From: Candidatus Yanofskybacteria bacterium RIFCSPHIGHO2_01_FULL_41_21 | GTDB taxonomy: Bacteria; Patescibacteriota; Minisyncoccia; 2-02-FULL-40-12; GWA2-44-9 | Direction of reading: 5' to 3' | DNA: 64,000 bases | Assembly (NCBI GenBank): GCA_001794025.1 | Contig: MGJA01000003.1 | Location: 12,909 to 76,908 of the forward strand | Shown: positions 1 to 64,000 of the stretch, piece by piece | Position numbering within the stretch: the first letter of the stretch is position 1 | Layout of the letters: every line of letters starts with the position of its first letter | Position numbers and translations under genes: made by a program | Notes under the pieces: model-generated | The model's input: only the letters and a program-made list of their open reading frames with translations | Databases searched by the model: none | Told to the model about the DNA's origin: nothing

Positions 1-284
1 AATCAGCCGAGTTTATTCACGCTTTTGTTTTGAGTGAACTTCCGCGGATTATCAAAGACAATCTCTACCGCGATGCTAAAAGTTTGTTTCAAGAAAAAGC
101 CCAAGAACAAGTGGGTATCACACCGAATTACGAAGTCATTCAAGAATGGGGTCCCGACCATGCTCGTCAATTTAAAGTTGGTGTCTATTTAGGCAAAGAT
201 CTTGTTGCCGATGGTGAAGGTCCTTCCAAACAAGAAGCCCAACAAAAAGCAGCCGAGATGGCGTTGAAAGCCAAAGGTTGGTAG
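1..284 (+). CDS. rnc: Ribonuclease III, C-terminal dsRNA-binding domain portion (5' end outside window)
   Basis: Translation ends ...GPDHARQFKVGVYLGKDLVADGEGPSKQEAQQKAAEMALKA, a typical RNase III dsRBD C-terminus. The ORF is open to the window edge. Confidence 0.6.
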   Translation, partial: SAEFIHAFVLSELPRIIKDNLYRDAKSLFQEKAQEQVGITPNYEVIQEWGPDHARQFKVGVYLGKDLVADGEGPSKQEAQQKAAEMALKAKGW

Positions 285-325
285 GTCTTGATTAATATAG
301 GATAATCTGATAAAATAACGAAACA

Positions 326-742
326 ATGTTAACTATGCGACTACAACGAATCGGGAAGAAAGGTCAGGCCTATTTCCGTATTATTGTTACTGAACACACC
401 AAGAAACCTCAAGGGGAGTACTTGGAGCTTTTGGGTTCGTATGACCCGCACAAGAAAGACCTCAAAGTAAAGAAAGAACGGATTGAACACTGGATGTCTA
501 AGGGGGTTCAGCTTTCACCAACCGTTAATAATCTTCTTGTGAATAATAAAATTATTGTTGCGACTAAAAAACTAAGCTGGAAACCAAAAGTTGTTGCCAA
601 ACCCGCCGTTGCCCCGACTGCTCCAAAGGCGAAAGAAGAAACCAAAGATGAATCTGTTGTTGAACCCGAACCCGAAACTCCAGTAGAAGCACCAGTTGAA
701 GAACCAAAAGAAGAAGTCCCCGCGGAAACTCCGGCAGAATAA
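326..742 (+). CDS. rpsP: 30S ribosomal protein S16 with K/E/P-rich C-terminal extension
   Basis: MRLQRIGKKGQAYFRIIV...LGSYDP matches the S16 N-terminus. Alternative start at 335. The low-complexity tail (PEPETPVEAPVEEPKEE) is an extension. Confidence 0.8.
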   Translation: MLTMRLQRIGKKGQAYFRIIVTEHTKKPQGEYLELLGSYDPHKKDLKVKKERIEHWMSKGVQLSPTVNNLLVNNKIIVATKKLSWKPKVVAKPAVAPTAPKAKEETKDESVVEPEPETPVEAPVEEPKEEVPAETPAE

Positions 743-757
743 ACCGATCACCGTAAG

Positions 758-1408
758 GTGGTCGTTTTCACTATGCGCATTATTAAGATTGATCTCAATA
801 AGGATTACTCTGAAGCAATCCGCGAAGCCATTGATATTTTAAAGATGGGCGGGACGATTGTGTATCCGACGGACACGGTTTATGGATTGGGTTGTAATGC
901 TTTAGACGAAATTGCTGTTCGGCATATTTTTGATATTAAAAACAGAAGCTCAAAACCGTTACCCATTTTAGCTCGGGACATGAAATGGGTTGAAGAGTTG
1001 GTTTTTCTCAATGACCAACAGCGAAAATTAGCCAATAAATTTTGGCCCGGAAAGTTTACACTTGTTTTGCCTAAAAAAGACATCGTTCCACCAATCGTTA
1101 CGACCGGCCTACCGACCGTTGGTATTCGTATCGCTGACCATGCCTTTACTGATAAATTGTTGGGGGCGTTTGGCTATCCGCTTGTTTCCACATCGGCTAA
1201 TGTTTCTGGTGAACCGGCGACAGGGGATATTGATAGTATTATTGCTTCACTTAGTACTCAACCCCGTCGGCCCGATTTAGTTATTGATGCCGGTGTTTTA
1301 CCGCCGTCTAATTCTTCGGTCGTAATTGATTGCTCAACCGATAAACCCAAAGTCCTTCGGGTCGGTCCATCCAAGCCCGAAGATCTTTTGAAGTTGTTGG
1401 ATATATAA
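758..1408 (+). CDS. tsaC: L-threonylcarbamoyladenylate synthase (YrdC/Sua5 family)
   Basis: YPTDTVYGLGCNA motif and YrdC-like fold signature STSANVSGEP. Alternative start at 773. Confidence 0.8.
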   Translation: MVVFTMRIIKIDLNKDYSEAIREAIDILKMGGTIVYPTDTVYGLGCNALDEIAVRHIFDIKNRSSKPLPILARDMKWVEELVFLNDQQRKLANKFWPGKFTLVLPKKDIVPPIVTTGLPTVGIRIADHAFTDKLLGAFGYPLVSTSANVSGEPATGDIDSIIASLSTQPRRPDLVIDAGVLPPSNSSVVIDCSTDKPKVLRVGPSKPEDLLKLLDI

Positions 1409-1422
1409 TGTAATCTTATAGG

Positions 1423-2178
1423 ATGACTATATTTCATGCTCTTGTTTTGGGTATTGTAGAAGGCATTACCGAATTTTTACCGATTTCTTCAACTGCTCAT
1501 CTTATTATTGCTTCTCGTCTGATGGGCCTCGCTTCGTCGGACTTTTTAAAGACGTTTGAGATTGTCGTGCAAAGCGGTGCGATACTGGCCGTACTCCTGG
1601 TCTATTACAAAAGAATTATAGGTTCGTTTAGTTTAATAAAAAATATAGCCATTGCTTTTATTCCGACGGCAATTATCGGCTTATTGTTTTATCCTTTTGT
1701 CCGTTCATTTCTTGATAATTACATACTGACAATTTGGGTAATTATTTTAGGTGGTGTTGCGATTATATTTTTTGAACGAAACAGTTCGGTTGATGGTGGA
1801 GGGGAAGTGACCCCAAAAAAGAGTTTTTTGGTTGGTTTTGCTCAAACACTCGCATTTATTCCCGGTGTTTCTCGTTCGGCAGCAACAATTATTGCCGGCC
1901 GAGCGATGGGAATTTCCAGAAAAGATATTGTTGATTTCTCATTTCTTCTGGCTATCCCGACAATGTTTGCCGCGACCGGTTACGATTTATTTAAAAATAA
2001 AGAGGCGATTTTTGTTTCCGGACACCTGGATCTTTTAATGGTTGGTCTTGTTTTCGCTTTTCTTTCCTCATTTATTGTAATTCATTGGTTTTTAAAATTC
2101 GCTCAAACAAATAAACTGACCGTTTTTGGTTGGTACCGTATTATTTTTGGTCTCGCACTGCTGATTTTTTTCAGATGA
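1423..2178 (+). CDS. uppP: Undecaprenyl-diphosphatase
   Basis: GITEFLPISSTAHL and PGVSRSAATII motifs of BacA/UppP. Multi-TM protein. Confidence 0.85.
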   Translation: MTIFHALVLGIVEGITEFLPISSTAHLIIASRLMGLASSDFLKTFEIVVQSGAILAVLLVYYKRIIGSFSLIKNIAIAFIPTAIIGLLFYPFVRSFLDNYILTIWVIILGGVAIIFFERNSSVDGGGEVTPKKSFLVGFAQTLAFIPGVSRSAATIIAGRAMGISRKDIVDFSFLLAIPTMFAATGYDLFKNKEAIFVSGHLDLLMVGLVFAFLSSFIVIHWFLKFAQTNKLTVFGWYRIIFGLALLIFFR

Positions 2179-2218
2179 TAAATCTGGTTTAGATGATGGT
2201 GCCCGAGGTGGGACTTAG

Positions 2219-2827
2219 TTAGCTTTTATTTGGTTTAACTAAATCTAAAAATTTTTGGACGTCTTTAGAGAGGCGAATATGATATTTTACCTTTTGATTC
2301 CATTTAGAATTTATCGGTGGCTTAATTGTATAAAGTTTTGGAGTAAAACCAAGGGAAGTAATAAGTTGTTTGACCTCATTAGCTAGTTGTAAATTAATAG
2401 TGCTAAAAATAACCATTTTATAACCACGATCTAAATATATTGAACCATCGGTTTCAATGAGTCCTTTCAAATAATTTATTCGGTGATCTTTATTATCAAA
2501 AATCCATTTCGGCGTAGAGACATTCTGTGTATATTTTGAACCTAACCCAACTTTCCATCCGAGGATATTTTCTAATTGATTTGAGTATACCATGACATCA
2601 GCACATGTTTTTCTATCATAAACACCGATTCTGTTTTTAGGGAGGAGAAGTTGAAGTGATCGCGATATTCTTTTTATCAGATCTGGATATTTTTTATCAC
2701 AGGTTATTCTTAGTCGGGTAGCTCGTCCATTTGGGTTAGAAAGATTACCATCACCTATAGCTAGACCGATGATATAGGCCCGAAGATTTTTATCGTCACT
2801 AATAGGTAGTGTTCGATAATAAGACAT
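2219..2827 (-). CDS. LAGLIDADG family homing endonuclease (double-motif), free-standing next to tRNA-Leu
   Basis: LAIGDGNL and LIETDGSIY motifs. The track ORF extends to 2950 only by reading through the tRNA; the ATG at 2827 (MSYYRTLP...) sits 1 nt after the tRNA 3' end. Confidence 0.7.
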   Translation of the reverse strand: MSYYRTLPISDDKNLRAYIIGLAIGDGNLSNPNGRATRLRITCDKKYPDLIKRISRSLQLLLPKNRIGVYDRKTCADVMVYSNQLENILGWKVGLGSKYTQNVSTPKWIFDNKDHRINYLKGLIETDGSIYLDRGYKMVIFSTINLQLANEVKQLITSLGFTPKLYTIKPPINSKWNQKVKYHIRLSKDVQKFLDLVKPNKS

Positions 2828-2828
2828 G

Positions 2829-2914
2829 TGCCGCTGGTGGGAGTCGAACCCACATGGCCGTGAGGCCGAACGATTTTGAGTCGTTTGCGTAAAACCAGTT
2901 CCGCCACAGCGGCA
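2829..2914 (-). tRNA. tRNA-Leu (anticodon CAA) with long variable arm
   Basis: Reverse complement gives acceptor GCCGCTG/CAGCGGC, anticodon loop CTCAAAA, variable arm CGGCCTCACGGCCATGT and T-arm GGGTTCGACTCCCAC. Confidence 0.8.
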
Positions 2915-2998
2915 ATGCTTTACTTTACCATTTTTGAGGTAAGTTTTCAACCTTTTTGAGGGTTGTTTTTAGACGAATAAATGATATGCTTTTTGTAT

Positions 2999-3763
2999 AT
3001 GGCGCGCGTAATTACAATTTGTAATGCCAAGGGTGGGGTTGGTAAGACCACTACGGCTATAAATTTGAGTGGGTATCTTGCCGCTATGGGGAAGTACGTT
3101 TTGTTGGTGGATATGGATTCACAAGCCAACGCGACAGCGGGGATAGGTATTACCACGAGCGAGCAAGATGGAAGTATTTATCATGCTCTGGTGAATGATT
3201 ACAATCCCCATCATCTCATTAAAAAGACATCCCTGTTTGGTTTTGATGTTTTGCCTGCTGCTCAAGAACTTGCGGGAGCCACGGTGGAGCTGGTAAATAT
3301 GGAGCAACGAGAATTCCGTTTAAAGAAATCCCTCAATTCAATAAGGACTAATTATGATTATATTATTATTGACTGTCCTCCGTCTTTGGGGTTACTTACA
3401 GTTAACGCTCTTGCTGCAAGCGAAAGGATAATTATACCCGTACAGTGTGAGTATTATGCCTTAGAAGGACTTACTCAGCTATTGAAAACAATTGAATTGG
3501 TTCGCCAAGGATTGAATCCGGATTTGCAGGTCTTGGGAGTATTGCTTACAATGTATGATAGACGGAACCAGTTAGCGAATCAGGTGATGAACGAAGTTCA
3601 TCGCAATTTCCCCGGCCGAGTATTTGATGCGGTGATTCCCCGAACGGTTTCCTTAGCTGAAGCGCCAAGCTTCGGAAAAACAATTCTGCAATTTGACCCG
3701 AATTCCAAAGCAGCAAGAGCATATCGCCAGTTAGCCGAAGAAGTGATTCGCTACAGTAATTAG
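2999..3763 (+). CDS. parA: Chromosome partitioning ATPase ParA/Soj
   Basis: Deviant Walker A NAKGGVGKTTTAINLS, and 'DCPPSLG'. Confidence 0.9.
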   Translation: MARVITICNAKGGVGKTTTAINLSGYLAAMGKYVLLVDMDSQANATAGIGITTSEQDGSIYHALVNDYNPHHLIKKTSLFGFDVLPAAQELAGATVELVNMEQREFRLKKSLNSIRTNYDYIIIDCPPSLGLLTVNALAASERIIIPVQCEYYALEGLTQLLKTIELVRQGLNPDLQVLGVLLTMYDRRNQLANQVMNEVHRNFPGRVFDAVIPRTVSLAEAPSFGKTILQFDPNSKAARAYRQLAEEVIRYSN

Positions 3764-3824
3764 AAATTAGCGATTAGGACTTAGAAAACAGAAACTAAAC
3801 ACTATTAACAGAAATGAGAACTAA

Positions 3825-3917
3825 CCCTTAAGCCCCAGTAGCGGAAGGGGACCCGCGTAGCGGGGGAACCGCCGGGACTGGTTCCCCGGGTCTGGGGCGA
3901 AAGGGTTAGTTCTCAAG
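3825..3917. ncRNA. GC-rich nested-hairpin element between parA and parB; function unknown. Outer 14-bp stem GAGAACTAACCCTT/AAGGGTTAGTTCTC.
   Basis: Perfect 14-bp inverted repeat enclosing CCCCAG/CTGGGG and GGGGAACC/GGTTCCCC helices. Locally ~65% GC in an AT-rich genome. The 3' arm recurs at 11297-11310 just upstream of topA. Confidence 0.4.
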
Positions 3918-3928
3918 ATCAACAAGTT

Positions 3929-4819
3929 ATGTCTATGAATAAAAAATTCTTTGGTCTAGGTAAGGGCTTAGGTTCTTTAATTCCTGAAGGGGCAAAGGCG
4001 ATGTCGCCGACTTCTCAAAAGGAGAATGTTTTTTATGTTGAGGTCTCCAAAATTGATGCCAACCCCGACCAACCCCGCCGGGACTTTGATAATGATGCGC
4101 TTAAAGAATTATCCGGCTCTATTCGTAAATATGGCGTTCTTCAACCTTTGCTGGTTTCCAAAGTAGAGACCTTGTCCGTGAAGGGGATAGATGTTTCATA
4201 TAATTTAATTGCCGGTGAACGTCGTTTGCGGGCGGCCAAGATGGCGGGTTTGCCTCATGTGCCCGTAATTATTCGCGATGATTTTAAACAGGATAAAGAA
4301 CGTCTGGAAGTGGCTTTGATTGAAAACGTTCAACGCGAAGATTTAAATCCGCTTGAAGAAGCCGAAGCGTACATGAAACTTTCCAAGGATTTTGGTCTGA
4401 CTCAAAAAGAAATCGCCGAAAAGGTTGGTAAGTCCCGCGAAGTTGTAGCCAATACGATTCGTTTGATGAATCTTCCCCAAGATATTAAGGACTCACTTCG
4501 GGCCGGAAAAATCGCTCGCGCCAGCGCTCGCGCTTTGCTCGCTTTCAGTGATCCCGCCAAGCAACGTCAGGTCTACGAAAGTATTTTGGCTGGCGGTGTC
4601 TCTTCTCGTGATGTGGAAACGGCGGCTTCGGTTAATAAGCCCGCTACAAAAAAGCCCCGTCTGACTGAAGGCAAGTTTATTGAACTGGAAAAAAATCTCG
4701 CCGACACTCTCGGTACTCATGTCTCCATTCAGGGCGCCGTCGCCTCCGGCGGAAAAATCGTCATCAAATTCGCCGATCTTCAACACCTCAACAAAATCGC
4801 AAAGAGTATTATCGATTAA
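3929..4819 (+). CDS. parB: Chromosome partitioning protein ParB/Spo0J
   Basis: IAGERRLRAAKMAGL ParB box and HTH region LTQKEIAEKVGKSREVVANTIRL. Confidence 0.9.
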   Translation: MSMNKKFFGLGKGLGSLIPEGAKAMSPTSQKENVFYVEVSKIDANPDQPRRDFDNDALKELSGSIRKYGVLQPLLVSKVETLSVKGIDVSYNLIAGERRLRAAKMAGLPHVPVIIRDDFKQDKERLEVALIENVQREDLNPLEEAEAYMKLSKDFGLTQKEIAEKVGKSREVVANTIRLMNLPQDIKDSLRAGKIARASARALLAFSDPAKQRQVYESILAGGVSSRDVETAASVNKPATKKPRLTEGKFIELEKNLADTLGTHVSIQGAVASGGKIVIKFADLQHLNKIAKSIID

Positions 4820-4826
4820 AAATAGT

Positions 4827-4998
4827 CGCTCCCTCCACCCCAACCCCCGACTCGACCGATAATAAACCTGCTCCAGCGGCAGGTTTTTATCTAGACCGCT
4901 CGGTTCCTCACCAAGCACCTCGGATTATGTCTTCCGCACCCATCGACATAATCCTAGCTTCGGAACCTCCGCGACTTCTCGCTGGGGGTTAGGGTGTT
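4827..4998 (+). repeat. MITE-like repeat copy A (172 bp), perfect inverted copy of 7072-7243. Contains an intrinsic terminator hairpin (4865-4888 + T-tract).
   Basis: Every base of 4827-4998 matches the reverse complement of 7072-7243. Element ends CCAACCCCCGAC / CTGGGGGTTAGG form short imperfect TIRs. Internal hairpins AACCTGCTCCAGCGGCAGGTTTTT and GGATTATGTC...GACATAATCC. Confidence 0.9.
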
Positions 4999-5136
4999 AG
5001 CCGCTTTTATTTGTTTCTAACCAATCATGCAGATTGAGAAAAATTCCAACAACCCCGCTTAGTTTTTACTCAACAACTCAATGGATTGAGCCGTTAGGAC
5101 GGTGTTTAATTAGTTGATTTGAATCAAAAATAATGA

Positions 5137-5970
5137 TTGACTGATTCTATGACTGGCAAACTCTTGTCTAAAATAAAAGATAAACCATATTTTACAGCAA
5201 AAGATTTTGCTTTATATCATAGCGATTCTCTTAAAATTTTAGAACAACTACCCGATAATTCGGTTGACATGATTTTTGCAGATCCCCCCTACAATCTTTC
5301 CAATGGAGGATTCACGGTTCATGCAGGGAAAATGGTGAGTGTAAATAAGGGTAGTTGGGACAAGAGTAAGGGATTTGAAGATGATTTTGCTTTCCATTTG
5401 AAATGGTTGTCGGCTTGTAGACGAGTTTTAAAACCTGAAGGCACCCTTTGGGTTAGTGGAACTTATCATTCAATTTATCAATGTGGCTATGCACTACAGT
5501 CCTTAGGATATCACATACTCAATGATATATCATGGTTTAAGCCAAATGCATCCCCAAATCTAAGTGGTAGATATTTTACAGCAAGTCACGAAACTTTAAT
5601 TTGGGCTAGAAAGGACAGGAAAGCAAAGCATACTTTTAATTATCAACTTACAAAAACAGCCGACTGGAACGGGGATTTTTTAAAAAAACCAGGTCTCCAA
5701 ATGAGATCCGTTTGGGCTATTGGAACACCAAAGCCAGATGAAAAAATTTTTGGGAAACATCCTACCCAAAAACCATTATCATTATTAAAAAGAGTGGTTT
5801 TGTCCAGTACTCAAAAGGGAGATATTATTCTTGACCCATTCACAGGTAGTTCAACAACTGGAATTGCCACAACATTGACTGGTCGCAAGTTTATTGGTAT
5901 TGATCTAGAGAAACAATACTTGGACTTATCTATTAAAAGATTTAATAAATCAAATAAACAAAATGATTAA
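5137..5970 (+). CDS. DNA methyltransferase, beta-class N6-adenine/N4-cytosine (N6_N4_Mtase family)
   Basis: Motif IV FADPPYNL precedes motif I ILDPFTGSSTTGIA, the beta permutation. Overlaps the downstream REase ORF by 8 nt. Confidence 0.85.
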   Translation: MTDSMTGKLLSKIKDKPYFTAKDFALYHSDSLKILEQLPDNSVDMIFADPPYNLSNGGFTVHAGKMVSVNKGSWDKSKGFEDDFAFHLKWLSACRRVLKPEGTLWVSGTYHSIYQCGYALQSLGYHILNDISWFKPNASPNLSGRYFTASHETLIWARKDRKAKHTFNYQLTKTADWNGDFLKKPGLQMRSVWAIGTPKPDEKIFGKHPTQKPLSLLKRVVLSSTQKGDIILDPFTGSSTTGIATTLTGRKFIGIDLEKQYLDLSIKRFNKSNKQND

Positions 5971-6493
5971 CAAAGGTATCGGTGGAGGCAATACGATTAC
6001 AGGATTAAACTTTGAAAGAGAGGGTGATATTTTAGAGCTTCTTAAAAAACAAAAAGGATATACAGTAAAAGGACATATTATTTTTTATAAAGACAAAGAA
6101 GTTGCACAAAGTTATCGGAAAAATGCCCTTTATAAATATCTAGAATCAAAAAAGGTAGATTATAAAAAATATTTATCTAAGAAGCTTCTTCCAGATGAAG
6201 CACTTTATGTAATAGTAAATAATACACTCTTTATTATTGAAATGAAATTTCAGAAAGTTGCTGGATCAGTTGATGAAAAATTGCAGACGTGCGATTTCAA
6301 GAGAAAACAGTATGCTAAATTAATGGCACCTTTGAATATAGAGGTAGAATATATTTATATTTTGAGCGAGTGGTTCAGATCTCCTGTCTACAAAGATGTT
6401 TTGGATTATATTATTTCTGTTGGGTGTCAGTACTATTTTAAATATCTGCCATTACAAAAATTAGGGCTACCGTTACCAAGTGGTCAAGGTTGA
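5963..6493 (+). CDS. Putative type II restriction endonuclease (PD-(D/E)XK)
   Basis: LLPDEALYVIVNNTLFIIEMKFQK matches a PD...ExK catalytic core. Translationally coupled to the MTase. The stop codon sits at the centre of a 15-bp-arm palindrome (6476-6508). Confidence 0.55.
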   Translation: MINKGIGGGNTITGLNFEREGDILELLKKQKGYTVKGHIIFYKDKEVAQSYRKNALYKYLESKKVDYKKYLSKKLLPDEALYVIVNNTLFIIEMKFQKVAGSVDEKLQTCDFKRKQYAKLMAPLNIEVEYIYILSEWFRSPVYKDVLDYIISVGCQYYFKYLPLQKLGLPLPSGQG

Positions 6494-6521
6494 ACCTTGA
6501 CCACTTGGTAATAATTAATTT

Positions 6522-6543
6522 AAAAGCCCCAATAGGGGCTTTT
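6522..6543. terminator. Bidirectional intrinsic terminator hairpin between the convergent REase and small ORF
   Basis: AAAAGCCCC AATA GGGGCTTTT. Confidence 0.6.
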
Positions 6544-6556
6544 AAAGAATAGAGTC

Positions 6557-6811
6557 CTAAGCCCTATTTGATGTATGCTGATTGGTGGGAAGTGGAGGCA
6601 TACGTTCAATATCGTTTGCTGTAGCTTCTAATGCTTCATCCATTGCTTTAGAAATCTCCTCTTTGGAGACGATACCCTTTGAAATAAGGATACTTTCTAA
6701 TGCTCTAAATTTAGCATCTCGGAGCATATCAAATGCCCCATTTATACCAACCTTTTTTGCCATTTTGTTAATGGCAAGCATGACATTATCAGGTTTTTGA
6801 TCTGTTATCAT
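6557..6811 (-). CDS. Hypothetical small protein (84 aa) inside the R-M unit
   Basis: ORF with a ~260-bp AT-rich upstream region (6812-7071). No motif recognised. Confidence 0.4.
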   Translation of the reverse strand: MITDQKPDNVMLAINKMAKKVGINGAFDMLRDAKFRALESILISKGIVSKEEISKAMDEALEATANDIERMPPLPTNQHTSNRA

Positions 6812-7071
6812 GAGTTATGGTCAGCTTAAGATAAATGGAATAATTTTCGACAATAACACGCGGCCACATTCAGCAAGTTCTAAATTGACTGATTTCAGGG
6901 AATGTTGTTTCAGTTATTGTTTCTCGACGTTTTATTCTAAGTATCGAAGTTTGGTTATTTAGATTTTCTGAGGCGACCAAATTCAGTAGTCCGATTACAT
7001 TATACAAAACCATAAAATTTGACGAAATAGCAATAAAATTGTCTCTGTGGATAAATCTGTTGATAACAAAC

Positions 7072-7243
7072 CACAGCGACCAACACCCTAACCCCCAGCG
7101 AGAAGTCGCGGAGGTTCCGAAGCTAGGATTATGTCGATGGGTGCGGAAGACATAATCCGAGGTGCTTGGTGAGGAACCGAGCGGTCTAGATAAAAACCTG
7201 CCGCTGGAGCAGGTTTATTATCGGTCGAGTCGGGGGTTGGGGT
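7072..7243 (-). repeat. MITE-like repeat copy B (172 bp), inverted relative to copy A
   Basis: Reverse complement is identical to 4827-4998. Confidence 0.9.
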
Positions 7244-7253
7244 GGAGGGAGCG

Positions 7254-8756
7254 CTAGGACTTTCTATTGGCTCGGGTCAAGGCCAGGTGGCTTTTGATAT
7301 GATGGCGGGCTTGGGCGGTGCGGACTATTTTTAGCCAATCAAGGGAGGGTTTTAAATCCTTGCCTTTGCCTTTGATAATTTCTACGACATCACCGTTTTT
7401 AAGATTGGTATCGATGGTCGCCATTTTGCCGTTAACTTTGGCACCGCGGATGGCGTGGCCCAGATCGCTGTGAATAGCATAAGCGAAATCAATCGGGGTG
7501 GCGCCTTCGGGTAAGTCCTCAACGTCGCCTTTGGGAGTGAAAACAAAGATGCGATTTTTAAAAAAATCTATTTTTAAAGCGGAAAAACTTTCTTCGGTTC
7601 CAACATCAGCCAGAAATTCTTTTAAGCGATTAATCCAACCGAGTTCTTGAGTATCGGCTTTGATATTTTTTTTGTCGCCCTCGCTGTAAGCCCAGTGGGA
7701 GGCGATACCATTTTCGTTATGGTTTTGCATTTCCGGCGTCCTAATTTGTATTTCCATAATTTTTCCTTTTTCGCAGAAGATTGTGGTATGGAGCGATTGA
7801 TAGCCGTTGGGTTTGGGGAGGGCAATGTAATCCTTAATTAGCCCTGGGAGAGGCGTGTAGTGGGCGTGGATGACACCCAGGGCTTCGTAGCAAGATTTTA
7901 TATCCGGAACGATAATGCGCATAGCTACGATGTCGTAGATTTTGTTCAAGTTCATGTCCTTGTGGAGCAATTTTTGATACAAACTGTACAAATGTTTGGC
8001 TCGGGAATGGATGCTTATAATCGGGATATCGGCATCGGTTAAATGTCGTTCTACAACCGGTTTGGTCCGTTCAAGATAACGCGCGAGATCTTTGTGTTTT
8101 TCTTTTATTTTTCTTTTTAGCCAAGTGTATTCTGTCGGGTAAGCATATTGAAAAGCTAAATCCTCAAGTTGACCCTTCAGATCGCCCATACCTAGCCGAG
8201 CGGCGATAGGGGCGTAGATTTCCAAGGTCTCAAAAGCTATTCGTTGACGATCAATCGGCGGAAGATATTGAACCGTTTGCATATTGTGTAACCGATCAGC
8301 CAATTTAATAAGAATTACCCGCACATCTTCGGCCATGGCAAAAAACATTTTTTTGAGTGTCTGGATGTATTCATTCTTGGATTTATCGGAAATATTAGAT
8401 TGGTAATTTATTTTTTTAAGTTTTGTGAGACCTTCAACAAGAAAAGCAATATCAGCCCCGAAATTTTTGGTTATTGTCTCATTTGTTATATCCGCATCTT
8501 CTAAGGTGTCGTGAAGCAGTGCCGTAATGATACTAGCCGAGTCAAAATTAAGATTGTACAGATACTCCGCGACGGCGATAGGGTGGGTGATAAATTCTTC
8601 CCCCGATAATCTTTTTTGCCCGGCGTGAGCTTTTTCAGCCATAACCAAAGCCCGCTTAACAAGTTCGCGTTCCGAATCCGAATATCTATTGTTATTTATA
8701 AAACTCAAATCAGCCATAAGTAATATTAGGGTACGCCTTCTCGTCAGTTGTCGCAA
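7254..8756 (-). CDS. relA/spoT: Short-form bifunctional (p)ppGpp synthetase/hydrolase (HD + RelA/SpoT synthetase + TGS; no ACT domain)
   Basis: HD motif ALLHDTLED, synthetase domain (RAKHLYSLYQKL...DIVAMRIIV) and TGS-like C-terminus. Alternative start at 8717. Confidence 0.8.
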   Translation of the reverse strand: MRQLTRRRTLILLMADLSFINNNRYSDSERELVKRALVMAEKAHAGQKRLSGEEFITHPIAVAEYLYNLNFDSASIITALLHDTLEDADITNETITKNFGADIAFLVEGLTKLKKINYQSNISDKSKNEYIQTLKKMFFAMAEDVRVILIKLADRLHNMQTVQYLPPIDRQRIAFETLEIYAPIAARLGMGDLKGQLEDLAFQYAYPTEYTWLKRKIKEKHKDLARYLERTKPVVERHLTDADIPIISIHSRAKHLYSLYQKLLHKDMNLNKIYDIVAMRIIVPDIKSCYEALGVIHAHYTPLPGLIKDYIALPKPNGYQSLHTTIFCEKGKIMEIQIRTPEMQNHNENGIASHWAYSEGDKKNIKADTQELGWINRLKEFLADVGTEESFSALKIDFFKNRIFVFTPKGDVEDLPEGATPIDFAYAIHSDLGHAIRGAKVNGKMATIDTNLKNGDVVEIIKGKGKDLKPSLDWLKIVRTAQARHHIKSHLALTRANRKS

Positions 8757-8765
8757 CCGATTCTT

Positions 8766-9014
8766 CTATACTTTCTTAGTGTTTTTGCACTGCGGGAAAC
8801 CCGAACAGGCGAGGAAGGGTCCGAATTGGCCGTTTCGTTTTAGAAGGGGCTTACCGCACTTGTCGCATAGTTGGTCTGTTTTCTCGGCGACTTGTGGCGT
8901 TTTCTTTTCTATATATTTACAGTTGGGATAATTTGAACAAGCCGTGAAGTTGCCAAATCGGCCGGTTTTTACAACCAGGTTACCACTGTGACATTCGGGA
9001 CAGGTTTTATTCAT
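8766..9014 (-). CDS. Stand-alone topoisomerase-type C4 zinc-ribbon protein (two zf-C4_Topoisom-like repeats)
   Basis: CPECHSGNLVVKTGRFGNFTACSNYPNC and CDKCGKPLLKRNGQFGPFLACSGFPQC repeats. Confidence 0.65.
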   Translation of the reverse strand: MNKTCPECHSGNLVVKTGRFGNFTACSNYPNCKYIEKKTPQVAEKTDQLCDKCGKPLLKRNGQFGPFLACSGFPQCKNTKKV

Positions 9015-9028
9015 AGGGGGTTAGCTTA

Positions 9029-11290
9029 TTAGCTTACTGGCTTATTATCTTCATCTTTCTTAGGTTTACCATATTTTTTTACCGGTTTTTGTGGTTTTTC
9101 CTTCCAAGTTTTCAGTGCCTCTTGTAGTTCGGCTTCGCTTTCGGGTTTTTTACCCATCAGGAAAGTACAATCGGGCCAACGAGAACAGGCGTAAAAAAGT
9201 TTACCTCGGCCTCGAGATTTTTTCTCAACTACTTCACCCGTAAGACAATTTGGGCATTTAAAACCGGTTTTGGTAAAGATTTTAGAAATGCCCTTACAGG
9301 TCGGGTAATCAACACAACCCAAAAAATATCCAAAACGTCCGCGTTTTACTTCCATTGGTTTACTGCAGATAGGACAGAGCTCGCCTTGGGTTTTCTCTTG
9401 AAGTTCTTTAATCTTAGCTGCTTCTTCGGGGAGGGGAAGGGAGACCTTACTTCCTGGTTCGGGACAAGCGAGGAATTTACCCATTCGGCCAAATTTCACC
9501 AGCATCATTTTACCACAATGAGGACAGGGGGTAGTGGATTCAACGATAAGCTTTTCAACACTTTCCGTTTTTTCTTTTAGGTTTTTACTGAACGGGGCAT
9601 AGAATTCTTCAACGACCGGAATCCACTTTATTTTGCCTTCGGCAATGTCGTCAAATTCTTCTTCAATGTGAGAAGTAAAGTTAATATCAATAACTTCGGG
9701 AAAATTTTCAACGAGCATGTCATTAACCGAAAAACCAATTTCGGTGGGTTTATATTTTTTATCTTCTTTTTCCACATAACCTCGGTCTTGAATAGTGGTG
9801 AGAGTGGGGGCATAAGTGGAGGGGCGACCGACACCGGCGGATTCAAGGGTTTTAATGAGGGAAGCGTCGGTATATCGGGGAGGCGGTTCGGTGAAGTGTT
9901 GGTCTTTGGCGAGGTTAATCAGATTCAGTAATTCTTTTTCAGATAATTCCGGAAGTTGACCCTCTTCGTAAGAGTCCTCTTCACTTTTTTCATCTTCTTC
10001 TTTGGTTTCGGTATAAGCCCGAATAAAGCCATCAAATTTAACGGCTTGGCCGTTGGCGCGGAAAGTATATTTTGAACCAGCTTGCCCTGAGCTTGTCGAA
10101 TAGGCACTGATATCGGCGGCGGTTTGATCAAGAATAGCGACTTGCATTTGGCAGGCGATAGTTCTTTTCCATATTAAATCATAAAGACGGAGTTGACCCG
10201 AGTCCAAATTTTTATCTAGTTGGTCAGGTAGGCGAGATAGGTCAGTCGGCCGAACGGCTTCGTGGGCTTCTTGAGCGCCTTTGGACTTATTTAAAAACGA
10301 ACGGGGTGCATCAAGACAATACTTGGCACCGAATTCTTTTTTTATAACTTCTTGGGCTTGGGCAAGGGCGATTTCGGAGATATGTAAACTGTCGGTACGC
10401 ATGTAAGTAATCATGCCCGTTTCATATAATCGCTGGGCGAGAGTCATAGTTTGTTTGGCCGAGAACCCCAGTTTTTTAGCGGCTTCTTGTTGAAGGGTGG
10501 AAGTTGTAAATGGTGCCGGCGGAGTTCGGCGGACTTCTTTTTTAACTACTTCAATAACTTTATATTCGGCGCCAGTGAGTTCATCAGTTATTTTCTGGGC
10601 GTCGGCGGAGTTTTTAATACCTAAGCGGTCAATTGATTCTTCTCCTATTTTAACAAGTCGAGCTTTAAAAGTTTTGTCCTCGTCTTTTTTGGAAAGATCA
10701 GCTTCAACGGACCAATATTCTTGGGGTGTGAATTTTTGGATTTCTCGTTCGCGTTCAACAATAAGACGGACGGCGACGCTTTGGACACGACCGGCAGAAA
10801 GTCCGGCTCGGATTTTTTTCCACAAAAATGGAGAGAGTTTGTAACCGACGAGTCGATCAATAATACGTCGGGCTTGTTGAGCGTCAACAAGATTTTGATC
10901 AAGTTCTCGTGGATTAGCGATGGCTTTTTCAATTGCCGGTTTAGTGATTTCATGAAAAACGACTCGTTCTGTTTTGTGGGCAGTTGTTTTCTTATCTAAA
11001 CCAAGAGCGTGGGCTAAATGCCAAGCGATGGCCTCGCCCTCACGGTCAGGGTCGGTTGCCAGAATAACCATATCGGCTTTTTCCGCATCTTTTTTAAGTT
11101 CGCTGACAATTTTTTTGGCTTTAGTCGGAATTATATATTCGGGCTTAAAATTGTGGGCGATATCAATACCAATGCCTTTTTTAGGTAAGTCACGGATATG
11201 ACCAAAAGACGATTTAACAATAAAATCTCCGCCGAGGAAGCGGGAAATTGTTTTAGCTTTAGTTGGCGACTCAACTATTATTAGTTGCAT
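9029..11290 (-). CDS. topA: DNA topoisomerase I
   Basis: Toprim N-terminus MQLIIVESPTKAKTI, catalytic region 'YMRTDS', and three C-terminal Zn ribbons. Confidence 0.9.
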   Translation of the reverse strand: MQLIIVESPTKAKTISRFLGGDFIVKSSFGHIRDLPKKGIGIDIAHNFKPEYIIPTKAKKIVSELKKDAEKADMVILATDPDREGEAIAWHLAHALGLDKKTTAHKTERVVFHEITKPAIEKAIANPRELDQNLVDAQQARRIIDRLVGYKLSPFLWKKIRAGLSAGRVQSVAVRLIVEREREIQKFTPQEYWSVEADLSKKDEDKTFKARLVKIGEESIDRLGIKNSADAQKITDELTGAEYKVIEVVKKEVRRTPPAPFTTSTLQQEAAKKLGFSAKQTMTLAQRLYETGMITYMRTDSLHISEIALAQAQEVIKKEFGAKYCLDAPRSFLNKSKGAQEAHEAVRPTDLSRLPDQLDKNLDSGQLRLYDLIWKRTIACQMQVAILDQTAADISAYSTSSGQAGSKYTFRANGQAVKFDGFIRAYTETKEEDEKSEEDSYEEGQLPELSEKELLNLINLAKDQHFTEPPPRYTDASLIKTLESAGVGRPSTYAPTLTTIQDRGYVEKEDKKYKPTEIGFSVNDMLVENFPEVIDINFTSHIEEEFDDIAEGKIKWIPVVEEFYAPFSKNLKEKTESVEKLIVESTTPCPHCGKMMLVKFGRMGKFLACPEPGSKVSLPLPEEAAKIKELQEKTQGELCPICSKPMEVKRGRFGYFLGCVDYPTCKGISKIFTKTGFKCPNCLTGEVVEKKSRGRGKLFYACSRWPDCTFLMGKKPESEAELQEALKTWKEKPQKPVKKYGKPKKDEDNKPVS

Positions 11291-11312
11291 ATAAAAGGGT
11301 TAGTTCTCAATT

Positions 11313-12179
11313 TTAATTTGATTTCCGGAATATTCCACCTGCCATTTGTTTGATGTGGCCTTGGATCTCCATAAGAGCCAAAGCGCCTATGATTTCCGAT
11401 GCGCCTAGATCCGCGTATTCTATAATGCTATCTATATTCAACGGTCCGTGCGCTTCCAGTATAGCAAGAATCATAGCATGGGTCGGATCTATTGTGGACA
11501 GATGGGGAGATTTTGCAAGAGGAAGCTTTGAGTAATCATCCAGTATATCATGTGATGAAGCGACGAGTTTGGCGCCGGTCCGAATGAGTTTGTGTGGGCC
11601 CATTGATTTTGATGAAAAAATATTTCCCGGAACCGAAAAGACGTCACGGTTCTGTTCGCCAGCGAGGCGGGCGGTGATGAGTGATCCGCTTTTTTCATCC
11701 GCTTCAACAACGAGAACACCTTTTGATAGTCCGCTAATAATGCGATTGCGTTCCGGGAACGAATCTTTGTAGGCGGGGTTCTTTCCGGGATGTTCGGAAA
11801 CAATGAGCCCATCATTTTTTAAGATGTCTTGTCCCAAGCGGAGATTTGTTTCGGGAGTTATCAAATTGATTCCCGAACCAAGAACGGCAATTGTCTTACC
11901 ACCACAATCAAGGGTGGCGCGGTGGGCGACTGCATCAATCCCCAAGGCCAGACCGCTTACAATCGTGAAGTGGCGGGCTAAGCCAGGAACAATTTGCTGA
12001 GTGGCTTCTCGGCCATAGGGTGTCATTGAACGGGTACCCACGACGGCGAAGCATTCGGTATTTAACAAAGATATATTGCCCCGACAATACAGCATCGCCG
12101 GCGGATCGGTAATATGTCGCAGTAGCTTGGGATAGGCCTTTAGTTTTGGGTGTAACTCAACAATCGGGTACTCTGTCAT
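11313..12179 (-). CDS. dprA: DNA processing protein DprA/Smf
   Basis: GLALGIDAVAHRATLDCGGKTIAVLGSGI Rossmann-like DprA core. Conserved dprA-topA synteny. Confidence 0.8.
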   Translation of the reverse strand: MTEYPIVELHPKLKAYPKLLRHITDPPAMLYCRGNISLLNTECFAVVGTRSMTPYGREATQQIVPGLARHFTIVSGLALGIDAVAHRATLDCGGKTIAVLGSGINLITPETNLRLGQDILKNDGLIVSEHPGKNPAYKDSFPERNRIISGLSKGVLVVEADEKSGSLITARLAGEQNRDVFSVPGNIFSSKSMGPHKLIRTGAKLVASSHDILDDYSKLPLAKSPHLSTIDPTHAMILAILEAHGPLNIDSIIEYADLGASEIIGALALMEIQGHIKQMAGGIFRKSN

Positions 12180-12221
12180 TGTTTTATATTACCTTGATAA
12201 ACTGGAAAGGCGCAAGTTAAT

Positions 12222-12974
12222 GTGCTAATGTTACACCTATATAACATGTATTTATCTGTTATTATCCCTGCTAAAAACGAAGAGAAGCATATTGGAAAAA
12301 CTGTCCAGTCGGTTTTTGATTATTTGACATCTCGCAATATTGAACATGAGATCATTGTTGTTTCTAATGGTAGTACCGATAAGACCGATGATATAACGCG
12401 TCGGTTGATGGCAACCGTGCCGACGTTGAAACTTATTGATTATAGTCATATGGCGGGTAAGGGTTATGCGGTTAAGCAAGGAATGCTGAAGGCCAGCGGG
12501 CAATTTAGAATGTTTATGGATGCCGATAATTCCACCACGATTAATCATATTGAAAAGATGATGCCGTATTTTAATCAGGGTTACGACGTAGTTATCGGGT
12601 CCATCGCTGTAAAAGGAAAAAAAGTGGCCGAGGGAAGCGAGCCATTCTGGAGAATTTTATTCGGTAAGATGGGTAATATTTTTATTCAGATAATGGCGGT
12701 ACCCGGTATTCATGATACTCAAAGGGGATTTAAAATAGTAACCGCTCAAGCGGCGGAAGATATTTTTCCGAGAATTACAATTATGCACTGGGGGTTTGAT
12801 GTTGAGATGCTGGCCCTGGCCCGTAAATTTGGTCATAAAACAAAAGAAGTGCCGGTTGATTGGCATAATGATCCAAATTCTCGGGTTGGGCTCAAGGCGT
12901 ATTTTGAGGTATTATTAGAAACGATGAAAGTGCGCTGGAATCTCATTACCGGCGTATATAACAAAAGTGCTTAA
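12222..12974 (+). CDS. Family 2 glycosyltransferase (dolichol-P-mannose synthase-like)
   Basis: LSVIIPAKNEE ... DADNST GT-A/DXD signature. Alternative start at 12246. Confidence 0.7.
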   Translation: MLMLHLYNMYLSVIIPAKNEEKHIGKTVQSVFDYLTSRNIEHEIIVVSNGSTDKTDDITRRLMATVPTLKLIDYSHMAGKGYAVKQGMLKASGQFRMFMDADNSTTINHIEKMMPYFNQGYDVVIGSIAVKGKKVAEGSEPFWRILFGKMGNIFIQIMAVPGIHDTQRGFKIVTAQAAEDIFPRITIMHWGFDVEMLALARKFGHKTKEVPVDWHNDPNSRVGLKAYFEVLLETMKVRWNLITGVYNKSA

Positions 12975-13977
12975 CGAATTTAGACAAGATCCTGTTTCCG
13001 GCGAGTGGGTTTTGTTTTCAACTGCTCGTGCCAAAAAACCCCACCCTAAAGACGGGGTTAGATTTTATCAATCAAAGGAAGAATGTTTTTTTGAGCCCGA
13101 AAAAATGGCCCAACAAGAGACCCCTGTGGCCATATACAGTCATGGGAAACTTGTAAATGACCTTTCGGCCGATTGGACGACAATAGTGGTTCCTAATAAA
13201 TATCCATCTTTGAAAAAGGGTATTTGTAACCCAGTTCATCAGGAGGGTCCATTTACGGTTGCCGACGGAACTGGTTTTCATGAACTCGTTATTACTCGTG
13301 ATCACGAAAAAAGTTTTGCTCAATTCAGTGAAGCTGAGACATCTGAAGTCATTCGGGTTTACAGGGATCGTTATACGTCTATTTCTAAAGATGGCTGTGG
13401 AGATTATATTTCTGTATTCCATAATCATGGCCGGTTGGCGGGAGCTTCCGTTTATCATAATCATTCCCAGATTGTTTCAATGCCGATGGTGCCGACGGCG
13501 ATTGCCAATCACATGGATGGAGCCCGCCGGTATTTTGAGAAGACCGGCAAAAGGATTCATGACGTTTTGGTTGAATGGGAATTGGTCGAGAATAAACGAA
13601 TTATTTATCAAAACGAACATTTTATTGCCTTATGTCCTTATGTAAGTCGGGCGCCCTACGAAGTTAAAATATTTCCCAAAAAGCCAAGTTCTGATTTTGG
13701 TGATATCTCCGATGTAGAAATTCCATTTCTCGCCGACGCGCTTAATATTATTTTAAAAAAGCTTTTTGTTGCCCTTGATGATGTTGACTATGTTTTTTTT
13801 ATGCACACGGCTCCGCCAAAAAATGAAAATCCGGCTGATTTCAGTTTTTATCAATGGCACTTGGAAATAATGCCCCGAATTTCTATTGACGCCGGCCTTG
13901 AACTGGAAACAAGCGTTCTTGTAAATAGCGTTGATCCGAATAGTGCCGCTGAACTCCTAATAAAAACCAATGTTTAG
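12967..13977 (+). CDS. GalT-like HIT-superfamily nucleotidyltransferase (galactose-1-P uridylyltransferase / ADP-glucose phosphorylase family)
   Basis: FHNHGRLAGASVYHNHSQ H-x-H-x-Q active-site pattern, and N-terminus FRQDPVSGEWVLFSTARAKKP. Confidence 0.6.
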   Translation: MLNEFRQDPVSGEWVLFSTARAKKPHPKDGVRFYQSKEECFFEPEKMAQQETPVAIYSHGKLVNDLSADWTTIVVPNKYPSLKKGICNPVHQEGPFTVADGTGFHELVITRDHEKSFAQFSEAETSEVIRVYRDRYTSISKDGCGDYISVFHNHGRLAGASVYHNHSQIVSMPMVPTAIANHMDGARRYFEKTGKRIHDVLVEWELVENKRIIYQNEHFIALCPYVSRAPYEVKIFPKKPSSDFGDISDVEIPFLADALNIILKKLFVALDDVDYVFFMHTAPPKNENPADFSFYQWHLEIMPRISIDAGLELETSVLVNSVDPNSAAELLIKTNV

Positions 13978-14599
13978 TTTTCTTTTTTCTTATGCCGAAA
14001 GTGCTATTGGTTTTTTAGATAATTTTGGATATTTTGGCGTTTTTTTATTGTCTCTTTTGGATCGTCTGACAGTATTTCTTATTCCTGCTGAGATCGTATT
14101 ACCCGCTTTTGGAATATTAATCAGTCAGGGTGATTTTTCATTTTGGTCCGTATTTATTTGGGTTACGGTCGGTAATTTTTTGGGAAATATTGCTTTATAC
14201 TGGATTTTCTCAAGTGGCGGGCGGCCGTTTTTGGAAAAATACGGAAAATATTTACTTATTTCCCATCACGATTTACATCACTTGGATAATTTATTTATAA
14301 AATATGGTGACAAATTGTTGCTTTTTGGTTATTTAATACCGACAGCGGTCAGAAGTTTAGTTCCTATACCGGCGGGACTTGCCAGAGTGAACTTAAAAAA
14401 GTTTTCCATATATACGCTTATTGGATCGTTGCCTCTTAATATTTTGTATATAATCGCCGGTATGAAGATTGGGGATAATCTCGGTCAGATTTTAAGTTAT
14501 TTTGATTCGTTGAATTATATTGTCATCACCGTCTTGGTCATTCTTATTGTTTTGTATATTTACCGACATAAGATACACAAACACCTTACTCATGACTAA
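13970..14599 (+). CDS. DedA family membrane protein
   Basis: Multi-TM; VFLIPAEIVLPAFGILISQG DedA/SNARE-associated signature. Confidence 0.6.
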   Translation: MFSFLFSYAESAIGFLDNFGYFGVFLLSLLDRLTVFLIPAEIVLPAFGILISQGDFSFWSVFIWVTVGNFLGNIALYWIFSSGGRPFLEKYGKYLLISHHDLHHLDNLFIKYGDKLLLFGYLIPTAVRSLVPIPAGLARVNLKKFSIYTLIGSLPLNILYIIAGMKIGDNLGQILSYFDSLNYIVITVLVILIVLYIYRHKIHKHLTHD

Positions 14600-15359
14600 A
14601 AAATATGTAGTCGCCAATTGGAAAATGTCGCCCACCTCTACAGCCGAAGCCGAGGATATTTTGGCTTATATTGATGAGTATTTAAAAAACAAGACAAACA
14701 ACAAAGAACATTCTTTAATTATTTGTCCGCCTTTTGTTTTTCTTGATGACGTCAGTAGAGTGTTAAATACTTCTCGTCTATCTCAACAAGCCGAACTTGG
14801 GGCTCAAGACATTGCCTTGGCTGATTCGGGTGCTTGGACGGGTGAGGTCTCCGGGCCGATGCTTAAGCGTTTAGGAGTGGAGTATGTGATTGTCGGTCAC
14901 TCTGAACGTCGCTGGAAAATAAACGAATCAAACGAAGTAGTTAATAAGAAGTTAAAAACAATTCTGGCAAACGATCTTACACCGATTGTTTGTGTTGGGG
15001 AAAAAGTAAGAGATGAAAATTTTAAAGAATTTTTAAAAAAACAAATTGAAGCCACTTTTACCGGTTTATCAGCCGATGAGATAGGGAAGTGTCTTATTGC
15101 TTATGAACCTGTCTGGGCGATTTCATCCAACCCAGACGCCCGTCCTGATACTCCTGAATCTGCTCTAGAATCTATTTCTATTATTCAGGATTGTCTGACT
15201 AAGTCCTATTCGCTAATGGCTAATCGCTATCTTTATGGCGGTTCCATCACTGCTTCTAATGTCCAGTCCTTTCTTTCCCTTGAGCAAATCGCCGGTGTTC
15301 TTGTTGGTGGTGCGAGCGTTAAAAAAGAAGAATTTGTACAAATTCTCAAAAATTTATGA
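14592..15359 (+). CDS. tpiA: Triosephosphate isomerase
   Basis: VVANWKM, IVGHSERR, AYEPVWAI(S)S motifs. The track ORF start at 14520 is an upstream extension. Confidence 0.9.
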   Translation: MTKKYVVANWKMSPTSTAEAEDILAYIDEYLKNKTNNKEHSLIICPPFVFLDDVSRVLNTSRLSQQAELGAQDIALADSGAWTGEVSGPMLKRLGVEYVIVGHSERRWKINESNEVVNKKLKTILANDLTPIVCVGEKVRDENFKEFLKKQIEATFTGLSADEIGKCLIAYEPVWAISSNPDARPDTPESALESISIIQDCLTKSYSLMANRYLYGGSITASNVQSFLSLEQIAGVLVGGASVKKEEFVQILKNL

Positions 15360-16456
15360 AGATTATCCGAGAAGTTACTGATTTAAAAGATAAAAAAGTT
15401 CTCTTGCGGGTTGATTTTGATGTGCCCCTTCGACGTGGCTCAGGGCAAGCCAGTGAGATTGAAGAACCGTTTCGAATTAAGAAACAAAAAGAAACAATTG
15501 ATTGGCTACTTGAGCGAGAAGCGAGAGTGGTGATGGTGGGACACATCTCAGATTTAAAATCTTTTTCAGATTTAGTTCCTCAGTTGCATATTCTTATCGG
15601 CCAGGAATTTGATTTTATAAAATCGGTGGCTGATATTTCAGCTTGGTTAGATGGTTTGGGTAAGATTGCATTACTGGAAAACGTTCGTCATCCGTCAGTT
15701 GCCGGAGATGGTAAGGAAGAGAAAAATGATCCGGAATTTGCGAAACAGTTGGCAGAAGGATTTGATATATATGTAAATAATGCTTTTGCGGTTTGTCATA
15801 GAGACCACGCTTCAGTATCGGCGATTACAAAAGTGTTGCCGAGTTATGCCGGCCTGTTGGTTGAACAAGAGGTGACTCAATTAAATAAAGTTATTGAAGC
15901 GCCAAAAGAGGGGAAGGTTGTCATTATGGGTGGGGCGAAAGCATCCACCAAAGTGCCGGTTATTAAAAATCTGATTGATAAAGCGGAAACAATATTGTTG
16001 GGCGGAGTCGTCGCCAACGATTTTTTGAAAGAAAAAGGTCAAGATATGGGTAGTTCGGTTGTAGATGAGAATGCCCATGATTTGTTGATGGGGTTAGATT
16101 TAAATGATTCACGATTGGTCATCCCAAAGGACTTTGTCGTGTTTGATAATAAGATTCTTGATGTTGGCGATGAAACCATGCGTCAATACATAGACATTAT
16201 TAGTAAAGCCGAGATGGTTATTTGGAACGGTCCGATAGGATTATTTGAAAATCCGATTTTTACCAAAGGTACTGACGAAATTGCCAATGCCATAATTTCT
16301 TCAAAAGCAATTTCGGTAATCGGAGGCGGGGATACTATCTCGGCGGTCGGTAAACTTGGAATTTTAGATAAATTCAACTTTGTTTCTACCGGTGGCGGAG
16401 CTATGCTCACTTTTTTGGCAGGAGATAAATTGCCGGGATTAGAGGCGTTAAAATAA
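15356..16456 (+). CDS. pgk: Phosphoglycerate kinase (short form)
   Basis: LLRVDFDVPL N-terminus and GGGA(M)L C-terminal hinge motif. Overlaps the tpiA stop. Confidence 0.85.
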   Translation: MKIIREVTDLKDKKVLLRVDFDVPLRRGSGQASEIEEPFRIKKQKETIDWLLEREARVVMVGHISDLKSFSDLVPQLHILIGQEFDFIKSVADISAWLDGLGKIALLENVRHPSVAGDGKEEKNDPEFAKQLAEGFDIYVNNAFAVCHRDHASVSAITKVLPSYAGLLVEQEVTQLNKVIEAPKEGKVVIMGGAKASTKVPVIKNLIDKAETILLGGVVANDFLKEKGQDMGSSVVDENAHDLLMGLDLNDSRLVIPKDFVVFDNKILDVGDETMRQYIDIISKAEMVIWNGPIGLFENPIFTKGTDEIANAIISSKAISVIGGGDTISAVGKLGILDKFNFVSTGGGAMLTFLAGDKLPGLEALK

Positions 16457-16464
16457 TATGTAAT

Positions 16465-17346
16465 ATGGCAGAACCGATTACAAAAAATAAAGATATCGTG
16501 GTTATGTATCATGGTAATTGCCCTGATGGATTTACGGCCGCTTGGGCAGCTTGGAAAAAATTTGGGGATGACGTTGAATATATTCCACTCCACCGTTATC
16601 TAGAAATTCCTCAAATTAAAAATAGAATCATCTATATGCTTGATTATTGTCCAAATAATAAAGCGGACTTAGACCGTCTTCAGGCCGAAAACAAAAAATT
16701 AATTGTTATAGACCACCATATTTCTGAAGCAGAATCAATTAAATCAGTACCCGAACATGTTTTTGACGTTAACCATTCCGGGGCTGTTCTCTCTTGGAAA
16801 TATTTCTGTCCAGATCAACCGATTCCAACCCTGGCTTTATATATCGAAGATCGAGATCTGTGGAATTGGAAACTCTCAAACACCAAAGAGATTTTGAACA
16901 TTACCGACCTACATGATCTAAAAGCAACAGATTTTAGTGTGTGGGATTCTATAGCTGTCGACTTGGATAATGATCTTAAAAAACAGGAATACATAAAGAA
17001 AGGTTCAGCGATTCAACAATTTAGAGAAATAGTTGTGCAGAATATTGTTGATAATCAGACCCAGTTAGTTTTGTTTGAAGGACATGAAGTATATGCCGCA
17101 AATGCTCCCAGGTATTTTGTTTCAGAGGTTGGTAACGCCCTTGCCACAAAAAAGCCGCCATTTGCGGTTGTTTGGAGTTCTACGGCAGAAAAGATTGTTA
17201 TTTCTATGAGAGCGTCTGGAGATGCTTTTGATGTCACAACAATTGCCAAAAAATATGGTGGGGGTGGTCATAAGGCCGCTGGATCATATTCAATTCCCAT
17301 TGGGACGCCGTTGCCGTGGAAAGTAATTAAAGAAGATGAAAAATAA
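16465..17346 (+). CDS. DHH/DHHA1 phosphoesterase (NrnA-like nanoRNase / pAp phosphatase)
   Basis: HGNCPDG, IDHH and GGGGHKAAG motifs. Confidence 0.75.
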   Translation: MAEPITKNKDIVVMYHGNCPDGFTAAWAAWKKFGDDVEYIPLHRYLEIPQIKNRIIYMLDYCPNNKADLDRLQAENKKLIVIDHHISEAESIKSVPEHVFDVNHSGAVLSWKYFCPDQPIPTLALYIEDRDLWNWKLSNTKEILNITDLHDLKATDFSVWDSIAVDLDNDLKKQEYIKKGSAIQQFREIVVQNIVDNQTQLVLFEGHEVYAANAPRYFVSEVGNALATKKPPFAVVWSSTAEKIVISMRASGDAFDVTTIAKKYGGGGHKAAGSYSIPIGTPLPWKVIKEDEK

Positions 17347-17770
17347 GATTAAAATTCATACTGACGGGGGAGCGAGAGGAAACCCGGGCCCGGCGGGGAT
17401 TGGGATTGTAGTTGAGGGGTTAAAAAGTGGAAAGAAGACATTCGGCGAATGTATCGGGGAGACGACTAATAACGAGGCCGAATATCGGGCTTTGATTGTG
17501 GCATTGCAAAAATTAAAAAAACTCGGCGGAAAAGAAAAATTGGAACAAGTTGATTGTTATGCCGATAGCGAATTGATGGTCAAACAATTAAACGGCGAAT
17601 ATAAAGTTAAAGACACCAATCTCCGGGGACTTTTTATGGAAGTTTTAAAACTTAAATCAGAACTCAAGGTGCCGATATTTTTCCATCACATTAAAAGGGC
17701 AAAGAATTCCGAAGCGGATGCTCTAATGAATCAAGCGTTGGATAGGGAGGCCGGCAAACTCAATCTTTAA
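17336..17770 (+). CDS. rnhA: Ribonuclease HI
   Basis: TDGGARGNPGPAG...NNEAEYRALI...DSELMVKQLNGEYKVK RNase H fold motifs. Confidence 0.8.
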   Translation: MKNKIKIHTDGGARGNPGPAGIGIVVEGLKSGKKTFGECIGETTNNEAEYRALIVALQKLKKLGGKEKLEQVDCYADSELMVKQLNGEYKVKDTNLRGLFMEVLKLKSELKVPIFFHHIKRAKNSEADALMNQALDREAGKLNL

Positions 17771-17773
17771 TCC

Positions 17774-17798
17774 AAAAGCTCCCTTGCGGGAGCTTTTG
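17774..17798. terminator. Intrinsic terminator hairpin (rnhA 3' end, abutting the rnpB 3' end)
   Basis: AAAAGCTCCCTTGCGGGAGCTTTT. Confidence 0.6.
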
Positions 17799-17800
17799 GT

Positions 17801-18171
17801 CTTGTAAACAATAAGCCGAGTTCTGTTCCGCTAGTTAGCGGAGGGTAACCATTTATCTGGTCTCGGCATTACTGCCGGACTCAAGCGATCTACTTATAAC
17901 TCACAGCCGAAGCTGTAAGCTTTGATCTTGCACCCCGATAAGTGTTTAGCCGTTTCACTCCCGATCTTTTAACCCTGATCGGAACTAAGCTGTAACCTTT
18001 GATAAATCAATGGTCTGGGTTTAGCTCGCCCTTACTTTCGCTTAGGCCGTCTCTGCTCGCAACTCTCGCGTCACCGCGGACGGGAATTACCCGCTATCGT
18101 TTCCGCCTCATCGGCAGATGGTGCTCGGACTTTCCTCTCCTTAATCCATAAGGACTAAGGAGCGATTACCT
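17801..18171 (-). ncRNA. rnpB: RNase P RNA (bacterial type)
   Basis: On the minus strand, the P4 halves GGAGAGGAAAGTCCGAGC and ACAGAACTCGGCTTAT are present. P1 is CTTGTAAAC pairing with GTTTACAAG at the termini. Length ~370 nt. Confidence 0.8.
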
Positions 18172-18275
18172 AGTTTACAAGATAATACAATTATACTCTT
18201 TTTTGATATCAAAAGCAAACTCAACAGATTGAAAAATAACATAGGACATGATAAAGTTAAATACGTCAAATGAAT

Positions 18276-18348
18276 CCCGTACGAAGTCACGCTCGTCGAG
18301 CTTAGCTCGACGAGTCCGAAGGACCTTGGCGGGGATACTTTGTACGGG
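18276..18348 (+). ncRNA. Palindrome-ended structured element (family CCCGTTAGAAGT) copy 1, abutting the ATG of the sugar-transferase gene
   Basis: Outer stem CCCGTACGAAGT/ACTTTGTACGGG, inner hairpin CGCTCGTCGAGC-TTA-GCTCGACGAG, and conserved GAGTCCGAAGGACCTTGGCGGGG. Shares architecture with covarying bases with 54417-54484. Confidence 0.5.
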
Positions 18349-19743
18349 ATGAAAAAAGCTGATTTATTTTTTAATGTTATTCGTCTCCCTATTGATTTTG
18401 GGATGCTTCTCCTTGCCGGTTTAACCGCCTATCTTTTACGTACTCAAATTTTGGCTAGTTTACGGCCTGTATATTTTGAACTCAATCTACCGCTGATTAA
18501 TTATATGTCGCTGGTGTTATTGGTGGCGCTGGTCTTTATCTGTGCTTATGCCGTATCCGGTTTATATTCAATGAAGGTTCGTATCGGTAAGGCCGAAGAA
18601 TTATTAAAAATTATTGTGGCTTCTTCGGCCGGAGTCATGTTGGTTATTATATTTATCTTTTTACGACAAGCGTTGTTTAATTCCAGATTCTTGGTTTTAG
18701 GTGCTTGGTTTTTAGCAATTATTTTTGTTGCAATCGGTCGGTTGTTAATTAGATATTTTCAACATGTAGCCGTGACTCGCTATAATTTCGGTATTCAGCG
18801 TGTAGTATTAATTGGTAACGACATAGTTGCTCAAGGATTGAAGGATCAACTTACTAAACATCCCGATACGGGTTATCGAATCATTGCCCATTGGGAAACA
18901 CCTCAACTTGAGTCCTTGGCTGAATTTGGGGATACGGTAGACGAGGTCCTATTGATTACACCCAGTTATGCCGATGTAACGGTTATTGATTTAGTTGATT
19001 TCTGTCACGAACATCATATTGTTTTTAAATTTGTTCCTAATTTGTATCAAACCCTGACTAAACATTTGGACGTTGATACAATCGGTGCGGTGCCGGTAAT
19101 TGAACTCAAACGCACCCCGCTTGATGGTTGGGGGAGAGTTTTTAAACGGGTGATTGATATTATCAGTGCCAGTGTGGGGTTAATAATTTTCTCACCCATA
19201 TTTCTTATTGTTGCGATTTTGATTAAGAGCGAAACGTCTGGGCCGGTTTTAATTAGACAGGAAAGGGTAAGTGGTAAGAATAAATTCTTTCTCCTTAAAT
19301 TTAGAAGTATGATCGCCGTGGATCCGGACGGATCGGCTGATTCATTAAAGGAAGGATTATTGGAACTCAATGAACGACAAGCCGGCCCTCTTTTTAAAAT
19401 AAAAAATGATCCAAGAGTAACAAAAATAGGAAGGTTTATCCGGCGGACGAGAATTGATGAATTACCTCAATTTTGGAATGTGTTGAAGGGCGATATTTCT
19501 CTTGTGGGGCCACGACCGCATCTTCCGAATGAAATAAATAAATACGAAAAACATCACAAAAAAGTTCTGGCCATTAAAGCCGGTGCGACGGGTCTGGCCC
19601 AGATTTCCGGCAGTTCTGACCTGGATTTTGATGAGGAAGTGACACTGGACAGCTTTTATATTGAGAACTGGTCTATGAGTATGGATTTAAAAATTATCTT
19701 TTGCACTATCTTTAAGATGTTGCATGACCACTCGGCAGTGTAG
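18349..19743 (+). CDS. Polyprenyl-phosphate sugar phosphotransferase (bacterial sugar transferase, WbaP/EpsL-like)
   Basis: C-terminal catalytic domain KFRSM...GPLFKIKNDPRVTKIGRFIRRTRIDELPQFWNVLKGDISLVGPRP with N-terminal TM helices. Confidence 0.85.
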   Translation: MKKADLFFNVIRLPIDFGMLLLAGLTAYLLRTQILASLRPVYFELNLPLINYMSLVLLVALVFICAYAVSGLYSMKVRIGKAEELLKIIVASSAGVMLVIIFIFLRQALFNSRFLVLGAWFLAIIFVAIGRLLIRYFQHVAVTRYNFGIQRVVLIGNDIVAQGLKDQLTKHPDTGYRIIAHWETPQLESLAEFGDTVDEVLLITPSYADVTVIDLVDFCHEHHIVFKFVPNLYQTLTKHLDVDTIGAVPVIELKRTPLDGWGRVFKRVIDIISASVGLIIFSPIFLIVAILIKSETSGPVLIRQERVSGKNKFFLLKFRSMIAVDPDGSADSLKEGLLELNERQAGPLFKIKNDPRVTKIGRFIRRTRIDELPQFWNVLKGDISLVGPRPHLPNEINKYEKHHKKVLAIKAGATGLAQISGSSDLDFDEEVTLDSFYIENWSMSMDLKIIFCTIFKMLHDHSAV

Positions 19744-19755
19744 TAGTGTAAGGGG

Positions 19756-20859
19756 ATGCGTATTGCCTTTGTTCATGAATATCTCAATCAATTCGGCGGG
19801 GCCGAGCGGATGCTTGCTGTTCTTGCGGAAATGTTCCCGACGGCGCCAATTTATACTCTACTTTACGACGAAAAAGCCACACGGGGATTATTTAAAGGCC
19901 GAGATATTAAGACCTCATTCCTTCAGAAATTCCCGGGGGCCGTCAGACATCACGAATGGTATCCACTTCTGATGCCTCTGGCCATTGAACAGTTTGATTT
20001 TTCTGCTTTTGATGTAGTTATTTCTATTTCTGCTTCATTTGCAAAAGGCATTATTACAAAACCAACCACTCGCCATATTTGTTATTGTCTTACACCTCCT
20101 CGGTTCCTTTGGGATAACAGCCAGAAGTTTAATAAGGATTTTGGTTTTCCTTTTTTAATTAGATTTGCCAGTCAGCCCCTCATCTCATACTTACGAATGT
20201 GGGATCGTTCGGCCTCCGATAGAATTGATGAATTTTGGCGAATATCGGATTTTGTGGGAAAAAGAATTCAAAAATATTATCATCAAACCTCCCGATTGAT
20301 ATATCCACCAGTGGATATATCAAAATTTACAATTTCTCTCCCTTCGGGAGATCTTTACGACAATTTACAGTTTGAGCCGTATTTTTTAATGGCTGGCCGG
20401 CTGGTTTCTTATAAAAAATTTGATGTGGCGATTAAAGCGTTCAATGAATTAAAATTGCCATTGAAAATTATTGGCATCGGGCCGGAGATTGCAAATTTAA
20501 AACGTTTAGCCAATAAAAATATAGAATTCCTTGGCCAAGTAGATGATAAAGAACTAGCCCGTCGTTATCGTGAAGCCAAAGCGTTAATATTTCCCCAAGA
20601 AGAGGACTTCGGTATCGTGCCGTTAGAAGCGATGGCTTCAGGGCGACCCGTGATTGCTTATCGTGGTGGTGGCGCCGGAGAAACTGTTATTGAAAACGAG
20701 ACGGGAATATTTTTTGATACTCAAACTCCCCAAGCCATTATTGAGGCGGTTAAAAAATTTGATAGTAATAAATTTTCGCCCGCCCGCTGTCGAGCACGGG
20801 CTGAAGAATTCAGCACAGAAGTTTTCCGAAAAAACATATTTAAATATTTAAATATTTAA
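19756..20859 (+). CDS. GT4 family glycosyltransferase
   Basis: EDFGIVPLEAMASGRPVIA E-x7-E motif. Confidence 0.75.
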   Translation: MRIAFVHEYLNQFGGAERMLAVLAEMFPTAPIYTLLYDEKATRGLFKGRDIKTSFLQKFPGAVRHHEWYPLLMPLAIEQFDFSAFDVVISISASFAKGIITKPTTRHICYCLTPPRFLWDNSQKFNKDFGFPFLIRFASQPLISYLRMWDRSASDRIDEFWRISDFVGKRIQKYYHQTSRLIYPPVDISKFTISLPSGDLYDNLQFEPYFLMAGRLVSYKKFDVAIKAFNELKLPLKIIGIGPEIANLKRLANKNIEFLGQVDDKELARRYREAKALIFPQEEDFGIVPLEAMASGRPVIAYRGGGAGETVIENETGIFFDTQTPQAIIEAVKKFDSNKFSPARCRARAEEFSTEVFRKNIFKYLNI

Positions 20860-20870
20860 ACTTTTATTCT

Positions 20871-21998
20871 ATGATTATCGGCGTTGATATTCGTCCCATG
20901 GTTGGCCTAAAGACCGGTATTCAAGAATATACCGAGCAGATTTTGGCTCACATGATTCATCTTGCGCCGGAACATCAATTTAAATTATTTTATTCTTCTT
21001 TTCGCGGTTCAATACCGGAACGATCTTGGATGCATGCGCCAAATGTTCAATTAATTAAATATCGGATTCCTAATAATTTACTATTCTTTACGGGAAGTGT
21101 TTTTGGATATCCGTTTCTGGATAATCTTATCGGCGGAGCGGATGTATTTTTTTCTCCCCATTTTTTTCAGGCACCATTGTCAAAAAAATGTCGGCGGGTA
21201 ACAACATTTCATGATCTTTCCTATCTTCGTTTTCCCGAATTTTTTACTTGGCGTAAATATTGGTGGCACACCGTTGAAATGAATCCGGCCTATCAAGCCC
21301 ATTTTTCAAATCAAATCATTGCCGTTTCCGAGTCAACCAAAAATGACTTGGTTGATTATTATCACATTGACCCTGCTAATATTTTTACAATTCATTCCGG
21401 GACTACTATGTCTCGGCCAACAAAAGAGATGCTTTCTCAATTCAAAAAAGACCATAATCTTCCGGATCGTTTTATATTACATGTCGGTACGCTTGAGCCA
21501 AGAAAAAATATCATCGGGTTAATTAGGGCTTTTAATATTTTAAAAGACCAAAATAAATATGAAGATGTTGAGTTGATACTTATCGGGAAAGAGGGTTGGC
21601 AATTTCAGGATATTTTAAAAGAAATTAAAAATTCTTCTCATAAGTCGCAAATTCGACATCTCGGTCATTTAACTGATGATTTGGCTTCTTATTATGGTCT
21701 AGCAACGATGTGCATTTGCCCTTCTTTTTTTGAAGGTTTTGGATTTCCGGCTCTTGAAGCTATGGCTTGTGGCACTCCGGTCATCGCTTCAGCCAACTCC
21801 TCGTTACCGGAAGTTGTGGGTGATGCCGGTCTTTTCATAAACCCATACAATATTTCTGAAATTTCTGAAGCGATGGAGATTGTGTTGTCCGAACCGATGG
21901 TTCGTAACCGAATGATTAAAAATGGTCTTGTGCGGGCTACAAAATTTACATGGGAAGATACCGCTCGTCAAACACTTGGTATTCTTACTCGGGAGTAG
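20871..21998 (+). CDS. GT4 family glycosyltransferase
   Basis: EGFGFPALEAMACGTPVIAS motif. Confidence 0.75.
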   Translation: MIIGVDIRPMVGLKTGIQEYTEQILAHMIHLAPEHQFKLFYSSFRGSIPERSWMHAPNVQLIKYRIPNNLLFFTGSVFGYPFLDNLIGGADVFFSPHFFQAPLSKKCRRVTTFHDLSYLRFPEFFTWRKYWWHTVEMNPAYQAHFSNQIIAVSESTKNDLVDYYHIDPANIFTIHSGTTMSRPTKEMLSQFKKDHNLPDRFILHVGTLEPRKNIIGLIRAFNILKDQNKYEDVELILIGKEGWQFQDILKEIKNSSHKSQIRHLGHLTDDLASYYGLATMCICPSFFEGFGFPALEAMACGTPVIASANSSLPEVVGDAGLFINPYNISEISEAMEIVLSEPMVRNRMIKNGLVRATKFTWEDTARQTLGILTRE

Positions 21999-22046
21999 AT
22001 AATTCATCCACAGATACTCACGGGTCTTTTGGGGTATAATTAAGTT

Positions 22047-24686
22047 ATGTCAGGTAGTGAAAATAAAGGGGTTGGGCAAGCAATGTTTGATGTGAAACCG
22101 GTCAATGAATCCGGTTCTCTTGATGTTCAGAAAATTGACGCCGTTCAACCAGTTGTTAACCTGACTTCTTTTAGGCCCAAAAAACCAAAATTTGGCCAAG
22201 GGAATCAGTCCAAACGACAAAATATTGAAGCTCCGGCCAAAGCGTTAGATGAAAGAAAATTAATTCCACCGCCCACACCATTAGAGGAAATATTGCCACC
22301 GGTGATTGGTTTGCCGTCTCATCAAGAGATTAAAGAACAGTTTGATGAGCTTATGAACCATGATTTGGATCTTAATATTGAGCTGACACAAGCGGGTATA
22401 ATAAAATTATCTGAATCTTCTGGAGAAAAACTTAGGCAGGCGAGACCTCGTTATAGGGTTATCAAAAATCGTAATTTGTCAGCTGTTGAGTCAGAACCCG
22501 ATTCGTATGCTCCTCTCATTTCCGCTATTCATGCATCTGCGACGGCGATTGCCCATGAGGAATATGTTCCACAAGTGCAGACGGAAAATTTTGATACTGA
22601 ATTTGAACCCGGGTCTGTTTTTGGATCAAATGAACTTTCTCAATCGGCCGAGATTGATGTGCGATCACTTTTTTCCGGTTCATCTATTCAACTTGCTTCA
22701 AAAAAATCTTATCCGAAAACGCCACGAGTTTGGAAATGGCCAAGATTTAGAATTAATAAAATCTATGTTTTTATTGCCGTCGTCGTTATCGTTGGGATTA
22801 TAATTATCGTGAGATATGGTATTAGTGTTAAGCGCCAAGTGGTTGAGCAAAGTTCGGCGGCGGTGACCAACCTTCAAACGGCCCAAGACGATTTAAAGAC
22901 CCTGAATTTTAAAAATGCTTCGCAAGATTTTTTTTCAGCTTATGCTAATTTTTCCAAAGCCGGGAATAGTTTGAATTTTTTGGGGGCAGGTGTGGCTGAC
23001 ATTCTTTCAGCTCTCCCCGGTGGCAGTACTCTTAAGTCGGCCAAAAACCTTGTTCAAGTCGGGCAGTTGCTTTCCGGCGCCGGAACTTCAATGACCACTG
23101 CTCTGGATACGGTTTCTAAAACAGGAGCACTTACAGACCCAATGAATTCCCAAGTACCGATTGGCCCAATAGTCAGTGCTTTAAAAAAGGCCTTACTCGC
23201 TTCTCAACAACAAGTTACCAAAGCCAGCGCCCTTATGGTTGATATTGATAGCAGTATCATTCCAGATGATAAACAGGAGAGTTTTAACGATTTAAAATCA
23301 AAACTGCCCGAACTTGAGGCGGGGATGAATATGAGCGTTGATTATGCTAAGTTTTTTGAAAACCTTATCAATAATGGTAAAGCCAAATATCTTGTGATGT
23401 TTCAGAATGCTTCCGAGTTACGACCGACGGGTGGATTCCCCGGGACATATGGCGTTGTATCGTTTGTGAATGGAAAGATGGAGAATCTTTTTGTTGATGA
23501 TGTTTATAATCTTGACGGTCAAATCAAAGAAAATATTATTCCACCGCTTCAAATGCAACACATTACTCCGACGTGGGGGATGCGTGATGCCAATTGGTAT
23601 GTTGATTTTCCGACTTCAGCCCGCAATATTGAAAAGTTTTACAAAAAGGAATCGGGACAAAGCGTTGATGGCGTGATTGTTATCAATCCGGAAATAATTC
23701 AGAAAATTCTTGAGATTGTCGGACCAATTGATATGCCGGATTATAAACTTACCCTTGATTCTAAAAATATTTTAACGACCGTCCAGAGCCAAGTTGAATA
23801 TGGGCCAAATCGGACTCAACCGAAGCAGATTCTCAAGGATTTCGCGCCATTGTTAATGAACAAGATTTATAATGCCGATTCGGATAAATGGCTCGCAATT
23901 TTTAATACTTTGGTTTTAAGCATGAACCAAAAAGATGTATTGATGAGTTTTGATAATTTATCGCTTGAAAGTTTTGTAACTGAGAAAGGTTTTGGTGGTC
24001 AAGTCCATCAGGGTGATACGGATTATCTAATGGCGACGATTACTAATATTAAGGGTTCCAAGACCGATGCGGTGACGGATACTTCAATGGTAGTAAATAC
24101 TAAATTTGAAAATGATGATGCCGTTCATACGCTAACCATTACGCGTAAACATAATGGTGGGGGAGAAAAATATGGATTTTATAATAAACAAAACCCCGCC
24201 TATGTCCGTGTCCTCGTGCCTGATGGCGCAGAGCTGATTTCTATTATTGGTAATGATAAACCAAATTTCACCCCACTTATAAATTATTCCAAAGATAAAA
24301 GTTTCGTTCGCGATGATAATTTGGTTAAGTTTGAAACCCCGCCCCAATCAGGGGCGGGGCAAGCGAGCTTGGCAAAATCTCAAGGCGTTGATTTGTACTC
24401 TGAATCAGGCAAGACCGAATTTGGTTTTTGGCTTATTACCGATGCCGGTAAATCAAAGACGGTCACGGTTCAGTATCGTGTACCAAAAGCTTTAACCGGC
24501 AAAAACTACTCGCTCTATATTCAGAAACAGCCCGCCTTGAAAATAAAGAACTTTAGTTTTTCAATGCAGAAACCCGCCAATCTTACTCCCGAGGCCTCGG
24601 CTCCGCTTCTAACCCAAGATGACTCCACTTACAGTTATTCGGCTCCGCTTGAGAATGATTTACCGATAAAAGTTAATTTTAAATAG
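22047..24686 (+). CDS. Large membrane-anchored extracellular protein (879 aa), possibly DUF4012-like, downstream of the EPS genes
   Basis: Single TM (IYVFIAVVVIVGIIIIV) after a ~230-aa cytoplasmic region. Motif NASELRPTGGFPGTYG. Family assignment is tentative. Confidence 0.5.
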   Translation: MSGSENKGVGQAMFDVKPVNESGSLDVQKIDAVQPVVNLTSFRPKKPKFGQGNQSKRQNIEAPAKALDERKLIPPPTPLEEILPPVIGLPSHQEIKEQFDELMNHDLDLNIELTQAGIIKLSESSGEKLRQARPRYRVIKNRNLSAVESEPDSYAPLISAIHASATAIAHEEYVPQVQTENFDTEFEPGSVFGSNELSQSAEIDVRSLFSGSSIQLASKKSYPKTPRVWKWPRFRINKIYVFIAVVVIVGIIIIVRYGISVKRQVVEQSSAAVTNLQTAQDDLKTLNFKNASQDFFSAYANFSKAGNSLNFLGAGVADILSALPGGSTLKSAKNLVQVGQLLSGAGTSMTTALDTVSKTGALTDPMNSQVPIGPIVSALKKALLASQQQVTKASALMVDIDSSIIPDDKQESFNDLKSKLPELEAGMNMSVDYAKFFENLINNGKAKYLVMFQNASELRPTGGFPGTYGVVSFVNGKMENLFVDDVYNLDGQIKENIIPPLQMQHITPTWGMRDANWYVDFPTSARNIEKFYKKESGQSVDGVIVINPEIIQKILEIVGPIDMPDYKLTLDSKNILTTVQSQVEYGPNRTQPKQILKDFAPLLMNKIYNADSDKWLAIFNTLVLSMNQKDVLMSFDNLSLESFVTEKGFGGQVHQGDTDYLMATITNIKGSKTDAVTDTSMVVNTKFENDDAVHTLTITRKHNGGGEKYGFYNKQNPAYVRVLVPDGAELISIIGNDKPNFTPLINYSKDKSFVRDDNLVKFETPPQSGAGQASLAKSQGVDLYSESGKTEFGFWLITDAGKSKTVTVQYRVPKALTGKNYSLYIQKQPALKIKNFSFSMQKPANLTPEASAPLLTQDDSTYSYSAPLENDLPIKVNFK

Positions 24687-24689
24687 GTC

Positions 24690-25582
24690 GCTCGACTCTG
24701 ACATTTCCCTTGCTGTTCTCTCCGCCTGTCTCGCAACCTCGACCTCGTCACTGATGCCGAACAAAAAGGCCACCTGATTTACGCTTCGCTACAAACATCC
24801 TTTTTGTTACCGGCATAGTTTCCTCGGTCTTTGGGCGAGAAGACGGCGTCGTTCAACGCTCGGAAATGCCCGAGCCGAGCTTATTTTTGTGGTTTTTGGC
24901 CCCTATTTTCAATCTTGACTTTTATATGAAATAAGAGTATAATTAAAATATGATTCAATGAGCAGTTCCTTTCAAGGAGGTTGGTAGTGCCGACAGCAAC
25001 AGCAGTTGAAATCCCTTCTCGTGGTTACGCCGACGTTTTCGATCTTCGGATCGAGGGCGACGGAAAGACTCACGGCGTCGGTGCTGGTTCTCAGTACATC
25101 GGCGGTTACTCCGGCATGGGCTGGTACGAGTACTTCATCGACAGGAATACCGGCGAGAAGTACAAGGTCCACTGCTCGGATGGAGTGAACGGTGGCAAGG
25201 ACGCCCACACCGACAAGGATTGCAAGTGGCGACACGATTGCTACTTGGCAATCATCGAGCGAACTCACGCCGAGACCAAGACCGGCCAGACGGTCGTCTA
25301 CATCTCGCGCAACGAATGGGTCATCATGCAGGGGTTCGACCACGGTAAGTGGTTGGAGACCGCCGAGGGCCTGCGCGACGGCGAGCAGAGCAAGGAGAAC
25401 GTTATCGAAGGTGGATTCATTGGCATGTGCCGAGGCATCCCCGTCGTCTGCGATCTCAAGCGTGTGGACAAACTCCCGCCTCGGGAGTAGCCGAAGCACC
25501 ACAGCATAGGCGGAGGGTTGATCCCTCCGCCGAGCCCGACCAACCCTCGGGTTTTTTCATACAAAAAATTGAGGAGCGAAGC
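24690..25582. other. GC-rich (~60%) foreign island in an otherwise AT-rich chromosome
   Basis: Abrupt composition shift. Both strands are open because of the GC bias. Bounded downstream by MITE-like copy C. Confidence 0.7.
24987..25490 (+). CDS. Hypothetical protein encoded in the GC-rich island
   Basis: AAGGAGG RBS at 24974-24980, 6 nt before a GTG (TTG at 24981 also possible). 168-aa ORF; no motif recognised. The antisense ORF 24972-25502 is regarded as a GC artefact. Confidence 0.45.
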   Translation: MPTATAVEIPSRGYADVFDLRIEGDGKTHGVGAGSQYIGGYSGMGWYEYFIDRNTGEKYKVHCSDGVNGGKDAHTDKDCKWRHDCYLAIIERTHAETKTGQTVVYISRNEWVIMQGFDHGKWLETAEGLRDGEQSKENVIEGGFIGMCRGIPVVCDLKRVDKLPPRE

Positions 25583-25738
25583 CCCTAACCCCCAGCGAGA
25601 AGTTGCGCAGGTCAATTTGCTTTAGCCAATTGACGAACCCCCGAAGCTTGGTGCTTGGTGAGGGGGCGAGCGTCTAGATAGCGCCGAGTCGCTGGAACGA
25701 GGTGACTATCGGTCGAGTCGGGGGTTGGGGGCGGAGCT
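25583..25738 (-). repeat. MITE-like repeat copy C (diverged; same family as 4827-4998 / 7072-7243)
   Basis: Shares ends CCCTAACCCCCAGCGAGAAGT... and ...TATCGGTCGAGTCGGGGGTTGGGG with copy B. The centre is diverged. Confidence 0.7.
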
Positions 25739-25767
25739 TTTGAAAACGAATAAATCAAGATATACTG

Positions 25768-27096
25768 ATGATAATGTTTAAATCCAAAATATTTAGGGCG
25801 AGTGTATTGTTGGGGTTTTTTACTATTGTCGGCAAATTGATTGGTCTCTTGCGAGATCGGATTTTGGTCGGACAATTTGGCGCTTCAACTGAATTGGACG
25901 TGTATTATGCCGCGTTCCGGATTCCGGATCTTGTTTTTAATCTTTTGATTCTTGGTGCGACCTCGTCGGCGATTGTGCCGATTTTTATTGAATACTATCA
26001 GCGGGATAAGGCGGGAGCTTGGCGTGTTGCCCAGAATTTCTTGAACGTCATGGTGGCGGGAGTGGCAGTCCTGTCAATATTAGTTTTTGTCTTTGCTGAA
26101 CCGATAGCGTATTTGATTGGGCCTGGTTTTGGTCCGGCAGAAATAAAAATTCTTGCCAATTTGATGCGTATCATGCTTTTAAGTACCCTGATATTTGCGG
26201 TCAGCACTATTTTAGGATCAATTCTCCATGCTCTTCAGCGATTTTTGGTCTATGCTCTGGCACCGGTGTTTTATAATCTCGGTATTATCGCGGGTGTGGT
26301 GTTTTTTGTCCCGTTGTTTGAACGATGGGGATATAACGGGATTTATGGTCTTGGATTTGGTGTCGTGTTGGGCGCTTTGCTCCACTTGCTTATTCAATTA
26401 CCCGTAGCGTTGCGTGAAGGATTCCGTTTCGGGAAATTATTTGATATATCCGATCATACATTTAGACGAATGATTACGCTTATGATTCCTCGGACATTGG
26501 CGTTGGGTGCTTACAATATTGGTTTAACAATTATCACAAGCATTGCTTCGTTATTAGGGAGCGGGAGTATTACTATTATCAATCTGGCGACCAATCTTCA
26601 GTTTGTTCCGGTTTCCGTTATTGGCATTTCGTTGGCTACGGCGGTGTTTCCACAATTATCTTCTCATGCCGTTACCCAAGATATACCTGAATTCAAGAGA
26701 AAACTTAATCATGCTCTAAGAGTGACGTTTATATTGACCGGCATCATTGCGGTATTCATGTTTGTTTTTAGGCAATTGATTATTGATATTATTTTTCAGG
26801 TTGGAACTTTCAAAGAAACCGATCGGGCGTTAACAGCATCGGTACTTGGTATTTTTATGTTTAGCGTTATAGCCCAGAGTTTAATGCACGTTATTACGCG
26901 GGCCTATTATGCTTTTCAAAACACAAAAACCCCGTTTCTGGTAGCGATATCGTCTATTGTGCTTAATGTTCTGTTGAGTTATATATTGGGATTACAATTA
27001 GGGATGGGTGTTAAAGGAATTGCCATCGCTACTGTTATTGCTTACAACATTAATTTTATGTTTCTCTATATTCTATTCAGGCGTCGGTATTTTTAA
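25768..27096 (+). CDS. murJ: Lipid II flippase MurJ/MviN
   Basis: N-terminus SVLLGFFTIVGKLIGLLRDRILVGQFGASTELDVYYAAFRIPD typical of MurJ. ~12 TM helices. Confidence 0.8.
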   Translation: MIMFKSKIFRASVLLGFFTIVGKLIGLLRDRILVGQFGASTELDVYYAAFRIPDLVFNLLILGATSSAIVPIFIEYYQRDKAGAWRVAQNFLNVMVAGVAVLSILVFVFAEPIAYLIGPGFGPAEIKILANLMRIMLLSTLIFAVSTILGSILHALQRFLVYALAPVFYNLGIIAGVVFFVPLFERWGYNGIYGLGFGVVLGALLHLLIQLPVALREGFRFGKLFDISDHTFRRMITLMIPRTLALGAYNIGLTIITSIASLLGSGSITIINLATNLQFVPVSVIGISLATAVFPQLSSHAVTQDIPEFKRKLNHALRVTFILTGIIAVFMFVFRQLIIDIIFQVGTFKETDRALTASVLGIFMFSVIAQSLMHVITRAYYAFQNTKTPFLVAISSIVLNVLLSYILGLQLGMGVKGIAIATVIAYNINFMFLYILFRRRYF

Positions 27097-27156
27097 TTGT
27101 GTCTTTTAAAAGGTTATTTTCTGTGTTAGGATAAAGCCATTAAGGAGTCAAAATAT

Positions 27157-27411
27157 ATGGCAAGAGCCGAACATTTACCCGAAGAATTAATAGAAAATGA
27201 ACTTTTTGATGGGCTTCACCTTAACCCTGCTACTTTAGATCGTGAGTGGGTCCATGGTCGGCTTCAGCTTGAAGATTCTAAACGTTCTCGGTTGGTCAGG
27301 AGTCATCTAGGGATGTGCAAGACCTGTCGGGAGTGTGAGCAGAAAATTCTCCAAAAAGATCGTGATGAGGACTGGAAGCTGGCCCAGCTTCCTGAAAGCG
27401 ACCGCGACTAA
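27157..27411 (+). CDS. Hypothetical small protein (84 aa) with CxxC pair
   Basis: ORF with upstream GGAG. CKTCRECEQ motif. Followed by hairpin 27431-27448. Confidence 0.4.
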   Translation: MARAEHLPEELIENELFDGLHLNPATLDREWVHGRLQLEDSKRSRLVRSHLGMCKTCRECEQKILQKDRDEDWKLAQLPESDRD

Positions 27412-27453
27412 TCACTCGGGGCCCCGCCGGTGCGGGGCTCATTATTATTAAGA

Positions 27454-29406
27454 ATGAATATTAGAAATTTTTGTATCATCGCTCACGTGGATCATGGAAA
27501 ATCGACCCTCGCGGATCGGTTTTTAGAATTGACGGGAACCGTGGAAAAAAGAAAGATGCACGAACAATATTTGGATACGATGGATTTGGAACGCGAACGA
27601 GGTATTACCATTAAACTTCAACCGGTGCGCATGCGTTACCGCATGCCAAATCCTAAGCACGAAATCCTAAATTCTAAAAAAAATAAAAGTTCAGAAATTC
27701 AAAATAGTTTAGAAATTAGAAATTCGGATTTAGAAATTTCAAGTTCAGTTGAATACCAACTGAACTTGATAGACACTCCCGGGCATGTGGATTTTACCTA
27801 TGAAGTATCACGTTCATTGGCAGCTGTTGAGGGCGCTGTTTTGCTCGTTGATGCATCCAAAGGTGTTCAAGCCCAAACGTTGGCAAATTTGCATCTCGCC
27901 CAACAACAGAAATTGGTTATTATTCCGGTTTTAAATAAAATTGACTTGCCGAATGCCCGTACGGCGCAAATCAAAGAAGAACTTTCGTATTTACTTGGTA
28001 TTGAACCAGAAGAGATTTTGGAAATATCCGCCAAGAACGGTTTGGGAGTGGAAGAAGTTCTTCAGAGGATAATTGAAAAAGTACCCAGTCCGAAATCAGG
28101 AATTAGGAATCAGGAATTAGGGCAAGCGGAAACACTGAAGGCCCTTATTTTTGATTCCTCATTTGATACATATAAAGGAGTTATCGCCTATGTTCGTGTT
28201 TTTAGTGGCTCCCTGAAACAGACAATGCCGATTGTGGCTTATGCTTCCAGGGCTAAGGCAGATGTCTTGGAAGTTGGTTATTTTTCTCCTGGATTGGTTG
28301 AGTCAAAGTTTTTAGAATCGGGTGAGATTGGCTATATCGCGACTGGATTGAAAGACCCTGGTCTTATTCGGGTCGGTGATACCATAACTAATTATCCAAT
28401 TACGAATTACGAATTACGAATTAAAACAGAAAATCCGCAATCCGCAATCCGCAATTCAAAATTTGTCCCGCTTGAAGGTTACAAAGAACCCCGACCGATG
28501 GTGTTTGCTAGTTTTTTTCCGGTTGAAGGGGAGGATTACGATATGCTTAAAGATGCATTATCCAAACTCAAACTCACTGATGCTTCGCTTATTTATGAGC
28601 CGGAGTCATCAGCTGGATTAGGTCGGGGATTTAGGGTTGGATTTTTGGGGATGCTTCATGTGGAAATTATTTCTGAACGATTACATCGGGAATTCAATCT
28701 TGATTTGATTATTTCAACACCATCGGTGGAGTATTCAGTCAAACTTAAAAATGGCGAGGAAATGTTGATTCGTTCAGCGGCGATGTTGCCCGACCCATCA
28801 CGCGTGGAAGCGGTTTCCGAACCGATTGTTTCCCTAGAAATTTTGACGCCAATTTCGTATTTGGGCGGAGTGATGGAGTTAATCGCGACTTATCGCAACA
28901 CTTATCAGGCAACAGAATATATTGGTAAAGAAACGGCCTTACTTAGATATGATATTCCACTTTCCGAAATCGTGACTGATTTCTATGACCGTCTAAAGAG
29001 TGTTTCTTCGGGTTATGCTTCAATGAGTTACGAACCGAAGGGCTTAGTCAAAAATGATTTGATTCGGTTGGATATTCTTATTGCGGGTGATTTGGTGGAA
29101 CCGTTTTCGCGGATTGTCCCGCGGGAGAAGGCCTATCTGGAAGGTCGGGCTATGGTCACGAAGCTTAAAGAAGTTGTGCCGACACAAATGTTTGATGTCT
29201 CGCTCCAAGCTGCCATCGGCGGGAAAATTATCGCCAGCGAATCAATTCGCGGTCACCGCAAAGACGTTACCCAACATATGTATGGTGGCGACATTACCCG
29301 ACGTCAAAAACTCTGGAAAAAACAAAAAGAAGGCAAAGCCCGCATGAAAGAAACCGGCCGAGTGAACCTTCCTCAAGAGGTTTTCCTGAAGATGTTAAAA
29401 AGGTAG
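27454..29406 (+). CDS. lepA: Elongation factor 4 (LepA) with two in-frame low-complexity insertions
   Basis: NFCIIAHVDHGKSTL, DTPGHVDF, NKIDL and the C-terminal LepA domain. Inserts lie at ~27660-27765 and ~28385-28450. The track ORF start at 27430 is an upstream extension. Confidence 0.9.
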   Translation: MNIRNFCIIAHVDHGKSTLADRFLELTGTVEKRKMHEQYLDTMDLERERGITIKLQPVRMRYRMPNPKHEILNSKKNKSSEIQNSLEIRNSDLEISSSVEYQLNLIDTPGHVDFTYEVSRSLAAVEGAVLLVDASKGVQAQTLANLHLAQQQKLVIIPVLNKIDLPNARTAQIKEELSYLLGIEPEEILEISAKNGLGVEEVLQRIIEKVPSPKSGIRNQELGQAETLKALIFDSSFDTYKGVIAYVRVFSGSLKQTMPIVAYASRAKADVLEVGYFSPGLVESKFLESGEIGYIATGLKDPGLIRVGDTITNYPITNYELRIKTENPQSAIRNSKFVPLEGYKEPRPMVFASFFPVEGEDYDMLKDALSKLKLTDASLIYEPESSAGLGRGFRVGFLGMLHVEIISERLHREFNLDLIISTPSVEYSVKLKNGEEMLIRSAAMLPDPSRVEAVSEPIVSLEILTPISYLGGVMELIATYRNTYQATEYIGKETALLRYDIPLSEIVTDFYDRLKSVSSGYASMSYEPKGLVKNDLIRLDILIAGDLVEPFSRIVPREKAYLEGRAMVTKLKEVVPTQMFDVSLQAAIGGKIIASESIRGHRKDVTQHMYGGDITRRQKLWKKQKEGKARMKETGRVNLPQEVFLKMLKR

Positions 29407-29408
29407 AA

Positions 29409-29498
29409 TTAAAATAGGGGAGCGGCGAGCATGCCCATCATGCCGAGAATAACAATGACGGCGACGGCCATCCAGAAGTATTTAATGAAACGATGATT
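29409..29498 (-). CDS. Possible small hydrophobic peptide (MWMNHRFIKYFWMAVAVIVILGMMGMLAAPLF)
   Basis: Unannotated 31-codon ORF with one predicted TM helix. Confidence 0.25.
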   Translation of the reverse strand, partial: NHRFIKYFWMAVAVIVILGMMGMLAAPLF

Positions 29499-29543
29499 CA
29501 TCCACATATGGTTATATTATAGCAGATTTAATCCTTAATTTCT

Positions 29544-29915
29544 ATGGCCGTTCTGCAACGTAAAATTCTCACCGTCGGTCTCCTGATGCTTTTGGTGTGG
29601 TTGGGCTATAAGAGTTGGCAGATTAGAATTCAGCGTCTAGATATGAAGGTTCAATTAACCGACTTGGAATCCCGAACGGATGATCTTGAACGTAATAATC
29701 AATTTTTGGCGAGCTCGTCGGCCTATTTTGCCAGCGACGCTTATCTTGAAAGACAAGCCCGACTTAAGTTAAACTACAAACTATCGGATGAACAGGTGGC
29801 CTTTGTTTATAAAGACACGAGCGTTAAAATTGCTTCGCCATCTGAAGAATTTGAAGCCAAACTTGCCGAGATGCCGAATTGGGAAAAGTGGTGGTATTAT
29901 CTAAGAGGTTATTAA
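29544..29915 (+). CDS. Septum formation initiator (FtsB/DivIC/FtsL-like)
   Basis: N-terminal TM plus coiled-coil (QLTDLESRTDDLERNNQFL) and 'septum formation initiator'-like C-terminus. Confidence 0.55.
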   Translation: MAVLQRKILTVGLLMLLVWLGYKSWQIRIQRLDMKVQLTDLESRTDDLERNNQFLASSSAYFASDAYLERQARLKLNYKLSDEQVAFVYKDTSVKIASPSEEFEAKLAEMPNWEKWWYYLRGY

Positions 29916-29957
29916 AATGCGGAATTCGTATAGTGGTAATACGCGACCTTCCCAAGG

Positions 29958-30338
29958 TTGAGACACGAGTCCGATTCTCGTATTCCGCTCATGAGAAAAT
30001 TTGCCGTACAATTCGTGGTGGTAATTCACACCTTGTTCTTCTTGGCAATTTTGGCATGTTTGCCGATTGCTATTATTTACCCATCATCTCATAAGGCAAT
30101 TCTTTGGTTTGTCGGTATCGTGCTGGTTTCACAGATTCCATATCGGGCATGTGTTCTAACGAGGGTTGAACAGGCACTACGTGGCGACCATGCTTATCAC
30201 GGCACATTTCTTTCCCATTATTTGGAGCACTTATTTAATGTTGAAGTATCGGATCGGGTTGTTAATATTTTTACCGCCATTTATTTTATTACTACCATTC
30301 TCATTGCCGTTTTTTATCGGCTCAATCAGGCCTTCTAG
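29958..30338 (+). CDS. Hypothetical membrane protein
   Basis: 3-4 TM helices. Alternative start MRKFAVQF at 29991. Confidence 0.45.
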   Translation: MRHESDSRIPLMRKFAVQFVVVIHTLFFLAILACLPIAIIYPSSHKAILWFVGIVLVSQIPYRACVLTRVEQALRGDHAYHGTFLSHYLEHLFNVEVSDRVVNIFTAIYFITTILIAVFYRLNQAF

Positions 30339-30403
30339 GTTTTTTATTTATTTAAAAATTAATTTACTAATCATCAAAATCTGGTAGAATAAAGCCCAGT
30401 CCT

Positions 30404-30477
30404 GCCACCTTAGCTCAGCTAGCCAGAGCAGCGCATTCGTAATGCGAAGGTCCCCAGTGCAAATCTGGGAGGTGGCT
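30404..30477 (+). tRNA. tRNA-Thr (anticodon CGU)
   Basis: Acceptor GCCACCT/AGGTGGC, D-stem GCTC/GAGC, anticodon loop TTCGTAA, T-stem CCCAG/CTGGG. Confidence 0.75.
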
Positions 30478-30589
30478 CATTGAAACTAATCTTAGAATTA
30501 GGTAAACTTAATGGGCCAGGTAGTAGAACCTCTATCTGCAACCTGGCGGTTGCACAGACCAAATTAATAGAGGTTCACATACCTGGTAA

Positions 30590-31327
30590 ATGTTGGAATA
30601 CGAGAACAATAAGGCTCTTTTATATATCTATTCTGGGGCCGGTGGCGTGGATGCTCAGGACTGGGCGTCCATGTTGCTTACAATGTATCGCAAATACTCG
30701 GCCGATAAAGGTTGGGGTTTTGTGATATTGAGTCAGACATTTGGCGAACAGGAAGGTACCAAGAATGCCGTTATAGAAATAACGGGACCGAATTGTTATG
30801 AAATGCTTCGTCGGGAATCCGGTGTTCATCGTCTAGTTCGTATCTCGCCGTATTCTTCAAAGGATTTGCGTCATACTTCGTTCGCGTTGGTGGAATTTAT
30901 GCCCGAGATTATTGCGAAGAATTTTCAAATCAATCCTAACGATTTGCGGATTGATACGTATCGGTCATCAGGGCCTGGCGGGCAGAATGTTAATAAACTG
31001 GAAACGGCAGTCCGGGTTACTCACGTGCCGACGGGCTTAGCAGTCGCGGTTCAGTCCGAACGGTCTCAAGCCCAAAATAAAGAAAAAGCGATGCAGGTAT
31101 TGAATTCACGTCTTGCCGCAAAAATGGAAGCCGAGAAGACACAAGAACTTTCCCAGTTAAAGCCCCAAGTCGCAATTGAGTGGGGCAGTCAAATCAGGTC
31201 CTATGTCTTGAATCCGTATCAGATGGTGAAAGATCATCGGACAGGCGTAAAATCAAGCCAGCCGGACAAAGTACTCAATGGCGATTTAGATAAATTTATA
31301 GAAGCAGAACAATCTCTAGCTTATTAA
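30590..31327 (+). CDS. prfB: Peptide chain release factor 2 homolog lacking N-terminal domain 1 (245 aa)
   Basis: YSGAGGVDAQDWASMLLTMYRKY (RF2-specific), SPY(F)...RHTSF, and GGQ (SSGPGGQNVNK). An in-frame TAA lies immediately upstream of the ATG. No CTT TGA C frameshift site is present. Confidence 0.75.
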   Translation: MLEYENNKALLYIYSGAGGVDAQDWASMLLTMYRKYSADKGWGFVILSQTFGEQEGTKNAVIEITGPNCYEMLRRESGVHRLVRISPYSSKDLRHTSFALVEFMPEIIAKNFQINPNDLRIDTYRSSGPGGQNVNKLETAVRVTHVPTGLAVAVQSERSQAQNKEKAMQVLNSRLAAKMEAEKTQELSQLKPQVAIEWGSQIRSYVLNPYQMVKDHRTGVKSSQPDKVLNGDLDKFIEAEQSLAY

Positions 31328-31387
31328 CTTATTAGCTTATTAGGAAAAACCTAAAAAGCTAGAAAGCTGATAAGCTAGTAAGCTAAA

Positions 31388-32068
31388 GTGATTGAATTAA
31401 AAGATGTTTCTACAATTTATGAGGATTTTTTAGCGCTGGATGGCGTTAATTTAGAAATTAAAGATGGCGAATTTGTTTCGCTTGTCGGCCCGTCGGGCGC
31501 CGGTAAGTCCACACTCTTACGTCTGATGACCCGCGAATTGAAACCCAGTCAAGGTGAGATATCCATTGACGGTATCAATATCGCCGAACTTACCAATAAA
31601 GAAATACCGTTGCTTCGTCGTAAGATTGGAACGATATTTCAGGATTTTAAATTATTGTCCCGCAAAAATTCTTTTGAAAATGTTGCCTTTGCCCTTGAGG
31701 TCTCCGGCGCCGAAGCCGAAGAAATTAACGAAGATGTCCCTAAGGTTTTAAATATTGTCGGTCTAACCGATAAAGCCAAGAATTTTCCTCATCAGATGTC
31801 GGGTGGCGAAAGACAACGCTTGGCTATTGCTCGGGCTTTAATTCATCGTCCCCGCATTCTTTTGGCCGATGAACCGACCGGTAATCTGGATATGCTCAAT
31901 GGTTATGATGTGGTAAAATTATTAATGAAAATCAACGAATTCGGCACGACCGTTATTCTGGCGACGCATAACCGCGAAATTGTAAATATTGTCGGTCGAC
32001 GTGTTATCAGTATGGAAAAAGGCAAAGTGGTTCGCGACCAAATTGAGCAAGGGAAATATATAATATGA
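31388..32068 (+). CDS. ftsE: Cell division ATP-binding protein FtsE (GTG start)
   Basis: Walker A GPSGAGKST, ABC signature LSGGERQR, Walker B ILLADEPT. Confidence 0.85.
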   Translation: MIELKDVSTIYEDFLALDGVNLEIKDGEFVSLVGPSGAGKSTLLRLMTRELKPSQGEISIDGINIAELTNKEIPLLRRKIGTIFQDFKLLSRKNSFENVAFALEVSGAEAEEINEDVPKVLNIVGLTDKAKNFPHQMSGGERQRLAIARALIHRPRILLADEPTGNLDMLNGYDVVKLLMKINEFGTTVILATHNREIVNIVGRRVISMEKGKVVRDQIEQGKYII

Positions 32069-32973
32069 AGAAAGCATTTAAAAGAATTTTTAGAACCGGG
32101 TGGCTTAATTTTAAACGTAATAGTTATCTTTCTTTTGGCACGACCGGCGTGATGGCTTTGGTTTTGCTTTTATTTTCCGGTTTGATGGTTTTAAATTATA
32201 TTTCGGGACAAATCGTAACCGGCCTGGAAGACAAAGTTGACGTTAGTGTTTATTTTAAAAATGATGCCTCGGAAGATCAGGTGATATCGGTAAAGCAAGA
32301 TCTTGAATCCCAACCGGCCGTGGCTCGAGTAACCTATATTTCCAAAGACCAGGCCTTGACTGATTTCAAAGCCAAACATGCCGGTGATGCTTTAATTCAA
32401 CAATCACTGGCCGAATTAACCGATAACCCCTTACAATCGTCGCTCAACATTAAAGCCAAGGAGTCCACTCAATACGCTTCTATCGTTACTTTTCTGGAAG
32501 GCAACAAATTGCGGCCCGTCATTGATAAGATTAATTTTTATGAAAACGAAGCCATCATTAATCGCGTCCAGGGTATTTCTCGCGGGGTCGGCAATTGGGG
32601 TCTGGTGGCGACACTTATTCTGGCTTTCATTGCCGTTCTAGTAACCTTTAACACGATTCGTTTGACCATCTACAATCAAAAAAATGAGATTGAAATTATG
32701 CGTTTGGTCGGCGGTTCCAATTGGCACATCAAAGCCCCGTATCTTATTGAAGGGGGATTGTATGGCGTCTTTGCATCTTTAATAACTATCGCCGTCTTTT
32801 ATCCAACCCTCTGGTTTATATCTTCAAAAATTGGCATTCTTATTCCCGATGTTTCCCTTATCGGTTATTTTGTGGCCAATGTTTTTCAATTTATTCCCAT
32901 TATTTTTGCACTGGGGATTGCGTTGGGGGTTTTGTCCAGCTATATAGCGATAAGAAGGTTTTTGAGAGTGTGA
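32065..32973 (+). CDS. ftsX: Cell division permease FtsX
   Basis: 4-TM FtsX topology. Overlaps the ftsE stop. Confidence 0.8.
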   Translation: MKKAFKRIFRTGWLNFKRNSYLSFGTTGVMALVLLLFSGLMVLNYISGQIVTGLEDKVDVSVYFKNDASEDQVISVKQDLESQPAVARVTYISKDQALTDFKAKHAGDALIQQSLAELTDNPLQSSLNIKAKESTQYASIVTFLEGNKLRPVIDKINFYENEAIINRVQGISRGVGNWGLVATLILAFIAVLVTFNTIRLTIYNQKNEIEIMRLVGGSNWHIKAPYLIEGGLYGVFASLITIAVFYPTLWFISSKIGILIPDVSLIGYFVANVFQFIPIIFALGIALGVLSSYIAIRRFLRV

Positions 32974-33062
32974 GATAGTGATTAGCGAGTAGCCAATAGC
33001 GAATAGTGTCATCAAAAAAGCCATTGTAAAAATGGCTTTTTTGATGTATAGTAATTTTAATT

Positions 33063-33133
33063 TGCGGGATAGTGTAATGGTAGCACGCATGACTCTGAAT
33101 CATGAAATCCAGGTCCGACCCCTGGTCCCGCAG
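33063..33133 (+). tRNA. tRNA-Gln (anticodon CUG)
   Basis: Acceptor TGCGGGA/TCCCGCA, U8, D-stem GTGT/GCAC, anticodon loop CTCTGAA, T-stem CCAGG/CCTGG. Confidence 0.75.
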
Positions 33134-33137
33134 CTAC

Positions 33138-33150
33138 GTTGAGATAGGTT
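33138..33150 (+). repeat. 13-bp direct repeat GTTGAGATAGGTT (copy 1), 4 nt after tRNA-Gln
   Basis: Identical copy at 35197-35209; related CCAGCCAAGGTTGGAG at 33976-33992. Confidence 0.7.
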
Positions 33151-33187
33151 CGGCTTCCGAGGTGCCTTATAAACTAATTAATAATTT

Positions 33188-33529
33188 ATGGAGAATATAA
33201 ATGTATGGCTAGTTATTTTGGGAGTCAGTTTAGCTTGGGGATTATTACATCATAAGGCAGGATATTATGCAGATATGAATAAACATAATGAGGCCTTTAA
33301 ATTTTTGGAATTTTGGCGTTGTTGTCTTAACTACTTTATAGCATTAGTTGTCGCATATTACTTTGTTTCAATAAGATGGGGGTATATTAATCAGGGGGGT
33401 AATCTTTATATAGGAGATTTTATCTTGGGAACCATTTTTCTTATTGGTATTTTCGGTTGGCTACCTTATTTTATTAAAAATATTACTGAGGGGATAAGTG
33501 CAATTTTCACTAAATTATTTACTAAATAG
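33188..33529 (+). CDS. Hypothetical small membrane protein
   Basis: 3 TM helices; first gene of the accessory array. Confidence 0.5.
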   Translation: MENINVWLVILGVSLAWGLLHHKAGYYADMNKHNEAFKFLEFWRCCLNYFIALVVAYYFVSIRWGYINQGGNLYIGDFILGTIFLIGIFGWLPYFIKNITEGISAIFTKLFTK

Positions 33530-33543
33530 ACCCACTACAAACC

Positions 33544-33960
33544 ATGATGACACCAAATGAAGCAGAAAAAATTATAAACAATTACGGAGCGGCATTAGGC
33601 GTCGGCACAAATGGTACTGCTCGTCTGATCTCTTTGCTCCCAGCTTCCAAAGCAAAGATTAGGTATGCTTTTTATGTTTACATTGCTGAGCTGGTAAAAA
33701 ACAGTCAACTTACTAAGGAGATAGGTAATAATCTAGTTGGTGCTTATATAGGATTAAGATCATTTATTGATGACAAAAAGGCTGATAAGTTTAATAAAAT
33801 TCACAGACAAATAGAAGAAGAAGTAAAGACAAAAAATAATTCAGATATCGACACAGAGGAAAAGAAAGAATATATGGATTTTATTAAAGAAGTGTATGGA
33901 ATCATGGCCGATATGGCCGAAATTAATGACTATATACGAGAGTGCCAGGAAGATATATAA
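33544..33960 (+). CDS. Hypothetical protein (138 aa)
   Basis: ORF 14 nt after the previous gene. No motif recognised. Confidence 0.45.
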   Translation: MMTPNEAEKIINNYGAALGVGTNGTARLISLLPASKAKIRYAFYVYIAELVKNSQLTKEIGNNLVGAYIGLRSFIDDKKADKFNKIHRQIEEEVKTKNNSDIDTEEKKEYMDFIKEVYGIMADMAEINDYIRECQEDI

Positions 33961-34098
33961 ATAACTAGTCCAAGGTGTCCAGCCAAGGTTGGAGGTATCG
34001 TGGATGACCAGAAAGCGAGATTTTGCTACAATTTTTACAACGAGTATAATGACCTAATCTAATTGATAAAGAACTTGATGGTTTATTGAAATAAAACT

Positions 34099-35166
34099 AT
34101 GGCACTAATAATTTCACAAAAAGGTAAAAGAACTCAAAAGATAGACAAGTCTGATTTTGAAAAGGAAGGAAACCTTCAGAGCTATATCCATGAAAATCCG
34201 GAATCTATTCCGGTGTATGAGATAGAAGAAAGCAAGCGGCTTTTTGTCGTAGCAAGGGAGTTTAAAACCGAATCAGGTCCGATTGATGCTTTAGCTATAG
34301 ATAAAGATGGCGATATTTATGTCGTTGAAACCAAGCTATATAAGAATCCGGATAAGCGAACCGTAGTGGCGCAGGCACTTGATTATGGTGCATCTCTTTG
34401 GCGTCATAGCGATTATAGTGAATTTATAAAGCTAATTAACGAAGAGATAAATAAAAGATTTAAAATCAGTTTTGAGGAAAAAGTTAGAAATTTCTTTGAT
34501 ATAGATGAAGAACAGACAGGGGCATTATTAGAAGCGATCAGAACGAACCTTCAACAAGGAAATATTAAATTTGTAATTTTAATGGATGACGTTAGCGACC
34601 GGCTAAAAGATCTGATTGTCTATATCAATCAAAACAGCCAGTTTGATATTTATGCAGTTCAGATGGAATATTACAAGTTTGAAAGTTATGAAATAATGAT
34701 CCCCAAATTATTCGGTGTTGAAGTTAAAAAAAGCATGACGAGCAACTCCGCTGGCAGTCCGAGGAGAAAGTGGGATGAGCAAGGTTTTTTTGAAGAAGTA
34801 AAGAAAGTGTTTTCAAAATCCGATTTTGAGTTAATTTTAAAGTTCTACACTTTTTCCAAAGAGTCAGCCGATGAAATTCATTGGGGTACTGGTGTTAACC
34901 AAAGTTCTTTTTCTGCTGGGTTTAATAAGTTAGGGAATAGGCCCTTGTTCGTTCTCCTTTCTGACGGAAGAATGAAAATTTCAACCGAATACCCAAAACG
35001 AGGAGCAACTAAAGAGCAAATTTCCAATCTAGATCATCTTAATTTAGAGCTTAAGAAAATAGGATTGGAAGTGAACCCAAAATCCGAGAGAACTGTTTTT
35101 ACTCTACCTGAGTGGTCATCTAAACTAGATGTTATGATAAAAACTATTAAGAAATCAATAGATTGA
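34099..35166 (+). CDS. NucS/DUF4263-superfamily PD-(D/E)XK nuclease-domain protein (nuclease domain N-terminal)
   Basis: GPIDALAIDKDGDIYVVETK...VVAQALDYGASLW matches the G-x-ID-x-LA-x-D...VV-E-x-K...Q-L-x-Y core of NucS-like nucleases. Confidence 0.55.
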   Translation: MALIISQKGKRTQKIDKSDFEKEGNLQSYIHENPESIPVYEIEESKRLFVVAREFKTESGPIDALAIDKDGDIYVVETKLYKNPDKRTVVAQALDYGASLWRHSDYSEFIKLINEEINKRFKISFEEKVRNFFDIDEEQTGALLEAIRTNLQQGNIKFVILMDDVSDRLKDLIVYINQNSQFDIYAVQMEYYKFESYEIMIPKLFGVEVKKSMTSNSAGSPRRKWDEQGFFEEVKKVFSKSDFELILKFYTFSKESADEIHWGTGVNQSSFSAGFNKLGNRPLFVLLSDGRMKISTEYPKRGATKEQISNLDHLNLELKKIGLEVNPKSERTVFTLPEWSSKLDVMIKTIKKSID

Positions 35167-35196
35167 ATTCTAACATCGAACCAAATTACCAGCCAA

Positions 35197-35209
35197 GTTG
35201 AGATAGGTT
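35197..35209 (+). repeat. 13-bp direct repeat GTTGAGATAGGTT (copy 2)
   Basis: Identical to 33138-33150. Downstream CCCGAGACGCATCGTGGCCTT resembles 33151-33170. Confidence 0.7.
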
Positions 35210-35285
35210 ATTTTGCCCGAGACGCATCGTGGCCTTACTTCTATTCCTATCCCGTAAAAGCATATCGACTGAGTGCCGTATTCAA

Positions 35286-35320
35286 GAACATAAAACCGCC
35301 AATATAGCGGTTTTATGTTC
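35286..35320. terminator. Strong palindromic hairpin (14-bp arms) in a long AT-rich leader
   Basis: GAACATAAAACCGC CAATATA GCGGTTTTATGTTC. Confidence 0.5.
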
Positions 35321-35580
35321 TTTCGCGGATGAGTGAAACAGTCCTTGTGGATAAGTTTGATCAAGGGGCAAAAGTTAGTAGTATATAGTTACTATTTTAA
35401 AAATATTTTTTGTAAAAATTATGAAAGAAAACTCTTATAAAATAAGGGTTACTTCAATTAGGATGTAATACATCTTTACATAAAAACCGATAATTACCGA
35501 TATAAACAGATGAAACTCTTGATATTATATACCATTAAGTTATAATTGTTTTTATGAGTATAGATTATTAACTAAAAATT

Positions 35581-35964
35581 ATGAGCAACACCGACCCACT
35601 TCAAAAATTAGTTGTCAGTGAATCGCAGGCAGTTGATAGACAGGCCCTTGCAGATCTATTGTCACCATATCTATCAATAAATAAAGAAACTCAGTCTTTT
35701 GATTTTTCGGGAGCCTTCCTGGAATTGACAAGTGCGGATAGGATTCTAATTCTTCTTTCTGCCGCGAAAGCCAGGAATCTGATCCTTGGTTTAGATGAAA
35801 AAATTAGACCATTGGAAATAATAAAGATGGAGATTGCGCCTGAGGGGACTATTAAAAATACGCTGAAGAAGCTTCTCGCATCTAAAGACATCAAGGCAGA
35901 CGAGGGTAAATATTACCTGCCGAACTATAAGCTCTCCCAAGTTATAGCCCGATTCAAAAAATAA
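35581..35964 (+). CDS. Hypothetical protein A (127 aa) of a tightly linked three-gene unit
   Basis: Preceded by a 414-bp AT-rich leader. 10-nt gap to the next gene. Confidence 0.5.
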   Translation: MSNTDPLQKLVVSESQAVDRQALADLLSPYLSINKETQSFDFSGAFLELTSADRILILLSAAKARNLILGLDEKIRPLEIIKMEIAPEGTIKNTLKKLLASKDIKADEGKYYLPNYKLSQVIARFKK

Positions 35965-35974
35965 TTAAAATAAT

Positions 35975-36388
35975 ATGGACAACACTAATTTTGAGCAGAA
36001 AATATTGGAGCGTATGTCGGCACTTGAACAGAGGGTTGATAAACTTGAGAATGGCGGAAGTAAAACCGTTAATGCTCATGGTGTCGCAAAAAAGTTATCA
36101 ATCAAAGAGTTTATTATGACTAAAAAACTTGATGACGATGTTAAACGTACTTTGGCGATCGCGTACTTTATTGAACACATGGAAAATACAAAGCCATTTA
36201 ATACCGAAGATCTTAAAAAGGCCTTTCGTCTCGCAAAGATTTCGTTGCCATTGAATATTAATGACAAGATTAACATGAATATTCGTGTCGGCAGGATAAT
36301 GGAAGCAGAAGAAAAAAAGGATTCCAAGAAGGCCTGGGAACTTACAGCAACTGGGGAGACTTTCGTGGAGAACGAACTTAATAAATAG
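35975..36388 (+). CDS. Hypothetical protein B (137 aa; coiled-coil N-terminus)
   Basis: ILERMSALEQRVDKLENG heptad pattern. Confidence 0.5.
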   Translation: MDNTNFEQKILERMSALEQRVDKLENGGSKTVNAHGVAKKLSIKEFIMTKKLDDDVKRTLAIAYFIEHMENTKPFNTEDLKKAFRLAKISLPLNINDKINMNIRVGRIMEAEEKKDSKKAWELTATGETFVENELNK

Positions 36389-36400
36389 TTGATATTCCAA

Positions 36401-37069
36401 ATGAAAGAAAAAAGGTCTGCAAAAAATTCTACTGATGCCCTAATTATTCTTTGGGAAGAAGGATTCTTTAAGAAATATCAGAACTTTAAAAGTGTCTGTG
36501 AAAATCTATCGAGCCGAGGTAATAATTTTCCCTACTCAAGTTTAGCTATAGCTCTTAGGCAAGCTAAATTTTTAACGCGGAGAGGTAAACGGGGATTTTT
36601 TGAGTATATTCAAAAACACAAAGCTGATTCGGAAGTAATAAAAGCCATTGCTCCAGGTTTATTCTCTGATGAGTTATTAAAATCGCTTCAAAAAGATTTC
36701 AAGATAGAGCTAGAAGATCTCAAATACAATTATGGTAAGAGTGGCAACTGCACAGCATTTTTATTACGGAAGATTTTAGAAAAATTAATTTATATTACTT
36801 TTGCAAAGCACAATCTCATTTCAAAACTAGAAGATAAATCTCAAACTGGTCGGTTTGTTGGACTTGAAGCGATGATTAGATTAGCTTCTTCAGAAAAAAT
36901 AGAGGGAGTTCCTTTTCTCATATCAAAAACTGCAAATGAAATTCAGAGCATTAAATTTTTAGGGGACACATCTGCCCACAATCATTTGGTGGAGGTCGAT
37001 ATGAAAACTATAGTCCCACAAATGCCCTACATAATTACTGCGTATAAGGAATTAGTTAAAAAATTATAA
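36401..37069 (+). CDS. Hypothetical protein C (~222 aa)
   Basis: ATG 12 nt after the gene B stop (TTG at 36389 also in frame). No motif recognised. Confidence 0.5.
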   Translation: MKEKRSAKNSTDALIILWEEGFFKKYQNFKSVCENLSSRGNNFPYSSLAIALRQAKFLTRRGKRGFFEYIQKHKADSEVIKAIAPGLFSDELLKSLQKDFKIELEDLKYNYGKSGNCTAFLLRKILEKLIYITFAKHNLISKLEDKSQTGRFVGLEAMIRLASSEKIEGVPFLISKTANEIQSIKFLGDTSAHNHLVEVDMKTIVPQMPYIITAYKELVKKL

Positions 37070-37298
37070 TATGAACAAACCACAAAAATTGTTTGTAGAA
37101 CGCTTATTTAGATGGTAGGTATGGTGTGAAAAAATCACATACTACGAAACCACTCGTGACGACTGGTACTCAGGCAAATGCGATTAAGAAAGCAGAGAAT
37201 GTGGATCCTAATGAGTTGTTAGTTGAGTGTGTTAGAGATACAAAAGTTGGAGGGCGAGATGGGTGGTGTAAACCCTAATAAACTGCTAATATTTCATT

Positions 37299-38483
37299 AT
37301 GGAAAAAGAAAAAATACTCCGACAGTTCCAAGACTTCTTGGTTAGCTATAATGCCGTCCAAAAAGACGAGATCTGGCAAAAGCAGTCCAATATCTTTAGG
37401 ACTTTTTGGAACCAAAGAGTCCTAAATGATCAGGTCAAAGAACTTGATGATTTTGAAATCGATAACGTAATTCGACTGATCGACTATAATTCTAAGGGCA
37501 AAAAAGCTGGCGATGAGGCGGTTGCCAAGGTTATGATCCCGCAAGGTGTTTGGCGAAAAATGTTCAATCAGTTTAAAACGGATAAGAAACTCGCCCAACT
37601 TGTCGATCAAATAATGGGAACATTTGAGCAAGATAAACGCATAAAGCTAATTGACGAACTTTATAAATATAACGAACCGTACCGCAACAGTTTAACTGGC
37701 CAAAGTGGTAATGCTGTTAATTCTTTTATATTTTTATGGGCACCATTAAAAAACATCAGTATCATTTCTTTAAAAGATAGGCAGAAATTAATTCAATTCC
37801 TAGATGTCCAGAATGGACCAAACTTCGAGAATGATTCTACTGCCAAGAAGATTGTTGAATCTAACGATTCTCTGGCCTCAAGCTTTGCTAAAATATTTGG
37901 CAGTCAATATTCTCCTAGAACAATATGCTCCTTCTTTTACAGCCCTCTGATTAAGAATGAATGGCGGTCTGAGGATATTGGAGAAGAAACTGTCCCTTGG
38001 GGTGGTTGGAAAAAATCACCAGAAGAAGATTTTGCACCAATTATAGCCGAATCATCTATGCTGGGCGACCCAGCCCTTTTCTATATGGAAAGTCAGCTCG
38101 AAGATTTTCTGATAGAAAATTGGGACAAAACAGAACTTGGTCAGAAGTACGATTTAATTGAAGAAGAAGGCGAAGTAGTTAGCCAACAATATAGAACAGG
38201 AGTGGGTCTAATAGATATTCTCGCCCGAGACAAGAAAACCAAACAACTTGTTGTTATTGAATTAAAAAAGAATCAAACAAGTGATGATACTGTGGGTCAA
38301 CTCGCTAGATATATGGGATGGCTCGAAGAAAATAAAACTAATGGTAAGCTAACCAAGGGTATTATCATAGCCGCCCAATATGATCAAAGATTGTACTATG
38401 CTCTAAAGAAAATGCAGGACGCAGAGGTTTATTTATATCGAGTGGATTTTAAACTTACAGAGTTCAAAGATGGCTCAAAATAA
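37299..38483 (+). CDS. NucS/Shedu(DUF4263)-like protein with C-terminal PD-(D/E)XK nuclease domain
   Basis: C-terminus GVGLIDILARDKKTKQLVVIELKKNQTSDDTVGQLARYMGWL matches the NucS-like/DUF4263 catalytic core. The N-terminal ~300 aa are unassigned. Confidence 0.55.
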   Translation: MEKEKILRQFQDFLVSYNAVQKDEIWQKQSNIFRTFWNQRVLNDQVKELDDFEIDNVIRLIDYNSKGKKAGDEAVAKVMIPQGVWRKMFNQFKTDKKLAQLVDQIMGTFEQDKRIKLIDELYKYNEPYRNSLTGQSGNAVNSFIFLWAPLKNISIISLKDRQKLIQFLDVQNGPNFENDSTAKKIVESNDSLASSFAKIFGSQYSPRTICSFFYSPLIKNEWRSEDIGEETVPWGGWKKSPEEDFAPIIAESSMLGDPALFYMESQLEDFLIENWDKTELGQKYDLIEEEGEVVSQQYRTGVGLIDILARDKKTKQLVVIELKKNQTSDDTVGQLARYMGWLEENKTNGKLTKGIIIAAQYDQRLYYALKKMQDAEVYLYRVDFKLTEFKDGSK

Positions 38484-38600
38484 GCGGATTAGCTAAAAAA
38501 GTGACACTCTCAAGTAGTGTCCATTTTATCCCTTTTTAGCCTGCCTGAGACGCTTCGTTTGTGATAAGATTTGGATAATTAACCTTTCAATAAAAACTCA

Positions 38601-38963
38601 ATGAAAAAGATTTACTACAATAAACTTATACGCGATAAGATACCCGAAAAGATTAAACGGAACGGCGGGGACTACAAGATAAATAAGCTTAATCAGAAGC
38701 TTTTTGAGGTAGAACTCTTAAAAAAAGTCGGAGAAGAGGCGAGTGGGCTTTTATCTTCTAAGACAAAAGAAGAAGTTACCTCTGAACTTGCCGATATTAT
38801 TGCTGTGATAGAGGAGATAAAAAAATTAAAACATATTACATCAAAACAAATTTCAGAAGCATTGAAAATAAATTTTGATAAAAAGGGAGGATTCAATAAG
38901 AAACTATTTTTAGTATGGTCTTCCGATACCGGATATAAGACCAATGAAAAGAGGAACAAATAG
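38601..38963 (+). CDS. MazG-like / PRA-PH-like nucleoside triphosphate pyrophosphohydrolase
   Basis: YNKLIRDKIPEKI...EEASGLL...ELADIIAVIEEI pattern typical of small all-alpha NTP-PPase proteins. Confidence 0.5.
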   Translation: MKKIYYNKLIRDKIPEKIKRNGGDYKINKLNQKLFEVELLKKVGEEASGLLSSKTKEEVTSELADIIAVIEEIKKLKHITSKQISEALKINFDKKGGFNKKLFLVWSSDTGYKTNEKRNK

Positions 38964-39066
38964 TTTAGAGATTTTAACCGAATCAAGGAGAGAGAAAAAG
39001 GGGTCAGGTCCCTTTTCTTCTGCTCGAGGCCCATCGTTATGATAAGATAAATAATAAGTTAATTTT

Positions 39067-39462
39067 ATGAGTGAACAAATATCAACGCCGGAAAAAGTAT
39101 CTAGAGAGCAAGCTCTCGCTATGTATAGAAAATTTGTAGAGCGTGGAATTACCAGTCCCGATGCTTTAGATTTGAATGATCCCGAAGTTATTGAAGCGAA
39201 TAAACTATTTGAAAAATGGGACGCGCAAGAGAGTGTAAAAGGAGATTTTGAAAGGCATAATTTTGAAAAGACCAAGTTTTATGTTGATGCTGGATTTACC
39301 GACTCTAATTATCTTGGGGATGTTCTAGGATGGCTCTTTCAAGATGCGGGAGATATAGAAAAGCAACCAGATAATCCCACTCGAGTTCAATTGCGAAGCG
39401 ACTACGCAAAAGAGATAAAAAAGATCAGGGACTTATTGGGCTTGGCCACCGGTGGGAATTGA
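39067..39462 (+). CDS. Hypothetical protein (131 aa)
   Basis: ORF preceded by intergenic modules M1/M2. No motif recognised. Confidence 0.45.
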   Translation: MSEQISTPEKVSREQALAMYRKFVERGITSPDALDLNDPEVIEANKLFEKWDAQESVKGDFERHNFEKTKFYVDAGFTDSNYLGDVLGWLFQDAGDIEKQPDNPTRVQLRSDYAKEIKKIRDLLGLATGGN

Positions 39463-39492
39463 GCCGACAGTCGGCTCAATTCCCACCATTTG
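39455..39492. repeat. 38-bp perfect palindrome GGTGGGAATTGAGCCGACAGTCGGCTCAATTCCCACC (copy 1); identical copy at 42567-42603
   Basis: Exact duplicate 3.1 kb away. Followed in both cases by TTTGAGCCGAT... and CCGAGACACGTTGCTA modules. Confidence 0.8.
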
Positions 39493-39577
39493 AGCCGATG
39501 CTGTTATTGATCAAGGTGGTGTTCAGCTAAGGTTAGACGGGTTATTCCGCCTGAGACACGTTGCTAGTTTAAAATTT

Positions 39578-40798
39578 ATGAAAAATATTCCATTTACAGA
39601 AAAACAAATTAGAGATTTTGTAAAAGATCATCCAACGCCATTTTATGTTTATGATGAAGATGGAATTCGCCATTCTGCCCGGAAACTTATCGATAGTTTT
39701 TCGTGGAATTCTAGTTTTAAAGAATTTTTTGCGGTTAAGGCAACTCCAAATCCAAGTATCTTAACTATTCTAAAAGAAGAAGGTTGTGGCGCTGATTGTA
39801 GCTCGTTTCCAGAATTGCTTCTTGCTGAACGTGTAGGAATACGAGGAGAAGATATTATGTTTACCTCAAATGATACGCCAGCTGAAGAATTCAGAAAAGC
39901 TAGTGAACTTGGTGCGATCATTAATCTAGATGATCTTTCCCATCTTGATTATTTGGAAAAAGAAGTTGGCTTACCAGAATTAATCAGTTTTCGCTATAAT
40001 CCCGGATCTTTAACGGGTAATGTTATTATCGGGACACCAAAAGAGGCAAAATTTGGGATTACAAAGGAACAATTACTTGAAGCATACCGGATCGCAAAAG
40101 AAAAAGGAGTGAAACGTTTTGGTCTCCATACGATGATTGCTTCCAATGAGCTTAATCCACAACATTTTATAAATACAGCGGAGATGATTTTCGATATTGC
40201 CTTAGAACTGAAAGAAAAAATTGGAATCAAAGTGGAGTTTATTAACCTGGGTGGTGGGTTTGGAATTCCTTACAAACCTGAGCAAGAAGAGCTTGATCTT
40301 TCCGTTGTGTCGGAGGGAGTCCAGAAACTCTATGAAAAAATGGATATGGCACCAATAAGGTTATTTTTTGAGAGTGGTCGATACATTACTGGTCCGCATG
40401 GTTATCTTATTTCCCGTGTACGCCATATAAAGAACACCTACAAAAAATACATTGGCCTTGATGCTTCAATGGCAGATCTTATGAGACCTGGAATGTACGG
40501 TGCATATCATCACATCACCGTTCTCGGTAAAGAAAAAATGCCATACGATGTAACCTGTGATGTGACAGGTTCATTGTGTGAAAATAATGACAAGTTTGCT
40601 GTCGACCGCAAGTTACCTGAAATAAACACTGGAGACATAGTCATCATTTATGATGTCGGGGCCCATGGCCACTCGATGGGGTTTAATTATAACGGTAAAC
40701 TTAGATCTTCAGAATTTCTACTCGGATCAAATGGTAAAATGAAAATAATACGTAGAGCAGAAACTATAAATGATTATTTTGCAACCTTAAATTTTTAG
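39578..40798 (+). CDS. Fold-type III PLP-dependent decarboxylase (DAP / ornithine / carboxynorspermidine decarboxylase family)
   Basis: TPFYVYDE ... FFAVKATPNPSILTIL ... GGGFGIPY motifs of the Orn/DAP/Arg decarboxylase family. Confidence 0.65.
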   Translation: MKNIPFTEKQIRDFVKDHPTPFYVYDEDGIRHSARKLIDSFSWNSSFKEFFAVKATPNPSILTILKEEGCGADCSSFPELLLAERVGIRGEDIMFTSNDTPAEEFRKASELGAIINLDDLSHLDYLEKEVGLPELISFRYNPGSLTGNVIIGTPKEAKFGITKEQLLEAYRIAKEKGVKRFGLHTMIASNELNPQHFINTAEMIFDIALELKEKIGIKVEFINLGGGFGIPYKPEQEELDLSVVSEGVQKLYEKMDMAPIRLFFESGRYITGPHGYLISRVRHIKNTYKKYIGLDASMADLMRPGMYGAYHHITVLGKEKMPYDVTCDVTGSLCENNDKFAVDRKLPEINTGDIVIIYDVGAHGHSMGFNYNGKLRSSEFLLGSNGKMKIIRRAETINDYFATLNF

Positions 40799-40902
40799 CT
40801 CCGTCCGAAACGTGTAGTTTATGATAAGATTTGGATAGCTACTAATTGCCTTGCGGGGCTTGACCGTTTGACGGTTCCAGCTCGAAGTGATTCAGTATAA
40901 TT

Positions 40903-41463
40903 GTGTCATCCATGAATTCTTCTATTTATCAGATTAAAATTACTCTCAAAGACTCAAAACCACTAATTTGGCGAAGATTTTTAGTTTTTTCAGATATTTC
41001 TTTATATAAGTTGCACAAAGCCATCCAAATTATTATGGGATGGGAGGATTATCATCTGCATCATTTTGAAGTAGGAAGAAATTTTTATGGAATTCCAGAC
41101 CCAGATTTTGATGATGGTACTATAAATGGAAAAGGGATCCTATTGAAAGATATTGTTCCGAAAATTCCGTCTCAGTTTTTGTATGAGTATGATTTCGGAG
41201 ATAGTTGGGACCATATTATATTGGTAGAGAAAGTTATGAATTCAGAGTTGAAAATGAAGCATCCAATTTGTATTGACGGTAAAAGAGCTTGCCCTCCAGA
41301 GGATGTTGGAGGTATTTGGGGGTACCAGCATTTTTTAAAGGTTCTTGGAAACCCTAAACACAAAGAATATCGGGATTTAAAAGAGTGGATAGGTGGCAAA
41401 TTTAACCCAGAACACTTTAATAAAGAATTAGTTAATGAAATTTTAAAAAAGATTAAGTATTAG
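40903..41463 (+). CDS. pRiA4b ORF-3-like family protein (PF07929-like)
   Basis: LYEYDFGDSWDHIILVEK and 'IKITLKDSKPLIWRRFLV' motifs. Confidence 0.55.
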   Translation: MSSMNSSIYQIKITLKDSKPLIWRRFLVFSDISLYKLHKAIQIIMGWEDYHLHHFEVGRNFYGIPDPDFDDGTINGKGILLKDIVPKIPSQFLYEYDFGDSWDHIILVEKVMNSELKMKHPICIDGKRACPPEDVGGIWGYQHFLKVLGNPKHKEYRDLKEWIGGKFNPEHFNKELVNEILKKIKY

Positions 41464-41477
41464 TGTTAAAATATAGT

Positions 41478-41521
41478 CATAACCGTGAAAATACAACAAT
41501 TATCAGCGTTTTTCACGGTTA
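41478..41521. promoter_or_regulatory. 15-bp-arm inverted repeat (CATAACCGTGAAAAA ... TTTTTCACGGTTATG) followed by a TTGACA -35-like hexamer upstream of fic
   Basis: Perfect inverted repeat with an ~18-nt spacer. TTGACA at 41524-41529. Confidence 0.4.
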
Positions 41522-41560
41522 TGTTGACAGAGTCGTGAAAAAAGAGTAAGATTACAGTAT

Positions 41561-42448
41561 ATGGTAAAAGTACTCAACGCCTTCAATAAAGTGAGTTTTC
41601 TTCGTGAGAGATACTATAAAGCATCAATAGGTAAGGATGCGCTTATTACGCTTATATCTGAAACTGAAGTTGTCGACCAGGTTTACAACTCTAATGCTAT
41701 TGAGAATAGCACTCTCACTCTTGAAGAAACCGAAAAGATACTTCTTCAAATTGATTTAGATAGATTCATCTCCGAACGAGAAATTTTTGAAGCAAAAAAT
41801 TTGGCGCGAGTTGTATCGTACATAGACAAAAAAGCTAAGGAACAAGAACTTACTCTTGAGGTGATTTTATCACTTCATAAAATGTTGATTTCAAATATTC
41901 GCGACGATGTTGCGGGGAGGTTTAGAAAGGATGATGAACATGTTCGTGTGGGGAATCATATTGCTCCTAATCCAAAAGAAGTAATGAGTCGTCTTGAAAA
42001 AATGCTGACTGAGTACAATGCAACGAGTCATGAAAACATAATTAAACGTATTGCCAGATTACATCTCGCTTTTGAACACACCCATCCATTTGTCGATGGT
42101 AATGGACGTATTGGACGTGTTATTAATAACTATTTACTGATTAGAGAAGGATTTGTGCCAATAAACATAAAATTTATTGATAGAAAAAAATATTATGAAG
42201 CTTTTAAAGAATTTGATGAAAAGGGCGTCGTTACTATTATGGAAGAAATAGTAGGCAGGGCGCTTACCAATAGCTATCATAAAAGATTGGCCTATTTAGA
42301 AGGTAAAAAAATTATCACTCTCATTGATTATGCAAAAAATAACAAACTTTCTCATTCTAATTTGATCAATAAAGCTAATCGACAAACCATCGAAGCTTTT
42401 TTAGAAAAGAATATTTGGAAAATCGGAGTGGATGATGTAATTAAATAA
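41561..42448 (+). CDS. Fic/Doc family protein (adenylyltransferase-like)
   Basis: Canonical Fic motif HPFVDGNGRIGR. Confidence 0.85.
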   Translation: MVKVLNAFNKVSFLRERYYKASIGKDALITLISETEVVDQVYNSNAIENSTLTLEETEKILLQIDLDRFISEREIFEAKNLARVVSYIDKKAKEQELTLEVILSLHKMLISNIRDDVAGRFRKDDEHVRVGNHIAPNPKEVMSRLEKMLTEYNATSHENIIKRIARLHLAFEHTHPFVDGNGRIGRVINNYLLIREGFVPINIKFIDRKKYYEAFKEFDEKGVVTIMEEIVGRALTNSYHKRLAYLEGKKIITLIDYAKNNKLSHSNLINKANRQTIEAFLEKNIWKIGVDDVIK

Positions 42449-42566
42449 TAAATAAAAATAACTTATAAATTCTGCTCGAGGCCTGTCATTTATGATAAGA
42501 TTTGAATAGTTAACCCTTCGATAAAAACTCAGGGTAATAAACACTCTGTAGGGCCTGTCGCTGGTG

Positions 42567-42603
42567 GGAATTGAGCCGACAGTCGGCTCAATTCCCACCA
42601 TTT
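42567..42603. repeat. 38-bp perfect palindrome (copy 2)
   Basis: Identical to 39455-39492. Confidence 0.8.
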
Positions 42604-42646
42604 GAGCCGATACCGTTCTGGTCTGGTCCGAGACACGTTGCTAAAT

Positions 42647-43255
42647 ATGGATTTAAAATCAACATATAATTATATAGCTGAAGATTGGACCAAAGACCAT
42701 GAGAACGATACTTGGTGGATTGCTGGTACAGACAAATTTGCTTCGTATTTAAAGCAAGGCAGGAGTGTCTTAGATGTTGGTTGTGCCAGTGGAATGAAAT
42801 CGGAATATCTTGCTAAGAAAGGTTTTGTTGTAACGGGAGTTGATTTCTCAGGCAAGATGATTGAGTTAGCACAAAAAAGAATGCCCTCCCGATTCTTTTT
42901 TGTGAGAGATATAAACGAACCCTTAAATTTAAAATCAAAATTTGATGGAATATTTGCTCAAGCTGTTTTACTTCATGTTCCAAAAAATAATATCAAAAAA
43001 GTTCTAGGCAATTTGCTTGAACTATTAAAATCGAATGGGTATATTTACATCGCTGTTAAGAAAGTAAACGAGGGACAGATTGAAGAACAAGTTATAAAAG
43101 AAAACGATTATGGCTATGAGTATGAGAGGTTTTTCAGCTTTTATACTTTAGATGAGATGAGAGGATATCTTGAAGAATTTGGATTAAAGATTGTATATAG
43201 CGACGTCATTTCAACTGGTAAAACTGAGTGGATCCAAGTTATTGCTCAAAAATAA
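42647..43255 (+). CDS. Class I SAM-dependent methyltransferase
   Basis: Motif I LDVGCASGMKSEYLAKKG. The ATG follows the CCGAGACACGTTGCTAAAT module, as at 39578. Confidence 0.7.
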   Translation: MDLKSTYNYIAEDWTKDHENDTWWIAGTDKFASYLKQGRSVLDVGCASGMKSEYLAKKGFVVTGVDFSGKMIELAQKRMPSRFFFVRDINEPLNLKSKFDGIFAQAVLLHVPKNNIKKVLGNLLELLKSNGYIYIAVKKVNEGQIEEQVIKENDYGYEYERFFSFYTLDEMRGYLEEFGLKIVYSDVISTGKTEWIQVIAQK

Positions 43256-43316
43256 CTCTACTTGAGCCGACACTGTTCTTGTTCGAGGTGGTCAACAAAA
43301 AACTTTAAATAATTTT

Positions 43317-43604
43317 ATGAAGTCGTTAATAAAAAAACCCAGCGCTTGGATTCCAATAATAATTCCACTTATCTTTTTTGCGTATCTGGTTATTTATATT
43401 TCTATCTTTGGTATTGTCCGAGAGGAGGATGAAGGGACGGGCGCGCATCTTTTTCAGTTATGGTTGGCCCTGGAACCGCTGATGGTCGGATTTTTCGCCA
43501 TCAAATGGCTACCGCGTGCACCAAAACAGGCAATATTCATTCTGGCGCTCCAAATTGTTGCCGCCCTCTTGCCGATATCCGTTGTCTTCTATTTTAGATT
43601 ATAA
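43317..43604 (+). CDS. Hypothetical membrane protein (95 aa)
   Basis: 3 TM helices. Confidence 0.45.
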   Translation: MKSLIKKPSAWIPIIIPLIFFAYLVIYISIFGIVREEDEGTGAHLFQLWLALEPLMVGFFAIKWLPRAPKQAIFILALQIVAALLPISVVFYFRL

Positions 43605-43607
43605 TTT

Positions 43608-44246
43608 ATGGAAAACATTAAGGAGCAAAAAGAACGTCAAGAGCGAATTCGGGAATTAACCCAGGTTTTGATTGATTTTCTTAGTGAAAGCATTGTGGAC
43701 GAAGAATTGCCTGTTGTGGATGCTATTTTTGTTTTTGGACATTATGATTCTCGGCCAGCGATACAGGCAGCAAAACTTTGGAAGATGGGGAAAGCACCAA
43801 AAGTTATCATATCAGGTAAAGGACGCGATAAAATTCCAAGCGGGTTTGAGACCGAGGCAGATTTCTACGCATCCTTGATTCAAAAAGAAGGCGTTCCAAT
43901 GTCGGCTCTCATTTTAGAAAAACAATCTACAAACACACTTGAGAATGTGCGCTTTGGCGTTAGTGAAGCTAGTGATTTGCATCCTACATCTTTTATTCTC
44001 TGTGCTTTACCACCCCTCCTTCGACGTTCAATTGCAACATTTAAAAAACAGTTTCCCCATGTTTCGGTTTGTGGTAGTGCATTTGAGATGTCCACTGATG
44101 AGTTTCTCGCGCCTGTTCGTCTCCAGCGTATTATCAGTGAATTTGAACGTCTGCATGATTACGCCCAAAAAGGTGATATCGTATCTGTAGAAATTACCGA
44201 TTCAGTACAGAATGCTCTGGAAGAATTAAAAAAACTGCTTTCCTAA
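43608..44246 (+). CDS. DUF218/YdcF-ElyC family protein
   Basis: DAIFVFGHYDSRPAIQAAKLWKMGKAPKVIISGKG matches the DUF218 core. Confidence 0.55.
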   Translation: MENIKEQKERQERIRELTQVLIDFLSESIVDEELPVVDAIFVFGHYDSRPAIQAAKLWKMGKAPKVIISGKGRDKIPSGFETEADFYASLIQKEGVPMSALILEKQSTNTLENVRFGVSEASDLHPTSFILCALPPLLRRSIATFKKQFPHVSVCGSAFEMSTDEFLAPVRLQRIISEFERLHDYAQKGDIVSVEITDSVQNALEELKKLLS

Positions 44247-44378
44247 TTATTTAAACCAAGGTGCTTCAGTTAACTGCTGGCTAAAGCTCTCAAAAACCCT
44301 TAGAATACCCCTAATGGTCTCGTACTAGACATACGAGTCCAGCCAAATAGTGATACCAAATACGGTAAGATTAACAAT

Positions 44379-45419
44379 ATGTTTTTAACGTCAAATTCAC
44401 AATATAAAGTATATTTGTTACTTGCTTCAAGTATAGTTTTTATTATCGGTATATTTGTATATTACAACTTCATTGATAAAAATGATGGAGGTGAGGATAT
44501 TAACAAAGAAGATGGTATTGTTTTTAACGAGGGTGGTCCGGAATTTGATTTAGTATCATTGCCGGCATTGATGGAAAAAGAATTTAATGGGAGAGATTTA
44601 AAGCTTGGTCAGATTCAAGATGGTAATTCTGATTATACTAGGTATCATATTACTTACAAAAGCGGGGACTTAACTATATCCGGGATAATGAATATTCCTA
44701 AAGGAATTCCGCCTGAAGATGGTTGGCCGGTTTTATTCTTAAATCATGGCCATATTGATACTTCTGTCTACACCAATGGCCGTGGCTTGCGTCGCGAACA
44801 GGATTATCTGGCTCGGCAGGGTTTTGCGGTTCTTCATTCGGACTACCGCAATCATACTCAATCGGACAAGGACCCAAACACTGAAACAGATGTTCGTTTG
44901 GGGTATGTAGAAGATGTAATTAATGCCGTGATGGCAGTTAAAAATTCAGATATCTCATCATTAAGCAAAGAAAGGTTTGGTATGCTCGGCCATTCTATGG
45001 GCGGGGGTATTTCTCAAGCAGTGATGGTTGTTAGGCCTGATCTAGTTGATGCAATTGTTCTTTATGCTCCTGTTTCAAGTGATGTTGTTGATAGTTATAA
45101 TCGATGGACTTTGCGTAATTCTTCCAATGCCGAAAAAATAAGATCAGCTCATGGTTCACCGGAAGAAAATCCTGAATTTTGGAAGAATATGTCTCCAAGA
45201 ACTTTTTTTGACCGAGTTAAGACACCGATTATAATATTTCACGGTACTGCCGATGAAAGTTGTGATATTGAATGGTCGCGTGAAACAAGAGAACTGCTTC
45301 TCGCTGCCGGAAAACGGGTTGAGCTAGTAGAGTATCCGGGACAGTATCATGAATTTGGTGCTACCTTTGATGATTTTATGAAGCGGTCTTCTGATTTTTT
45401 CAAAAACAATTTAAAATAA
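44379..45419 (+). CDS. Alpha/beta hydrolase (dienelactone hydrolase / S9 peptidase-like) with N-terminal TM anchor
   Basis: Nucleophile elbow GHSMGGG; candidate His in YHEF. Confidence 0.6.
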   Translation: MFLTSNSQYKVYLLLASSIVFIIGIFVYYNFIDKNDGGEDINKEDGIVFNEGGPEFDLVSLPALMEKEFNGRDLKLGQIQDGNSDYTRYHITYKSGDLTISGIMNIPKGIPPEDGWPVLFLNHGHIDTSVYTNGRGLRREQDYLARQGFAVLHSDYRNHTQSDKDPNTETDVRLGYVEDVINAVMAVKNSDISSLSKERFGMLGHSMGGGISQAVMVVRPDLVDAIVLYAPVSSDVVDSYNRWTLRNSSNAEKIRSAHGSPEENPEFWKNMSPRTFFDRVKTPIIIFHGTADESCDIEWSRETRELLLAAGKRVELVEYPGQYHEFGATFDDFMKRSSDFFKNNLK

Positions 45420-45495
45420 ATCCATTGCTAGTATTCAGGAAAGGTTTGTGTAAGCTTTTTGTTTATTATTCCATAAAATGAGGTAATATAGGGAT

Positions 45496-46053
45496 ATGGA
45501 TGACCATAAGAAGAATTTCTTATTGCAGGACTTTGCCATAATTGTCCTAAGCGTTTTAGTGGCGGTTACTTTAGTTAGGACCGAGGTTTTGGTCAAATTA
45601 TTAACATCCACGAAAGAATTGGAGATATTGGGCAGTTTTATAGCTGGGATGTTTTTTACCTCTATTTTTACCACCGCGCCGGCAATCATTACTCTTGGGG
45701 AGATTGCTAATGCAAATTCGGTCTTGCTAGTGGCCTTTTTTGGAGGTCTAGGTGCGATTGTCGGTGATCTTATTATTTTCCGTTTTGTCCGTGACAGATT
45801 GGCGGAGCATCTTCTGGAATTGGTTAAACACCAAGGAACTGGAAAACGATTCAGGGTTTTATTAAGAATGAAATATTTTAGATGGTTTACGTTTTTATTA
45901 GGAGGCCTGATAATCGCCTCACCATTTCCCGACGAATTGGGGATCGGCTTGATGGGTTTTACTAAACTTCGCTTGTCATGGTTTATTCCTCTATCATTCA
46001 CCTTCAATTTCATCGGCATCTTAATAATCGGACTGGTCGCCAAGGCCTTCTAA
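45496..46053 (+). CDS. Hypothetical membrane protein (185 aa)
   Basis: Multi-TM. Preferred over the K/R-rich antisense ORF 45435-46043. Confidence 0.45.
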   Translation: MDDHKKNFLLQDFAIIVLSVLVAVTLVRTEVLVKLLTSTKELEILGSFIAGMFFTSIFTTAPAIITLGEIANANSVLLVAFFGGLGAIVGDLIIFRFVRDRLAEHLLELVKHQGTGKRFRVLLRMKYFRWFTFLLGGLIIASPFPDELGIGLMGFTKLRLSWFIPLSFTFNFIGILIIGLVAKAF

Positions 46054-46071
46054 TCTAAACAATCTAATCCA

Positions 46072-46860
46072 ATGAATAACTTACTGATTGGGGTTTTTGA
46101 TTCTGGGGTGGGGGGATTGAGTATTTTGAAAGAACTTCAAAATCGTTTGTCTGATGAGAGTTTTTTGTTTTTTGCGGACCAGAAAAATGTGCCTTATGGC
46201 GGAAAGAGCAAAGAAGAATTGGTGACTTTAACTTCAAAAATAATGGAATTTTTGACGGCCCGTAAAATAAAAATGGTGGTTATTGCCTGTAACACCGCCA
46301 CCTGTTATGCACTTGAAGAATTACGAAATAATTTTCCTTTGCCTATCGTCGGTGTTGTGCCAGCCATAAAGCCGGCTGTTGAACAGACCAAGGTCGGCAA
46401 GATTGCCCTTATATCCACGCCAGCAACGGCCCAAAGCCAATACGTGACAGATTTAATAAATAAATACGCAAACAACGTAGAGGTTTTAAGAATTGGTTGC
46501 GCGGGTTTGGAAGATGTTGTGGAGACGGGTAAATTGCACGGACCAAAGACATCCGAATTGCTCAATAAATATGTCGCCCCGCTAAAAAAAGAGGGAATAG
46601 ATCAACTTGTATTGGGATGCACCCATTATCCTTTTCTTAAAGAAGAAATCGTCAGTATTCTTGGGCCGACGGTTACTCTTGTTGATTCCGGTCGGGCTGT
46701 GGCTAATCGGGTGGAGCATCTGTTAGATGAGAACAACCTTAGAAACACCTCCGGAAAACAAACAAACAGGTTCTTTACAAACAAAGATGCCGATGATTTT
46801 TCCAGAGTGGCCTCTGAATTACTTGGCTATAAAGTTGAGGCACAATACGCCTCGGTCTAG
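46072..46860 (+). CDS. murI: Glutamate racemase
   Basis: VFDSGVGGLSIL, IACNTA, LGCTHYP motifs. Confidence 0.9.
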   Translation: MNNLLIGVFDSGVGGLSILKELQNRLSDESFLFFADQKNVPYGGKSKEELVTLTSKIMEFLTARKIKMVVIACNTATCYALEELRNNFPLPIVGVVPAIKPAVEQTKVGKIALISTPATAQSQYVTDLINKYANNVEVLRIGCAGLEDVVETGKLHGPKTSELLNKYVAPLKKEGIDQLVLGCTHYPFLKEEIVSILGPTVTLVDSGRAVANRVEHLLDENNLRNTSGKQTNRFFTNKDADDFSRVASELLGYKVEAQYASV

Positions 46861-46872
46861 TGGCGAATTTGG

Positions 46873-47562
46873 TTATTGATAGTCAGGCGAGTTGCGATAG
46901 ACGAATTTTTTAAATTTAGACCAAGTGGTCTTTGGTTTTTTGATGACTTGAATAACCTTGCCGTTGACGAGGTAGTTATCCATGTCATCGCGGTGAATGA
47001 AGATGGGGGAGAAACTGGCGCTGGATTCGGAAAGAAGGATAATACGTTTATTGTCGGTGTCTTTAAAATAGCGTTTAATGTTGGCCATGCCATCAATGAT
47101 AGACAGAACATAGTCGCCATTTTTTATAACCGTACAGGTCGGGTCTACAAGAACATAGTCGCCATCTTCAACCGAAAGACCGTTAATGTTGGCCTTATTC
47201 ATGGAATGGCCGGAGGCCTTGATGGCGAAGATGCCTTTTTTCTTGCTTAGTAGTTTACCTGAAACTCGGAGATAACCTTCGGCTTCTTGGTCGGCATACG
47301 CTGTGGCCGGGCCGCAATTGGCGGTGCCCAAGATTGGTATGGCGAGGAGGGAGCTTTTGGCGGTGAGGCCGGGGCGGGTCTTGACCATGACTTTGGTGAG
47401 GCGATCCAATTGAATGAGACCATTTTTCTCAAGCTGAAGGATGTGGTGTTTGATTTTCTGGGGTGATGTTTCATTGATGTATTTTCCTATTTCCCGCAAA
47501 CTCATGTCGGCGATATTTTCCTTTCCGGCTAACGCTAATATTTTTTCTTGTAAGATGTGCAT
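46873..47562 (-). CDS. lexA: LexA repressor (wHTH + S24 peptidase)
   Basis: N-terminal wHTH, cleavage-site region AIPILGTANCGPA, and catalytic S/K (GHSM...K). Confidence 0.8.
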   Translation of the reverse strand: MHILQEKILALAGKENIADMSLREIGKYINETSPQKIKHHILQLEKNGLIQLDRLTKVMVKTRPGLTAKSSLLAIPILGTANCGPATAYADQEAEGYLRVSGKLLSKKKGIFAIKASGHSMNKANINGLSVEDGDYVLVDPTCTVIKNGDYVLSIIDGMANIKRYFKDTDNKRIILLSESSASFSPIFIHRDDMDNYLVNGKVIQVIKKPKTTWSKFKKFVYRNSPDYQ

Positions 47563-47581
47563 CAGGTAGTAGAGATTCGAC

Positions 47582-47794
47582 TTACCGCAATAGGTAATCC
47601 CGTAACCTCCGTTTAATCAATCTCGAACCTTGATTTGTTTTTAAATACTCTTCTCTGCGCTGTGCATCATTAAATTTTAGACACGCTTCACAATAAATAA
47701 TGTGCCACGGTCTACCAGATTTAGTTGACCTATTGCGGCCTTGATTATGTTCCGATAATCTTCTCTCTAGATTAACAGTGTATCCGATATACAA
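47582..47794 (-). CDS. GIY-YIG nuclease-family small protein (YhbQ-like); likely extends upstream to ~47839 with a non-canonical start
   Basis: Annotated from TTG. The in-frame upstream sequence encodes FHYVYILENKDRELYIGYT (complete GIY-YIG motif) back to a TGA, with no ATG/GTG/TTG; only ATT/ATA are available. Confidence 0.55.
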   Translation of the reverse strand: MYIGYTVNLERRLSEHNQGRNRSTKSGRPWHIIYCEACLKFNDAQRREEYLKTNQGSRLIKRRLRDYLLR

Positions 47795-48033
47795 TTCTCT
47801 ATCTTTGTTTTCTAAGATATAAACGTAGTGGAATATAATCTTGTCGAATCTTCACTACCTGACTATGTGTCAAGTATATCATTTTGAGTTGTCCACAGTC
47901 AAATGGACACTCTTGACAGGTTGTTCACTTTGATAAAATTAAGATCCTTCCCTGTAACAATTTCTGAGGTCTTGCGTCTTAACTGTAAAGCAATTTAATT
48001 AAGACGAGGTCTGTACTTGTCCCTATAATATAT

Positions 48034-48186
48034 ATGGGAGACGGTAACAACGATGGTGGGACGAACACAATATTGATAGTGATAGTAATTTTAGCAGTAG
48101 TTGGTTTTGGTGTTTGGTGGATTACTACTAATAATGCTAAGCCAAGTGGAGCTGATATCAATATAACTCTACCAACCAGTAATTAA
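48034..48186 (+). CDS. Possible small TM peptide (50 aa: MGDGNNDGGTNTILIVIVILAVVGFGVWW...)
   Basis: Unannotated ORF with TATAAT directly upstream (leaderless?); one hydrophobic helix. Confidence 0.25.
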   Translation: MGDGNNDGGTNTILIVIVILAVVGFGVWWITTNNAKPSGADINITLPTSN

Positions 48187-48276
48187 AGTAGACAGATAAA
48201 CAAGACCCCGGAATATATATTCCGGGGTCTTGTTTTAGTTAGGTCTTCTTTTGAAAAGGCGGTATAATGAGGAGGT

Positions 48277-50622
48277 ATGGCTGACGTGGAAAATATTAAA
48301 AAATATGTGCGGGCGGCGAATTATATTTCGGCCGTTCAGATTTATTTGCGAGACAATTTTTTGTTGGAAAATAAACTTTCGTCGGATGATATAAAACCCC
48401 GACTGCTTGGTCACTGGGGGACTTGTCCCGGGATTAATTTTTTATACGCTAATCTTAATTATTTAATCAAGAAGCATGGCATTGATATGATGTTTGTGTT
48501 GGGTCCCGGTCATGGTTTTCCTGCTTTACAAGCCAATTTGTATTTGGAGGGTACGTTGCAGAAATTTTATCCTAATGCGACGTCAAGCCAAGACGGTCTG
48601 GGATATTTGGCGAGTAATTTCAGTTGGCCTTATGGTTTTCCTAGTCATTCCAATCCCGGCGCGCCGGGGGTGATTCTGGAAGGCGGGGAACTGGGATATT
48701 CGCTTTCAACTTCATATGGTGCGGTGCTTGATAACCCCGACCTGATTGTGACTTGTCTGATTGGCGACGGCGAAGCCGAAACGGGTCCGACGGGGACGGC
48801 TTGGCATTTAAATAAATTTGTTGACTCGGCCGGAAATGGCGCGGTTTTGCCGGTGTTGCATTTGAATGGCTACAAAATTTCCGGACCGACGGTATTTGGT
48901 CGGATGTCCAACCGTGAGTTAAAATCGTTATTCTACGGTTATGGTTACGAACCATTCATTGTTGAAGGCACCGACAAGGTTATTTATGAAAAGATGGTTG
49001 CGACTTTAGAAACGGCCTATCAAAAAATACGGTCCATCCAAACCCAAGCTCGAAGCGGTCAGGCAGTGGTATCGCCTCGTTTGCCGATGATTATTCTGCG
49101 AACGCCCAAGGGCTGGACGGGAATTAAAAAATTAAAAGGCGAAAAAATAGAAGGCAACGCCTTGTCGCATCAGGTGGTGGCGCCTTTGGCTAAAACCGAT
49201 AAATCCGAATTAAAGGCCGTAGAAAAATGGCTTCGTTCATACAAATTTGAAGAATTATTCAGTTCCGGTGATGGTTTCAATGATGAAATTAAATCCCTTA
49301 TTCCCGATGAAGGATTTAAAATGGGTTCAAACAAGCACGCTTTCGGGGGAGAGGTTACGAAGGACTTGATTCTGCCGAAAGTTGAAGAATTTATGGAAGA
49401 CGCTTCTGTTCCCGGAACAATTGGTTCAAGTAGTATGGTTCGGACGGGATTGTATCTAAATGAAGTTTTTAAACTCAATAAAGACCAGGCAAACTTTCGG
49501 TTGTTTTCACCAGACGAAACGTATTCCAATAAGCTCCACACCGTTTTTCAGACCACGGCACGGGCCTTTACTTGGCCGATAAAAGAATGGGACAAAGATA
49601 TGACGCCATCGGGACGGGTGATTGAAATGTTGAGCGAACATTCCTTGCAAGGATTGATGCAGGGCTACGCCCTGACGGGCCGATACGGCATCTTTGCGAC
49701 CTATGAGGCCTTCGTCCAAATTGTCTCAAGTATGATAGACCAGTACGCGAAATTTTTAAAACAAGCCCGAGAGTTCCCGTGGCGAGGGGATGTGCCATCC
49801 GTTAATTATATTTTGACGGCTTCCGGTTGGCGTCAAGAACATAATGGTTTTTCTCATCAGAATCCGGGATTTATTGACGATGTTCTCCAAAAAAATGGTT
49901 GTTACACCCATGTTTACTTTCCGCCCGATGGGAATACGACCTTAGCCGTGCTGGAGCGATGTCTAACTTCAAAAAACGGAATCAATGTCATCGTGGCTGG
50001 TAAGACGCTTGAGCCCCGCTGGTTAACGCCCGAGTTGGCTCAACGACAATTGGAACAGGGAATGATGATTTGGGATTTCGCTAGCGAGGATAATCCCGAT
50101 ATCGTCTTTAGCTCTGCTGGCGAATATTTAACCAAGGAAGCCCTAGCGGCGATTGATGATATTAAATTACATACTCCGGAAGTGCGGATTCGTTTTGTAA
50201 GTATTCTTGAACTGACCTCAATCGGCATAGGCAATGCTGAATGCAGAATTCCATTGAATTTTGACGAATTCTTTACTCATGATAAACCCGTGATATTTAA
50301 TTTTCACGGTTACCCGCAAACATTAAAACAAATCCTTTTTGACACAGGAGAAAAAAGTGAACGTTTTTCGGTGCATGGCTACATTGAAAATGGTTCAACG
50401 ACGACACCGTTTGACATGCATATCCGCAATGAGACGAGTCGCTATCATTTAGTAATTGACGCCTATGAAAAATTAGCGAAAAATGGTGTTGTAGAACAAA
50501 GTAAGGCCGACGATATTATTGCCCAATACAAAACAAAAATTAAACAACACGGCGAGTTTATCCGCCAGAACGGTGTTGACCCCGAAGAAATAGAACAATG
50601 GCAATGGACAAAAAAATCTTAG
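48277..50622 (+). CDS. xfp: Xylulose-5-P/fructose-6-P phosphoketolase
   Basis: GHWGTCPG and EGGELGY signatures of XFP. Confidence 0.9.
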   Translation: MADVENIKKYVRAANYISAVQIYLRDNFLLENKLSSDDIKPRLLGHWGTCPGINFLYANLNYLIKKHGIDMMFVLGPGHGFPALQANLYLEGTLQKFYPNATSSQDGLGYLASNFSWPYGFPSHSNPGAPGVILEGGELGYSLSTSYGAVLDNPDLIVTCLIGDGEAETGPTGTAWHLNKFVDSAGNGAVLPVLHLNGYKISGPTVFGRMSNRELKSLFYGYGYEPFIVEGTDKVIYEKMVATLETAYQKIRSIQTQARSGQAVVSPRLPMIILRTPKGWTGIKKLKGEKIEGNALSHQVVAPLAKTDKSELKAVEKWLRSYKFEELFSSGDGFNDEIKSLIPDEGFKMGSNKHAFGGEVTKDLILPKVEEFMEDASVPGTIGSSSMVRTGLYLNEVFKLNKDQANFRLFSPDETYSNKLHTVFQTTARAFTWPIKEWDKDMTPSGRVIEMLSEHSLQGLMQGYALTGRYGIFATYEAFVQIVSSMIDQYAKFLKQAREFPWRGDVPSVNYILTASGWRQEHNGFSHQNPGFIDDVLQKNGCYTHVYFPPDGNTTLAVLERCLTSKNGINVIVAGKTLEPRWLTPELAQRQLEQGMMIWDFASEDNPDIVFSSAGEYLTKEALAAIDDIKLHTPEVRIRFVSILELTSIGIGNAECRIPLNFDEFFTHDKPVIFNFHGYPQTLKQILFDTGEKSERFSVHGYIENGSTTTPFDMHIRNETSRYHLVIDAYEKLAKNGVVEQSKADDIIAQYKTKIKQHGEFIRQNGVDPEEIEQWQWTKKS

Positions 50623-51722
50623 TTATTAATATCGGGAGTGCTTCCAAGAAATGCGGGCTCTATAGCGAGTCCGAACTTTGTAGTGTTCATATGGAAAAAA
50701 CCAGCGATGGTTATATCGGGACAATTAAAGTAGGTGACAATAAAGAGGATGTCCAGATTATCCAAACCGATTATGATGATGTGGGCGCTTATTTAATGCG
50801 GGTAGCTGGAGAAAAAAATATCGCCCAAATAAGTGACGTCAATAAAATTGGTCTGCGAGTTGTCGCGCCGGGTGCATTTTTCCAGGAAGATAAAATTATT
50901 GATGATAATTATATTCAAGCTCTAACTCTCGCCCAAGAGATGGCCCCATTGCATATTACGCCGGTTCTTGAAGAATTAAATAAAATAAAGATGTGGTCCG
51001 ATGATATTTCGCTCCTAGGAATCTCCGATAGTGTTTTTTATAAAGATATGCCGACCGAAGCCAAACTTTATGGTTTACCAAAAGAGTTGGCCGAAGAACA
51101 TGGAATTTATCGTTATGGTTATCACGGTATTTCCATGAGTTCGGTTTTGGACAAGATCAAAGAATTAAAAGGGGATGTTCCTGAAAAAATTATTATCTGT
51201 CATCTTGGAAGCGGTTCAACTGTTACGGCTTTGAAAAATGGTCAGCCCGTTGATACTTCCATGGGCTTTACGCCTCTGGAAGGTGTGCCCATGGGTTCGC
51301 GGGTGGGCAATATTGATGCCGGAGCGGTGTTATATCTTTTAAAAAAAGGTGGCCTGGACGCGAGCACGCTTGAAGAAATGTTATACAAAAAATCGGGCTT
51401 ACTGGGCTTGAGTGGTAAGACGCCATTCGTTAAAGAACTTATTGATTTAGAAAAAGCGGGGGATATTGGCGCCGGGGAAGCCCTGACTGTCTTTACACGA
51501 GCTGTCAAAAAATATATCGGCGCCTATTCCGCTATTCTTGGCGGTCTTGATTTGCTTGTTTTTACGGCCACCATTGGTGAACGTTCCGAATATATCCGTG
51601 CCAAGATTTGTTCCGGTCTAGAACATCTTAATATCTCTTTGGATAGTCCCAAGGTAGTCGTCATCCCCACTAACGAAATGGCTGAGATGGCTAAACGGGC
51701 TATATACACTTCGGGGAATTAG
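50598..51722 (+). CDS. ackA: Acetate kinase
   Basis: ILVINIGSAS (N-terminal ATP site), YGYHGIS, VICHLGSG(S) motifs. Overlaps the xfp end. Confidence 0.85.
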   Translation: MAMDKKILVINIGSASKKCGLYSESELCSVHMEKTSDGYIGTIKVGDNKEDVQIIQTDYDDVGAYLMRVAGEKNIAQISDVNKIGLRVVAPGAFFQEDKIIDDNYIQALTLAQEMAPLHITPVLEELNKIKMWSDDISLLGISDSVFYKDMPTEAKLYGLPKELAEEHGIYRYGYHGISMSSVLDKIKELKGDVPEKIIICHLGSGSTVTALKNGQPVDTSMGFTPLEGVPMGSRVGNIDAGAVLYLLKKGGLDASTLEEMLYKKSGLLGLSGKTPFVKELIDLEKAGDIGAGEALTVFTRAVKKYIGAYSAILGGLDLLVFTATIGERSEYIRAKICSGLEHLNISLDSPKVVVIPTNEMAEMAKRAIYTSGN

Positions 51723-51821
51723 TGTTATACTTAATTCAAGCAAAATACTTATTTCTAAAGAAGAATAGTCGAACTTCCTCAATAGTTAAATTTGCGAATT
51801 CAACTATTAACGTACACATCT

Positions 51822-52049
51822 ATGCAAAATGGAACTATCAAGCGACTTGTCATGGAAAAGGGATTTGGTTTCATCACCCCTGATGACAAATCAATCTTGC
51901 CAGCAGGTAAAGAAGATTTGTTCTTCCACAACTCAGGAGTTGTTGAAGGCACCATCGATGCTCTCAAAGAAGGCCAGCGCGTATCTTTTGAGGTCGATAA
52001 TTCAGACCCGGTCAAAGGCATAAAAGCCGTCAGCGTAAAGGGCGAGTAA
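51822..52049 (+). CDS. csp: Cold-shock domain protein
   Basis: KGFGFITPDD RNP1-like motif, FFH (RNP2), EGQRVSFEV. The track ORF start at 51792 is an upstream extension. Confidence 0.7.
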   Translation: MQNGTIKRLVMEKGFGFITPDDKSILPAGKEDLFFHNSGVVEGTIDALKEGQRVSFEVDNSDPVKGIKAVSVKGE

Positions 52050-52059
52050 GAAAAATTAA

Positions 52060-52089
52060 AAACCGTCCGCCTCTGGTGGGCGGTTTTTA
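52060..52089. terminator. Intrinsic terminator after csp
   Basis: AAACCGTCCGCC TCTGGTG GGCGGTTTTT. Confidence 0.55.
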
Positions 52090-52157
52090 GTTTTTGTTGA
52101 TAACAATAGTTGCGCCAATTTGTTGAAGTTATATTATTAAAGTAATAAGTATCCACC

Positions 52158-52853
52158 ATGGTTCAACATGGAATCAATCAACGTAAAAATTTGGCTATGT
52201 CCCTGCGGAGGGGCGGATATTCTTATTCAGAAATTCAAAAATTTGTCTCTGTGCCCAAGGCGACATTGTCTTATTGGTTTAAAGACATAAAATTATCGGA
52301 GGCGCAGTTAGTTCGGCTTCAAAAAAAACGAAATGATGCCATTCAGGAGGGAGCCCAAATTCGTTCTAAACGGGTCAACGAAGCCATTGAAAAAATTGAG
52401 AGGACTTCAGCCAAAGATATCAAAGATATTTCCAAAAGAGAGTTATGGTTGATGGGCGTCATGCTTTATTGGCGGGAAAGGGTTAGTGATAGAGATGTCA
52501 AAAAGGGTGTTAAATTTACTAGCTCGGACCCGCATCTGATTAGATTATTTTTGAAGTGGCTGATGGAGGTTGGTCAGCTCGGGGAGGCCGATGTTTTGTG
52601 TGATATTTTAATTGAGGGTGACAAAGACCTGCCTGCCGGCAGGCAGGAAAAAGCCATCAGTTATTGGTCGGAGGTGACGAGTTTTCCACAGACAGTATTT
52701 ACCCGAGTATACGTCCAAAAGACCAAGAAAAAAAGGAAAAAACGAGAGACAAAAAAGGCCGAGTTTGGTCTCTTGAGAATTAGGGTAAAAGCCAGTTCAA
52801 TGTTGGCTCGGCAATTATCCGGTTGGATCATGGCTATCCAGAATAAAATTTAG
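52158..52853 (+). CDS. Hypothetical HTH-domain protein (231 aa) carrying an in-frame 20-bp palindrome insertion (LPAGRQ)
   Basis: HTH-like GYSYSEIQKFVSVPKATLSYWF. K/R-rich C-terminus. Palindrome CCTGCCTGCCGGCAGGCAGG at 52628-52647. Confidence 0.5.
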   Translation: MVQHGINQRKNLAMSLRRGGYSYSEIQKFVSVPKATLSYWFKDIKLSEAQLVRLQKKRNDAIQEGAQIRSKRVNEAIEKIERTSAKDIKDISKRELWLMGVMLYWRERVSDRDVKKGVKFTSSDPHLIRLFLKWLMEVGQLGEADVLCDILIEGDKDLPAGRQEKAISYWSEVTSFPQTVFTRVYVQKTKKKRKKRETKKAEFGLLRIRVKASSMLARQLSGWIMAIQNKI

Positions 52854-53088
52854 TAAACATTACTAAGATTATATTAACCATTAGTAATGTTTATAAAGAA
52901 GCGTTGTGTTGCCTTGATTCATTAACTTAAGAAGAATATAATCTATTTATACATGAGAAAAACACTTATCTTTTTAGTCGTTGTAGTCATAGTCATTGTG
53001 ACTGTGGTTTTGGTTATGACTAGGTATGCTACGGCGCCAGGGAATACACCCGTTTTAACGTCACCATCAGTCCAACAATAACAATAAT

Positions 53089-53193
53089 CCCGTTAGAAAT
53101 TAACCCTATGGGAATACCACATAAATCTTTAATCAAACTACTTGCCAGTTCCACAGTGCAAAGTGGTGGATGGTTTGTAGAATTTCTAACGGG
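53089..53193 (+). repeat. Palindrome-ended element copy 2 (CCCGTTAGAAATT...AATTTCTAACGGG), abutting the ATG at 53194
   Basis: 13-bp terminal inverted repeats. Interior differs from copies 1 and 3. Confidence 0.6.
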
Positions 53194-53778
53194 ATGAAAT
53201 TATCCATGCCCCACATTCCTAAACTTTTTATTCCGCTCGCTTTTGTTATGGCCATGTCTATGGGATTGGTTTATGTTGTTGTCCAGCAAAATTTTAGAGC
53301 GAATGCGAATGACCCCCAGATTCAATTGGTTGAAGATTTAGTGGAACAACTATCAGCCGGTCGAACCGTGGAGTCCATTAATACAAGCGCTGGGGTTGAT
53401 ATGGCCCAGAGCTTGTCCCTCTTTCTTTTTATTTATGATGAGACCGGTAAAATGGTTGTCGGTACAGGTAAGCTTGATGGTCAGTATCCAACCTTACCGG
53501 ATGGTGTTTTGGAACGTGCCAAAGAGGTCGGTGAGAACAGAATTACCTGGGAACCTCAATCCGGTTTACGATTTGCGTTGGTTATTATTCCGTTTAGTGG
53601 GGATCAATCAGGATTCGTTGCTATTGGACGTTCCCTTCGAGAAGTTGAACAACGGATAGACATGCTTGGTCTCCAAGTGTTGGTTGTCTGGCTTATCGGT
53701 CTTCTCGGGTTATTTATTCTGATGGTTGGTGGAAAAATTATTTTTTCCAGATACTTTTCCAGTAAACAAATCGTATAA
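53170..53778 (+). CDS. Hypothetical membrane/secreted protein
   Basis: N-terminal TM and C-terminal TM. Alternative start ATG 53194 immediately after the element 3' arm, as for the other copies. Confidence 0.5.
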   Translation: MVCRISNGMKLSMPHIPKLFIPLAFVMAMSMGLVYVVVQQNFRANANDPQIQLVEDLVEQLSAGRTVESINTSAGVDMAQSLSLFLFIYDETGKMVVGTGKLDGQYPTLPDGVLERAKEVGENRITWEPQSGLRFALVIIPFSGDQSGFVAIGRSLREVEQRIDMLGLQVLVVWLIGLLGLFILMVGGKIIFSRYFSSKQIV

Positions 53779-53933
53779 TTCTCCCCATGATCAGGTAGTG
53801 AAAATCCGACAGGGTTACATCTAGCGCCTGTCGTATAATTTACTATTCTGGTAATGTTTGACCTATTTAAATTAATTCGTACTCTGCGTATTCAGGTGCA
53901 ACCTGAGGCGCATGTCGGATTTCTACTACCTGG

Positions 53934-54368
53934 ATGATTACCATTGATGATTTTAAAAAGATAGAACTTAAAGTTGGTCGTGTTTTAAACGCTGAACCAA
54001 TTGAAGGTTCGGAAAAATTGTTAAAGTTGCAAGTTGATTTAGGAGAGCCAAACCTGCCTGCCGGCAGGCAGGTTTTAGCGGGCATTGCTAAACATTATCA
54101 ACCGAGTGAACTTGTCGGTCGCCAAATTGTGATTATCGCTAATCTTGAACCTCGGATTTTCAATATTAATATAAAGAATGATGGTCCCGTTAGAAGTAAG
54201 ACGCCAGAGGCGTCTGCCGACCATGCCTCCGATGCAGGTCGGACTTCTAACGGGATGGAATCTAACGGTATGGTTTTGGCAGCATCGGGTCCGGCAACTG
54301 CCGGAGGTGAGCTCGTTTCCATACTTATGCCCGACAAAGAGTTACCTCCCGGATCAAGTGTTCGATAG
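53934..54368 (+). CDS. CsaA/Trbp111-like tRNA-binding domain protein, interrupted in frame by two palindromic insertions
   Basis: IDDFKKIELKVGRVLNAEPIEGSEKLLKLQVDLGE...VIIANLEPR...MESNGMVLAAS tRNA-binding fold. 26-bp palindrome at 54050-54075. Element copy at 54186-54254 adds PVRSKTPEASADHASDAGRTSNG. Confidence 0.65.
   Translation: MITIDDFKKIELKVGRVLNAEPIEGSEKLLKLQVDLGEPNLPAGRQVLAGIAKHYQPSELVGRQIVIIANLEPRIFNINIKNDGPVRSKTPEASADHASDAGRTSNGMESNGMVLAASGPATAGGELVSILMPDKELPPGSSVR
54186..54254 (+). repeat. Palindrome-ended element copy 4 (CCCGTTAGAAGT...ACTTCTAACGGG) inserted in frame inside a CDS
   Basis: 12-bp perfect TIRs. 69 nt = 23 codons; the reading frame is maintained. Confidence 0.7.
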
Positions 54369-54416
54369 TGGTTGTTTTTATTTAAATTTGTTATATTAGG
54401 ACTAAGATTTACGTAT

Positions 54417-54484
54417 CCCGTTAGAAGTCCCGCTCGCGACCTAGTCGCGAGTCCGGAGGACCTTGGCGGGGCTACTTCTAACGG
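54417..54484 (+). ncRNA. Palindrome-ended structured element copy 3, abutting the ATG at 54486
   Basis: CCCGTTAGAAGT/ACTTCTAACGG outer stem, CGCTCGCGAC-CTA-GTCGCGAG hairpin, and GAGTCCGGAGGACCTTGGCGGGG. Covaries with copy 1. Confidence 0.5.
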
Positions 54485-54485
54485 T

Positions 54486-55433
54486 ATGGATACTAATTCA
54501 CAAATAAGTCGTTCTACGCCAAGAGATGTGTTTCTATATTTGTTGGGTTTGATTACACTTGTGATGAGTGCCGGCAGTTTTGGAATGCTTATTTATCAGT
54601 ATATTGATATTATATTTCCCGATGTTCTGCAGTACAACTATAGCACTCCAAGCGCAAACTATAGTTTAATTAGAACTGCGTTGGCAGTTCTCGTGGTTGT
54701 CTTCCCTGTATTTTTCTGGGTCAGTAGAACTTTACACAAAGATGTTGTATCCGAACCATCCAAACGTGATCTTCGTGTTCGTCGCTGGTTATTATCTTTT
54801 ACAATTTTAGTCGCCGGTCTAGTTATCATAGGTGATTTAATCACTTTGATCCAAAACTACTTGAATGGTGATTTAACCACAGCATTTATTTTGAAAGTTA
54901 TCACAGTGTTCTTTATCGCCGGTTCAACATTATTCTATTACCTCTCGGAATTACGTGATAGAACCTACCCTCGCAAGGCCTTTCAAATAGTTATTGTTGG
55001 TGTCGTTGTTTTATCCCTTGGCTACGGATTTTATCTTGCGGGTTCTCCAAAAAGTCAGCGTCTGGTTAGATTTGACGAGCAAAAAGTAAACGATCTCCAA
55101 ATGATCCAGAGTTACTTGGTTTCTAATTGGTGGCAAGTAAAGGGGTCACTTCCCAAAACACTTGACCTATTGAATGATCCAATATCCGGTTTCAGTGTCC
55201 CTGTTGATCCACAAAGCCAAGAATCATACGAATATATTTTGATTGGCGCTCGTGAATTTAAATTATGTGCAACGTTTAATCTTGATACGGTTAATCCCAA
55301 AGAGTCCGTTCCGGCGATATATCCGTACTATAATTGGCAACATGGCGCCGGCCGAGTTTGTTTTGATAGAACCATTGACCCGACGTTATATCCGGTAAAC
55401 CCAAAAGGTGAGCCAGTTCCGTTAAAATATTAA
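54486..55433 (+). CDS. Hypothetical membrane protein (4-5 TM)
   Basis: ATG right after the element. The track ORF start at 54372 is a TTG-initiated upstream extension that would include the element. Confidence 0.55.
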   Translation: MDTNSQISRSTPRDVFLYLLGLITLVMSAGSFGMLIYQYIDIIFPDVLQYNYSTPSANYSLIRTALAVLVVVFPVFFWVSRTLHKDVVSEPSKRDLRVRRWLLSFTILVAGLVIIGDLITLIQNYLNGDLTTAFILKVITVFFIAGSTLFYYLSELRDRTYPRKAFQIVIVGVVVLSLGYGFYLAGSPKSQRLVRFDEQKVNDLQMIQSYLVSNWWQVKGSLPKTLDLLNDPISGFSVPVDPQSQESYEYILIGAREFKLCATFNLDTVNPKESVPAIYPYYNWQHGAGRVCFDRTIDPTLYPVNPKGEPVPLKY

Positions 55434-55451
55434 AAAATAATATAAACAAAC

Positions 55452-55979
55452 ATGAAAAATATTCTTATGTACATTATAGTGATAGCAATTGTGGCGGTTG
55501 GAGTGTGGTTGTTTATGCGCAAGGGGAGTGACGGTGGCGGTTATGATATTGCTTTATTGCCTTCAGGTTCAGCAATTGTAGATTCTTCGGCGAGTGTTTC
55601 ACCGGTAGTTTCTGCGACACCTGCCGGCGAAGTCATTAAGACAGCCAGTGGTCTTCAGTATCAAGATCAAGTAATTGGAACCGGAGCCGTTGCTAAAGCT
55701 GGTCAGACCGTATCCGTCCAATATACGGGCACTCTTGCTGATGGTAAGAAATTTGATAGTTCATATGATCACGGTACCGAACCGTTTAGTTTTCAACTTG
55801 GCGCCGGTCAAGTTATTAAGGGTTGGGATGAAGGTGTCGCCGGTATGAAAGTCGGCGGTAAGCGCGTTCTTGTTATTCCTCCATCTCTTGGATATGGTTC
55901 CCAAGATGTTGGCAACGGTCTTATCCCGCCAAATTCAACTCTTATCTTTGAAGTGGAATTGGTTGGAGTAAAGAAGTAG
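55452..55979 (+). CDS. FKBP-type peptidyl-prolyl cis-trans isomerase with N-terminal TM anchor
   Basis: [38 protein letters not shown]...[17 protein letters not shown] signature. Confidence 0.85.
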
Positions 55980-56006
55980 GACACTACTATCAAATATCAA
56001 GAAATA

Positions 56007-56035
56007 AAAACCCGCCTTACCGGCGGGTTTTTATT
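56007..56035. terminator. Intrinsic terminator after the FKBP gene
   Basis: AAAACCCGCC TTAC CGGCGGGTTTTTATTT. Confidence 0.65.
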
Positions 56036-56130
56036 TCAAATTATATTCCGTATCTGTCTGTATTTACACGAGCATTAATAAACCTTAATAGGGCTGTGGA
56101 TAACTTTTTTTTGGGATGGGGCAGGGGAGT

Positions 56131-56163
56131 CACAAGTTTAACTGGCTACCAGTTAAACTTGTG
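56131..56163. promoter_or_regulatory. Perfect 15-bp-arm palindrome (CACAAGTTTAACTGG-CTA-CCAGTTAAACTTGTG), a candidate operator upstream of the 56309 regulator
   Basis: Exact inverted repeat in an AT-rich promoter region ~150 nt upstream of a wHTH protein gene. Confidence 0.45.
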
Positions 56164-56308
56164 AATTTCTAAGTACCCTAAGTACTAATTTCTAAAATTT
56201 TTGATTTTATTAGTGTTTAGTAATTAGATAATTAGAAATTTTTAAATCCCCCACTCCCCCATTGTTATTTTTTTATTTTTTAGGTACAAAGAACTCATTC
56301 ATATCTAA

Positions 56309-56926
56309 ATGACCAAAGAATACCAAAAGCTATTTATCCGAATGATGACTTCCCTATTTCAGACCCAACAATCTGTGATTGATTTGTTTTTTAAAAATCG
56401 GCTAAATGAGGATACTGAACATTTAATAAGTGGACACATTCAATACCAGGTTGATCTATCAGAAGAATCCCGTCGGGATTTTATCAGAACCTTGAAGGAC
56501 TTGAATAAAACCTTACAGGAAATTATTTATCTAGAAAAAGGTGATATTATTCAACTTTCTATTACCCAAGAACAAGTTCTTAGATATTTATTGAGTTTTA
56601 TTCAAGGGATTCAAATTAAAAAAGAAATTTCAAATAAAGTTGAAGTTGTGACTGAACCAACTGAACCAACTGAACCAACCCCTTTAATTACTGCTTCATC
56701 ACCAGTAGTTTGGAAAACCAAACAAGGCAAAGGAAAATTAACCAAAACCCAAGAGCAGATTTTAGAATTCGTTCGGAAAGAACCGGATTGCAGAACCAAA
56801 GATGTTATGAACCAATTTAGTGTTCTATCCCAACGAACTGTAAAACGTGGCCTGAAGGAATTAAACGAAGAAGGAAAGATTGCAAAAAGAATTGAACGTG
56901 GGGCGGTTTACTATTCAGCCAAATAA
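56309..56926 (+). CDS. Hypothetical regulator with C-terminal winged-HTH and TEPTEPTEP repeat linker
   Basis: C-terminus ILEFVRKEPDCRTKDVMNQFSVLSQRTVKRGLKELNEEGKI is wHTH-like. (ACTGAACCA)x3 tandem repeat at 56654-56680. Confidence 0.45.
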   Translation: MTKEYQKLFIRMMTSLFQTQQSVIDLFFKNRLNEDTEHLISGHIQYQVDLSEESRRDFIRTLKDLNKTLQEIIYLEKGDIIQLSITQEQVLRYLLSFIQGIQIKKEISNKVEVVTEPTEPTEPTPLITASSPVVWKTKQGKGKLTKTQEQILEFVRKEPDCRTKDVMNQFSVLSQRTVKRGLKELNEEGKIAKRIERGAVYYSAK

Positions 56927-57060
56927 TAAAGTTTGAGATTTGAGGCCTGTCATGAATTGGGTTGCGTGATCATTATCCCTTCTTGATTAACATATCCTAT
57001 TTAATAAAAGTATAAAATCTTTTATTATGAATCATGGCAGGCCTGAAACCTTAACTCATC

Positions 57061-58047
57061 ATGAACGATTTTCGGAACAGGTTGATATTTGTGGGGTCTT
57101 TGGGGGTAGTTTTTATTTTTACTCTTATCTTTAGTTATGGCCCAGGATATGGCGGTCGCCTCTCGGCATTTTTAGGTAATAATGTCACCAATTCTCCAAA
57201 AATGTCACCTAGTGACATGGTGACACCGATGGTGACACAAAAAAAGATGGTGACATTACAAAATGTCACCAATGTCACCACCGTGTCACCAACTCTGTCA
57301 CCATCCCTTTATAATGACAGCCAGTATTACTCTGTGTCACCATCGGTGACACCATTGTCATCTGATGTCACCACCGTGTCACCAACTTTGTCACCACAGA
57401 CAAGTGTGTCACCATCTCTTTCTACTACTCCACGTTCGACAACATCAACACCTCAACCATCGGAAACACCGAGTCCGACTCCATCGCCTACCCAAACACC
57501 GACACCAACTTCTGTGACAATTGATGTCGGTTCAGTGGTTATTAATGAAATTGCCTGGATGGGGACAGGAGGGACAGCAAAATTATCAAATGATGAATGG
57601 ATAGAGCTTTATAATACGACTAGCCGAACAATTGATTTGACCGGCTGGATTCTGAAATCACTTACTGGTACTTCTCCAGATCCTCAAATTGCTTTATCTA
57701 ATTCAATTCAACCTTTCGGGTTCTACCTTCTTGAAAGAACTGATGATACAACTGTGTCTAATATTTTAGCCGGCCAGGTTTATACTGGTTCGCTGTTGGA
57801 TACCGGCGAAAATTTAGAACTTGTAGCTCCATCAGGTTTATTGATTGATGCGGTTCGTAGTGAAGGGTTATGGTATGCAGGCAATAAAGAAGGCAGATTT
57901 TCAATGGAACGCATAGATTCTAGTAAATTTGGGGATATTAGTAATAATTGGGGTACGAACAACGGCTTAATAGTAAATGGTTTAAATAGTGATGATGGCC
58001 CGATTAACGGCACACCGGGTGCGCCCAATAGTGTTACTACTCCATAA
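57061..58047 (+). CDS. Membrane-anchored lamin-tail-domain (LTD) protein with S/T/P-rich linker
   Basis: VVINEIAWMGT...NDEWIELYNTTSRTIDLTGWIL LTD signature; N-terminal TM. The linker DNA is full of GTGACA/TGTCAC repeats. Confidence 0.6.
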   Translation: MNDFRNRLIFVGSLGVVFIFTLIFSYGPGYGGRLSAFLGNNVTNSPKMSPSDMVTPMVTQKKMVTLQNVTNVTTVSPTLSPSLYNDSQYYSVSPSVTPLSSDVTTVSPTLSPQTSVSPSLSTTPRSTTSTPQPSETPSPTPSPTQTPTPTSVTIDVGSVVINEIAWMGTGGTAKLSNDEWIELYNTTSRTIDLTGWILKSLTGTSPDPQIALSNSIQPFGFYLLERTDDTTVSNILAGQVYTGSLLDTGENLELVAPSGLLIDAVRSEGLWYAGNKEGRFSMERIDSSKFGDISNNWGTNNGLIVNGLNSDDGPINGTPGAPNSVTTP

Positions 58048-58666
58048 TGCTTTATCCACAATTCAGCTCTTGCTTGCTTTTTTAAACAAGATACAATTAG
58101 TTTCAAGAGTTATATTGGGACGGGTCCCAGCTGGGGTTAGAACCAGCAAATATCCAGAGATATATTGACTTCTATAGTTGGTTACGCTAGTATTAACAGG
58201 CATCGGATAAGGCAATAATAAGCAAGCAAAACAGCCAAAATCTATGTAACATTTCCCATAAATTTACTGTATATAACCATTGTCGGTTATTTTTGGGTTG
58301 AATGAGCTTCCTACCCCTGTAAACTAGAAACTGTAAACTAGTTCCCAGAGGTAGAAAGCCCAGGAGAGGACATTGAAAATCAGGTCAAAAGAAATGATTG
58401 TTCTAGAATAGAAAGTTGTTAAATTTCCACTTTAAGATTGTGTTTAGTTTTAGATTGAGTTGGGAGTGAGAATTTCTTGGTTGCTTGGTCGAGCAAAAGC
58501 ATAAGAAGTTTTTACGACAAGAATAGTGACGGTTGTTTTCGTATAGTAATTAAAATTCTGTTCTACGTTTCATAAGGTACCCTCGTATTAACCTTCCGAA
58601 GCTTTATGCGGAGGAGGTCGCGATCGGCACTGGAACCGTAAAATAGAAATAAATAGTAAAAATAAA

Positions 58667-61600
58667 ATGTCTAATCCTTTAAACGGAACTCGTCCGGTTT
58701 TTGTAAAAACCGTGTCAGTTCTCACTTCGGTAGCGACCATGTTGTCGTTATCGGGAGCGGCCTACCTTGCGCCTTTAACAGCGGTGGCGGCTGTTCCGTC
58801 CGATTATGGCCTTACAGAAGGCAACACGATTAGCGCTTCAGGAACAAATGATCCTGATGTCTATATCGTAAACGAACTTGGATACAAGAGATTGTTCTTG
58901 AATCCAGTTATCTTTGGTTTCTATGGTCACCTTGGCGGTTTCGCTAATGTGAAGAGTGTTACTGCAGCTGCCCGCGACGCTTTCCCGACTTCTGGTTTGT
59001 TCCGCAATTGCGAAACGAATGCTCAACAGGTCTGGGCCGTTGAAGTAACTGCTGAAGATACCGGTGTCTTCCATAAAGTTGTAATGTCAGGCGACCAAGC
59101 TGTTGCCGAAGATGCCAACTTTTTCAAGAAGGTGTTCTGTATCAATAACAACGAACAGAATTGGTATCCAAAAAGTTCAGTTGATTACACTTCATTAAGT
59201 CAGGTTCCGGTTTACGCTCGTGTCCCGGGTGCAACCCCAACCCCAAGCTATGGAGCGTTGTCAGTCGGTTTAGCATCATCTAATCCTGCTTCCGGCACGA
59301 TTGTTGATGGTCAAGCCAGATATAACTTGGCCGAGTTTACATTTACTGGTGGCGGAACCGTTAATTCTGTTAAATTAAAAAGAATTGGTGTTTCTGCTGA
59401 TGCTTCATTAACAAATGTTTATTTGTATGATGGCACCAGGAGATTAACTGATTCAGCCACTGTTTCCAGTAGTGAAATATACTTCAACGATGCTGGTGGT
59501 TTATTCACTGTAGCCGGCGCCAAGACCATATCAGTTATGGCTGATGTTGACGGCTCTTCAGGTGAAACAATCGGTGTCCAGCTTATTGCTTGGAACGGAA
59601 ACACTGTAAGTATTTCCGGCAACTTGCATAATATTGCTACCGCCACATTGGCGACAGTTGCTTTAGCTGCGCTTACTGCCCCAGCCGATGCTACCAACGA
59701 TGGTGTTGATGAAACCGGTGTTGCTCAAGAACCGGCAAATGATGTTGTCGTTTGGAATGATACCGTTACTGTTGGTCAGAGGTATGTTTGGTTGAAATCG
59801 GTTCAACTCAGAGTTGTTGGTTCAGCAGGAGTTGATGATGTTCAAAACTTCCGACTTATGGTTGATGGTGTCTATGTTGGCTCTGCTATCGCTCGACGTG
59901 ATGCTGTTAGTGGATACATAGTATTTGACTTGACCGGCGCCCCAGTTAAATTAGAAACCGGCGGTCGTATTATAAAAGTGGTCGCAGATGTTGTCGGTGG
60001 TTCCAGTAAGGATTTCCATCTCTCCTTGAGACAGAAGTCCGATATTTGGGCCGTTGATTCCCAGTACTCTGCTGCCGTATTGGCAACAGGTACATTCCCA
60101 ATTGGAGATGTTGACAACGAATTAGAAATTTCAGCCGGTACTTTGACCGTTACCAAGACGACTGATTCGCCTTCCGGTGATGTTGTTAAAGATGCTTCCG
60201 GTGTTGTCTTAGCTCGATTTGAGCTCAAGGCCGCCGGTGAAAGGATGAAGATTGAAAACCTTCGCATCAACAATACCAGCGATGTTGCATCATTATCATT
60301 TAGAAATGCTGCCTTATTCGCTAATGATGGTATGGGTGGTGGTATGGTTCAGGTTGGTTCAACCACAACTCTTTGGGACGATGAGACCGTAACCGCGTCA
60401 AACAGTACCAAGTATGCGGAAGTTTCCTTGGGATCTTCATTGATTGTTGATCCGGGCAAACCACGTCTATTGGAAATTAGAGCAGATATCTTTGATTCTA
60501 CTGGTACCAACAACGTTGCGGCTAACCAAACATTTGCCGCGCAAATCGCAGTCGGTTCGTCCAACGTCCAACGCTTGACGACACTGGACTACGTTAATGG
60601 TCCAAGTTCTGTTAAGACCGGTACGACATTGACGATTAAGACAGGTTCATTATCAGCCGGTAAATACACCGGTTATGCTAACCAGTCGGTTGTTGATCCG
60701 AAGAATAATGTCAAAGTTGGTCACTTCACAATAACGGCTGCTTCTTCTGAAGACGTTAATATCAGCTCAGTTGATATAATGCCTCAGTTGGTAAGTGGTA
60801 CCAGTTTTGATGGTGGCGAACTTGATGATTCGTATGTCGTAATCAAGAATGATCTTGGTGCGACGATTTACACTTCACCGATCAAGGCCGCTATGTCCGA
60901 GAGTGCCAGTTCAAGCTTCTCAACGAACTTCACATTGCCCAAGAACAAGACCTATCAAGTTGAGGTTTGGGCAAATGTTGATTCCGGTATTACCGCGACT
61001 GACGCAGTCCGACTCGTATTCAGCGCCACTGGAACAACGGCTGGTTCAAGTACATCCAGCACTTCAGATGTCGTAGTTGGTCAGACGATAACTTCTCAAA
61101 CAGGTTCATTGTCTAAAGCCAATGGTTCCTTGCCGGCTGCCCGCTTGATAAATGGTGGTACTACAGTAACTGGTTACCAATTCACTTTGACACCAACCTA
61201 TGATGACTTCTATCTTGACGAGGTCTATGTTGACCTTTCAAGTACAACAGCATCATCTACAGGTGCAGTGTCAAATCTTATCTTGAAGAATGGTGGTACA
61301 ACCCTTGCTTCAGCGACAGTAAGTTCAACCACCGGCTCGGCTTCATTCACTGGTCTTAATTTGTTGATGAGCCAAGCAGGCGGAACTCAGACCTTTACTG
61401 TTGATGTAGTGTTGGCTAATGTCGGTGTCGGAGCAAACGATACCGCCGGTGTTGTCACCGTCCGCTTGGATGGCTTGAAATACCGAGATAGTGCCGGATC
61501 AATCACCACTGAAAATGGTTTTGCTCCTGGAACTTATGGCGGTAATGCTAACAACGTGGTCAAAGGTTATCCGACCTTTACTAATGCCTCGTTACCTACA

Positions 61601-62110
61601 ACCACTTTAAGCGCCGGTTCAATGGTCTTGTTTAAGACCGTCGTCAGTGCCACGGGTGGCCAAGTAGCATGGAATAACATTACCTTCACGGTGGCATCAA
61701 ATTCTGGTCTTATCACCATCGCCACCAGTTCTTATCAGATTTGGGAGAATGGTGTTGATATCACTGCCGATTCCGTCGGTGCTACGGCCAGCGACAGTTA
61801 CAGTGGTAGTAACGACCGAATAGAGTTCAGCTTCGCTACAGAGCGTGCTATCTCTGTTGGTAGTCCGTCTACCATTGAATTGAGAGCGACCGTTGGTGGC
61901 ACTATTTCAGCCGGTAACTCGGTTAGTGTCCAGGTTGCCAATCCAAAAGGAACAACTGTATCCGTTGATGATTCTACAAATCAACAGGATTCCGGTGCTT
62001 CCTTCGTCTGGTCTGATCAATCATCTCCATCTCATGCCACTACTACGGATGACTGGTTCACTGATGGTCTAGTCAAGACATTGGCCGCTACTCAAACGGT
62101 TACGAAGTAA
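58667..62110 (+). CDS. Large secreted cell-surface protein (1147 aa; beta-rich repeats) with N-terminal conserved ~150-aa domain
   Basis: Signal/TM at the N-terminus. S/T/G/V-rich repetitive beta-strand composition. The N-terminal domain is shared with the C-terminus of the next protein. Confidence 0.6.
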   Translation: MSNPLNGTRPVFVKTVSVLTSVATMLSLSGAAYLAPLTAVAAVPSDYGLTEGNTISASGTNDPDVYIVNELGYKRLFLNPVIFGFYGHLGGFANVKSVTAAARDAFPTSGLFRNCETNAQQVWAVEVTAEDTGVFHKVVMSGDQAVAEDANFFKKVFCINNNEQNWYPKSSVDYTSLSQVPVYARVPGATPTPSYGALSVGLASSNPASGTIVDGQARYNLAEFTFTGGGTVNSVKLKRIGVSADASLTNVYLYDGTRRLTDSATVSSSEIYFNDAGGLFTVAGAKTISVMADVDGSSGETIGVQLIAWNGNTVSISGNLHNIATATLATVALAALTAPADATNDGVDETGVAQEPANDVVVWNDTVTVGQRYVWLKSVQLRVVGSAGVDDVQNFRLMVDGVYVGSAIARRDAVSGYIVFDLTGAPVKLETGGRIIKVVADVVGGSSKDFHLSLRQKSDIWAVDSQYSAAVLATGTFPIGDVDNELEISAGTLTVTKTTDSPSGDVVKDASGVVLARFELKAAGERMKIENLRINNTSDVASLSFRNAALFANDGMGGGMVQVGSTTTLWDDETVTASNSTKYAEVSLGSSLIVDPGKPRLLEIRADIFDSTGTNNVAANQTFAAQIAVGSSNVQRLTTLDYVNGPSSVKTGTTLTIKTGSLSAGKYTGYANQSVVDPKNNVKVGHFTITAASSEDVNISSVDIMPQLVSGTSFDGGELDDSYVVIKNDLGATIYTSPIKAAMSESASSSFSTNFTLPKNKTYQVEVWANVDSGITATDAVRLVFSATGTTAGSSTSSTSDVVVGQTITSQTGSLSKANGSLPAARLINGGTTVTGYQFTLTPTYDDFYLDEVYVDLSSTTASSTGAVSNLILKNGGTTLASATVSSTTGSASFTGLNLLMSQAGGTQTFTVDVVLANVGVGANDTAGVVTVRLDGLKYRDSAGSITTENGFAPGTYGGNANNVVKGYPTFTNASLPTTTLSAGSMVLFKTVVSATGGQVAWNNITFTVASNSGLITIATSSYQIWENGVDITADSVGATASDSYSGSNDRIEFSFATERAISVGSPSTIELRATVGGTISAGNSVSVQVANPKGTTVSVDDSTNQQDSGASFVWSDQSSPSHATTTDDWFTDGLVKTLAATQTVTK

Positions 62111-62233
62111 CCTAGTTAACATCGGGATTCGTGCGATGACGTTTCTCGTAACCAACCCCTCCGAGCTTAGCTCGGCGGGGTTTTGGTTTGGGTTGTGCAC
62201 AGTCACTACATATTTTTTTGATACAATTAATAC

Positions 62234-63310
62234 ATGTATAAATACACGATTATAGTTATATTGTTGATCAGCTCTCTATCTGGATTGTTTTGGCGTGCAT
62301 CTGCCGAAGAAGGACCAACACTAACGGCTACTTTGGATGGTCAAACACCAATAACGAAAAGTATACCAGCCGATTCCCAATATGTTGATGTGGCCCGAAT
62401 CACTTTAACCGCCTCCGTCGGCGACGTGTATCTGAAAGGTATTTATTTAGGGACAGATATAGCAGGTGGTTTGAGTAATTTTACCAACATTTATATATAC
62501 GACACGTACGATTCTGCTTTGGTTGGCACTTATCCTAATCTAAGTGAAAATCCTAATTTGGTAGAGTTTGGATCAGCAATTGTTATAGGAAATGGTAATA
62601 CTCCTAAGACGTATTTAGTGAAGGCGAGCTTATCATCTTCGGCTACCGGCAATGTGCGGGTTGGTTTCAGTGGATTCACTTTTTCAACTCTGGCTACACC
62701 AACTTTGGTTGGTGTTCCAATCTATGGCAATGTAATGACTTTACCGGGAACCGTGGTTACCCCAACACCCACGCCTTCACCAGATACTCCGGTGAGCACG
62801 GCAACCCCAACACCAACTACTACACCCCAACCAACAGCTAGTCCATCTTTGATGGTCACTCCGACCTCACTTGGTTTTACTAGCTTATCTGCTCTGGGTT
62901 TAAGTGAAGGTAATACTATTAGTGCTATTAATTCAGATGACCCTGATATTTATATTGTTAATGATTGGGGATACAAGAGATTATTTCTAAATCCCGCTAT
63001 TTTCAATTTCTACGGTCATTTAGGTGGGTTTGCCAAAGTTAAAAATATCCCATCATCAACAAAGGCCGTCTTAGTAACTTCGGGTTTATTCAGAAATTGT
63101 GAGACAGATGATTCTAAGGTTTATGGTCTAGAGACAACCGGTGAAGATACAGGCATGTTGCATTGGATCAATACTTCGGGTACTCAAGCCGTGGCTGATA
63201 ATCCCGATTTCTTTAAAAAGGTATTCTGTGTCAACACTAAAGAATTTAACTGGTATTCCAAAGGTTCGGATTATACTTCAGTTAGTCAGGTGCCGGACTA
63301 TTCTCGGTAG
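62234..63310 (+). CDS. Secreted surface protein (358 aa) ending in the same ~150-aa conserved domain
   Basis: Signal peptide, T/P-rich linker TPTPTPSPDTPVSTATPTPTTTPQPT, and C-terminal EGNTISA...YKRLFLNP...GLFRNCET...FFKKVFC domain. Confidence 0.6.
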   Translation: MYKYTIIVILLISSLSGLFWRASAEEGPTLTATLDGQTPITKSIPADSQYVDVARITLTASVGDVYLKGIYLGTDIAGGLSNFTNIYIYDTYDSALVGTYPNLSENPNLVEFGSAIVIGNGNTPKTYLVKASLSSSATGNVRVGFSGFTFSTLATPTLVGVPIYGNVMTLPGTVVTPTPTPSPDTPVSTATPTPTTTPQPTASPSLMVTPTSLGFTSLSALGLSEGNTISAINSDDPDIYIVNDWGYKRLFLNPAIFNFYGHLGGFAKVKNIPSSTKAVLVTSGLFRNCETDDSKVYGLETTGEDTGMLHWINTSGTQAVADNPDFFKKVFCVNTKEFNWYSKGSDYTSVSQVPDYSR

Positions 63311-63413
63311 AGGAATGATGGCCAAAAAGGTTATTTGCCCTTGACAACGTAGTATTTAGTTATCAACAGTATTAATTATTGACGGTTAGTAGGGTGGTGT
63401 ATAATTGTTTTAT

Positions 63414-64000
63414 ATGAAAAACTACATAAAAACTATCTCTTCGGGGTTGGTTTTCGGTTTAGTGGTCGTTCTCGCTTTGGTTATTTATCCCAATAACGCA
63501 AAAGCAGCTGACGATGGTGAGTTTGTATATTTCAGGATTGATACGGAACTAGATGTTTTAAATGACAAGGGGGTAACTGTGGAATGGTCTTGTAGTGGTA
63601 CGGCTTCTGGTTCTATCACTGAGACCGCCGGTGGCATTGCTTCTGAAAGCACCCAGTTGATAGACGGTATTGTTAAAGTTGCTTCTGCTTCCAAGGAAAT
63701 GACGGATGCAACCTGTATTTTTGGTACTAGTGACACTATACAGGCAAAAGTTTCTATTGATGGCTGGGTGACCAGGAGATGGTCTATAGCTCTTCCGGCT
63801 TCAACTAGTTCAGTTTTTAGTACATATGCTAGTCAGGATTATAATCTTATAGTGGGGCTTATTAAAGATGAACTTGGAGGAGCACTGGTGGTGGACGGCA
63901 CAACTGCTTCGGCTTCTTACGGTGGCACAACGGCTTCGTCGTCATATAGTGGTGGTTACAAATATATCGCTGCTACTGCCGATGGTACTTTAACCGGTGG
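63414..64000 (+). CDS. Secreted protein, 5' portion (runs off the window end)
   Basis: ATG at 63414, signal peptide SSGLVFGLVVVLALVIYPNNAKA, open to the window end. Confidence 0.5.
   Translation, partial: MKNYIKTISSGLVFGLVVVLALVIYPNNAKAADDGEFVYFRIDTELDVLNDKGVTVEWSCSGTASGSITETAGGIASESTQLIDGIVKVASASKEMTDATCIFGTSDTIQAKVSIDGWVTRRWSIALPASTSSVFSTYASQDYNLIVGLIKDELGGALVVDGTTASASYGGTTASSSYSGGYKYIAATADGTLTG

Follow-up and report, generated by a model that had tools for sequence, protein, structure and literature searches.

A predicted restriction-modification gene pair between inverted copies of a dispersed structured repeat at the parB/relA locus of a Candidatus Yanofskybacteria genome

Integron mobilisation units, MITE-flanked integrons and mobile insertion cassettes carry passenger genes bracketed by two MITE copies. 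These units end in defined transposase-type termini, show target duplications and belong with a known IS family. Other small dispersed repeats of bacteria, such as REP/BIME/REPIN, Correia and RUP/BOX, can terminate transcription or provide substrates for recombination. Furuta, Abe and Kobayashi (2010; PMC2853133) described restriction-modification (R-M) gene complexes with long flanking inverted repeats (IRs) as 'transposon-like' units. In their clearest case, the IRs are imperfect and occur only in the unit, which has an 8-bp target duplication, and high-copy repeats were screened out from their direct repeats flanking R-M genes (PMC2853133).

We analysed a locus of Candidatus Yanofskybacteria RIFCSPHIGHO2_01_FULL_41_21, a tiny groundwater organism of the Patescibacteria (Candidate Phyla Radiation, CPR). 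The window, meaning the whole 64,000-nt stretch that was analysed, holds a cassette between parB and a relA/spoT-family gene (relA below). Transposase-less, predicted Type II R-M genes, long IRs, conserved-gene flanks and an empty site in a relative are shared with the units of Furuta et al. In contrast to their clearest case, the IRs are perfect and part of a multi-copy, genome-wide repeat, no duplication surrounds the unit, and one arm includes sequence from the flank of a different locus. The MITE-bracketed cargo units likewise have passenger genes between two inverted small non-coding repeats and no transposase inside, but their transposase-type ends, target duplications and cognate IS were not found at the parB/relA cassette.

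Genes of the cassette

The left core flank is parB (3935-4819, plus strand; Pfam ParB_N, HTH_ParB and ParB_C), which encodes exactly protein A2735_00110, and the right core flank is relA (7254-8717, minus strand; Pfam HD_4, RelA_SpoT and TGS), which encodes exactly protein A2735_00130. Between them lie a methyltransferase (MTase) gene, an overlapping nuclease gene and an 84-codon orphan ORF. The translations and domain searches agree with the gene content given by a first-pass annotation of this DNA (an MTase, a coupled nuclease candidate and one small gene). They also bear out its statement that no transposase lies inside, as Pfam, NCBIfam and PADLOC gave no transposase or recombinase domain for the cassette ORFs. 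The genome had been called AT-rich and is only moderately so: the GC content is 40.7% in the whole window, 43-45% in the flanks, 55% in the arms and 34% in the insert. The low GC of the insert and the empty site in a relative support the R-M pair being foreign to the parB/relA site.

The MTase gene (5149-5970, plus strand) encodes a beta-class amino-methyltransferase of the N6A/N4C family (PF01555, 2.3e-56; PADLOC MTase_II, 1e-95). In the translation, DPPY is N-terminal to FxGxG (DPFTGSSTTG), which is the beta-class order and is shared with the CcrM / M.HinfI group. CcrM is closest and is the best solved relative (PDB 6pbd, 8.9e-63), and the match to the NCBIfam CcrM model reached 252 bits, below the cut-off of 830. 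Unlike CcrM, the cassette MTase has 273 aa instead of 366, lacks the CcrM C-terminal domain and has a nuclease partner, and GANTC is unavoided in its host genome (O/E 0.99). GANTC was rejected as the target site, given that neither the window nor the hosts of R-M homologues avoid it. The word-avoidance analysis found no avoided word common to the hosts of R-M homologues. Upstream of the MTase gene is an AT-rich cassette leader (5047-5148, plus strand), read from the sequence as a presumed promoter region; a promoter scan of it was uninformative.

The start of the second gene (5963-6493, plus strand) overlaps the MTase stop by 8 nt (ATGATTAA), and its product of 176 aa is a probable PD-(D/E)XK restriction endonuclease. 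The match to PF20472 was weak (7.6e-4, below the family cut-off), no model of PADLOC or NCBIfam matched, and searches of the PDB with the single sequence or a profile gave no match. The AF2 model had a pLDDT of 60, and its fold matches to PD-(D/E)XK endonucleases were weak. In the homologue comparison, P77, D78, E93 and K95 were invariant, and homologues of the MTase and the nuclease were adjacent and co-oriented in three unrelated genomic contexts. The invariant PD...ExK residues, the conserved pairing with the MTase and the weak fold matches together make a nuclease the probable identity of this protein. These data support a Type II R-M pair in which the MTase is clear, by PF01555 among other evidence, and the endonuclease is predicted; the proposal of an R-M operon was borne out to this extent. 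About 7000 homologues of the nuclease were found, all of them listed as 'hypothetical'. Close homologues of the R-M pair occur without flanking repeats in other Patescibacteria, among which the pair is widespread and evidently exchanged. A phage link of the repeat or the cassette was rejected, as the structured repeat was missing from viral contigs, where only two distant (63%) nuclease relatives were found.

The orphan ORF of 84 codons (6557-6811, minus strand) was unmatched in Pfam, NCBIfam and PADLOC. Among 5.8 billion proteins we found only the 84-aa protein itself and one 87% variant, and the ORF is missing beside R-M homologues elsewhere. It is thus not a conserved R-M partner, and a role as controller protein was rejected on the same two grounds. 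Two back-to-back terminator-like hairpins (6472-6546) lie between the convergent nuclease gene and this ORF, and the terminator scan placed them at 6472-6512 on the plus strand (19-bp stem) and at 6546-6519 on the minus strand (12-bp stem). Beyond the ORF is an AT-rich non-coding spacer (6812-7064, no strand assigned), in which no ORF of at least 60 aa with a family match was found.

The inverted arms and their repeat family

The cassette is bounded by an inverted repeat that is perfect over 172/172 positions, with the left arm at 4827-4998 and the right arm at 7082-7253 (register i+j=12080). The first-pass annotation had correctly recognised the perfect 172-bp repeat and the left arm, but it placed the partner at 7072-7243, where only 45/172 bases match the left arm. 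By repeat search, the full arms are 189 nt long with 97% identity (4827-5015 and 7065-7253). They are structured-repeat copies whose presumed functional strand (strand B) lies on the minus strand at the left and on the plus strand at the right. Their imperfect inner extensions (4999-5015, with an AGCG motif, and 7065-7081) have 5 mismatches in 17 nt (70% identical). The match between the arms is far beyond chance, because the next-best inverted repeats within 3500-8500 are at most 30 nt long at 72-92%. Both arms were said to abut core genes. This is literally so for relA, whose stop codon (7254-7256) directly adjoins the right arm, whereas the parB stop codon (4817-4819) is separated from the left arm by 7 bases (AAATAGT). 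The claim of a terminator hairpin in each repeat stands in that the gene-sense strand of each arm has a hairpin of 8 bp with TTTTTAT after it. It is weakened by the consensus terminator scan, whose calls did not include this hairpin, and by the other members of the repeat family, in which the T-run is missing.

The arms are members of a dispersed structured repeat family of Patescibacteria, which is non-coding and about 130-200 nt long. A covariance model matched both arms with 101 bits each (4837-4995 on the minus strand and 7085-7243 on the plus strand), and the fold z-score of the left arm on the minus strand was -7.5. This MAG has at least four copies, namely the two arms, a copy in the spacer behind HtrA and a diverged copy in the window (25580-25735, plus strand) between a high-GC orphan ORF and murJ. 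The latter matched by blastn in patches of 79-93% and by the covariance model with 93.9 bits. A genome scan gave 12 repeat loci, at least 10 of them in MAG H41-bin020_1, and nhmmer and the covariance model found further copies, many of which are in the relA/parB gap of relatives. Copies commonly begin 0-7 nt past stop codons. The repeat termini (CACCCYAACCCCC / GGGGGTTRGGGTG) pair as a 12-13-bp stem, which closes over two to three hairpins with the conserved loops CGCWGGA and GCUUGGU.

We examined the covariation in a structural alignment that was hand-trimmed around conserved anchors, as RNAalifold on the raw MAFFT alignment misplaced optional hairpins. In this alignment, whose hand-trimmed anchors make the count lean towards structure, 94.6% of the cells were paired compared with 37-48% in slid controls, and compensatory change was seen in 19/31 pairs, with 0/500 shuffles as good. 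The pairs were also asymmetric between the strands, with 13 G-U against 1 A-C on one strand. The repeat resembles a MITE in being small and non-coding, with terminal inverted repeats and multiple dispersed copies. However, the covarying stems and the one-strand G-U asymmetry indicate that it is more than a plain MITE and point to a functional single-stranded structure. Rfam 15 gave no match at E<=1 to the arms in the window, nor to four other copies, and a literature search on the conserved words of the repeat found no match. A promoter scan for a strand-B transcript was uninformative. The repeat shares with REP/BIME/REPIN, Correia and RUP/BOX an extragenic, multi-copy nature, stable folds and a frequent position after stop codons or between convergent genes. 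It differs from them in being longer and multi-branched, with conserved loops, deep covariation across genera and the one-strand G-U asymmetry. When compared with REP/BIME/REPIN in particular, no GTAG/CGTC head was seen, and 130-200 nt with several branches is not a 20-40-nt palindrome.

The motif (T/C)CGCT, conserved across deep divergence, is found on both sides of every repeat copy and may itself belong to the element. The HtrA copy has an 8-nt direct repeat (TAGTCGCT) on both sides. Both could be target-site duplications of a real transposase, which would favour active transposition of the element, and a recent burst of transposition would likewise agree with the identical copies at three loci. 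No transposase was seen in the cassette or within 3 kb of ten repeat copies, where some ORFs were run through Pfam. A diversity-generating retroelement (DGR) adjoins one repeat copy (in L020), and another DGR lies 3 kb from the HtrA copy. A link between the repeat and these retroelements was rejected, as no TR/VR relation to the repeat was found.

The HtrA locus and the parB/relA spacer in relatives

The third copy identical over the 172 nt follows HtrA (A2735_03520) in the same MAG. Window 4820-5046 (plus strand) is a block paralogous to the HtrA-SmpB spacer and consists of AAATAGT, the 172-nt core and 48 nt beyond. AAATAGT represents the last codon and the stop codon of HtrA plus a T. When this block was aligned with positions 5056-5282 of an HtrA contig (L136), 179 nt were identical and the next 48 nt had 5 mismatches; homology to the HtrA locus ended at window position 5046. 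The parB-side homology to the HtrA locus therefore overruns both element ends (7 + 172 + 48 nt), which indicates recombination and not precise transposition. Since copies occur elsewhere in the same genome, after HtrA and, diverged, at 25580-25735, the arms belong to a resident repeat family. They do not mark the termini of a dedicated mobile R-M unit, contrary to what had first been proposed. The suggestion of a module captured by MITE-like elements fits as far as the small, dispersed, MITE-like repeat is concerned, but not the absence of a target duplication or the homology beyond the element ends. No direct repeat was found around the whole unit, whose outer flanks read ...TTAAAAATAGT and CTAGGACTTT... 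(AAATAGT vs CTAGGAC).

The long HtrA contigs read HtrA-element-SmpB and lack the cassette. An identical MTase and nuclease were found only in the parB/relA context or in HtrA contigs joined through the repeat, and no independent second site or genome with the cassette was seen. We rejected the HtrA-linked contigs as an independent second insertion, given that HtrA is a gene of the same MAG and that the cassette is missing from its long contigs. The extreme, 12-fold avoidance of AGNCT in the window recurs in the HtrA contig (0 observed vs 10.7 expected). It was rejected as a signature of the cassette for two reasons: the closest relative (L050) avoids AGNCT although its parB/relA spacer lacks the cassette, and hosts of nucleases with 84-94% identity do not avoid it.

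The convergent adjacency of relA and parB is kept in about 40 related loci, with a gap of 2 nt to 2.2 kb, and many relatives have repeat copies that lie beside parB or follow relA at a distance of about 300 nt. The first-pass annotation had suggested an empty-site comparison. In L051/L052, relatives with about 80% nucleotide identity, the stop codons of relA and parB overlap (2-nt gap), and this is an empty site. The site of the closer L050 (RelA 96% and ParB 99% aa, about 90% nt) holds other content, a different high-GC ORF between termini of the same element family. On its relA side, a 37-nt element terminus directly follows the relA TAG. On its parB side, parB adjoins a full variant element after an 81-nt tail of its own, and this tail is missing from the window. 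The parB/relA spacer is hypervariable in this lineage.

Routes by which the cassette may have arrived

On balance, we consider it probable that the cassette is an R-M island in the hypervariable parB/relA hotspot that was brought in by recombination via resident dispersed repeats. Mobility of the cassette as a unit is unproven. The cassette would have arrived by recombination with repeat copies that served as portable homology. On the parB side, the arm copies a segment of the HtrA-SmpB spacer; on the relA side, it occupies the exact position at which the closest relative also has an element terminus. The repeats populate gene ends across this clade, and each copy would be selected as a single strand. 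The 172-nt cores of at least three copies may be kept identical by gene conversion or may reflect a very recent spread; gene conversion, which had been put forward at the start, is a good explanation of the perfect identity of the arms. At present, the arms would give parB and relA a 3' end with a hairpin and a U-run, with a putative terminator role. With 172 bp of perfect homology, recombination across the arms could invert the cassette, and it could also swap the cassette with other repeat-bearing loci.

We weighed this recombination against four other explanations. The cassette might be a composite non-autonomous transposon, in which the R-M genes were captured by a pair of MITE copies and a transposase that recognises the outer termini mobilised the 2.4-kb unit in trans. 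Long IRs at both ends, small elements with terminal inverted repeats in a multi-copy family, the identical copies at several loci and the possible 8-nt duplication at the HtrA copy agree with this, as do the empty site in L051/L052 and the other cargo bounded by like termini at the same relA junction in L050. R-M genes with long flanking IRs have, in addition, been described as transposon-like units (PMC2853133). However, no direct repeat surrounds the unit (AAATAGT vs CTAGGAC), the left-arm homology to the HtrA locus overruns both element ends, and the sole other context, which lies within this MAG, is a solo copy of the repeat. With no transposase found in the cassette or beside the copies examined, and with R-M homologues elsewhere lacking the repeats, we regard a composite transposon as unlikely. 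No more credible, in our judgement, is a passive coincidence, in which tail-to-tail repeat copies already stood at the 3' ends of parB and relA and illegitimate recombination placed the R-M DNA between them without involvement of the repeats. In many relatives, family copies beside parB or about 300 nt past relA, and elements that commonly start 0-7 nt past stop codons, would provide such a setting, and among direct repeats around R-M genes Furuta et al. recognised a class in which insertion had occurred by chance between repeated sequences (PMC2853133). The parB-side arm, however, is not an old resident of the parB end, because it includes 7 nt from the end of the HtrA coding region and 48 nt that lie downstream of HtrA. 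The 81-nt tail at the parB end of L050 is missing from the window, and independent old copies without interaction would not stay 100% identical over 172 nt.

The remaining two explanations depend on how the contigs are read. Most assemblies break inside the arms, which is expected for a multi-copy repeat, and three odd contigs have inverted or relocated junctions, which could be in vivo recombinants or assembly chimeras. In one of them (scaffold L013/L029), the 84-aa side is beside parB, that is, in inverted orientation, with an inner extension of the right-arm type, as expected for a crossover inside the arms. The possibility of recombination-mediated inversion, raised in the first-pass annotation, is thus illustrated by one contig, which contigs alone cannot separate from misassembly. 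If the IRs existed for flipping the R-M cassette as a phase-variation switch, this scaffold would be in their favour. Yet it can also be an assembly mis-walk through the 172-nt repeat, and the reciprocal junction of relA with the MTase side was unseen among 13 relA contigs. Furthermore, no gene for an invertase or recombinase was seen inside the cassette or among its neighbours, and both genes and their own leader stay intact in either orientation, so that no expression switch is apparent. A programmed invertible segment therefore seems very improbable to us. A different contig (L015) had suggested that the arms are more conserved than the cargo; this was rejected, as its 48 differences are confined to the MTase part, with full identity elsewhere. 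Misassembled metagenomic reads could also have placed the cassette, or the IRs around it, at this locus. This has to be considered for a window from a metagenome-assembled genome, in which the repeat exceeds typical k-mers, many contigs break in the repeat and three have conflicting joins. Nevertheless, the parB-arm-MTase and 84aa-arm-relA junctions recur across independent assemblies and assemblers (ANAN16 scaffold_4857, several MEGAHIT contigs of up to 139 kb, and JGI and NCBI records), and the locus tags in the public MAG are consecutive (A2735_00110 to 00130). We give an artefact hardly any credence.

A more far-reaching reading builds on recombination via the resident repeats, and we put it forward tentatively. 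The arms may belong to an undescribed class of structured elements in Patescibacteria that work in single-stranded form (RNA or ssDNA), with conserved loops, covarying stems and AGCG flanks. While spreading, the element might serve as portable recombination arms through which defence cargo swaps in and out of the parB/relA hotspot, possibly with flipping, in organisms where classical mobile elements are otherwise few.

Long inverted repeats around R-M genes are a familiar arrangement, and the present locus adds a well-documented case in the Candidate Phyla Radiation, whose mobile-element biology is poorly known. Three by-products of the analysis matter more than this case: a widespread, unannotated family of small predicted nucleases that constantly accompanies a CcrM-like MTase in Patescibacteria; the parB/relA spacer as a hypervariable hotspot for cargo; and a dispersed, deeply covarying, strand-specific structured repeat without an Rfam model. 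If the repeat mediates cargo exchange, this would explain how defence genes turn over in ultra-small genomes with few transposases.

The inverted repeat and its cassette

The first-pass annotation had described an R-M operon between perfect 172-bp inverted repeats at 4827-4998 and 7072-7243. On alignment, 45 of the 172 bases in these intervals matched. The left arm is as claimed, and its perfect 172-nt partner lies 10 bases rightward, at 7082-7253. With an inner extension of 17 bases, 5 of them mismatched, each arm reaches 189 nt (97% identity), and no other inverted repeat above 30 nt was found in region 3500-8500. Core genes adjoin both arms, as originally described: after the parB stop codon (4817-4819) come 7 bases (AAATAGT) and then the left arm, and the right arm runs directly into the relA/spoT stop codon (7254-7256). 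At 34% GC, the 2049-nt interior is poorer than both the flanking genes (43-45%) and the arms (55%). On the gene-sense strand of each arm, an 8-bp hairpin followed by UUUUUAU lies directly past parB or relA. The terminator proposed for each arm is plausible, for this subfamily only, and the consensus terminator scan did not flag it.

The gene at 5149-5970 encodes a beta-class amino-methyltransferase with DPPY ahead of FxGxG; matches to PF01555 (2.3e-56) and PADLOC MTase_II (1e-95) agree with the class first assigned. Its best solved relative is CcrM (8.9e-63), and its score is far under the NCBIfam CcrM equivalog cut-off. The next ORF (5963-6493), which overlaps the methyltransferase stop by 8 nt, had been called a PD-(D/E)XK endonuclease candidate. 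Its approximately 7000 homologues are almost all unnamed; the named ones span several Patescibacteria groups (Yanofsky-, Pace-, Falkow- and Nomurabacteria), and the best 120 share 82-100% identity. Residues P77, D78, E93 and K95 of the PD...ExK signature were invariant among 26 aligned sequences. Because each homologous nuclease gene is immediately preceded by a homologous methyltransferase gene in three unrelated contexts with defence-type neighbours (AIPR, GmrSD, HEPN), we consider the product a probable restriction endonuclease. The small gene reported beside the pair is an 84-codon orphan ORF (6557-6811, minus strand), absent beside R-M homologues in other genomic contexts. The terminator scan placed two strong back-to-back hairpins (6472-6546) between this ORF and the convergent nuclease gene. 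Searches with Pfam, NCBIfam and PADLOC found no transposase or recombinase domain in the cassette, in line with the initial reading.

Several further features of the cassette were recorded. A perfect 16-bp palindrome (CCAAGTGGTCAAGGTT/AACCTTGACCACTTGG) at 6476-6508 spans the nuclease stop codon; weak Rfam matches there (mir-2188, RalA) were rejected as spurious products of the palindrome. Across other hosts (L125-L132, compared with 5149-6493), the nuclease is 84-94% identical in amino acids and the methyltransferase less conserved (72-76%). The pair has a GC content of 33-35% in every host, 5-6 points under the host, and in L125 an extra 142-aa ORF separates the two genes. A 1912-nt contig (L015, aligned to 5281-7192) matches the window at every position from the nuclease gene on through the right arm and differs at 48 of 690 methyltransferase positions (7%); it either carries a second methyltransferase allele beside an unchanged nuclease or is chimeric.

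A dispersed repeat with conserved structure

The arms had been compared to a MITE-like repeat, and a dispersed family was confirmed. The window holds a third, diverged copy (25580-25735), and a 20-mer taken from the conserved part had exact matches at 12 loci in species-representative genomes. Ten of these belong to a single Patescibacteria MAG, where most sit at contig ends, and one belongs to a Yanofskybacteria MAG. Further copies, some of them diverged, came from a profile search followed by a covariance-model search. Within the relA/parB spacer of relatives, copies adjoin parB (L054, L083, L087) or lie about 300 nt past relA (L063, L069, L070, L080); other model-found copies sit upstream of relA. 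Copies often start 0-7 nt past a stop codon, and (T/C)CGCT flanks every copy on both sides.

The layout is constant: closing stem P1, conserved joiner AGCGAGAAGTCGCGCAG, hairpin P3 with GCUUGGU in its loop (and in some copies an extra hairpin), conserved CGAGCGUCUA, hairpin P2 (loop CGCWGGA, bulged A), conserved GGUCGAGUC and the P1 3' strand. In an alignment hand-trimmed around fixed anchors, which leans to structure although the cuts for blocks P1 and P2 were made at fixed offsets, pairing over nine copies held in 94.6% of cells versus 37-48% with partners slid, and compensatory changes occurred in 19 of 31 pairs (0/500 shuffles as good). One strand showed 13 G-U and 1 A-C, with the counts reversed on the other, indicating that the structure is selected on one strand, in the window the minus strand for the left arm and the plus strand for the right. 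The remaining mismatches are tandem G-A/A-G. No Rfam model matched the window arms or four other copies, and the conserved words had no occurrence in the searchable literature.

Some copies have distinctive neighbours. Directly upstream of the third copy is a high-GC orphan ORF (24981-25490, plus strand, 169 aa) with its own terminator, no Pfam family and one of the rare AGNCT sites. In L020, a diversity-generating retroelement (4466-6870: bAvd, RT, TR 5839-5948, VR 6261-6370, TR/VR 77% identity) has an element copy 11 nt away from its RT stop. The MAG of the window also has a bAvd gene with a split RT (L135/L136 1-1402), some 3 kb upstream of the copy in the HtrA-SmpB spacer. Comparison of the TR/VR with the element gave no sequence relationship.

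The parB/relA site and the HtrA locus

A RelA scan gathered 75 related loci, of which about 40 keep the convergent relA/parB pair, with spacers of 2 nt to 2.2 kb and unrelated content. An empty-site comparison recovered the junction without the insert: in L051/L052 (RelA 84%, ParB 89% aa; ~80% nt), the two stop codons overlap, which is a clean empty site. The closest relative, L050 (RelA 96%, ParB 99% aa; ~90% nt), has a 1255-nt spacer without R-M genes, ordered as relA TAG, a 37-nt element-family terminus, a high-GC 218-aa ORF without a Pfam family, and a full variant element adjoining parB; its termini pair as a 37-nt inverted repeat. Given these varying spacers, empty in L051/L052 and with other cargo in L050, we regard the site as a cargo hotspot. 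The cargo is bounded by element termini in both close genomes.

The L050 ORF is unrelated to the window's 169-aa ORF. Spacers in L053-L112 measure 97 nt to 2.2 kb, several with unrelated small ORFs (L055, 1.9 kb; L060, 2.2 kb). A LAGLIDADG homing-endonuclease-like ORF (2219-2950, minus strand) stands alone between bacA and parA, also in L050-type relatives at lower identity. ANAN16 scaffold_4857 (L001/L010) is 98.6% identical, with gaps, to window 7754-12017 and 100% in the cassette; its topA is called as two ORFs (233 and 518 aa) versus a single 753-aa ORF in the window (8770-12000).

The exact methyltransferase and nuclease proteins are present on many metagenomic contigs, most of which end inside the arms, as expected of a repeat that assembly leaves unresolved. 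The usual joins are parB-arm-methyltransferase side and 84-aa side-arm-relA. Three contigs depart from this: L013/L029 joins parB to the 84-aa side, the inverted orientation, and HtrA is joined to the methyltransferase side in L004 and to the 84-aa side in L014; such joins reflect either recombination in vivo or mis-walks in assembly. We rejected the HtrA joins as a second context for the unit. The L004 HtrA protein (A2735_03520) belongs to the same MAG as ParB (A2735_00110) and RelA (A2735_00130), two long contigs, of 67 and 72 kb, run from HtrA through the element to SmpB without the cassette, and this copy is 100% identical to both arms across the same 172 nt; the apparent second context is thus a third copy of the repeat within one genome.

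AGNCT was 12-fold under-represented in the window (20 observed vs 252 expected, both strands counted). The ten sites (25066, 30612, 33779, 34148, 35693, 35712, 36357, 37331, 38538, 40950) all lie in 25-41 kb, mostly at a GC drop to 36%, and this segment resembles an island gained recently by a genome in which restriction targets AGNCT. The avoidance is common to L050 and the HtrA contig, whose HtrA flank has 0 sites vs 10.7 expected, and is absent in L051, other relatives and hosts of the R-M homologues. TCGA (O/E 0.37) and GCNGC (0.46) are also scarce.

Origin of the arrangement

On its parB side the cassette is homologous to the HtrA locus from 7 nt ahead of the element; these bases, AAATAGT, include the final codon of HtrA and its stop (at the matching spot a relative, L049, reads AAATAA and then a decayed element). 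The homology runs 48 nt beyond the element with 5 mismatches (window 4820-5046 vs L136 5056-5282). Since a transposase acting on the element ends would not copy both flanks, the parB-side arm probably came from the HtrA spacer by recombination or segmental copying. The relA-side arm begins exactly where L050 too has an element terminus. The homologous flanks are 10-30% different, yet 172 nt are identical in three copies, which suggests that the copies undergo gene conversion or that they spread very recently, in a burst, into a conserved target; of the very recent duplication or gene conversion first suggested, both forms are kept.

We think it reasonably probable that recombination placed the R-M island between resident repeat copies in the parB/relA hotspot. 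The proposed composite transposon mobilised in trans is unlikely: reading of the outer flanks gave no direct repeat around the whole unit, the left-arm/HtrA homology overruns both element ends, the HtrA context is in the same MAG, and the element and flanking inverted repeats are both absent around the homologous R-M pairs of other hosts. Passive insertion between pre-existing elements is equally doubtful. The arms also offer perfect 172-bp substrates for homologous recombination, which could invert the cassette or exchange it with the HtrA copy. The inversion raised at first pass is matched by one inverted join (L013/L029), which may be a recombinant or a mis-walk; the same join favours a programmed invertible switch, which we consider very improbable. 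Misassembly of the whole arrangement is the most improbable explanation.

MITE-bracketed cargo units and REP/Correia-type repeats are among the nearest analogues for the arms. For direct repeats flanking R-M genes, Furuta et al. (PMC2853133) recognise a class of "chance insertions between repeated sequences", and high-copy repeats were screened out there; the present case belongs to this literature, on the high-copy-repeat side. R-M genes with inverted repeats are a known kind of arrangement, to which this case adds. The repeat family is a more original lead, as is the unannotated nuclease family.

Follow-up and report, generated by a model that had tools for sequence, protein, structure and literature searches.

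Palindromic, very probably MITE-like elements at start codons and in reading frames of Patescibacteria, in place of a metabolite or temperature sensor

The CPR/Patescibacteria are taken to have streamlined genomes with little mobile DNA. Several known groups of short repeats or structured RNAs can be set beside the elements of the current report. The Correia elements of Neisseria are ~100-155 bp long, with 26-bp terminal inverted repeats (TIRs), a TA duplication, an IHF site and demonstrated cleavage by RNase III, while the REPs are extragenic, each REP being itself a palindrome, and to our knowledge make no target duplication. In the summary that PMC10969869 gives of them, the Rickettsia palindromic elements (RPEs; Ogata et al. 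2000, 2002) are short palindromic repeats of ~100-150 bp that reside in a reduced genome, lie in frame in unrelated housekeeping genes, are translated as extra peptide segments and have no known transposase.

The stretch of DNA that was analysed (64 kb, here called the window) contains four elements with the same outer stem, E1 to E4 (Table 1), where a preliminary description had counted two or three copies, the two that it located (E1 and E4) being found where it had placed them. We consider it very probable, from the sequences, that each of the four is a copy of a MITE, a palindromic element of transposon type that is non-autonomous. Elements of this kind, whether they sit at start codons or in frame, are MITE-like and not sensors of a metabolite or of temperature. 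The family is a new variant of MITE-type mobile DNA, and its habit of in-frame insertion is already known from Rickettsia. With the RPEs it has in common, on the evidence of the same summary, the reduced host genomes, the in-frame and translated residence in unrelated housekeeping genes and the lack of a known transposase, while sequences and hosts differ; the 4-nt duplication, the 13-nt TIRs, the length of exactly 75 nt, the spread over many CPR classes and Planctomycetota and the association with start codons are traits that the part of PMC10969869 dealing with RPEs does not mention. Like the Correia/NEMIS elements of Neisseria (PMC10969869), the present elements are MITEs whose TIRs form a long hairpin in the transcript, and in both cases they are often found directly 5' of genes, can bear promoter-like boxes and are polymorphic between strains; unlike Correia elements, they have a 13-nt TIR and a TGAA-type duplication, and they abut and regenerate a start codon. 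With the REPINs or REP-BIMEs, which are associated with RAYT proteins (IS200/IS605-like Y1 transposases), they share conserved inverted ends around a less conserved spacer, a hairpin, long persistence and a bias of strand or orientation, pointing to a single-stranded intermediate, but the 4-nt repeats derived from the target argue for insertion at a staggered cut and against membership in the REP/REPIN-RAYT group. The cis-regulatory RNAs of Rfam 15 can also present a compact, covarying, multi-helix fold directly 5' of an AUG; in contrast to these, the present family matches no entry, has no regulon, is mobile and occurs within coding regions as well.

Table 1. Positions in the window of the four elements, their parts and the neighbouring features
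Feature	Positions	Strand	Remarks
E1 (complete; subfamily A; 75 nt, terminal T...A pair included)	18275-18349	+	inner bounds 18276-18348
E1 5' terminal inverted repeat TCCCGTACGAAGT	18275-18287	+	pairs with 18337-18349, one G-T pair
E1 3' terminal inverted repeat ACTTTGTACGGGA	18337-18349	+	final A doubles as the first base of the gene's ATG
E1 interior	18288-18333	+	P2, two hairpins, junction
E1 P2	18288-18292 with 18329-18333	+	CACGC with GCGGG
E1 hairpin 1	18293-18301 with 18305-18313	+	
E1 hairpin 2	18314-18317 with 18321-18324	+	GTCC with GGAC
E1 junction CTTG	18325-18328	+	
E1 target-site duplication, 5' copy TGAA	18271-18274	+	identical to 18350-18353
E1 target-site duplication, 3' copy TGAA	18350-18353	+	
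Predicted sugar-transferase promoter (TTGAAA, 17 nt, TAAAGT)	18229-18257	+	window compared with L128, L130, L131; predicted from consensus
E2, ~108-nt subfamily C	53088-53194	+	inner bounds 53089-53193
AT-rich extra sequence 5' of E3	54155-54184	+	window 54155-54251 replaces L119 10222-10231
E3, subfamily B	54185-54255	+	inner bounds 54186-54254; in frame in tRNA-binding-domain gene 53934-54368
Putative -10-like TAAGAT, 7 nt before the first E4 base	54403-54408	+	
E4, complete element, subfamily A, 71 nt	54416-54486	+	inner bounds 54417-54485
E4 interior	54429-54470	+	P2 and two hairpins
E4 P2	54429-54433 with 54466-54470	+	CCCGC with GCGGG
E4 hairpin 1	54434-54440 with 54444-54450	+	
E4 hairpin 2	54451-54454 with 54458-54461	+	GTCC with GGAC

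Half-sites of the outer stem number 8 in the window against an expectation of 0.76, and the 23-nt core GAGTCCGRAGGACCTTGGCGGGG occurs exactly twice where 0 occurrences are expected. A covariance-model scan of the window with filters off recovered E4 (89.6 bits), E1 (75.1 bits, E = 2.6e-16) and, weakly, E3, and no further copies. The TIR of 13 nt, YCCCGTWMGAAGT...ACTTKWACGGGR, makes an outer stem of 13 bp, in which the T that precedes the 12-bp stem originally described pairs with the A of the ATG; these -1 and +1 bases are complementary in 109 of 110 elements. Inside the outer stem lies a three-way junction formed with helix P2 and two hairpins, and the folds of E1 and E4 have z-scores of -6.1 and -4.3 relative to shuffled sequences. 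The preliminary description had correctly recognised the second helix (CACGC or CCCGC with GCGGG) and an inner hairpin that differs in sequence between the two copies while staying self-complementary in both. What it took for an invariant single-stranded stretch consists of GUCC/GGAC, a 4-bp hairpin that covaries from C-G to U-A, and of GCGGG, the 3' strand of P2, and the only invariant unpaired stretches are junctions of 3-5 nt. The GGAGGA/GAAGGA motif that it read as a Shine-Dalgarno (SD)-like core spans the loop of this small hairpin, about 30 nt from the AUG, a loop that in relatives reads GAA, GGA, GUA, AAA, UUU, CUU and others.

Across 117 distinct sequences 97.6% of the pairing cells are paired, versus 88.7% in shuffles, with helix 1 paired in 99.5% of its cells and changes on both sides at 13 pairs, values that were reached by none of 500 shuffles. 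The conserved structure and the compensatory changes of the preliminary description are thereby upheld, the riboswitch- or thermosensor-like function that it suggested for them is not: the covariation reflects selection, or palindrome-correcting replication, on a hairpin needed for propagation or tolerance, rather than the sensing of a ligand or temperature. G-U cells number 68, of which a single pair contributes 35, and A-C cells 49, counts that do not decide which strand folds. Element lengths have modes at 71 and ~108 nt and range from about 27 nt, in minimal copies, to about 130 nt; nested as well as minimal copies occur in the family. Many AT-rich members have a local hairpin on the 5' side that would free the 3' arm, and TATAAT-like boxes occur in many AT-rich interiors, with 50 on the sense and 32 on the antisense strand. 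In subfamily A the orientation of the interior relative to the junction and the gene is 60 against 10, and 34 elements have an xCGGGA motif close to the 5' arm, compared with 4 that have its mirror image.

The target duplication that flanks the elements is 4 nt long, mostly TGAA or TGGA; the two flanks are identical in 69 of 110 elements and match at three or more of the four positions in 90 of them. The 5' flank reads ATGNNT in 86 of 123 elements of the genome set, although the search pattern had no such requirement, and empty sites carry a single copy: GTGAA in L128, L130 and L131, ATGAA in L119 and ATGGA in L249. An element that ends in A or G gives a 3' junction of A/G+TGNN, and the junction reads ATG because the element ends in A. 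Insertion at a start codon converts ATGAA to ATGAA-T(element)A-TGAA and leaves the ORF an intact ATG. That the 3' arm is fused directly to an ATG, as had been observed for the two copies first described, is a general property of the family. A duplication of 5 nt (ATGNN) with a TIR of 12 nt was considered and dropped in favour of 4 nt and 13 nt, since the terminal pair tracks the sublineage (T..A versus C..G) and not the target. A "guide" of the IS200/IS605 type was also considered; the mutual information between the duplicated tetranucleotide and the alignment columns came down to sublineage effects, at columns 1/90 and 15/73.

E1 lies between the predicted promoter and a first ATG on its 5' side and the real start of the sugar transferase on its 3' side. 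A GTCAA-ATGAA motif on the 5' side of E1 resembles a footprint left by insertion or excision. The upstream ATG (18270-18272) is made of A18270 and the beginning of the 5' TGAA copy, and the second, made of A18349 and the TG that follows, opens the sugar-transferase ORF (18349-19743); homologues start with MKKADL at the position of this second ATG, with ATG or GTG. In the relatives that lack E1 (L128, L130 and L131) the same predicted promoter stands 7 nt upstream of GTGAAAAAAGC, which implies that their sugar-transferase mRNA would be leaderless. A membrane protein of 194 aa starts at the ATG (53194) that E2 abuts; on the 5' side of E2 the duplication is eroded and the upstream ATG gone, and its relatives are L136 and L160. 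E3, with a fold that is backed by covariation, encodes PVRSKTPEASADHASDAGRTSNG where insert-free homologues of the host protein read NLEP-RSMMGMESNGM, and together with the AT-rich stretch it amounts to a net gain of 87 nt (29 codons) over the empty site, so that the reading frame of its host is kept. The ATG that E4 abuts (54486) opens the gene for a membrane protein with DUF5671, and the 5' duplication of E4, decayed in the window (CGTA), is intact in L122 (TGGA). The -10-like hexamer upstream of E4 predicts a transcript that would begin at the foot of the hairpin. The same TAAGAT hexamer also precedes other genes in the window.

Related genomes speak for the mobility of these sequences. L129 has E1 at the orthologous site, and L128, L130 and L131 lack it there; E2 and E3 are missing from L119, a genome of 83-90% nucleotide identity in which BLAST alignments break exactly at the element ends (at E2, 53088/53194), and the E3 site that is empty there is filled in L122 and L250. 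E4 is common to the window, L119 and L122, its site is empty in L249 (reading ...aaaacATGGAAcaag), and L119 has one element that the window lacks. E1, E2 and E3 are all absent from the closest relative, and E1 and E3 are nevertheless found in more distant ones, a pattern that needs recombination or loss. The preliminary description had named two recent copies of a mobile palindromic repeat as the finding that would speak against its reading. Mobility is borne out by insertions with duplications and by precise empty sites, while the family is old and large and does not consist of two recent copies.

A search by TIR pattern found at least 118 loci and a second pattern that ignored the flanks at least 117 metagenome loci. 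Among the matches listed for the TIR pattern, nearly all are in metagenome-assembled genomes of Patescibacteria of many classes, with Planctomycetota in addition; there are hundreds of such elements across Patescibacteria and some Planctomycetota. One contig (L200) has near-identical copies at two sites. A search for a phage vector gave only 4 matching stretches in 2.9 million viral contigs. The 92 downstream genes that were scanned fall into 126 unrelated Pfam families, with no more than 3 members per family, and hence form no regulon. The host genes are syntenic housekeeping genes, and 33 of 110 elements lie within long, unrelated ORFs, in frame and, to judge from the reading frames, translated as the RPEs are; others are also found in intergenic DNA. 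In-frame hosts include SecA and a pseudouridine synthase, in which the Pfam domains span the insert, and CTP synthase and a Na/Ca exchanger, in which it falls between domains or between repeats of a domain. Such copies are tolerated because the 71-nt form and its duplication add exactly 75 nt (25 codons) and because this form is free of stop codons in 4 of 6 frames. For E3, the frame is kept in three species, with a compensating indel among the changes.

The elements resemble MITEs in their 13-nt TIRs, in a target-site duplication derived from the site of insertion, in their small size with no transposase gene, and in the occurrence of 4 copies in 64 kb with insertion polymorphism between related genomes. 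No pair of TIRs 300-4000 nt apart and enclosing a transposase was found in 1.9 Mb of fetched loci, so that mobility is inferred from footprints and not from a known enzyme. The sole candidate pair, 901 nt apart (L163/L204), encloses an ORF for a membrane protein. The IS1380 family has ends that start with CC and duplications of 4-5 bp, and a parent in this family is only a lead. Our literature search found no description of the family, and a 2024 review of MITEs mentions neither CPR nor start codons. With SD sites all but absent from the genome and leaders often missing, E1 would give the sugar-transferase mRNA a short upstream ORF and a 5' hairpin, and the transcript that carries E4 would open with a hairpin followed at once by the AUG; E3 would place 29 extra residues in a loop of the tRNA-binding protein.

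The fold is stable, its covariation is strong and the stem takes in the A of the AUG as its last base pair, all of which would suit a riboswitch or RNA thermometer that masks a downstream ribosome-binding region. Such a device is nonetheless highly improbable here, and the reading is largely refuted. Of the 58 ORFs in the window just 1 is preceded by an SD-like tetramer, compared with 5% at random positions, so that in a genome essentially devoid of SD use there is no ribosome-binding site to sequester, and the SD-like motif of the element lies in a variable loop and is not conserved. The element occurs within ORFs and in intergenic DNA, the genes downstream are unrelated, near-identical gene contexts may have it or lack it, and no conserved unpaired pocket accompanies the short invariant junctions. 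The earlier failure to assign a known riboswitch class agrees with Rfam 15 (4227 families), which at the gathering threshold reported only RNase P and tRNAs for the whole window, and which in E-value mode (E up to 10) gave noise at both loci, the best hit over the elements being 17.7 bits (E = 4.8). A tRNA-like or tmRNA identity was also examined, and ARAGORN found four ordinary tRNAs only. Screens for structured RNA will keep flagging hairpins of this kind as riboswitch candidates. A stable hairpin between direct repeats might equally bring to mind a translational "hop", or an excision at the RNA level, between duplicated AUGNN, as in T4 gene 60 and the byps of yeast mitochondria, an idea to which we assign next to no probability: what repeats is always 4 nt together with a base borne by the element, as opposed to a matched codon, the 5' side has T as its sixth base regardless of the 3' side (60 of 123 pairs differ there), no stop codon follows the first two codons at the "take-off" site, and copies within ORFs stay in frame across species, including the compensating indel of E3, from which it appears that they are translated and not skipped. 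Just as hard to credit is a site for site-specific recombination, be it one that resembles the attC of integrons or a promoter segment that can invert. An imperfect palindrome whose ends are conserved and whose centre varies is in keeping with it, as are the TATAAT-like boxes; however, the arms GTTAGAA...TTCTAAC, with GTTAGAA outermost on the 5' side, are the inverse of the attC arrangement RYYYAAC...GTTRRRY, the flanking repeats vary by site as target duplications do, the hosts are syntenic housekeeping genes and not cassettes, and the orientation is unbalanced, unlike that of an invertible switch.

There are indications that one branch of this MITE-like family might have a closer relation to its hosts. 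E1 (A.G) and E4 (C-G) are sister variants of a sublineage marked by GGCGGGG in P2, by ends of the T..A kind and, at alignment columns 15-73, by a U.G pair. The 31 elements of the sublineage all have an ATG junction, 22 of them at ORFs of at least 60 codons, whereas only 11 of the 515 RTGRA sites in the window (2%) are ORF starts and 77 are non-coding. Target preference and neutrality do not fully explain this bias toward start codons. The sublineage could conceivably, though we would not expect it, be a start-codon-homing element, aimed mechanistically at the opening bases of genes that are often leaderless and restoring the AUG from its own terminal A, or else a domesticated module kept by the host, in which a 5'-terminal three-way-junction hairpin would control the stability, processing or initiation of SD-less CPR mRNAs. 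The domesticated version, a MITE by origin whose start-codon sublineage is now maintained by the host, is in its own right a rather unlikely but not far-fetched proposal; the hairpin at the extreme 5' end of SD-less or leaderless mRNAs would make the transcript more stable, adjust initiation at the abutting AUG or serve as a processing signal. Orthologous copies of E4 are identical at 68 of 69 positions where the flanks are only ~75% identical between genomes, which should speak against a dead selfish insert, expected to drift, and in favour of maintenance. The concentration of the sublineage at ATG junctions, the fixed orientation, the U.G pair of P2 (35 sequences), which can form on the sense strand only, the in situ changes in hairpin 2 of E3, which preserve its pairing, and the 5' local hairpin of the AT-rich members point the same way. 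On the other side, E1 would seem to be dispensable, since close relatives have the same gene and predicted promoter without it, the downstream genes are unrelated, and the U.G pair is a single inherited change; persistence at the starts of essential genes, protected from deletion, together with correction of the palindrome by template switching could mimic the pattern free of any function.

In a group of supposedly streamlined genomes, the present family thus occupies hundreds of sites in many CPR classes and in some Planctomycetota, the essential genes for SecA and CTP synthase among them. TIRs that end in A, a TGAA-type duplication and 25 stop-free codons allow a gene to survive insertion at its start codon or within its ORF, and this design explains how a parasite persists in a genome of about 1 Mb with a coding density of 85-90%. 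A sublineage that is nearly exclusive to start codons and conserved above its flanks makes a clean test case for the co-option of selfish hairpins as 5' mRNA elements in organisms without Shine-Dalgarno initiation. Gene callers, for their part, add false N-terminal extensions (MNPVRS...SNGM) or choose the wrong start at such sites, and the annotation of P0133 includes the translated element as its N-terminus.

The element that stands before the sugar-transferase gene (E1) and before the gene for a DUF5671 membrane protein (E4) is a mobile palindromic repeat and not a sensor RNA; its fold is real. Both copies in the preliminary description were located where it had placed them, and the 23-nt core that they have in common occurs twice in the window against zero expected occurrences. 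A search of the window for half-sites of the outer stem returned eight arms (0.76 expected), which make up the four elements listed in the Table. The covariance model built from an alignment of the E1/E4 type (subfamily A) scored E4 at 89.6 bits, E1 at 75.1 and, weakly, E3 at 32.5, and found no others in the window. E3 represents a second subfamily, laid out as terminal inverted repeat (TIR)-AAG-hairpin-CU-GCC...GG hairpin-TIR and with two-sided changes in nine pairs, and E2 is a member of a third, about 108 nt long. The window belongs to a Candidatus Yanofskybacteria MAG, and P0001 and P0121 match proteins of the window at 100% identity. The preliminary description had matched the element to no known riboswitch class, and Rfam likewise yielded no match to the window elements, either at gathering threshold or in E-value mode. 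Just upstream of E1, and separate from it, is a gene for RNase P RNA of bacterial class A (17797-18181, minus strand, 133.9 bits), in which much of the model, including the P12 region, is unaligned or replaced.

Table. Elements of the window that share the outer stem, and the occupancy of their sites in related loci (L numbers are fetched DNA loci of related genomes or metagenomes; L119 and L128, on the same contig, represent the closest relative)
Element	Coordinates	Strand	Found by	Setting	Filled	Empty
E1	18276-18348	+	outer-stem half-site search	followed by ATG, sugar-transferase gene	window, L129	L128, L130, L131
E2	53089-53193	+	half-site search	distinct 81-nt interior; followed by ATG, 194-aa membrane protein	window	L119
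E3	54186-54254	+	half-site search	within tRNA-binding-domain ORF 53934-54368; followed by ATG	window, L122, L250	L119
E4	54417-54485	+	half-site search	followed by ATG, DUF5671 membrane protein	window, L119, L122	L249

The compensatory base changes previously reported for the two copies are borne out. Folding of E1 and E4 against shuffled controls gave z = -6.1 and -4.3. In the alignment of 118 subfamily-A sequences (117 distinct), with pairs counted for the outer stem, the helix inside it (P2) and hairpins 1 and 2, 97.6% of cells are paired as opposed to 88.7% after shuffling, 13 pairs exhibit two-sided changes, and 247 cells carry such a change against 61 after shuffling; none of 500 shuffles matched any observed value, and sliding the partner columns lowered pairing to 30-50%. 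The covarying pairs are all seven of hairpin 1, two of P2 and one of hairpin 2. This covariation does not single out RNA as the selected molecule, since the reverse strands of E1 and E4 fold about equally well (z = -5.6 and -5.1) and the 68 G-U cells, 35 of them supplied by a single pair, compare with 49 A-C cells.

A mobile palindromic repeat was the alternative that the preliminary description had itself named, and the relatives do carry empty sites where the window has insertions. L119, which is syntenic with the window from 46.9 to 64 kb at a DNA identity of 83-94%, is without E2 and E3, and its BLAST alignment to the window breaks from 53088 to 53194 and from 54154 to 54252, respectively. 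Its empty E2 site is ...caacaataaaATGAAATTATC, and its empty E3 site, cgt tca atg atg ggc atg gaa, matches all insert-free homologues (NLEP-RSMMGMESNGM). E4 lies between intact ATGGAT flanks in the more distant L122 (about 75% nucleotide identity) and is missing from L249, where the orthologous gene start is ...aaaacATGGAAcaag. Upstream of the gene in the three loci that lack E1 we find TTGAAA-17 nt-TACTAT/TATAAT-TTATATT-GTGAAAAAAGCC, which reads as a textbook promoter positioned for a leaderless mRNA; the database protein (P0133) of L129, which has E1, starts MNPVRSHARAKDASPKDLGGATSYG-MKKADL. An element ending at position 21 of L119 is without counterpart in the window near 46.9 kb. The filled and empty sites indicate repeated gain or loss of elements among genomes with a divergence of about 13%.

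Several smaller observations concern the same sites. The 5' flank of E1 (18265-18275) is GTCAA-ATGAA-T where empty sites have a single GTGAA, and the additional five bases resemble a footprint left by an earlier round of insertion and excision, after which an element was reinserted. In L249 (1722-1805, protein P0022), the loop of the tRNA-binding protein where the window has E3 is occupied by another palindromic insert, also in frame, ...CGACAAGCTCAGGGTCGCCCTGAAGAACTTGAAGGGCGACTTAGCTCAGGG..., so that unrelated hairpin elements have landed in this loop more than once. In L128, at about 2880-2960, another GC-rich and hairpin-rich segment, ...ccccgatgcttcggtcgggg..., lies just upstream of the sugar-transferase promoter (its TTGAAA box); the same position in L129 and L131 has simple terminator-like hairpins.

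The anatomy of the element was derived from a metagenome scan in which only the arms and the P2 frame were fixed, and which returned at least 117 loci with 124 subfamily-A elements, 110 of them unique when flanks are counted. Among the matches listed, the nucleotide that precedes CCCG is complementary to the one that follows CGGG in 109 of 110 elements (T..A in 77, C..G in 32), so that the TIR is 13 nt long; the terminal pair follows the sublineage of the element and not the target. The 4-nt flanks beyond the TIR are identical in 69 of these 110 and match at three or more positions in 90, the commonest target duplications among the listed matches being TGAA (41), TGGA (12), TTGA (9), TAAA (8) and CAAA (5). 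The direct abutment of the 3' arm on ATG, noted earlier, is thereby explained: the final A of the element together with a TG-type duplication yields ATG at the 3' junction. The modal element of 71 nt adds, with its duplication, 75 nt or 25 codons, and four of its six frames are open (e.g. PVRSLARAKGASPKDLGEATSNG). By context, 35 of the listed elements stand where an ORF of 60 codons or more begins; 13 have a start-like triplet whose ORF is short or truncated, 33 are located within long ORFs (24 sense and 12 antisense, every qualifying frame counted), and 29 have other settings. The Pfam domain spans the insert in two in-frame hosts, SecA and a pseudouridine synthase, and the insert falls between domains in CTP synthase and a Na/Ca exchanger. 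These loci also contain 23 elements from other subfamilies, 17 with a TG-type junction. There are nested copies too, minimal forms reduced to TIR-loop-TIR and, on one contig, near-identical copies at two sites. The minimal forms in L084 (3690-3716) and L126 (3963-3989) consist of two 12-nt arms and a 3-nt loop and retain short direct repeats on either side; subfamily-A elements in L164 (about 9375-9465) and L165 (about 1240-2182) harbor a nested element with the variant TIR CCCGTTAGAGAT...ATCTCTAACGGG and recur several times within an apparent repetitive gene.

A second scan applied the pattern CCCGTNNGAARTN{30,60}AYTTNNNACGGNATG to a single genome of each species and yielded at least 118 loci. 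Among the matches listed, nearly all are in Patescibacteria MAGs (Saccharibacteria, Nomura-, Kaiser-, Zambryski-, Yanofsky- and Moraniibacteria, Paceibacterota, Kazan), with several in Planctomycetota MAGs and one bin labelled Nanoarchaeota. Most arm positions are prescribed by the pattern, so that information comes from the features it left free: among the listed matches, its unconstrained NN/NNN positions are complementary; interiors are for the most part AT-rich and without relation to one another, apart from a few conserved subfamilies; and the 5' flank is ATG/GTG/TTG-NN-T in 95 of 123 elements and repeats the 3' flank, the two agreeing in at least five of six bases in 86 of 123. In 97 of these 123, an ORF of 60 or more codons begins at the ATG behind the element, and 92 downstream products scanned fell into 126 different Pfam families, which include Mur ligases, ribosomal proteins L4 and L9, aminoacyl-tRNA synthetases, release factors and RecA. 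The downstream genes form no regulon.

A riboswitch or RNA thermometer that masks the ribosome-binding region, as first proposed, is largely refuted by the occurrence of the element in coding and intergenic DNA, by its dispensability at orthologous sites and by hosts that, being SD-less and often leaderless, offer no such region to sequester. GGAG, GAGG or AGGA is present at -17 to -5 of one of 58 crude window ORFs, against 5% of random positions, and a -10-like TANNNT ends 5-9 nt before the start in 17 of the 58 (about 29%), against 10%; these hexamers suggest that leaderless mRNAs are widespread in this genome, and across the element family their most frequent position is 7 nt before the first ATG. 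The GGAGGA/GAAGGA that had been taken for a conserved SD-like core is a GRAGGA made up by the loop of hairpin 2, freely variable in relatives. In the window, the motif ...TTTRTGATAAGATTTGRATA... precedes three genes (38528-38600, 40788-40841 and 42459-42531) and is likely to be a shared promoter or operator; within it is the -10-like hexamer TAAGAT, which stands before E4 and further ORFs as well.

Insertion of the mobile repeat at a start codon would leave the promoter and the original start codon (ATG1) upstream of the hairpin and provide a new one (ATG2) for the ORF. Start codons are present on both flanks of 51 listed elements. In-frame read-through from ATG1, which would add an N-terminal extension of 25 residues as annotated in P0133, is possible in 31, and the other 20 are not readable from ATG1, so that ATG2 must be used there. 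Among the listed genome-scan matches, ORFs begun at ATG1 often end at a TAA in the 3' arm (20 cases) or in an ATGA overlap (9). E1 (73 nt) is out of frame from ATG1 and runs into a TAG in the hairpin 1 loop; E2 has presumably lost its ATG1 through a 6-nt deletion, judging from L119, and E4 has lost its own by substitutions (ACGTAT in the window, ATGGAT in L122). For all three we infer that initiation must be at the AUG directly after the hairpin.

Several explanations are possible for the start-codon specificity and the in situ conservation of the E1/E4 sublineage. Among the matches listed, the TG-type junction lies on the plus strand of the element in 60 cases and on the minus strand in 10, and AT-rich interiors contain xCGGGA, as a pairing partner of the 5' arm, 34 times against 4 for the mirrored motif. 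The sublineage with T..A ends and U.G at columns 15-73 (GGCGGGG in P2) has ATG at the junction in 31 of 31 listed elements, 22 of which stand at ORFs of 60 or more codons, with another 6 at start-like sites; E1 (A.G at these columns) and E4 (C-G) are sister variants of it, and the GGCGAGG and GCGCG sublineages have mixed or mostly intragenic sites. Target preference with neutral survival under-predicts this excess, as only 11 of the 515 RTGRA sites in the window are ORF starts (77 are non-coding). Orthologous copies of E4 have one difference in 69 positions, in genomes whose flanks are about 75% identical, and E3 copies differ at 4 of 69 with pairing preserved. These patterns might mean that random deletions are unable to remove elements from the starts of essential genes, that template switching corrects the palindrome, or that the hairpin has been genuinely co-opted. 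Recombination might also exchange alleles between lineages: E1 and E3 are common to relatives at 75-80% identity and absent from the closest one at 85-90%, and the promoter-plus-element segment of E1 resembles L129 more closely than does the coding sequence beside it, a distribution that suggests allelic recombination.

Among known systems, the element has the defining features of a MITE, with no autonomous parent seen in 1.9 Mb of fetched DNA; it resembles the Rickettsia palindromic elements in inserting in frame into coding sequence and the Correia elements in being a transcribed hairpin just upstream of genes (PMC10969869). It is distinct from all three in its own ends, its start-regenerating TGAA-type duplication and its CPR-wide spread, and we found no prior description of it in the literature searched, including that review of MITEs. 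The window has other repeats as well. Two copies, 96% identical, of another perfect palindrome, GGTGGGAATTGAGCCGACAGTCGGCTCAATTCCCACC, each followed by TTTGAGCCGAT, lie at 39451-39505 and 42563-42617 and might represent a further family of repeats or terminators, and a 59-nt direct repeat with 78% identity (7184-7242 and 25672-25730) has CTATCGGTCGAGTCGGGGGTTGGGG at its end.

Follow-up and report, generated by a model that had tools for sequence, protein, structure and literature searches.

A probable horizontally acquired islet with a GC-rich gene cassette between a DUF4012-family gene and murJ in a Candidatus Yanofskybacteria population

Small DNA units that move or multiply in bacterial genomes come in several described forms. 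An integron gene cassette consists of a promoterless ORF followed by an attC hairpin (RYYYAAC ... GTTRRRY), whereas the phage "morons" of Hendrix and colleagues are reportedly autonomous promoter-gene-terminator units, deviant in composition and inserted between two genes. The interspersed repeats and MITEs of bacteria, such as REP/BIME, Correia/NEMIS, ERIC and RUP, form a further group for comparison. Genomic islands and horizontal gene transfer are, in addition, frequent in groundwater Patescibacteria (PMC12455944).

The locus described here lies in a 64-kb stretch of DNA (hereafter the window) from an uncultured bacterium of groundwater and combines traits of several of these systems. It resembles the transferred islets and ORFans of groundwater Patescibacteria in its atypical GC content and codon usage, in its absence from the corresponding junction of relatives, in carrying a single accessory gene and in the patchy distribution of that gene. 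It differs from them in having two structured edge elements, in belonging to a family that is GC-rich even where it is apparently inherited vertically, and in the features found at its borders, where there is no integrase, transposase, tRNA gene (scanned within 4 kb), direct repeat or clear target-site duplication. It is also unlike an integron gene cassette, since its ORF has a strong promoter of its own, and the attC-like ends at its right edge (CCCTAAC...GTTGGGG) belong to a branched element of 170 nt. The reading that we favor, with a probability of roughly three in four, is that in one Candidatus Yanofskybacteria population the very short spacer separating murJ from the DUF4012 gene received a horizontally acquired islet of 1,047 nt, with a self-contained cassette as its core.

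The insertion and its boundaries

The island (Table 1) sits among host genes for a glycosyltransferase, the DUF4012 protein, MurJ and LepA, whose synteny is conserved in relatives. The murJ start codon matches the start of the 440-aa deposited protein, and MurJ is 100% identical to that of a Candidatus Yanofskybacteria MAG (OGM98120.1). In four related Yanofskybacteria genomes (MurJ identity 88, 87, 83 and 73%), the DUF4012 stop codon either overlaps or abuts the murJ ATG (loci L034/L035, L036/L037 and L038/L039) or lies 33 nt from it (L045). Since the two genes are nearly contiguous in all four, the 1,047 nt were inserted in their entirety in this lineage. The spacer of L045 reads TAG-TCG|TTTTGA...GATATACT...ATG, and the window has the same sequence on the left (TAGGTCG) and on the right (TTTTGA...GATATACT...ATG), with the insert in between. 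These boundaries were read by eye and are precise to a few nt (global alignment scattered them). The heptamer TTTAAAT occurs at 24677-24683 and again at 25777-25783, an ambiguous match with both copies inside coding sequence.

Table 1. Features of the island and its flanks (window coordinates).
Feature	Position	Strand	Basis
DUF4012-family envelope protein gene, left flank, host gene outside the insert	22047..24686	+	Pfam PF13196, E 6.8e-30
Long imperfect hairpin, left edge of insert	24690..24880	-	Inverted-repeat arms 24690-24708 / 24862-24880
Whole insertion	24691..25737	.	1,047 nt, 55% GC; defined against L045, the closest island-free relative
Putative sigma-70-type promoter, TTGACT-17 nt-TATAAT	24915..24943	+	11/12 consensus positions; consensus match only
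Leader motif GTTCCTTTCA, Shine-Dalgarno AAGGAGG (24974-24980), 6-nt spacer	24965..24986	+	Read from sequence
Antisense 176-aa open frame, artefact and not a gene	24972..25502	-	Shuffles and homologues
167-aa ORF, GTG start, TAG stop, uncharacterised family	24987..25490	+	GenBank OGM98119.1, "hypothetical protein"
Putative terminator region, two adjoining GC-rich hairpins, then T-run	25509..25557	+	RNA fold
Structured repeat R1, right edge of insert	25575..25743	+	Covariance-model score 157 bits
murJ (lipid II flippase), right flank, host gene	25774..27096	+	Pfam PF03023, E 1e-87

The composition of the insert deviates strongly from its surroundings: of all 500-nt windows in the 64 kb, the three highest in GC fall at 25001-25700, with 0.586-0.590 where the mean is 0.407 and the sd 0.044. 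The first-pass annotation had described a sharp, foreign, GC-rich island between a large surface-protein gene and murJ, and this description stands, both in the deviant composition and in the foreign origin of a segment that is missing from the site in four relatives. Its limits and contrast had to be redrawn, as the end lies near 25740 and not at 25582, the mean GC of the window is 40.7% and not 38%, and the island is not uniform. From left to right, GC amounts to 54.5% in the hairpin, 28% in the promoter gap (24885-24973), 58.5% in the ORF, 56% in the terminator region and 59.8% in the repeat element.

A composition switch as sharp as this one could also arise if GC-rich reads of another organism had been joined into a Yanofskybacteria contig, and in three assemblies the contigs do end within the left hairpin. 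However, eight contigs from as many assemblies carry the island with 100% identity. Five of these contigs, which reach up to 170 kb, contain all of it along with the DUF4012 gene to its left and murJ to its right. As these five independent assemblies span both junctions identically, the island is not a chimera, or is one only against extreme odds: the breaks fall in a 190-nt inverted repeat, a known obstacle for assemblers, and the island itself contains an AT-rich promoter and the host-specific R1 repeat.

Structured elements at the two edges

The insert is made of three parts, namely the left hairpin (190 nt), the expression cassette and the R1 copy. It is a composite, in that its right 170 nt are a repeat present elsewhere in the genome and absent from the homologous cassettes examined. 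The left hairpin folds more stably as the minus-strand RNA (-86.3 kcal/mol, z -6.1) than as the plus-strand RNA (-63.5 kcal/mol, z -3.3); Rfam gives no match to it at E<=10, and BLAST finds no relative of it either in the window or among the 45 fetched loci.

R1 occurs three times in the window, the other two copies being at 7078-7255 (+) and 4825-5002 (-), and 11 more copies were found in eight metagenome loci. Among ten copies from five sources, 21 of 53 base pairs change on both sides, compared with 8.5 in shuffled and 5-8 in slid controls. The element is closed by a stem of 13-15 pairs, and a G.U wobble gives it strand specificity. Rfam offers a single hit, to rsmX, which with 17.8 bits stays well short of the gathering score of 56 and is not a credible match. 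In being multi-copy and intergenic, in occurring in either orientation, in its terminal inverted repeat and in the variation of its sites between relatives, R1 resembles the interspersed repeats and MITEs named above. It is unlike them in its branched structure, its conserved single-stranded blocks, its many compensatory changes and its strand specificity, traits by which it looks more like a functional RNA. We regard R1 as a well-supported candidate for a new class of structured RNA or mobile element in these genomes.

The hairpin and R1, which are not part of the gene cassette elsewhere, may have arrived separately or may mark the way in which the DNA inserted. A different proposal is that the whole 1,047 nt is a non-autonomous mobile unit with these structured ends, moved in trans by an enzyme whose gene lies elsewhere and resembling MITE-flanked cargo or the hairpin-ended cargo of the IS200/IS605 type. 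Both structured elements do lie a few nt at most from the ends of the insert, and an AT-rich restriction-modification pair at 4825-7255 has an R1 copy on either side, the two being inverted, 97% identical to each other and directed outward like the R1 of the island. The positions of R1 also vary between related genomes: L032 has a copy between lepA and divIC that the window does not have, and the insertion site has none in the relatives. Nevertheless, the element at the left end is no copy of R1 and is without relatives, and homologous cassettes elsewhere do without both elements. The R1 copies of L031, moreover, are two that face inward, whereas those of L028 stand singly before housekeeping genes. 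No transposase is found nearby and there is no clear target duplication (by eye, the three copies of the window show neither a target-site duplication nor a cognate transposase). On balance, we consider a single mobile unit of this kind unlikely.

The expression cassette and its gene product

Within the islet, the putative promoter sits in the AT-rich gap, and the leader followed by the Shine-Dalgarno (SD) sequence is also found ahead of the homologous cassettes in L012, L014 and L044 (twice in the last). The RNA of 25488-25572 folds with -31.9 kcal/mol (z -4.7) into stems at 25509-25531 and 25532-25554, followed by UUUUUU, and a hairpin with a T-run likewise closes the homologous cassettes. 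This layout is common to L009, L012, L014, L042 and L044, while the genomic contexts (the window, L009, L010, L012, L014, L042 and L044) are unrelated. With a near-consensus promoter, a conserved leader, a perfect SD, a GTG start, the ORF and tandem terminators, the cassette would be expressible without help from its neighbours, and homologous cassettes of the same build lie at unrelated positions in at least four other Patescibacteria genomes.

The AAGGAGG-N6-GTG start (GTG at 24987) is as the first-pass annotation gave it, and so is the scarcity of strong SDs in the native genes: of 59 other ORFs, screened upstream of every start in their first 40 codons, 51 have no SD-like motif of at least 4 nt and only three have one of at least 5 nt. 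One subgroup of Parcubacteria has a ribosome without the anti-SD sequence (PMC9297842), and if the host ribosome is of this kind the SD may be useless in the host. The 64-kb window, inspected for an assignment to these uL1-less, anti-SD-less Parcubacteria, contains neither a nusG-rplK cluster nor a 16S gene.

A self-contained transcription unit, unlike its neighbours in composition and placed exactly between two adjacent genes, is also what a phage moron would look like, and the islet could be such a moron, or a remnant of one, that is, an accessory gene from a Patescibacteria virus. Besides the putative promoter and terminator and the contrast with the flanks, IMG/VR viral contigs, 70 and 191 kb long, carry a distant homologue, and the small GC-rich ORFs that neighbour the gene behind the same leader in L012, L014 and L044 hint at a mobile genome in common. 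The small GC-rich partner ORFs of L010, L012, L014 and L044 are homologous neither to each other nor to anything in the window and have no Pfam match. Against a phage origin, neither the 50,697 GenBank phage records nor the 72,556 PLSDB plasmids contain a match to the gene, which belongs to no PHROG family. The flanks are chromosomal envelope genes of the host and not prophage genes, and the 14 kb of viral contig examined contain no confirmed hallmark phage genes (PHROG annotation there being mostly blank). The moron is one reading among others and, in our judgement, an improbable one.

The ORF itself encodes 167 aa from the GTG (and not 168, as first reported). Its product has 24 homologues at E<=2e-28 and 82 representative clusters, almost all of them from Patescibacteria. 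In AT-rich genomes, islands of high GC often turn out to be RNA genes, and both flanking elements fold well and may be RNAs, so that the stretch might be thought a structured RNA gene with a spurious ORF. For the ORF this is hardly credible, as protein homologues reach down to 32% identity with conserved motifs, the dN/dS of 0.16-0.28 indicates that purifying selection acts on the ORF, the AlphaFold2 model is confident (mean pLDDT 90.3) and Rfam gives no match (nothing at E<=1 over 24000-26500). The opposite strand is open as well, which had been put down to an artefact, correctly so: the antisense frame reappears in every synonymous shuffle (100%) and is interrupted in 5 of 15 homologues. It lies codon on codon and owes its openness solely to the lack of TTA, CTA and TCA codons in the gene, and a second, antisense gene was rejected on the basis of the shuffling.

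The product is mildly acidic (median pI 5.5) and, as it has no recognisable signal peptide, probably cytoplasmic. It is confidently predicted to adopt an alpha/beta fold, for which no known relative is detectable. The earlier statement that the protein matches nothing recognised is upheld, as no known family emerged from Pfam, NCBIfam, PHROGs, PADLOC, the PDB or Foldseek. In particular, searches of Pfam, PHROGs, NCBIfam and PADLOC with the product and all 24 aligned members returned only a cold-shock domain, confined to the longer relatives. Searches of the PDB by sequence and by profile, based on alignments of 24 and 59 members, returned only cold-shock proteins, besides chance-level capsid hits at E ~1, and the best Foldseek hits had E 0.35 in the PDB and 0.084 in BFVD, with no enzyme-like relative. 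A link to the "G-x-PV" hairpin of the HK97 capsid was considered and dropped as noise. A reading as an ADP-ribosyltransferase of the H-Y-E type (H29/Y49/Y59/E110) was also discarded, since H29 and the tyrosines are less than 90% conserved in the 59-member alignment and no ART fold was matched.

Some hints at function come from the relatives. At least nine family members (P0017, P0021, P0024, P0027, P0030, P0031, P0037, P0041 and, more weakly, one other) carry an N-terminal cold-shock domain (PF00313), as cold-shock fusion proteins do, which suggests work directed at single-stranded nucleic acid. Unlike these, the window protein has no Pfam match at E<=1 and thus lacks the domain, and the family domain itself matches no entry in Pfam, NCBIfam, PHROG, PADLOC or the PDB. 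Genes of pyrimidine or deoxynucleotide salvage stand next to the family gene (X) in six genomes. In five of them the conserved order is nusG-rplK-rplA-dCTP deaminase-X-dCMP deaminase (one of the two deaminase genes scanned also has a nucleoside deoxyribosyltransferase domain), and in L019 X adjoins phosphoribosyltransferase and deoxynucleoside kinase genes. As five of these six neighbourhoods are one syntenic block, they represent one evolutionary event. Additionally, L012 has a RibD_C-annotated gene some 1.1 kb away from X, and an ORF close to X in L017 shares 24% identity with it (E 5e-6). The near-invariant polar residues of the family, a pattern like that of an active site, are R12, D19, D52, T55, C63, D65, S107 and E110. 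From the fusions, the salvage-gene neighbours and these residues we infer, tentatively and with considerable doubt, that the protein is an enzyme, or else a binding factor, with nucleotides or nucleic acids as its targets; the guess at function draws only on fusions and neighbourhood. The copy in the window has neither a cold-shock domain nor neighbours from nucleotide metabolism.

GC-richness of the family and its meaning

The ORF stands apart from its host in codon composition. Its GC1, GC2 and GC3 are 0.58, 0.42 and 0.75, and the last of these compares with a mean of 0.362 (sd 0.057, max 0.457) in 37 other genes of the window, which corresponds to a z of 6.8. Codons ending in C are preferred (C3 0.47, against 0.15 in the host), and the GARP amino-acid usage is shifted toward GC-rich codons (z +2.0).

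This deviation had been taken as the mark of a recent transfer from a high-GC donor, an explanation of which the foreign insertion survives, while a recent high-GC donor is not borne out. The nearest homologues (70-82% aa identity) are all comparably GC-rich cassettes in other AT-rich Patescibacteria genomes, and in each of the 15 genomes for which DNA could be had (host GC 32-54%) the family gene exceeds its host by 7-25 GC points, even in the conserved slot, so that a recent high-GC donor can be only part of the story. In that slot, nusG-rplK-rplA-dcd-X-deaminase, whose flanking proteins are 70-90% identical, X has a GC3 of 0.56-0.87 against 0.30-0.68 in its neighbours; across the five genomes, the excess over the neighbours, ribosomal protein genes included, is 0.11-0.46. 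Since the GC3 excess is present even there, GC-richness is a lasting trait of the family and does more than signal recent arrival.

How it is kept is less certain. GC-richness may be a maintained property of an old Patescibacteria family, through codon or mRNA selection, GC-biased gene conversion or constant replacement out of a GC-rich mobile pool, and the window copy would then be one more transfer within the phylum. The excess in all 15 genomes, its persistence in the conserved slot and a GC3 that stays at 0.71-0.78 among close homologues in spite of a dS of 0.7-1.2 all speak for this. Other observations fit it less well: singleton third-position changes on terminal branches comprise 28 from GC to AT against 11 from AT to GC (p 0.009, in a direction that parsimony exaggerates), as in decay after arrival from a GC-richer pool, and the GARP shift would be expected after long residence in GC-rich genomes. 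The sole homologue whose GC matches its surroundings, moreover, is a 32%-identical copy on an IMG/VR viral contig of 60% GC. We regard maintenance, and with it a transfer within the phylum, as a serious possibility that nonetheless falls short of even odds.

A more far-reaching version is that the cassette is a portable, host-independent expression unit whose perfect SD, private promoter and GC-rich coding sequence with its C-ending codons are maintained adaptations, carrying an enzyme of new fold that acts on pyrimidine deoxynucleotides or single-stranded nucleic acid. We think this improbable; if it were true, the deviant composition would be functional, for example as an mRNA resistant to A/U-directed RNases or through expression that depends on the C/G pool, and the cassette would be spreading among SD-poor, AT-rich Patescibacteria.

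For the favored reading of a horizontally acquired islet, the event is an ordinary one, the transfer of a small ORFan island being documented in the phylum, with some unusual details. A GC3 excess of up to 0.46 in a conserved slot is not predicted by simple amelioration theory. An SD-led, GC-rich gene in a nearly SD-free genome makes the reading of SD sequences by Parcubacteria ribosomes directly testable, and a confidently predicted fold without relatives, with links to cold-shock domains and salvage genes, offers a tractable target in the search for a missing activity in organisms that salvage nucleotides.

Insertion between the DUF4012-family gene and murJ

Starting from the MurJ orthologues in related Yanofskybacteria populations, we read the junctions between the DUF4012-family envelope gene and murJ. 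The DUF4012 stop and the murJ start overlap as TAATG in L034/L035 (MurJ 83% identical), the two genes overlap by 4 nt in L036/L037 (87%) and are separated by a gap of 7 nt in L038/L039 (73%), while in the closest relative, L045 (88%), a TAG is followed by a 33-nt spacer and ATG. Both ends of the L045 spacer are retained in the window (left, TAG-TCG; right, TTTTGA...GATATACT...ATG), and the DNA between them measures 1,047 nt (24691-25737; 55% GC). The earlier reading of a foreign island is right: the junction is island-free in four relatives, and the island is an insertion. Populations with and without it occur in the same samples (e.g. ERZ28563803, ERZ28563625). A chimeric assembly, the alternative raised in the first-pass annotation, is excluded, since eight assemblies each have a contig that carries the island's gene (X, the ORF), 100% identical in DNA. 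On five of these contigs (up to 170 kb) the island is complete, with the DUF4012 gene to its left and murJ to its right; the other three end within the left hairpin, as short-read assemblies do at a 190-nt inverted repeat.

No integrase, transposase, tRNA or convincing target duplication was found at the insert. The heptamer TTTAAAT lies just inside both flanks, within coding sequence (the last DUF4012 codons and murJ codons 2-4, encoding Phe-Lys in both cases), and the pair could be either a coincidence or a trace of the insertion event. Single-gene islets acquired by horizontal transfer are an already known kind of event, and published work documents frequent horizontal transfer in groundwater Patescibacteria (PMC12455944).

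The GC-rich stretch described earlier is confirmed: the three most GC-rich 500-nt windows of the 64 kb (0.586-0.590; mean 0.407, sd 0.044; window mean 40.7%) fall at 25001-25700. The GC3 of the ORF is 0.75, against 0.362 +/- 0.057 (maximum 0.457) for 37 other window genes (z = 6.8), its C3 is 0.47 against 0.15 in the host, and its Tyr, Phe, His and Ile codons are almost all C-ending. In GenBank its product has the accession OGM98119.1 and the name "hypothetical protein A2735_00205"; the record belongs to a Candidatus Yanofskybacteria MAG, and MurJ, OGM98120.1, adjoins it. On the minus strand, a 176-aa frame is aligned codon-on-codon with the ORF and is open only because TTA, CTA and TCA codons are absent from the latter; it had been dismissed as an artefact, and it is one, since every synonymous shuffle recreates it and 5 of 15 homologues interrupt it. 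Folded as RNA, the left hairpin is far more stable as the minus strand (-86.3 kcal/mol, z -6.1) than as the plus strand (-63.5 kcal/mol), and it has no match in Rfam and no relative in the window or in any fetched locus.

Features of the window and of related loci
Feature	Position	Strand	Remarks
R1 copy	4825-5002	-	BLAST; inverted relative to the next copy, mutually 97% identical
R1 copy	7078-7255	+	BLAST
N4/N6 DNA methyltransferase	5137-5970		Pfam E 2e-56; between R1 copies
176-aa ORF, putative PD-(D/E)XK nuclease	5963-6493		weak match; overlaps methyltransferase gene
84-aa ORF	6557-6811		minus strand; within R1-bracketed block
RNase P RNA, bacterial class A	17797-18181	-	133.9 bits
TTTAAAT	24677-24683; 25777-25783
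Long imperfect hairpin	24690-24880	- folds best	54.5% GC; begins at first base of insert
Weak promoter-like site	24912-24883	-	just upstream of left hairpin
AT-rich gap	24885-24973		28% GC; holds promoter
Predicted promoter, TTGACT-17-TATAAT	24915-24943	+	11/12 consensus positions
Leader GTTCCTTTCA	24965 onward	+	then SD, then ORF
Shine-Dalgarno motif (SD)	24974-24980		AAGGAGG
Island ORF (X)	24987-25490	+	GTG start; 167 aa; 58.5% GC
Predicted terminator	25509-25557	+	two adjoining GC-rich hairpins and T-run; fold z -4.7
R1 copy	25575-25743	+	extends to right edge of insert
tRNA genes (four)			Leu-CAA, Gly-CCC, Thr-CGT, Gln-CTG
Shared leader, L044	626-650; 1280-1305
Shared leader, L014	5975
Shared leader, L012	590
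Conserved X slot, L017, L018, L021, L024, L025	about 2400-8200 in each

The ORF start is exactly as first described (SD, 6-nt spacer, GTG), and the accompanying claim that native genes lack such motifs is strongly borne out: among the 59 other window ORFs of at least 100 aa, with the motif sought within 20 nt of any candidate start, 51 lack any SD-like motif of at least 4 nt, and in only three does one reach 5 nt. This scarcity fits a published survey in which the anti-SD motif is altogether absent from one Parcubacteria subgroup (PMC9297842); no 16S gene, and hence no 16S 3' end, was found in the 64-kb window. The sole other window gene with a long SD (AGGAGGT) encodes a phosphoketolase (XFP; Pfam E 2e-138) and is followed by acetate kinase, in a region (48277-51722) of above-average local GC (43-48%) which may be another acquired operon. 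A 12-kb block at 33000-45500 lies below the window mean (33-38% GC); none of its ORFs was recognised by eye from the first 60 residues, and it could represent a further region of accessory or defence genes.

The X family, its cassettes and its neighbourhoods

A word-indexed search with the ORF product returned 24 clusters (42-100% identity) and an exhaustive profile search of 1.84 billion sequences 82 representative proteins (E<=0.001), and no protein found by either bears an informative name. In 185,579 species representatives X occurs at twelve loci; the label is Patescibacteria (Zambryskii-, Uhr-, Parcubacteria) for at least seven of them and "uncultured Gammaproteobacteria" for four. The latter labels are doubtful because one such locus, L018, is syntenic with Uhrbacteria MAGs (its NusG and L11 are 80-90% identical to theirs), and L018 itself is probably mislabelled. 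With a median pI of 5.5, the proteins are mildly acidic; they share the motif V-H-C-S-D-G-V-N-G-G and near-invariant residues (R12, A15, D19, G40, W46, D52, T55, V61, C63, D65, G66, S107, E110, G143, G146, G150), and in at least nine members carry an N-terminal cold-shock domain.

In the closest homologues (L012, L014, L042, L044; 70-82% amino-acid identity), the neighbours of X are unrelated, genome GC is 32-37%, and every copy comes with a predicted AT-rich promoter, a strong SD and a predicted hairpin terminator; the window's leader motif is common to L012, L014 and L044. Where the window has its left hairpin, three of the closest homologues have a different small GC-rich ORF upstream of X (87 aa; 95 aa, zinc-ribbon-like; 138 aa), mutually non-homologous, and the 138-aa ORF of L044 bears the same leader as X, so that these ORFs and X look like a shared pool of GC-rich cassettes. 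The leader, TTCGTCC-AAT-CGTTCCTTTCAC-AG...AGGAGG, precedes different GC-rich ORFs of the cassettes, and an AT-rich palindrome, CCATCAAAG...TTTGATGG, lies between the two genes in L012, L014 and L044; together they suggest that the cassettes are regulated in common or come from one mobile genome.

Five loci share a conserved slot, namely nusG, rplK, rplA, a dCTP-deaminase-like gene, X and a convergent dCMP/cytidine deaminase, in which a nucleotide-salvage trio is wedged into a ribosomal/transcription cluster. One of the two deaminase genes scanned, that of L017, also has a nucleoside 2-deoxyribosyltransferase domain. Elsewhere, X precedes genes for a phosphoribosyltransferase and a deoxynucleoside kinase (L019), or lies about 1.1 kb from a RibD_C (DHFR-like) gene (L012), which shares 24% identity (E 5e-6) with an ORF close to X in L017; an IMG/VR viral contig (60% GC) has an X homologue (32% identical) 6 kb from a deoxyribosyltransferase-like gene. 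Together with the cold-shock fusions, these neighbourhoods point to nucleotide or nucleic-acid chemistry, but only about three or four of the links are independent of one another.

The R1 repeat

R1 was found by BLAST of the segment downstream of the ORF against the window. Its 22-nt core led to eight more metagenome loci, in which a covariance model then found 11 copies of 142-209 nt; copies outside the window lie in L026, L028 (three), L030, L031 (two), L032 and L033. The repeat is GC-rich (55-67%), with a closing stem CCCTAACCCCC/GGGGGTTGGGG, internal hairpins that vary and single-stranded blocks that are conserved (AGCGAGAAGTCGCG, GCTTGGTGAGG, CGAGCGTCTAGAT, ATTATCGGTCGAGTCGG). In an alignment of 10 copies, taken from the window and from four metagenome loci, 93.9% of cells are paired and covariation is strong: 21 of 53 pairs have double-sided changes, against 8.5 +/- 2.0 in shuffled alignments and 5-8 with slid partners. 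The closing stem contains a conserved U.G wobble, which makes the structure strand-specific. Rfam held nothing credible for it. Its orientation to genes varies and its sites differ among related genomes; since a covariance-model search did not find it in the homologous cassettes of other genomes, it is not part of the gene cassette. R1 is either a mobile repeat or the gene of a small RNA, or combines the two, and makes a candidate for a new RNA or mobile element in Yanofskybacteria-type genomes. The inverted pair at 4825-7255 points outward and flanks an AT-rich block (30-36% GC) located between parB and a RelA/SpoT-like gene; the block resembles an inserted type II restriction-modification module.

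Lasting GC excess of the family

In all 15 genomes with DNA available, X is 7-25 GC points above its host (host GC 32-54%). Within the syntenic clade, X is 46-55% identical where its flanking proteins reach 70-90%, and the GC3 of X is 0.56-0.87 against 0.30-0.68 for its neighbours. The first-pass annotation had proposed recent transfer from a high-GC donor: the island is indeed foreign, but the donor is unproven and the proposal probably too simple, since the excess persists even in the conserved slot and recent arrival is therefore not the whole story. High expression does not explain it either, as the ribosomal protein genes adjoining X are no richer in GC than other neighbours. The excess may stem from repeated import out of a GC-rich mobile pool, from selection acting on codons or the mRNA, or from biased gene conversion. 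Third-position singletons in five close homologues (28 GC>AT against 11 AT>GC, p = 0.009), polarised by parsimony, which inflates the GC>AT direction, suggest ongoing decay toward host composition. The gene family, an SD in an SD-less host, the lasting GC excess and the R1 repeat are worth specialist attention.
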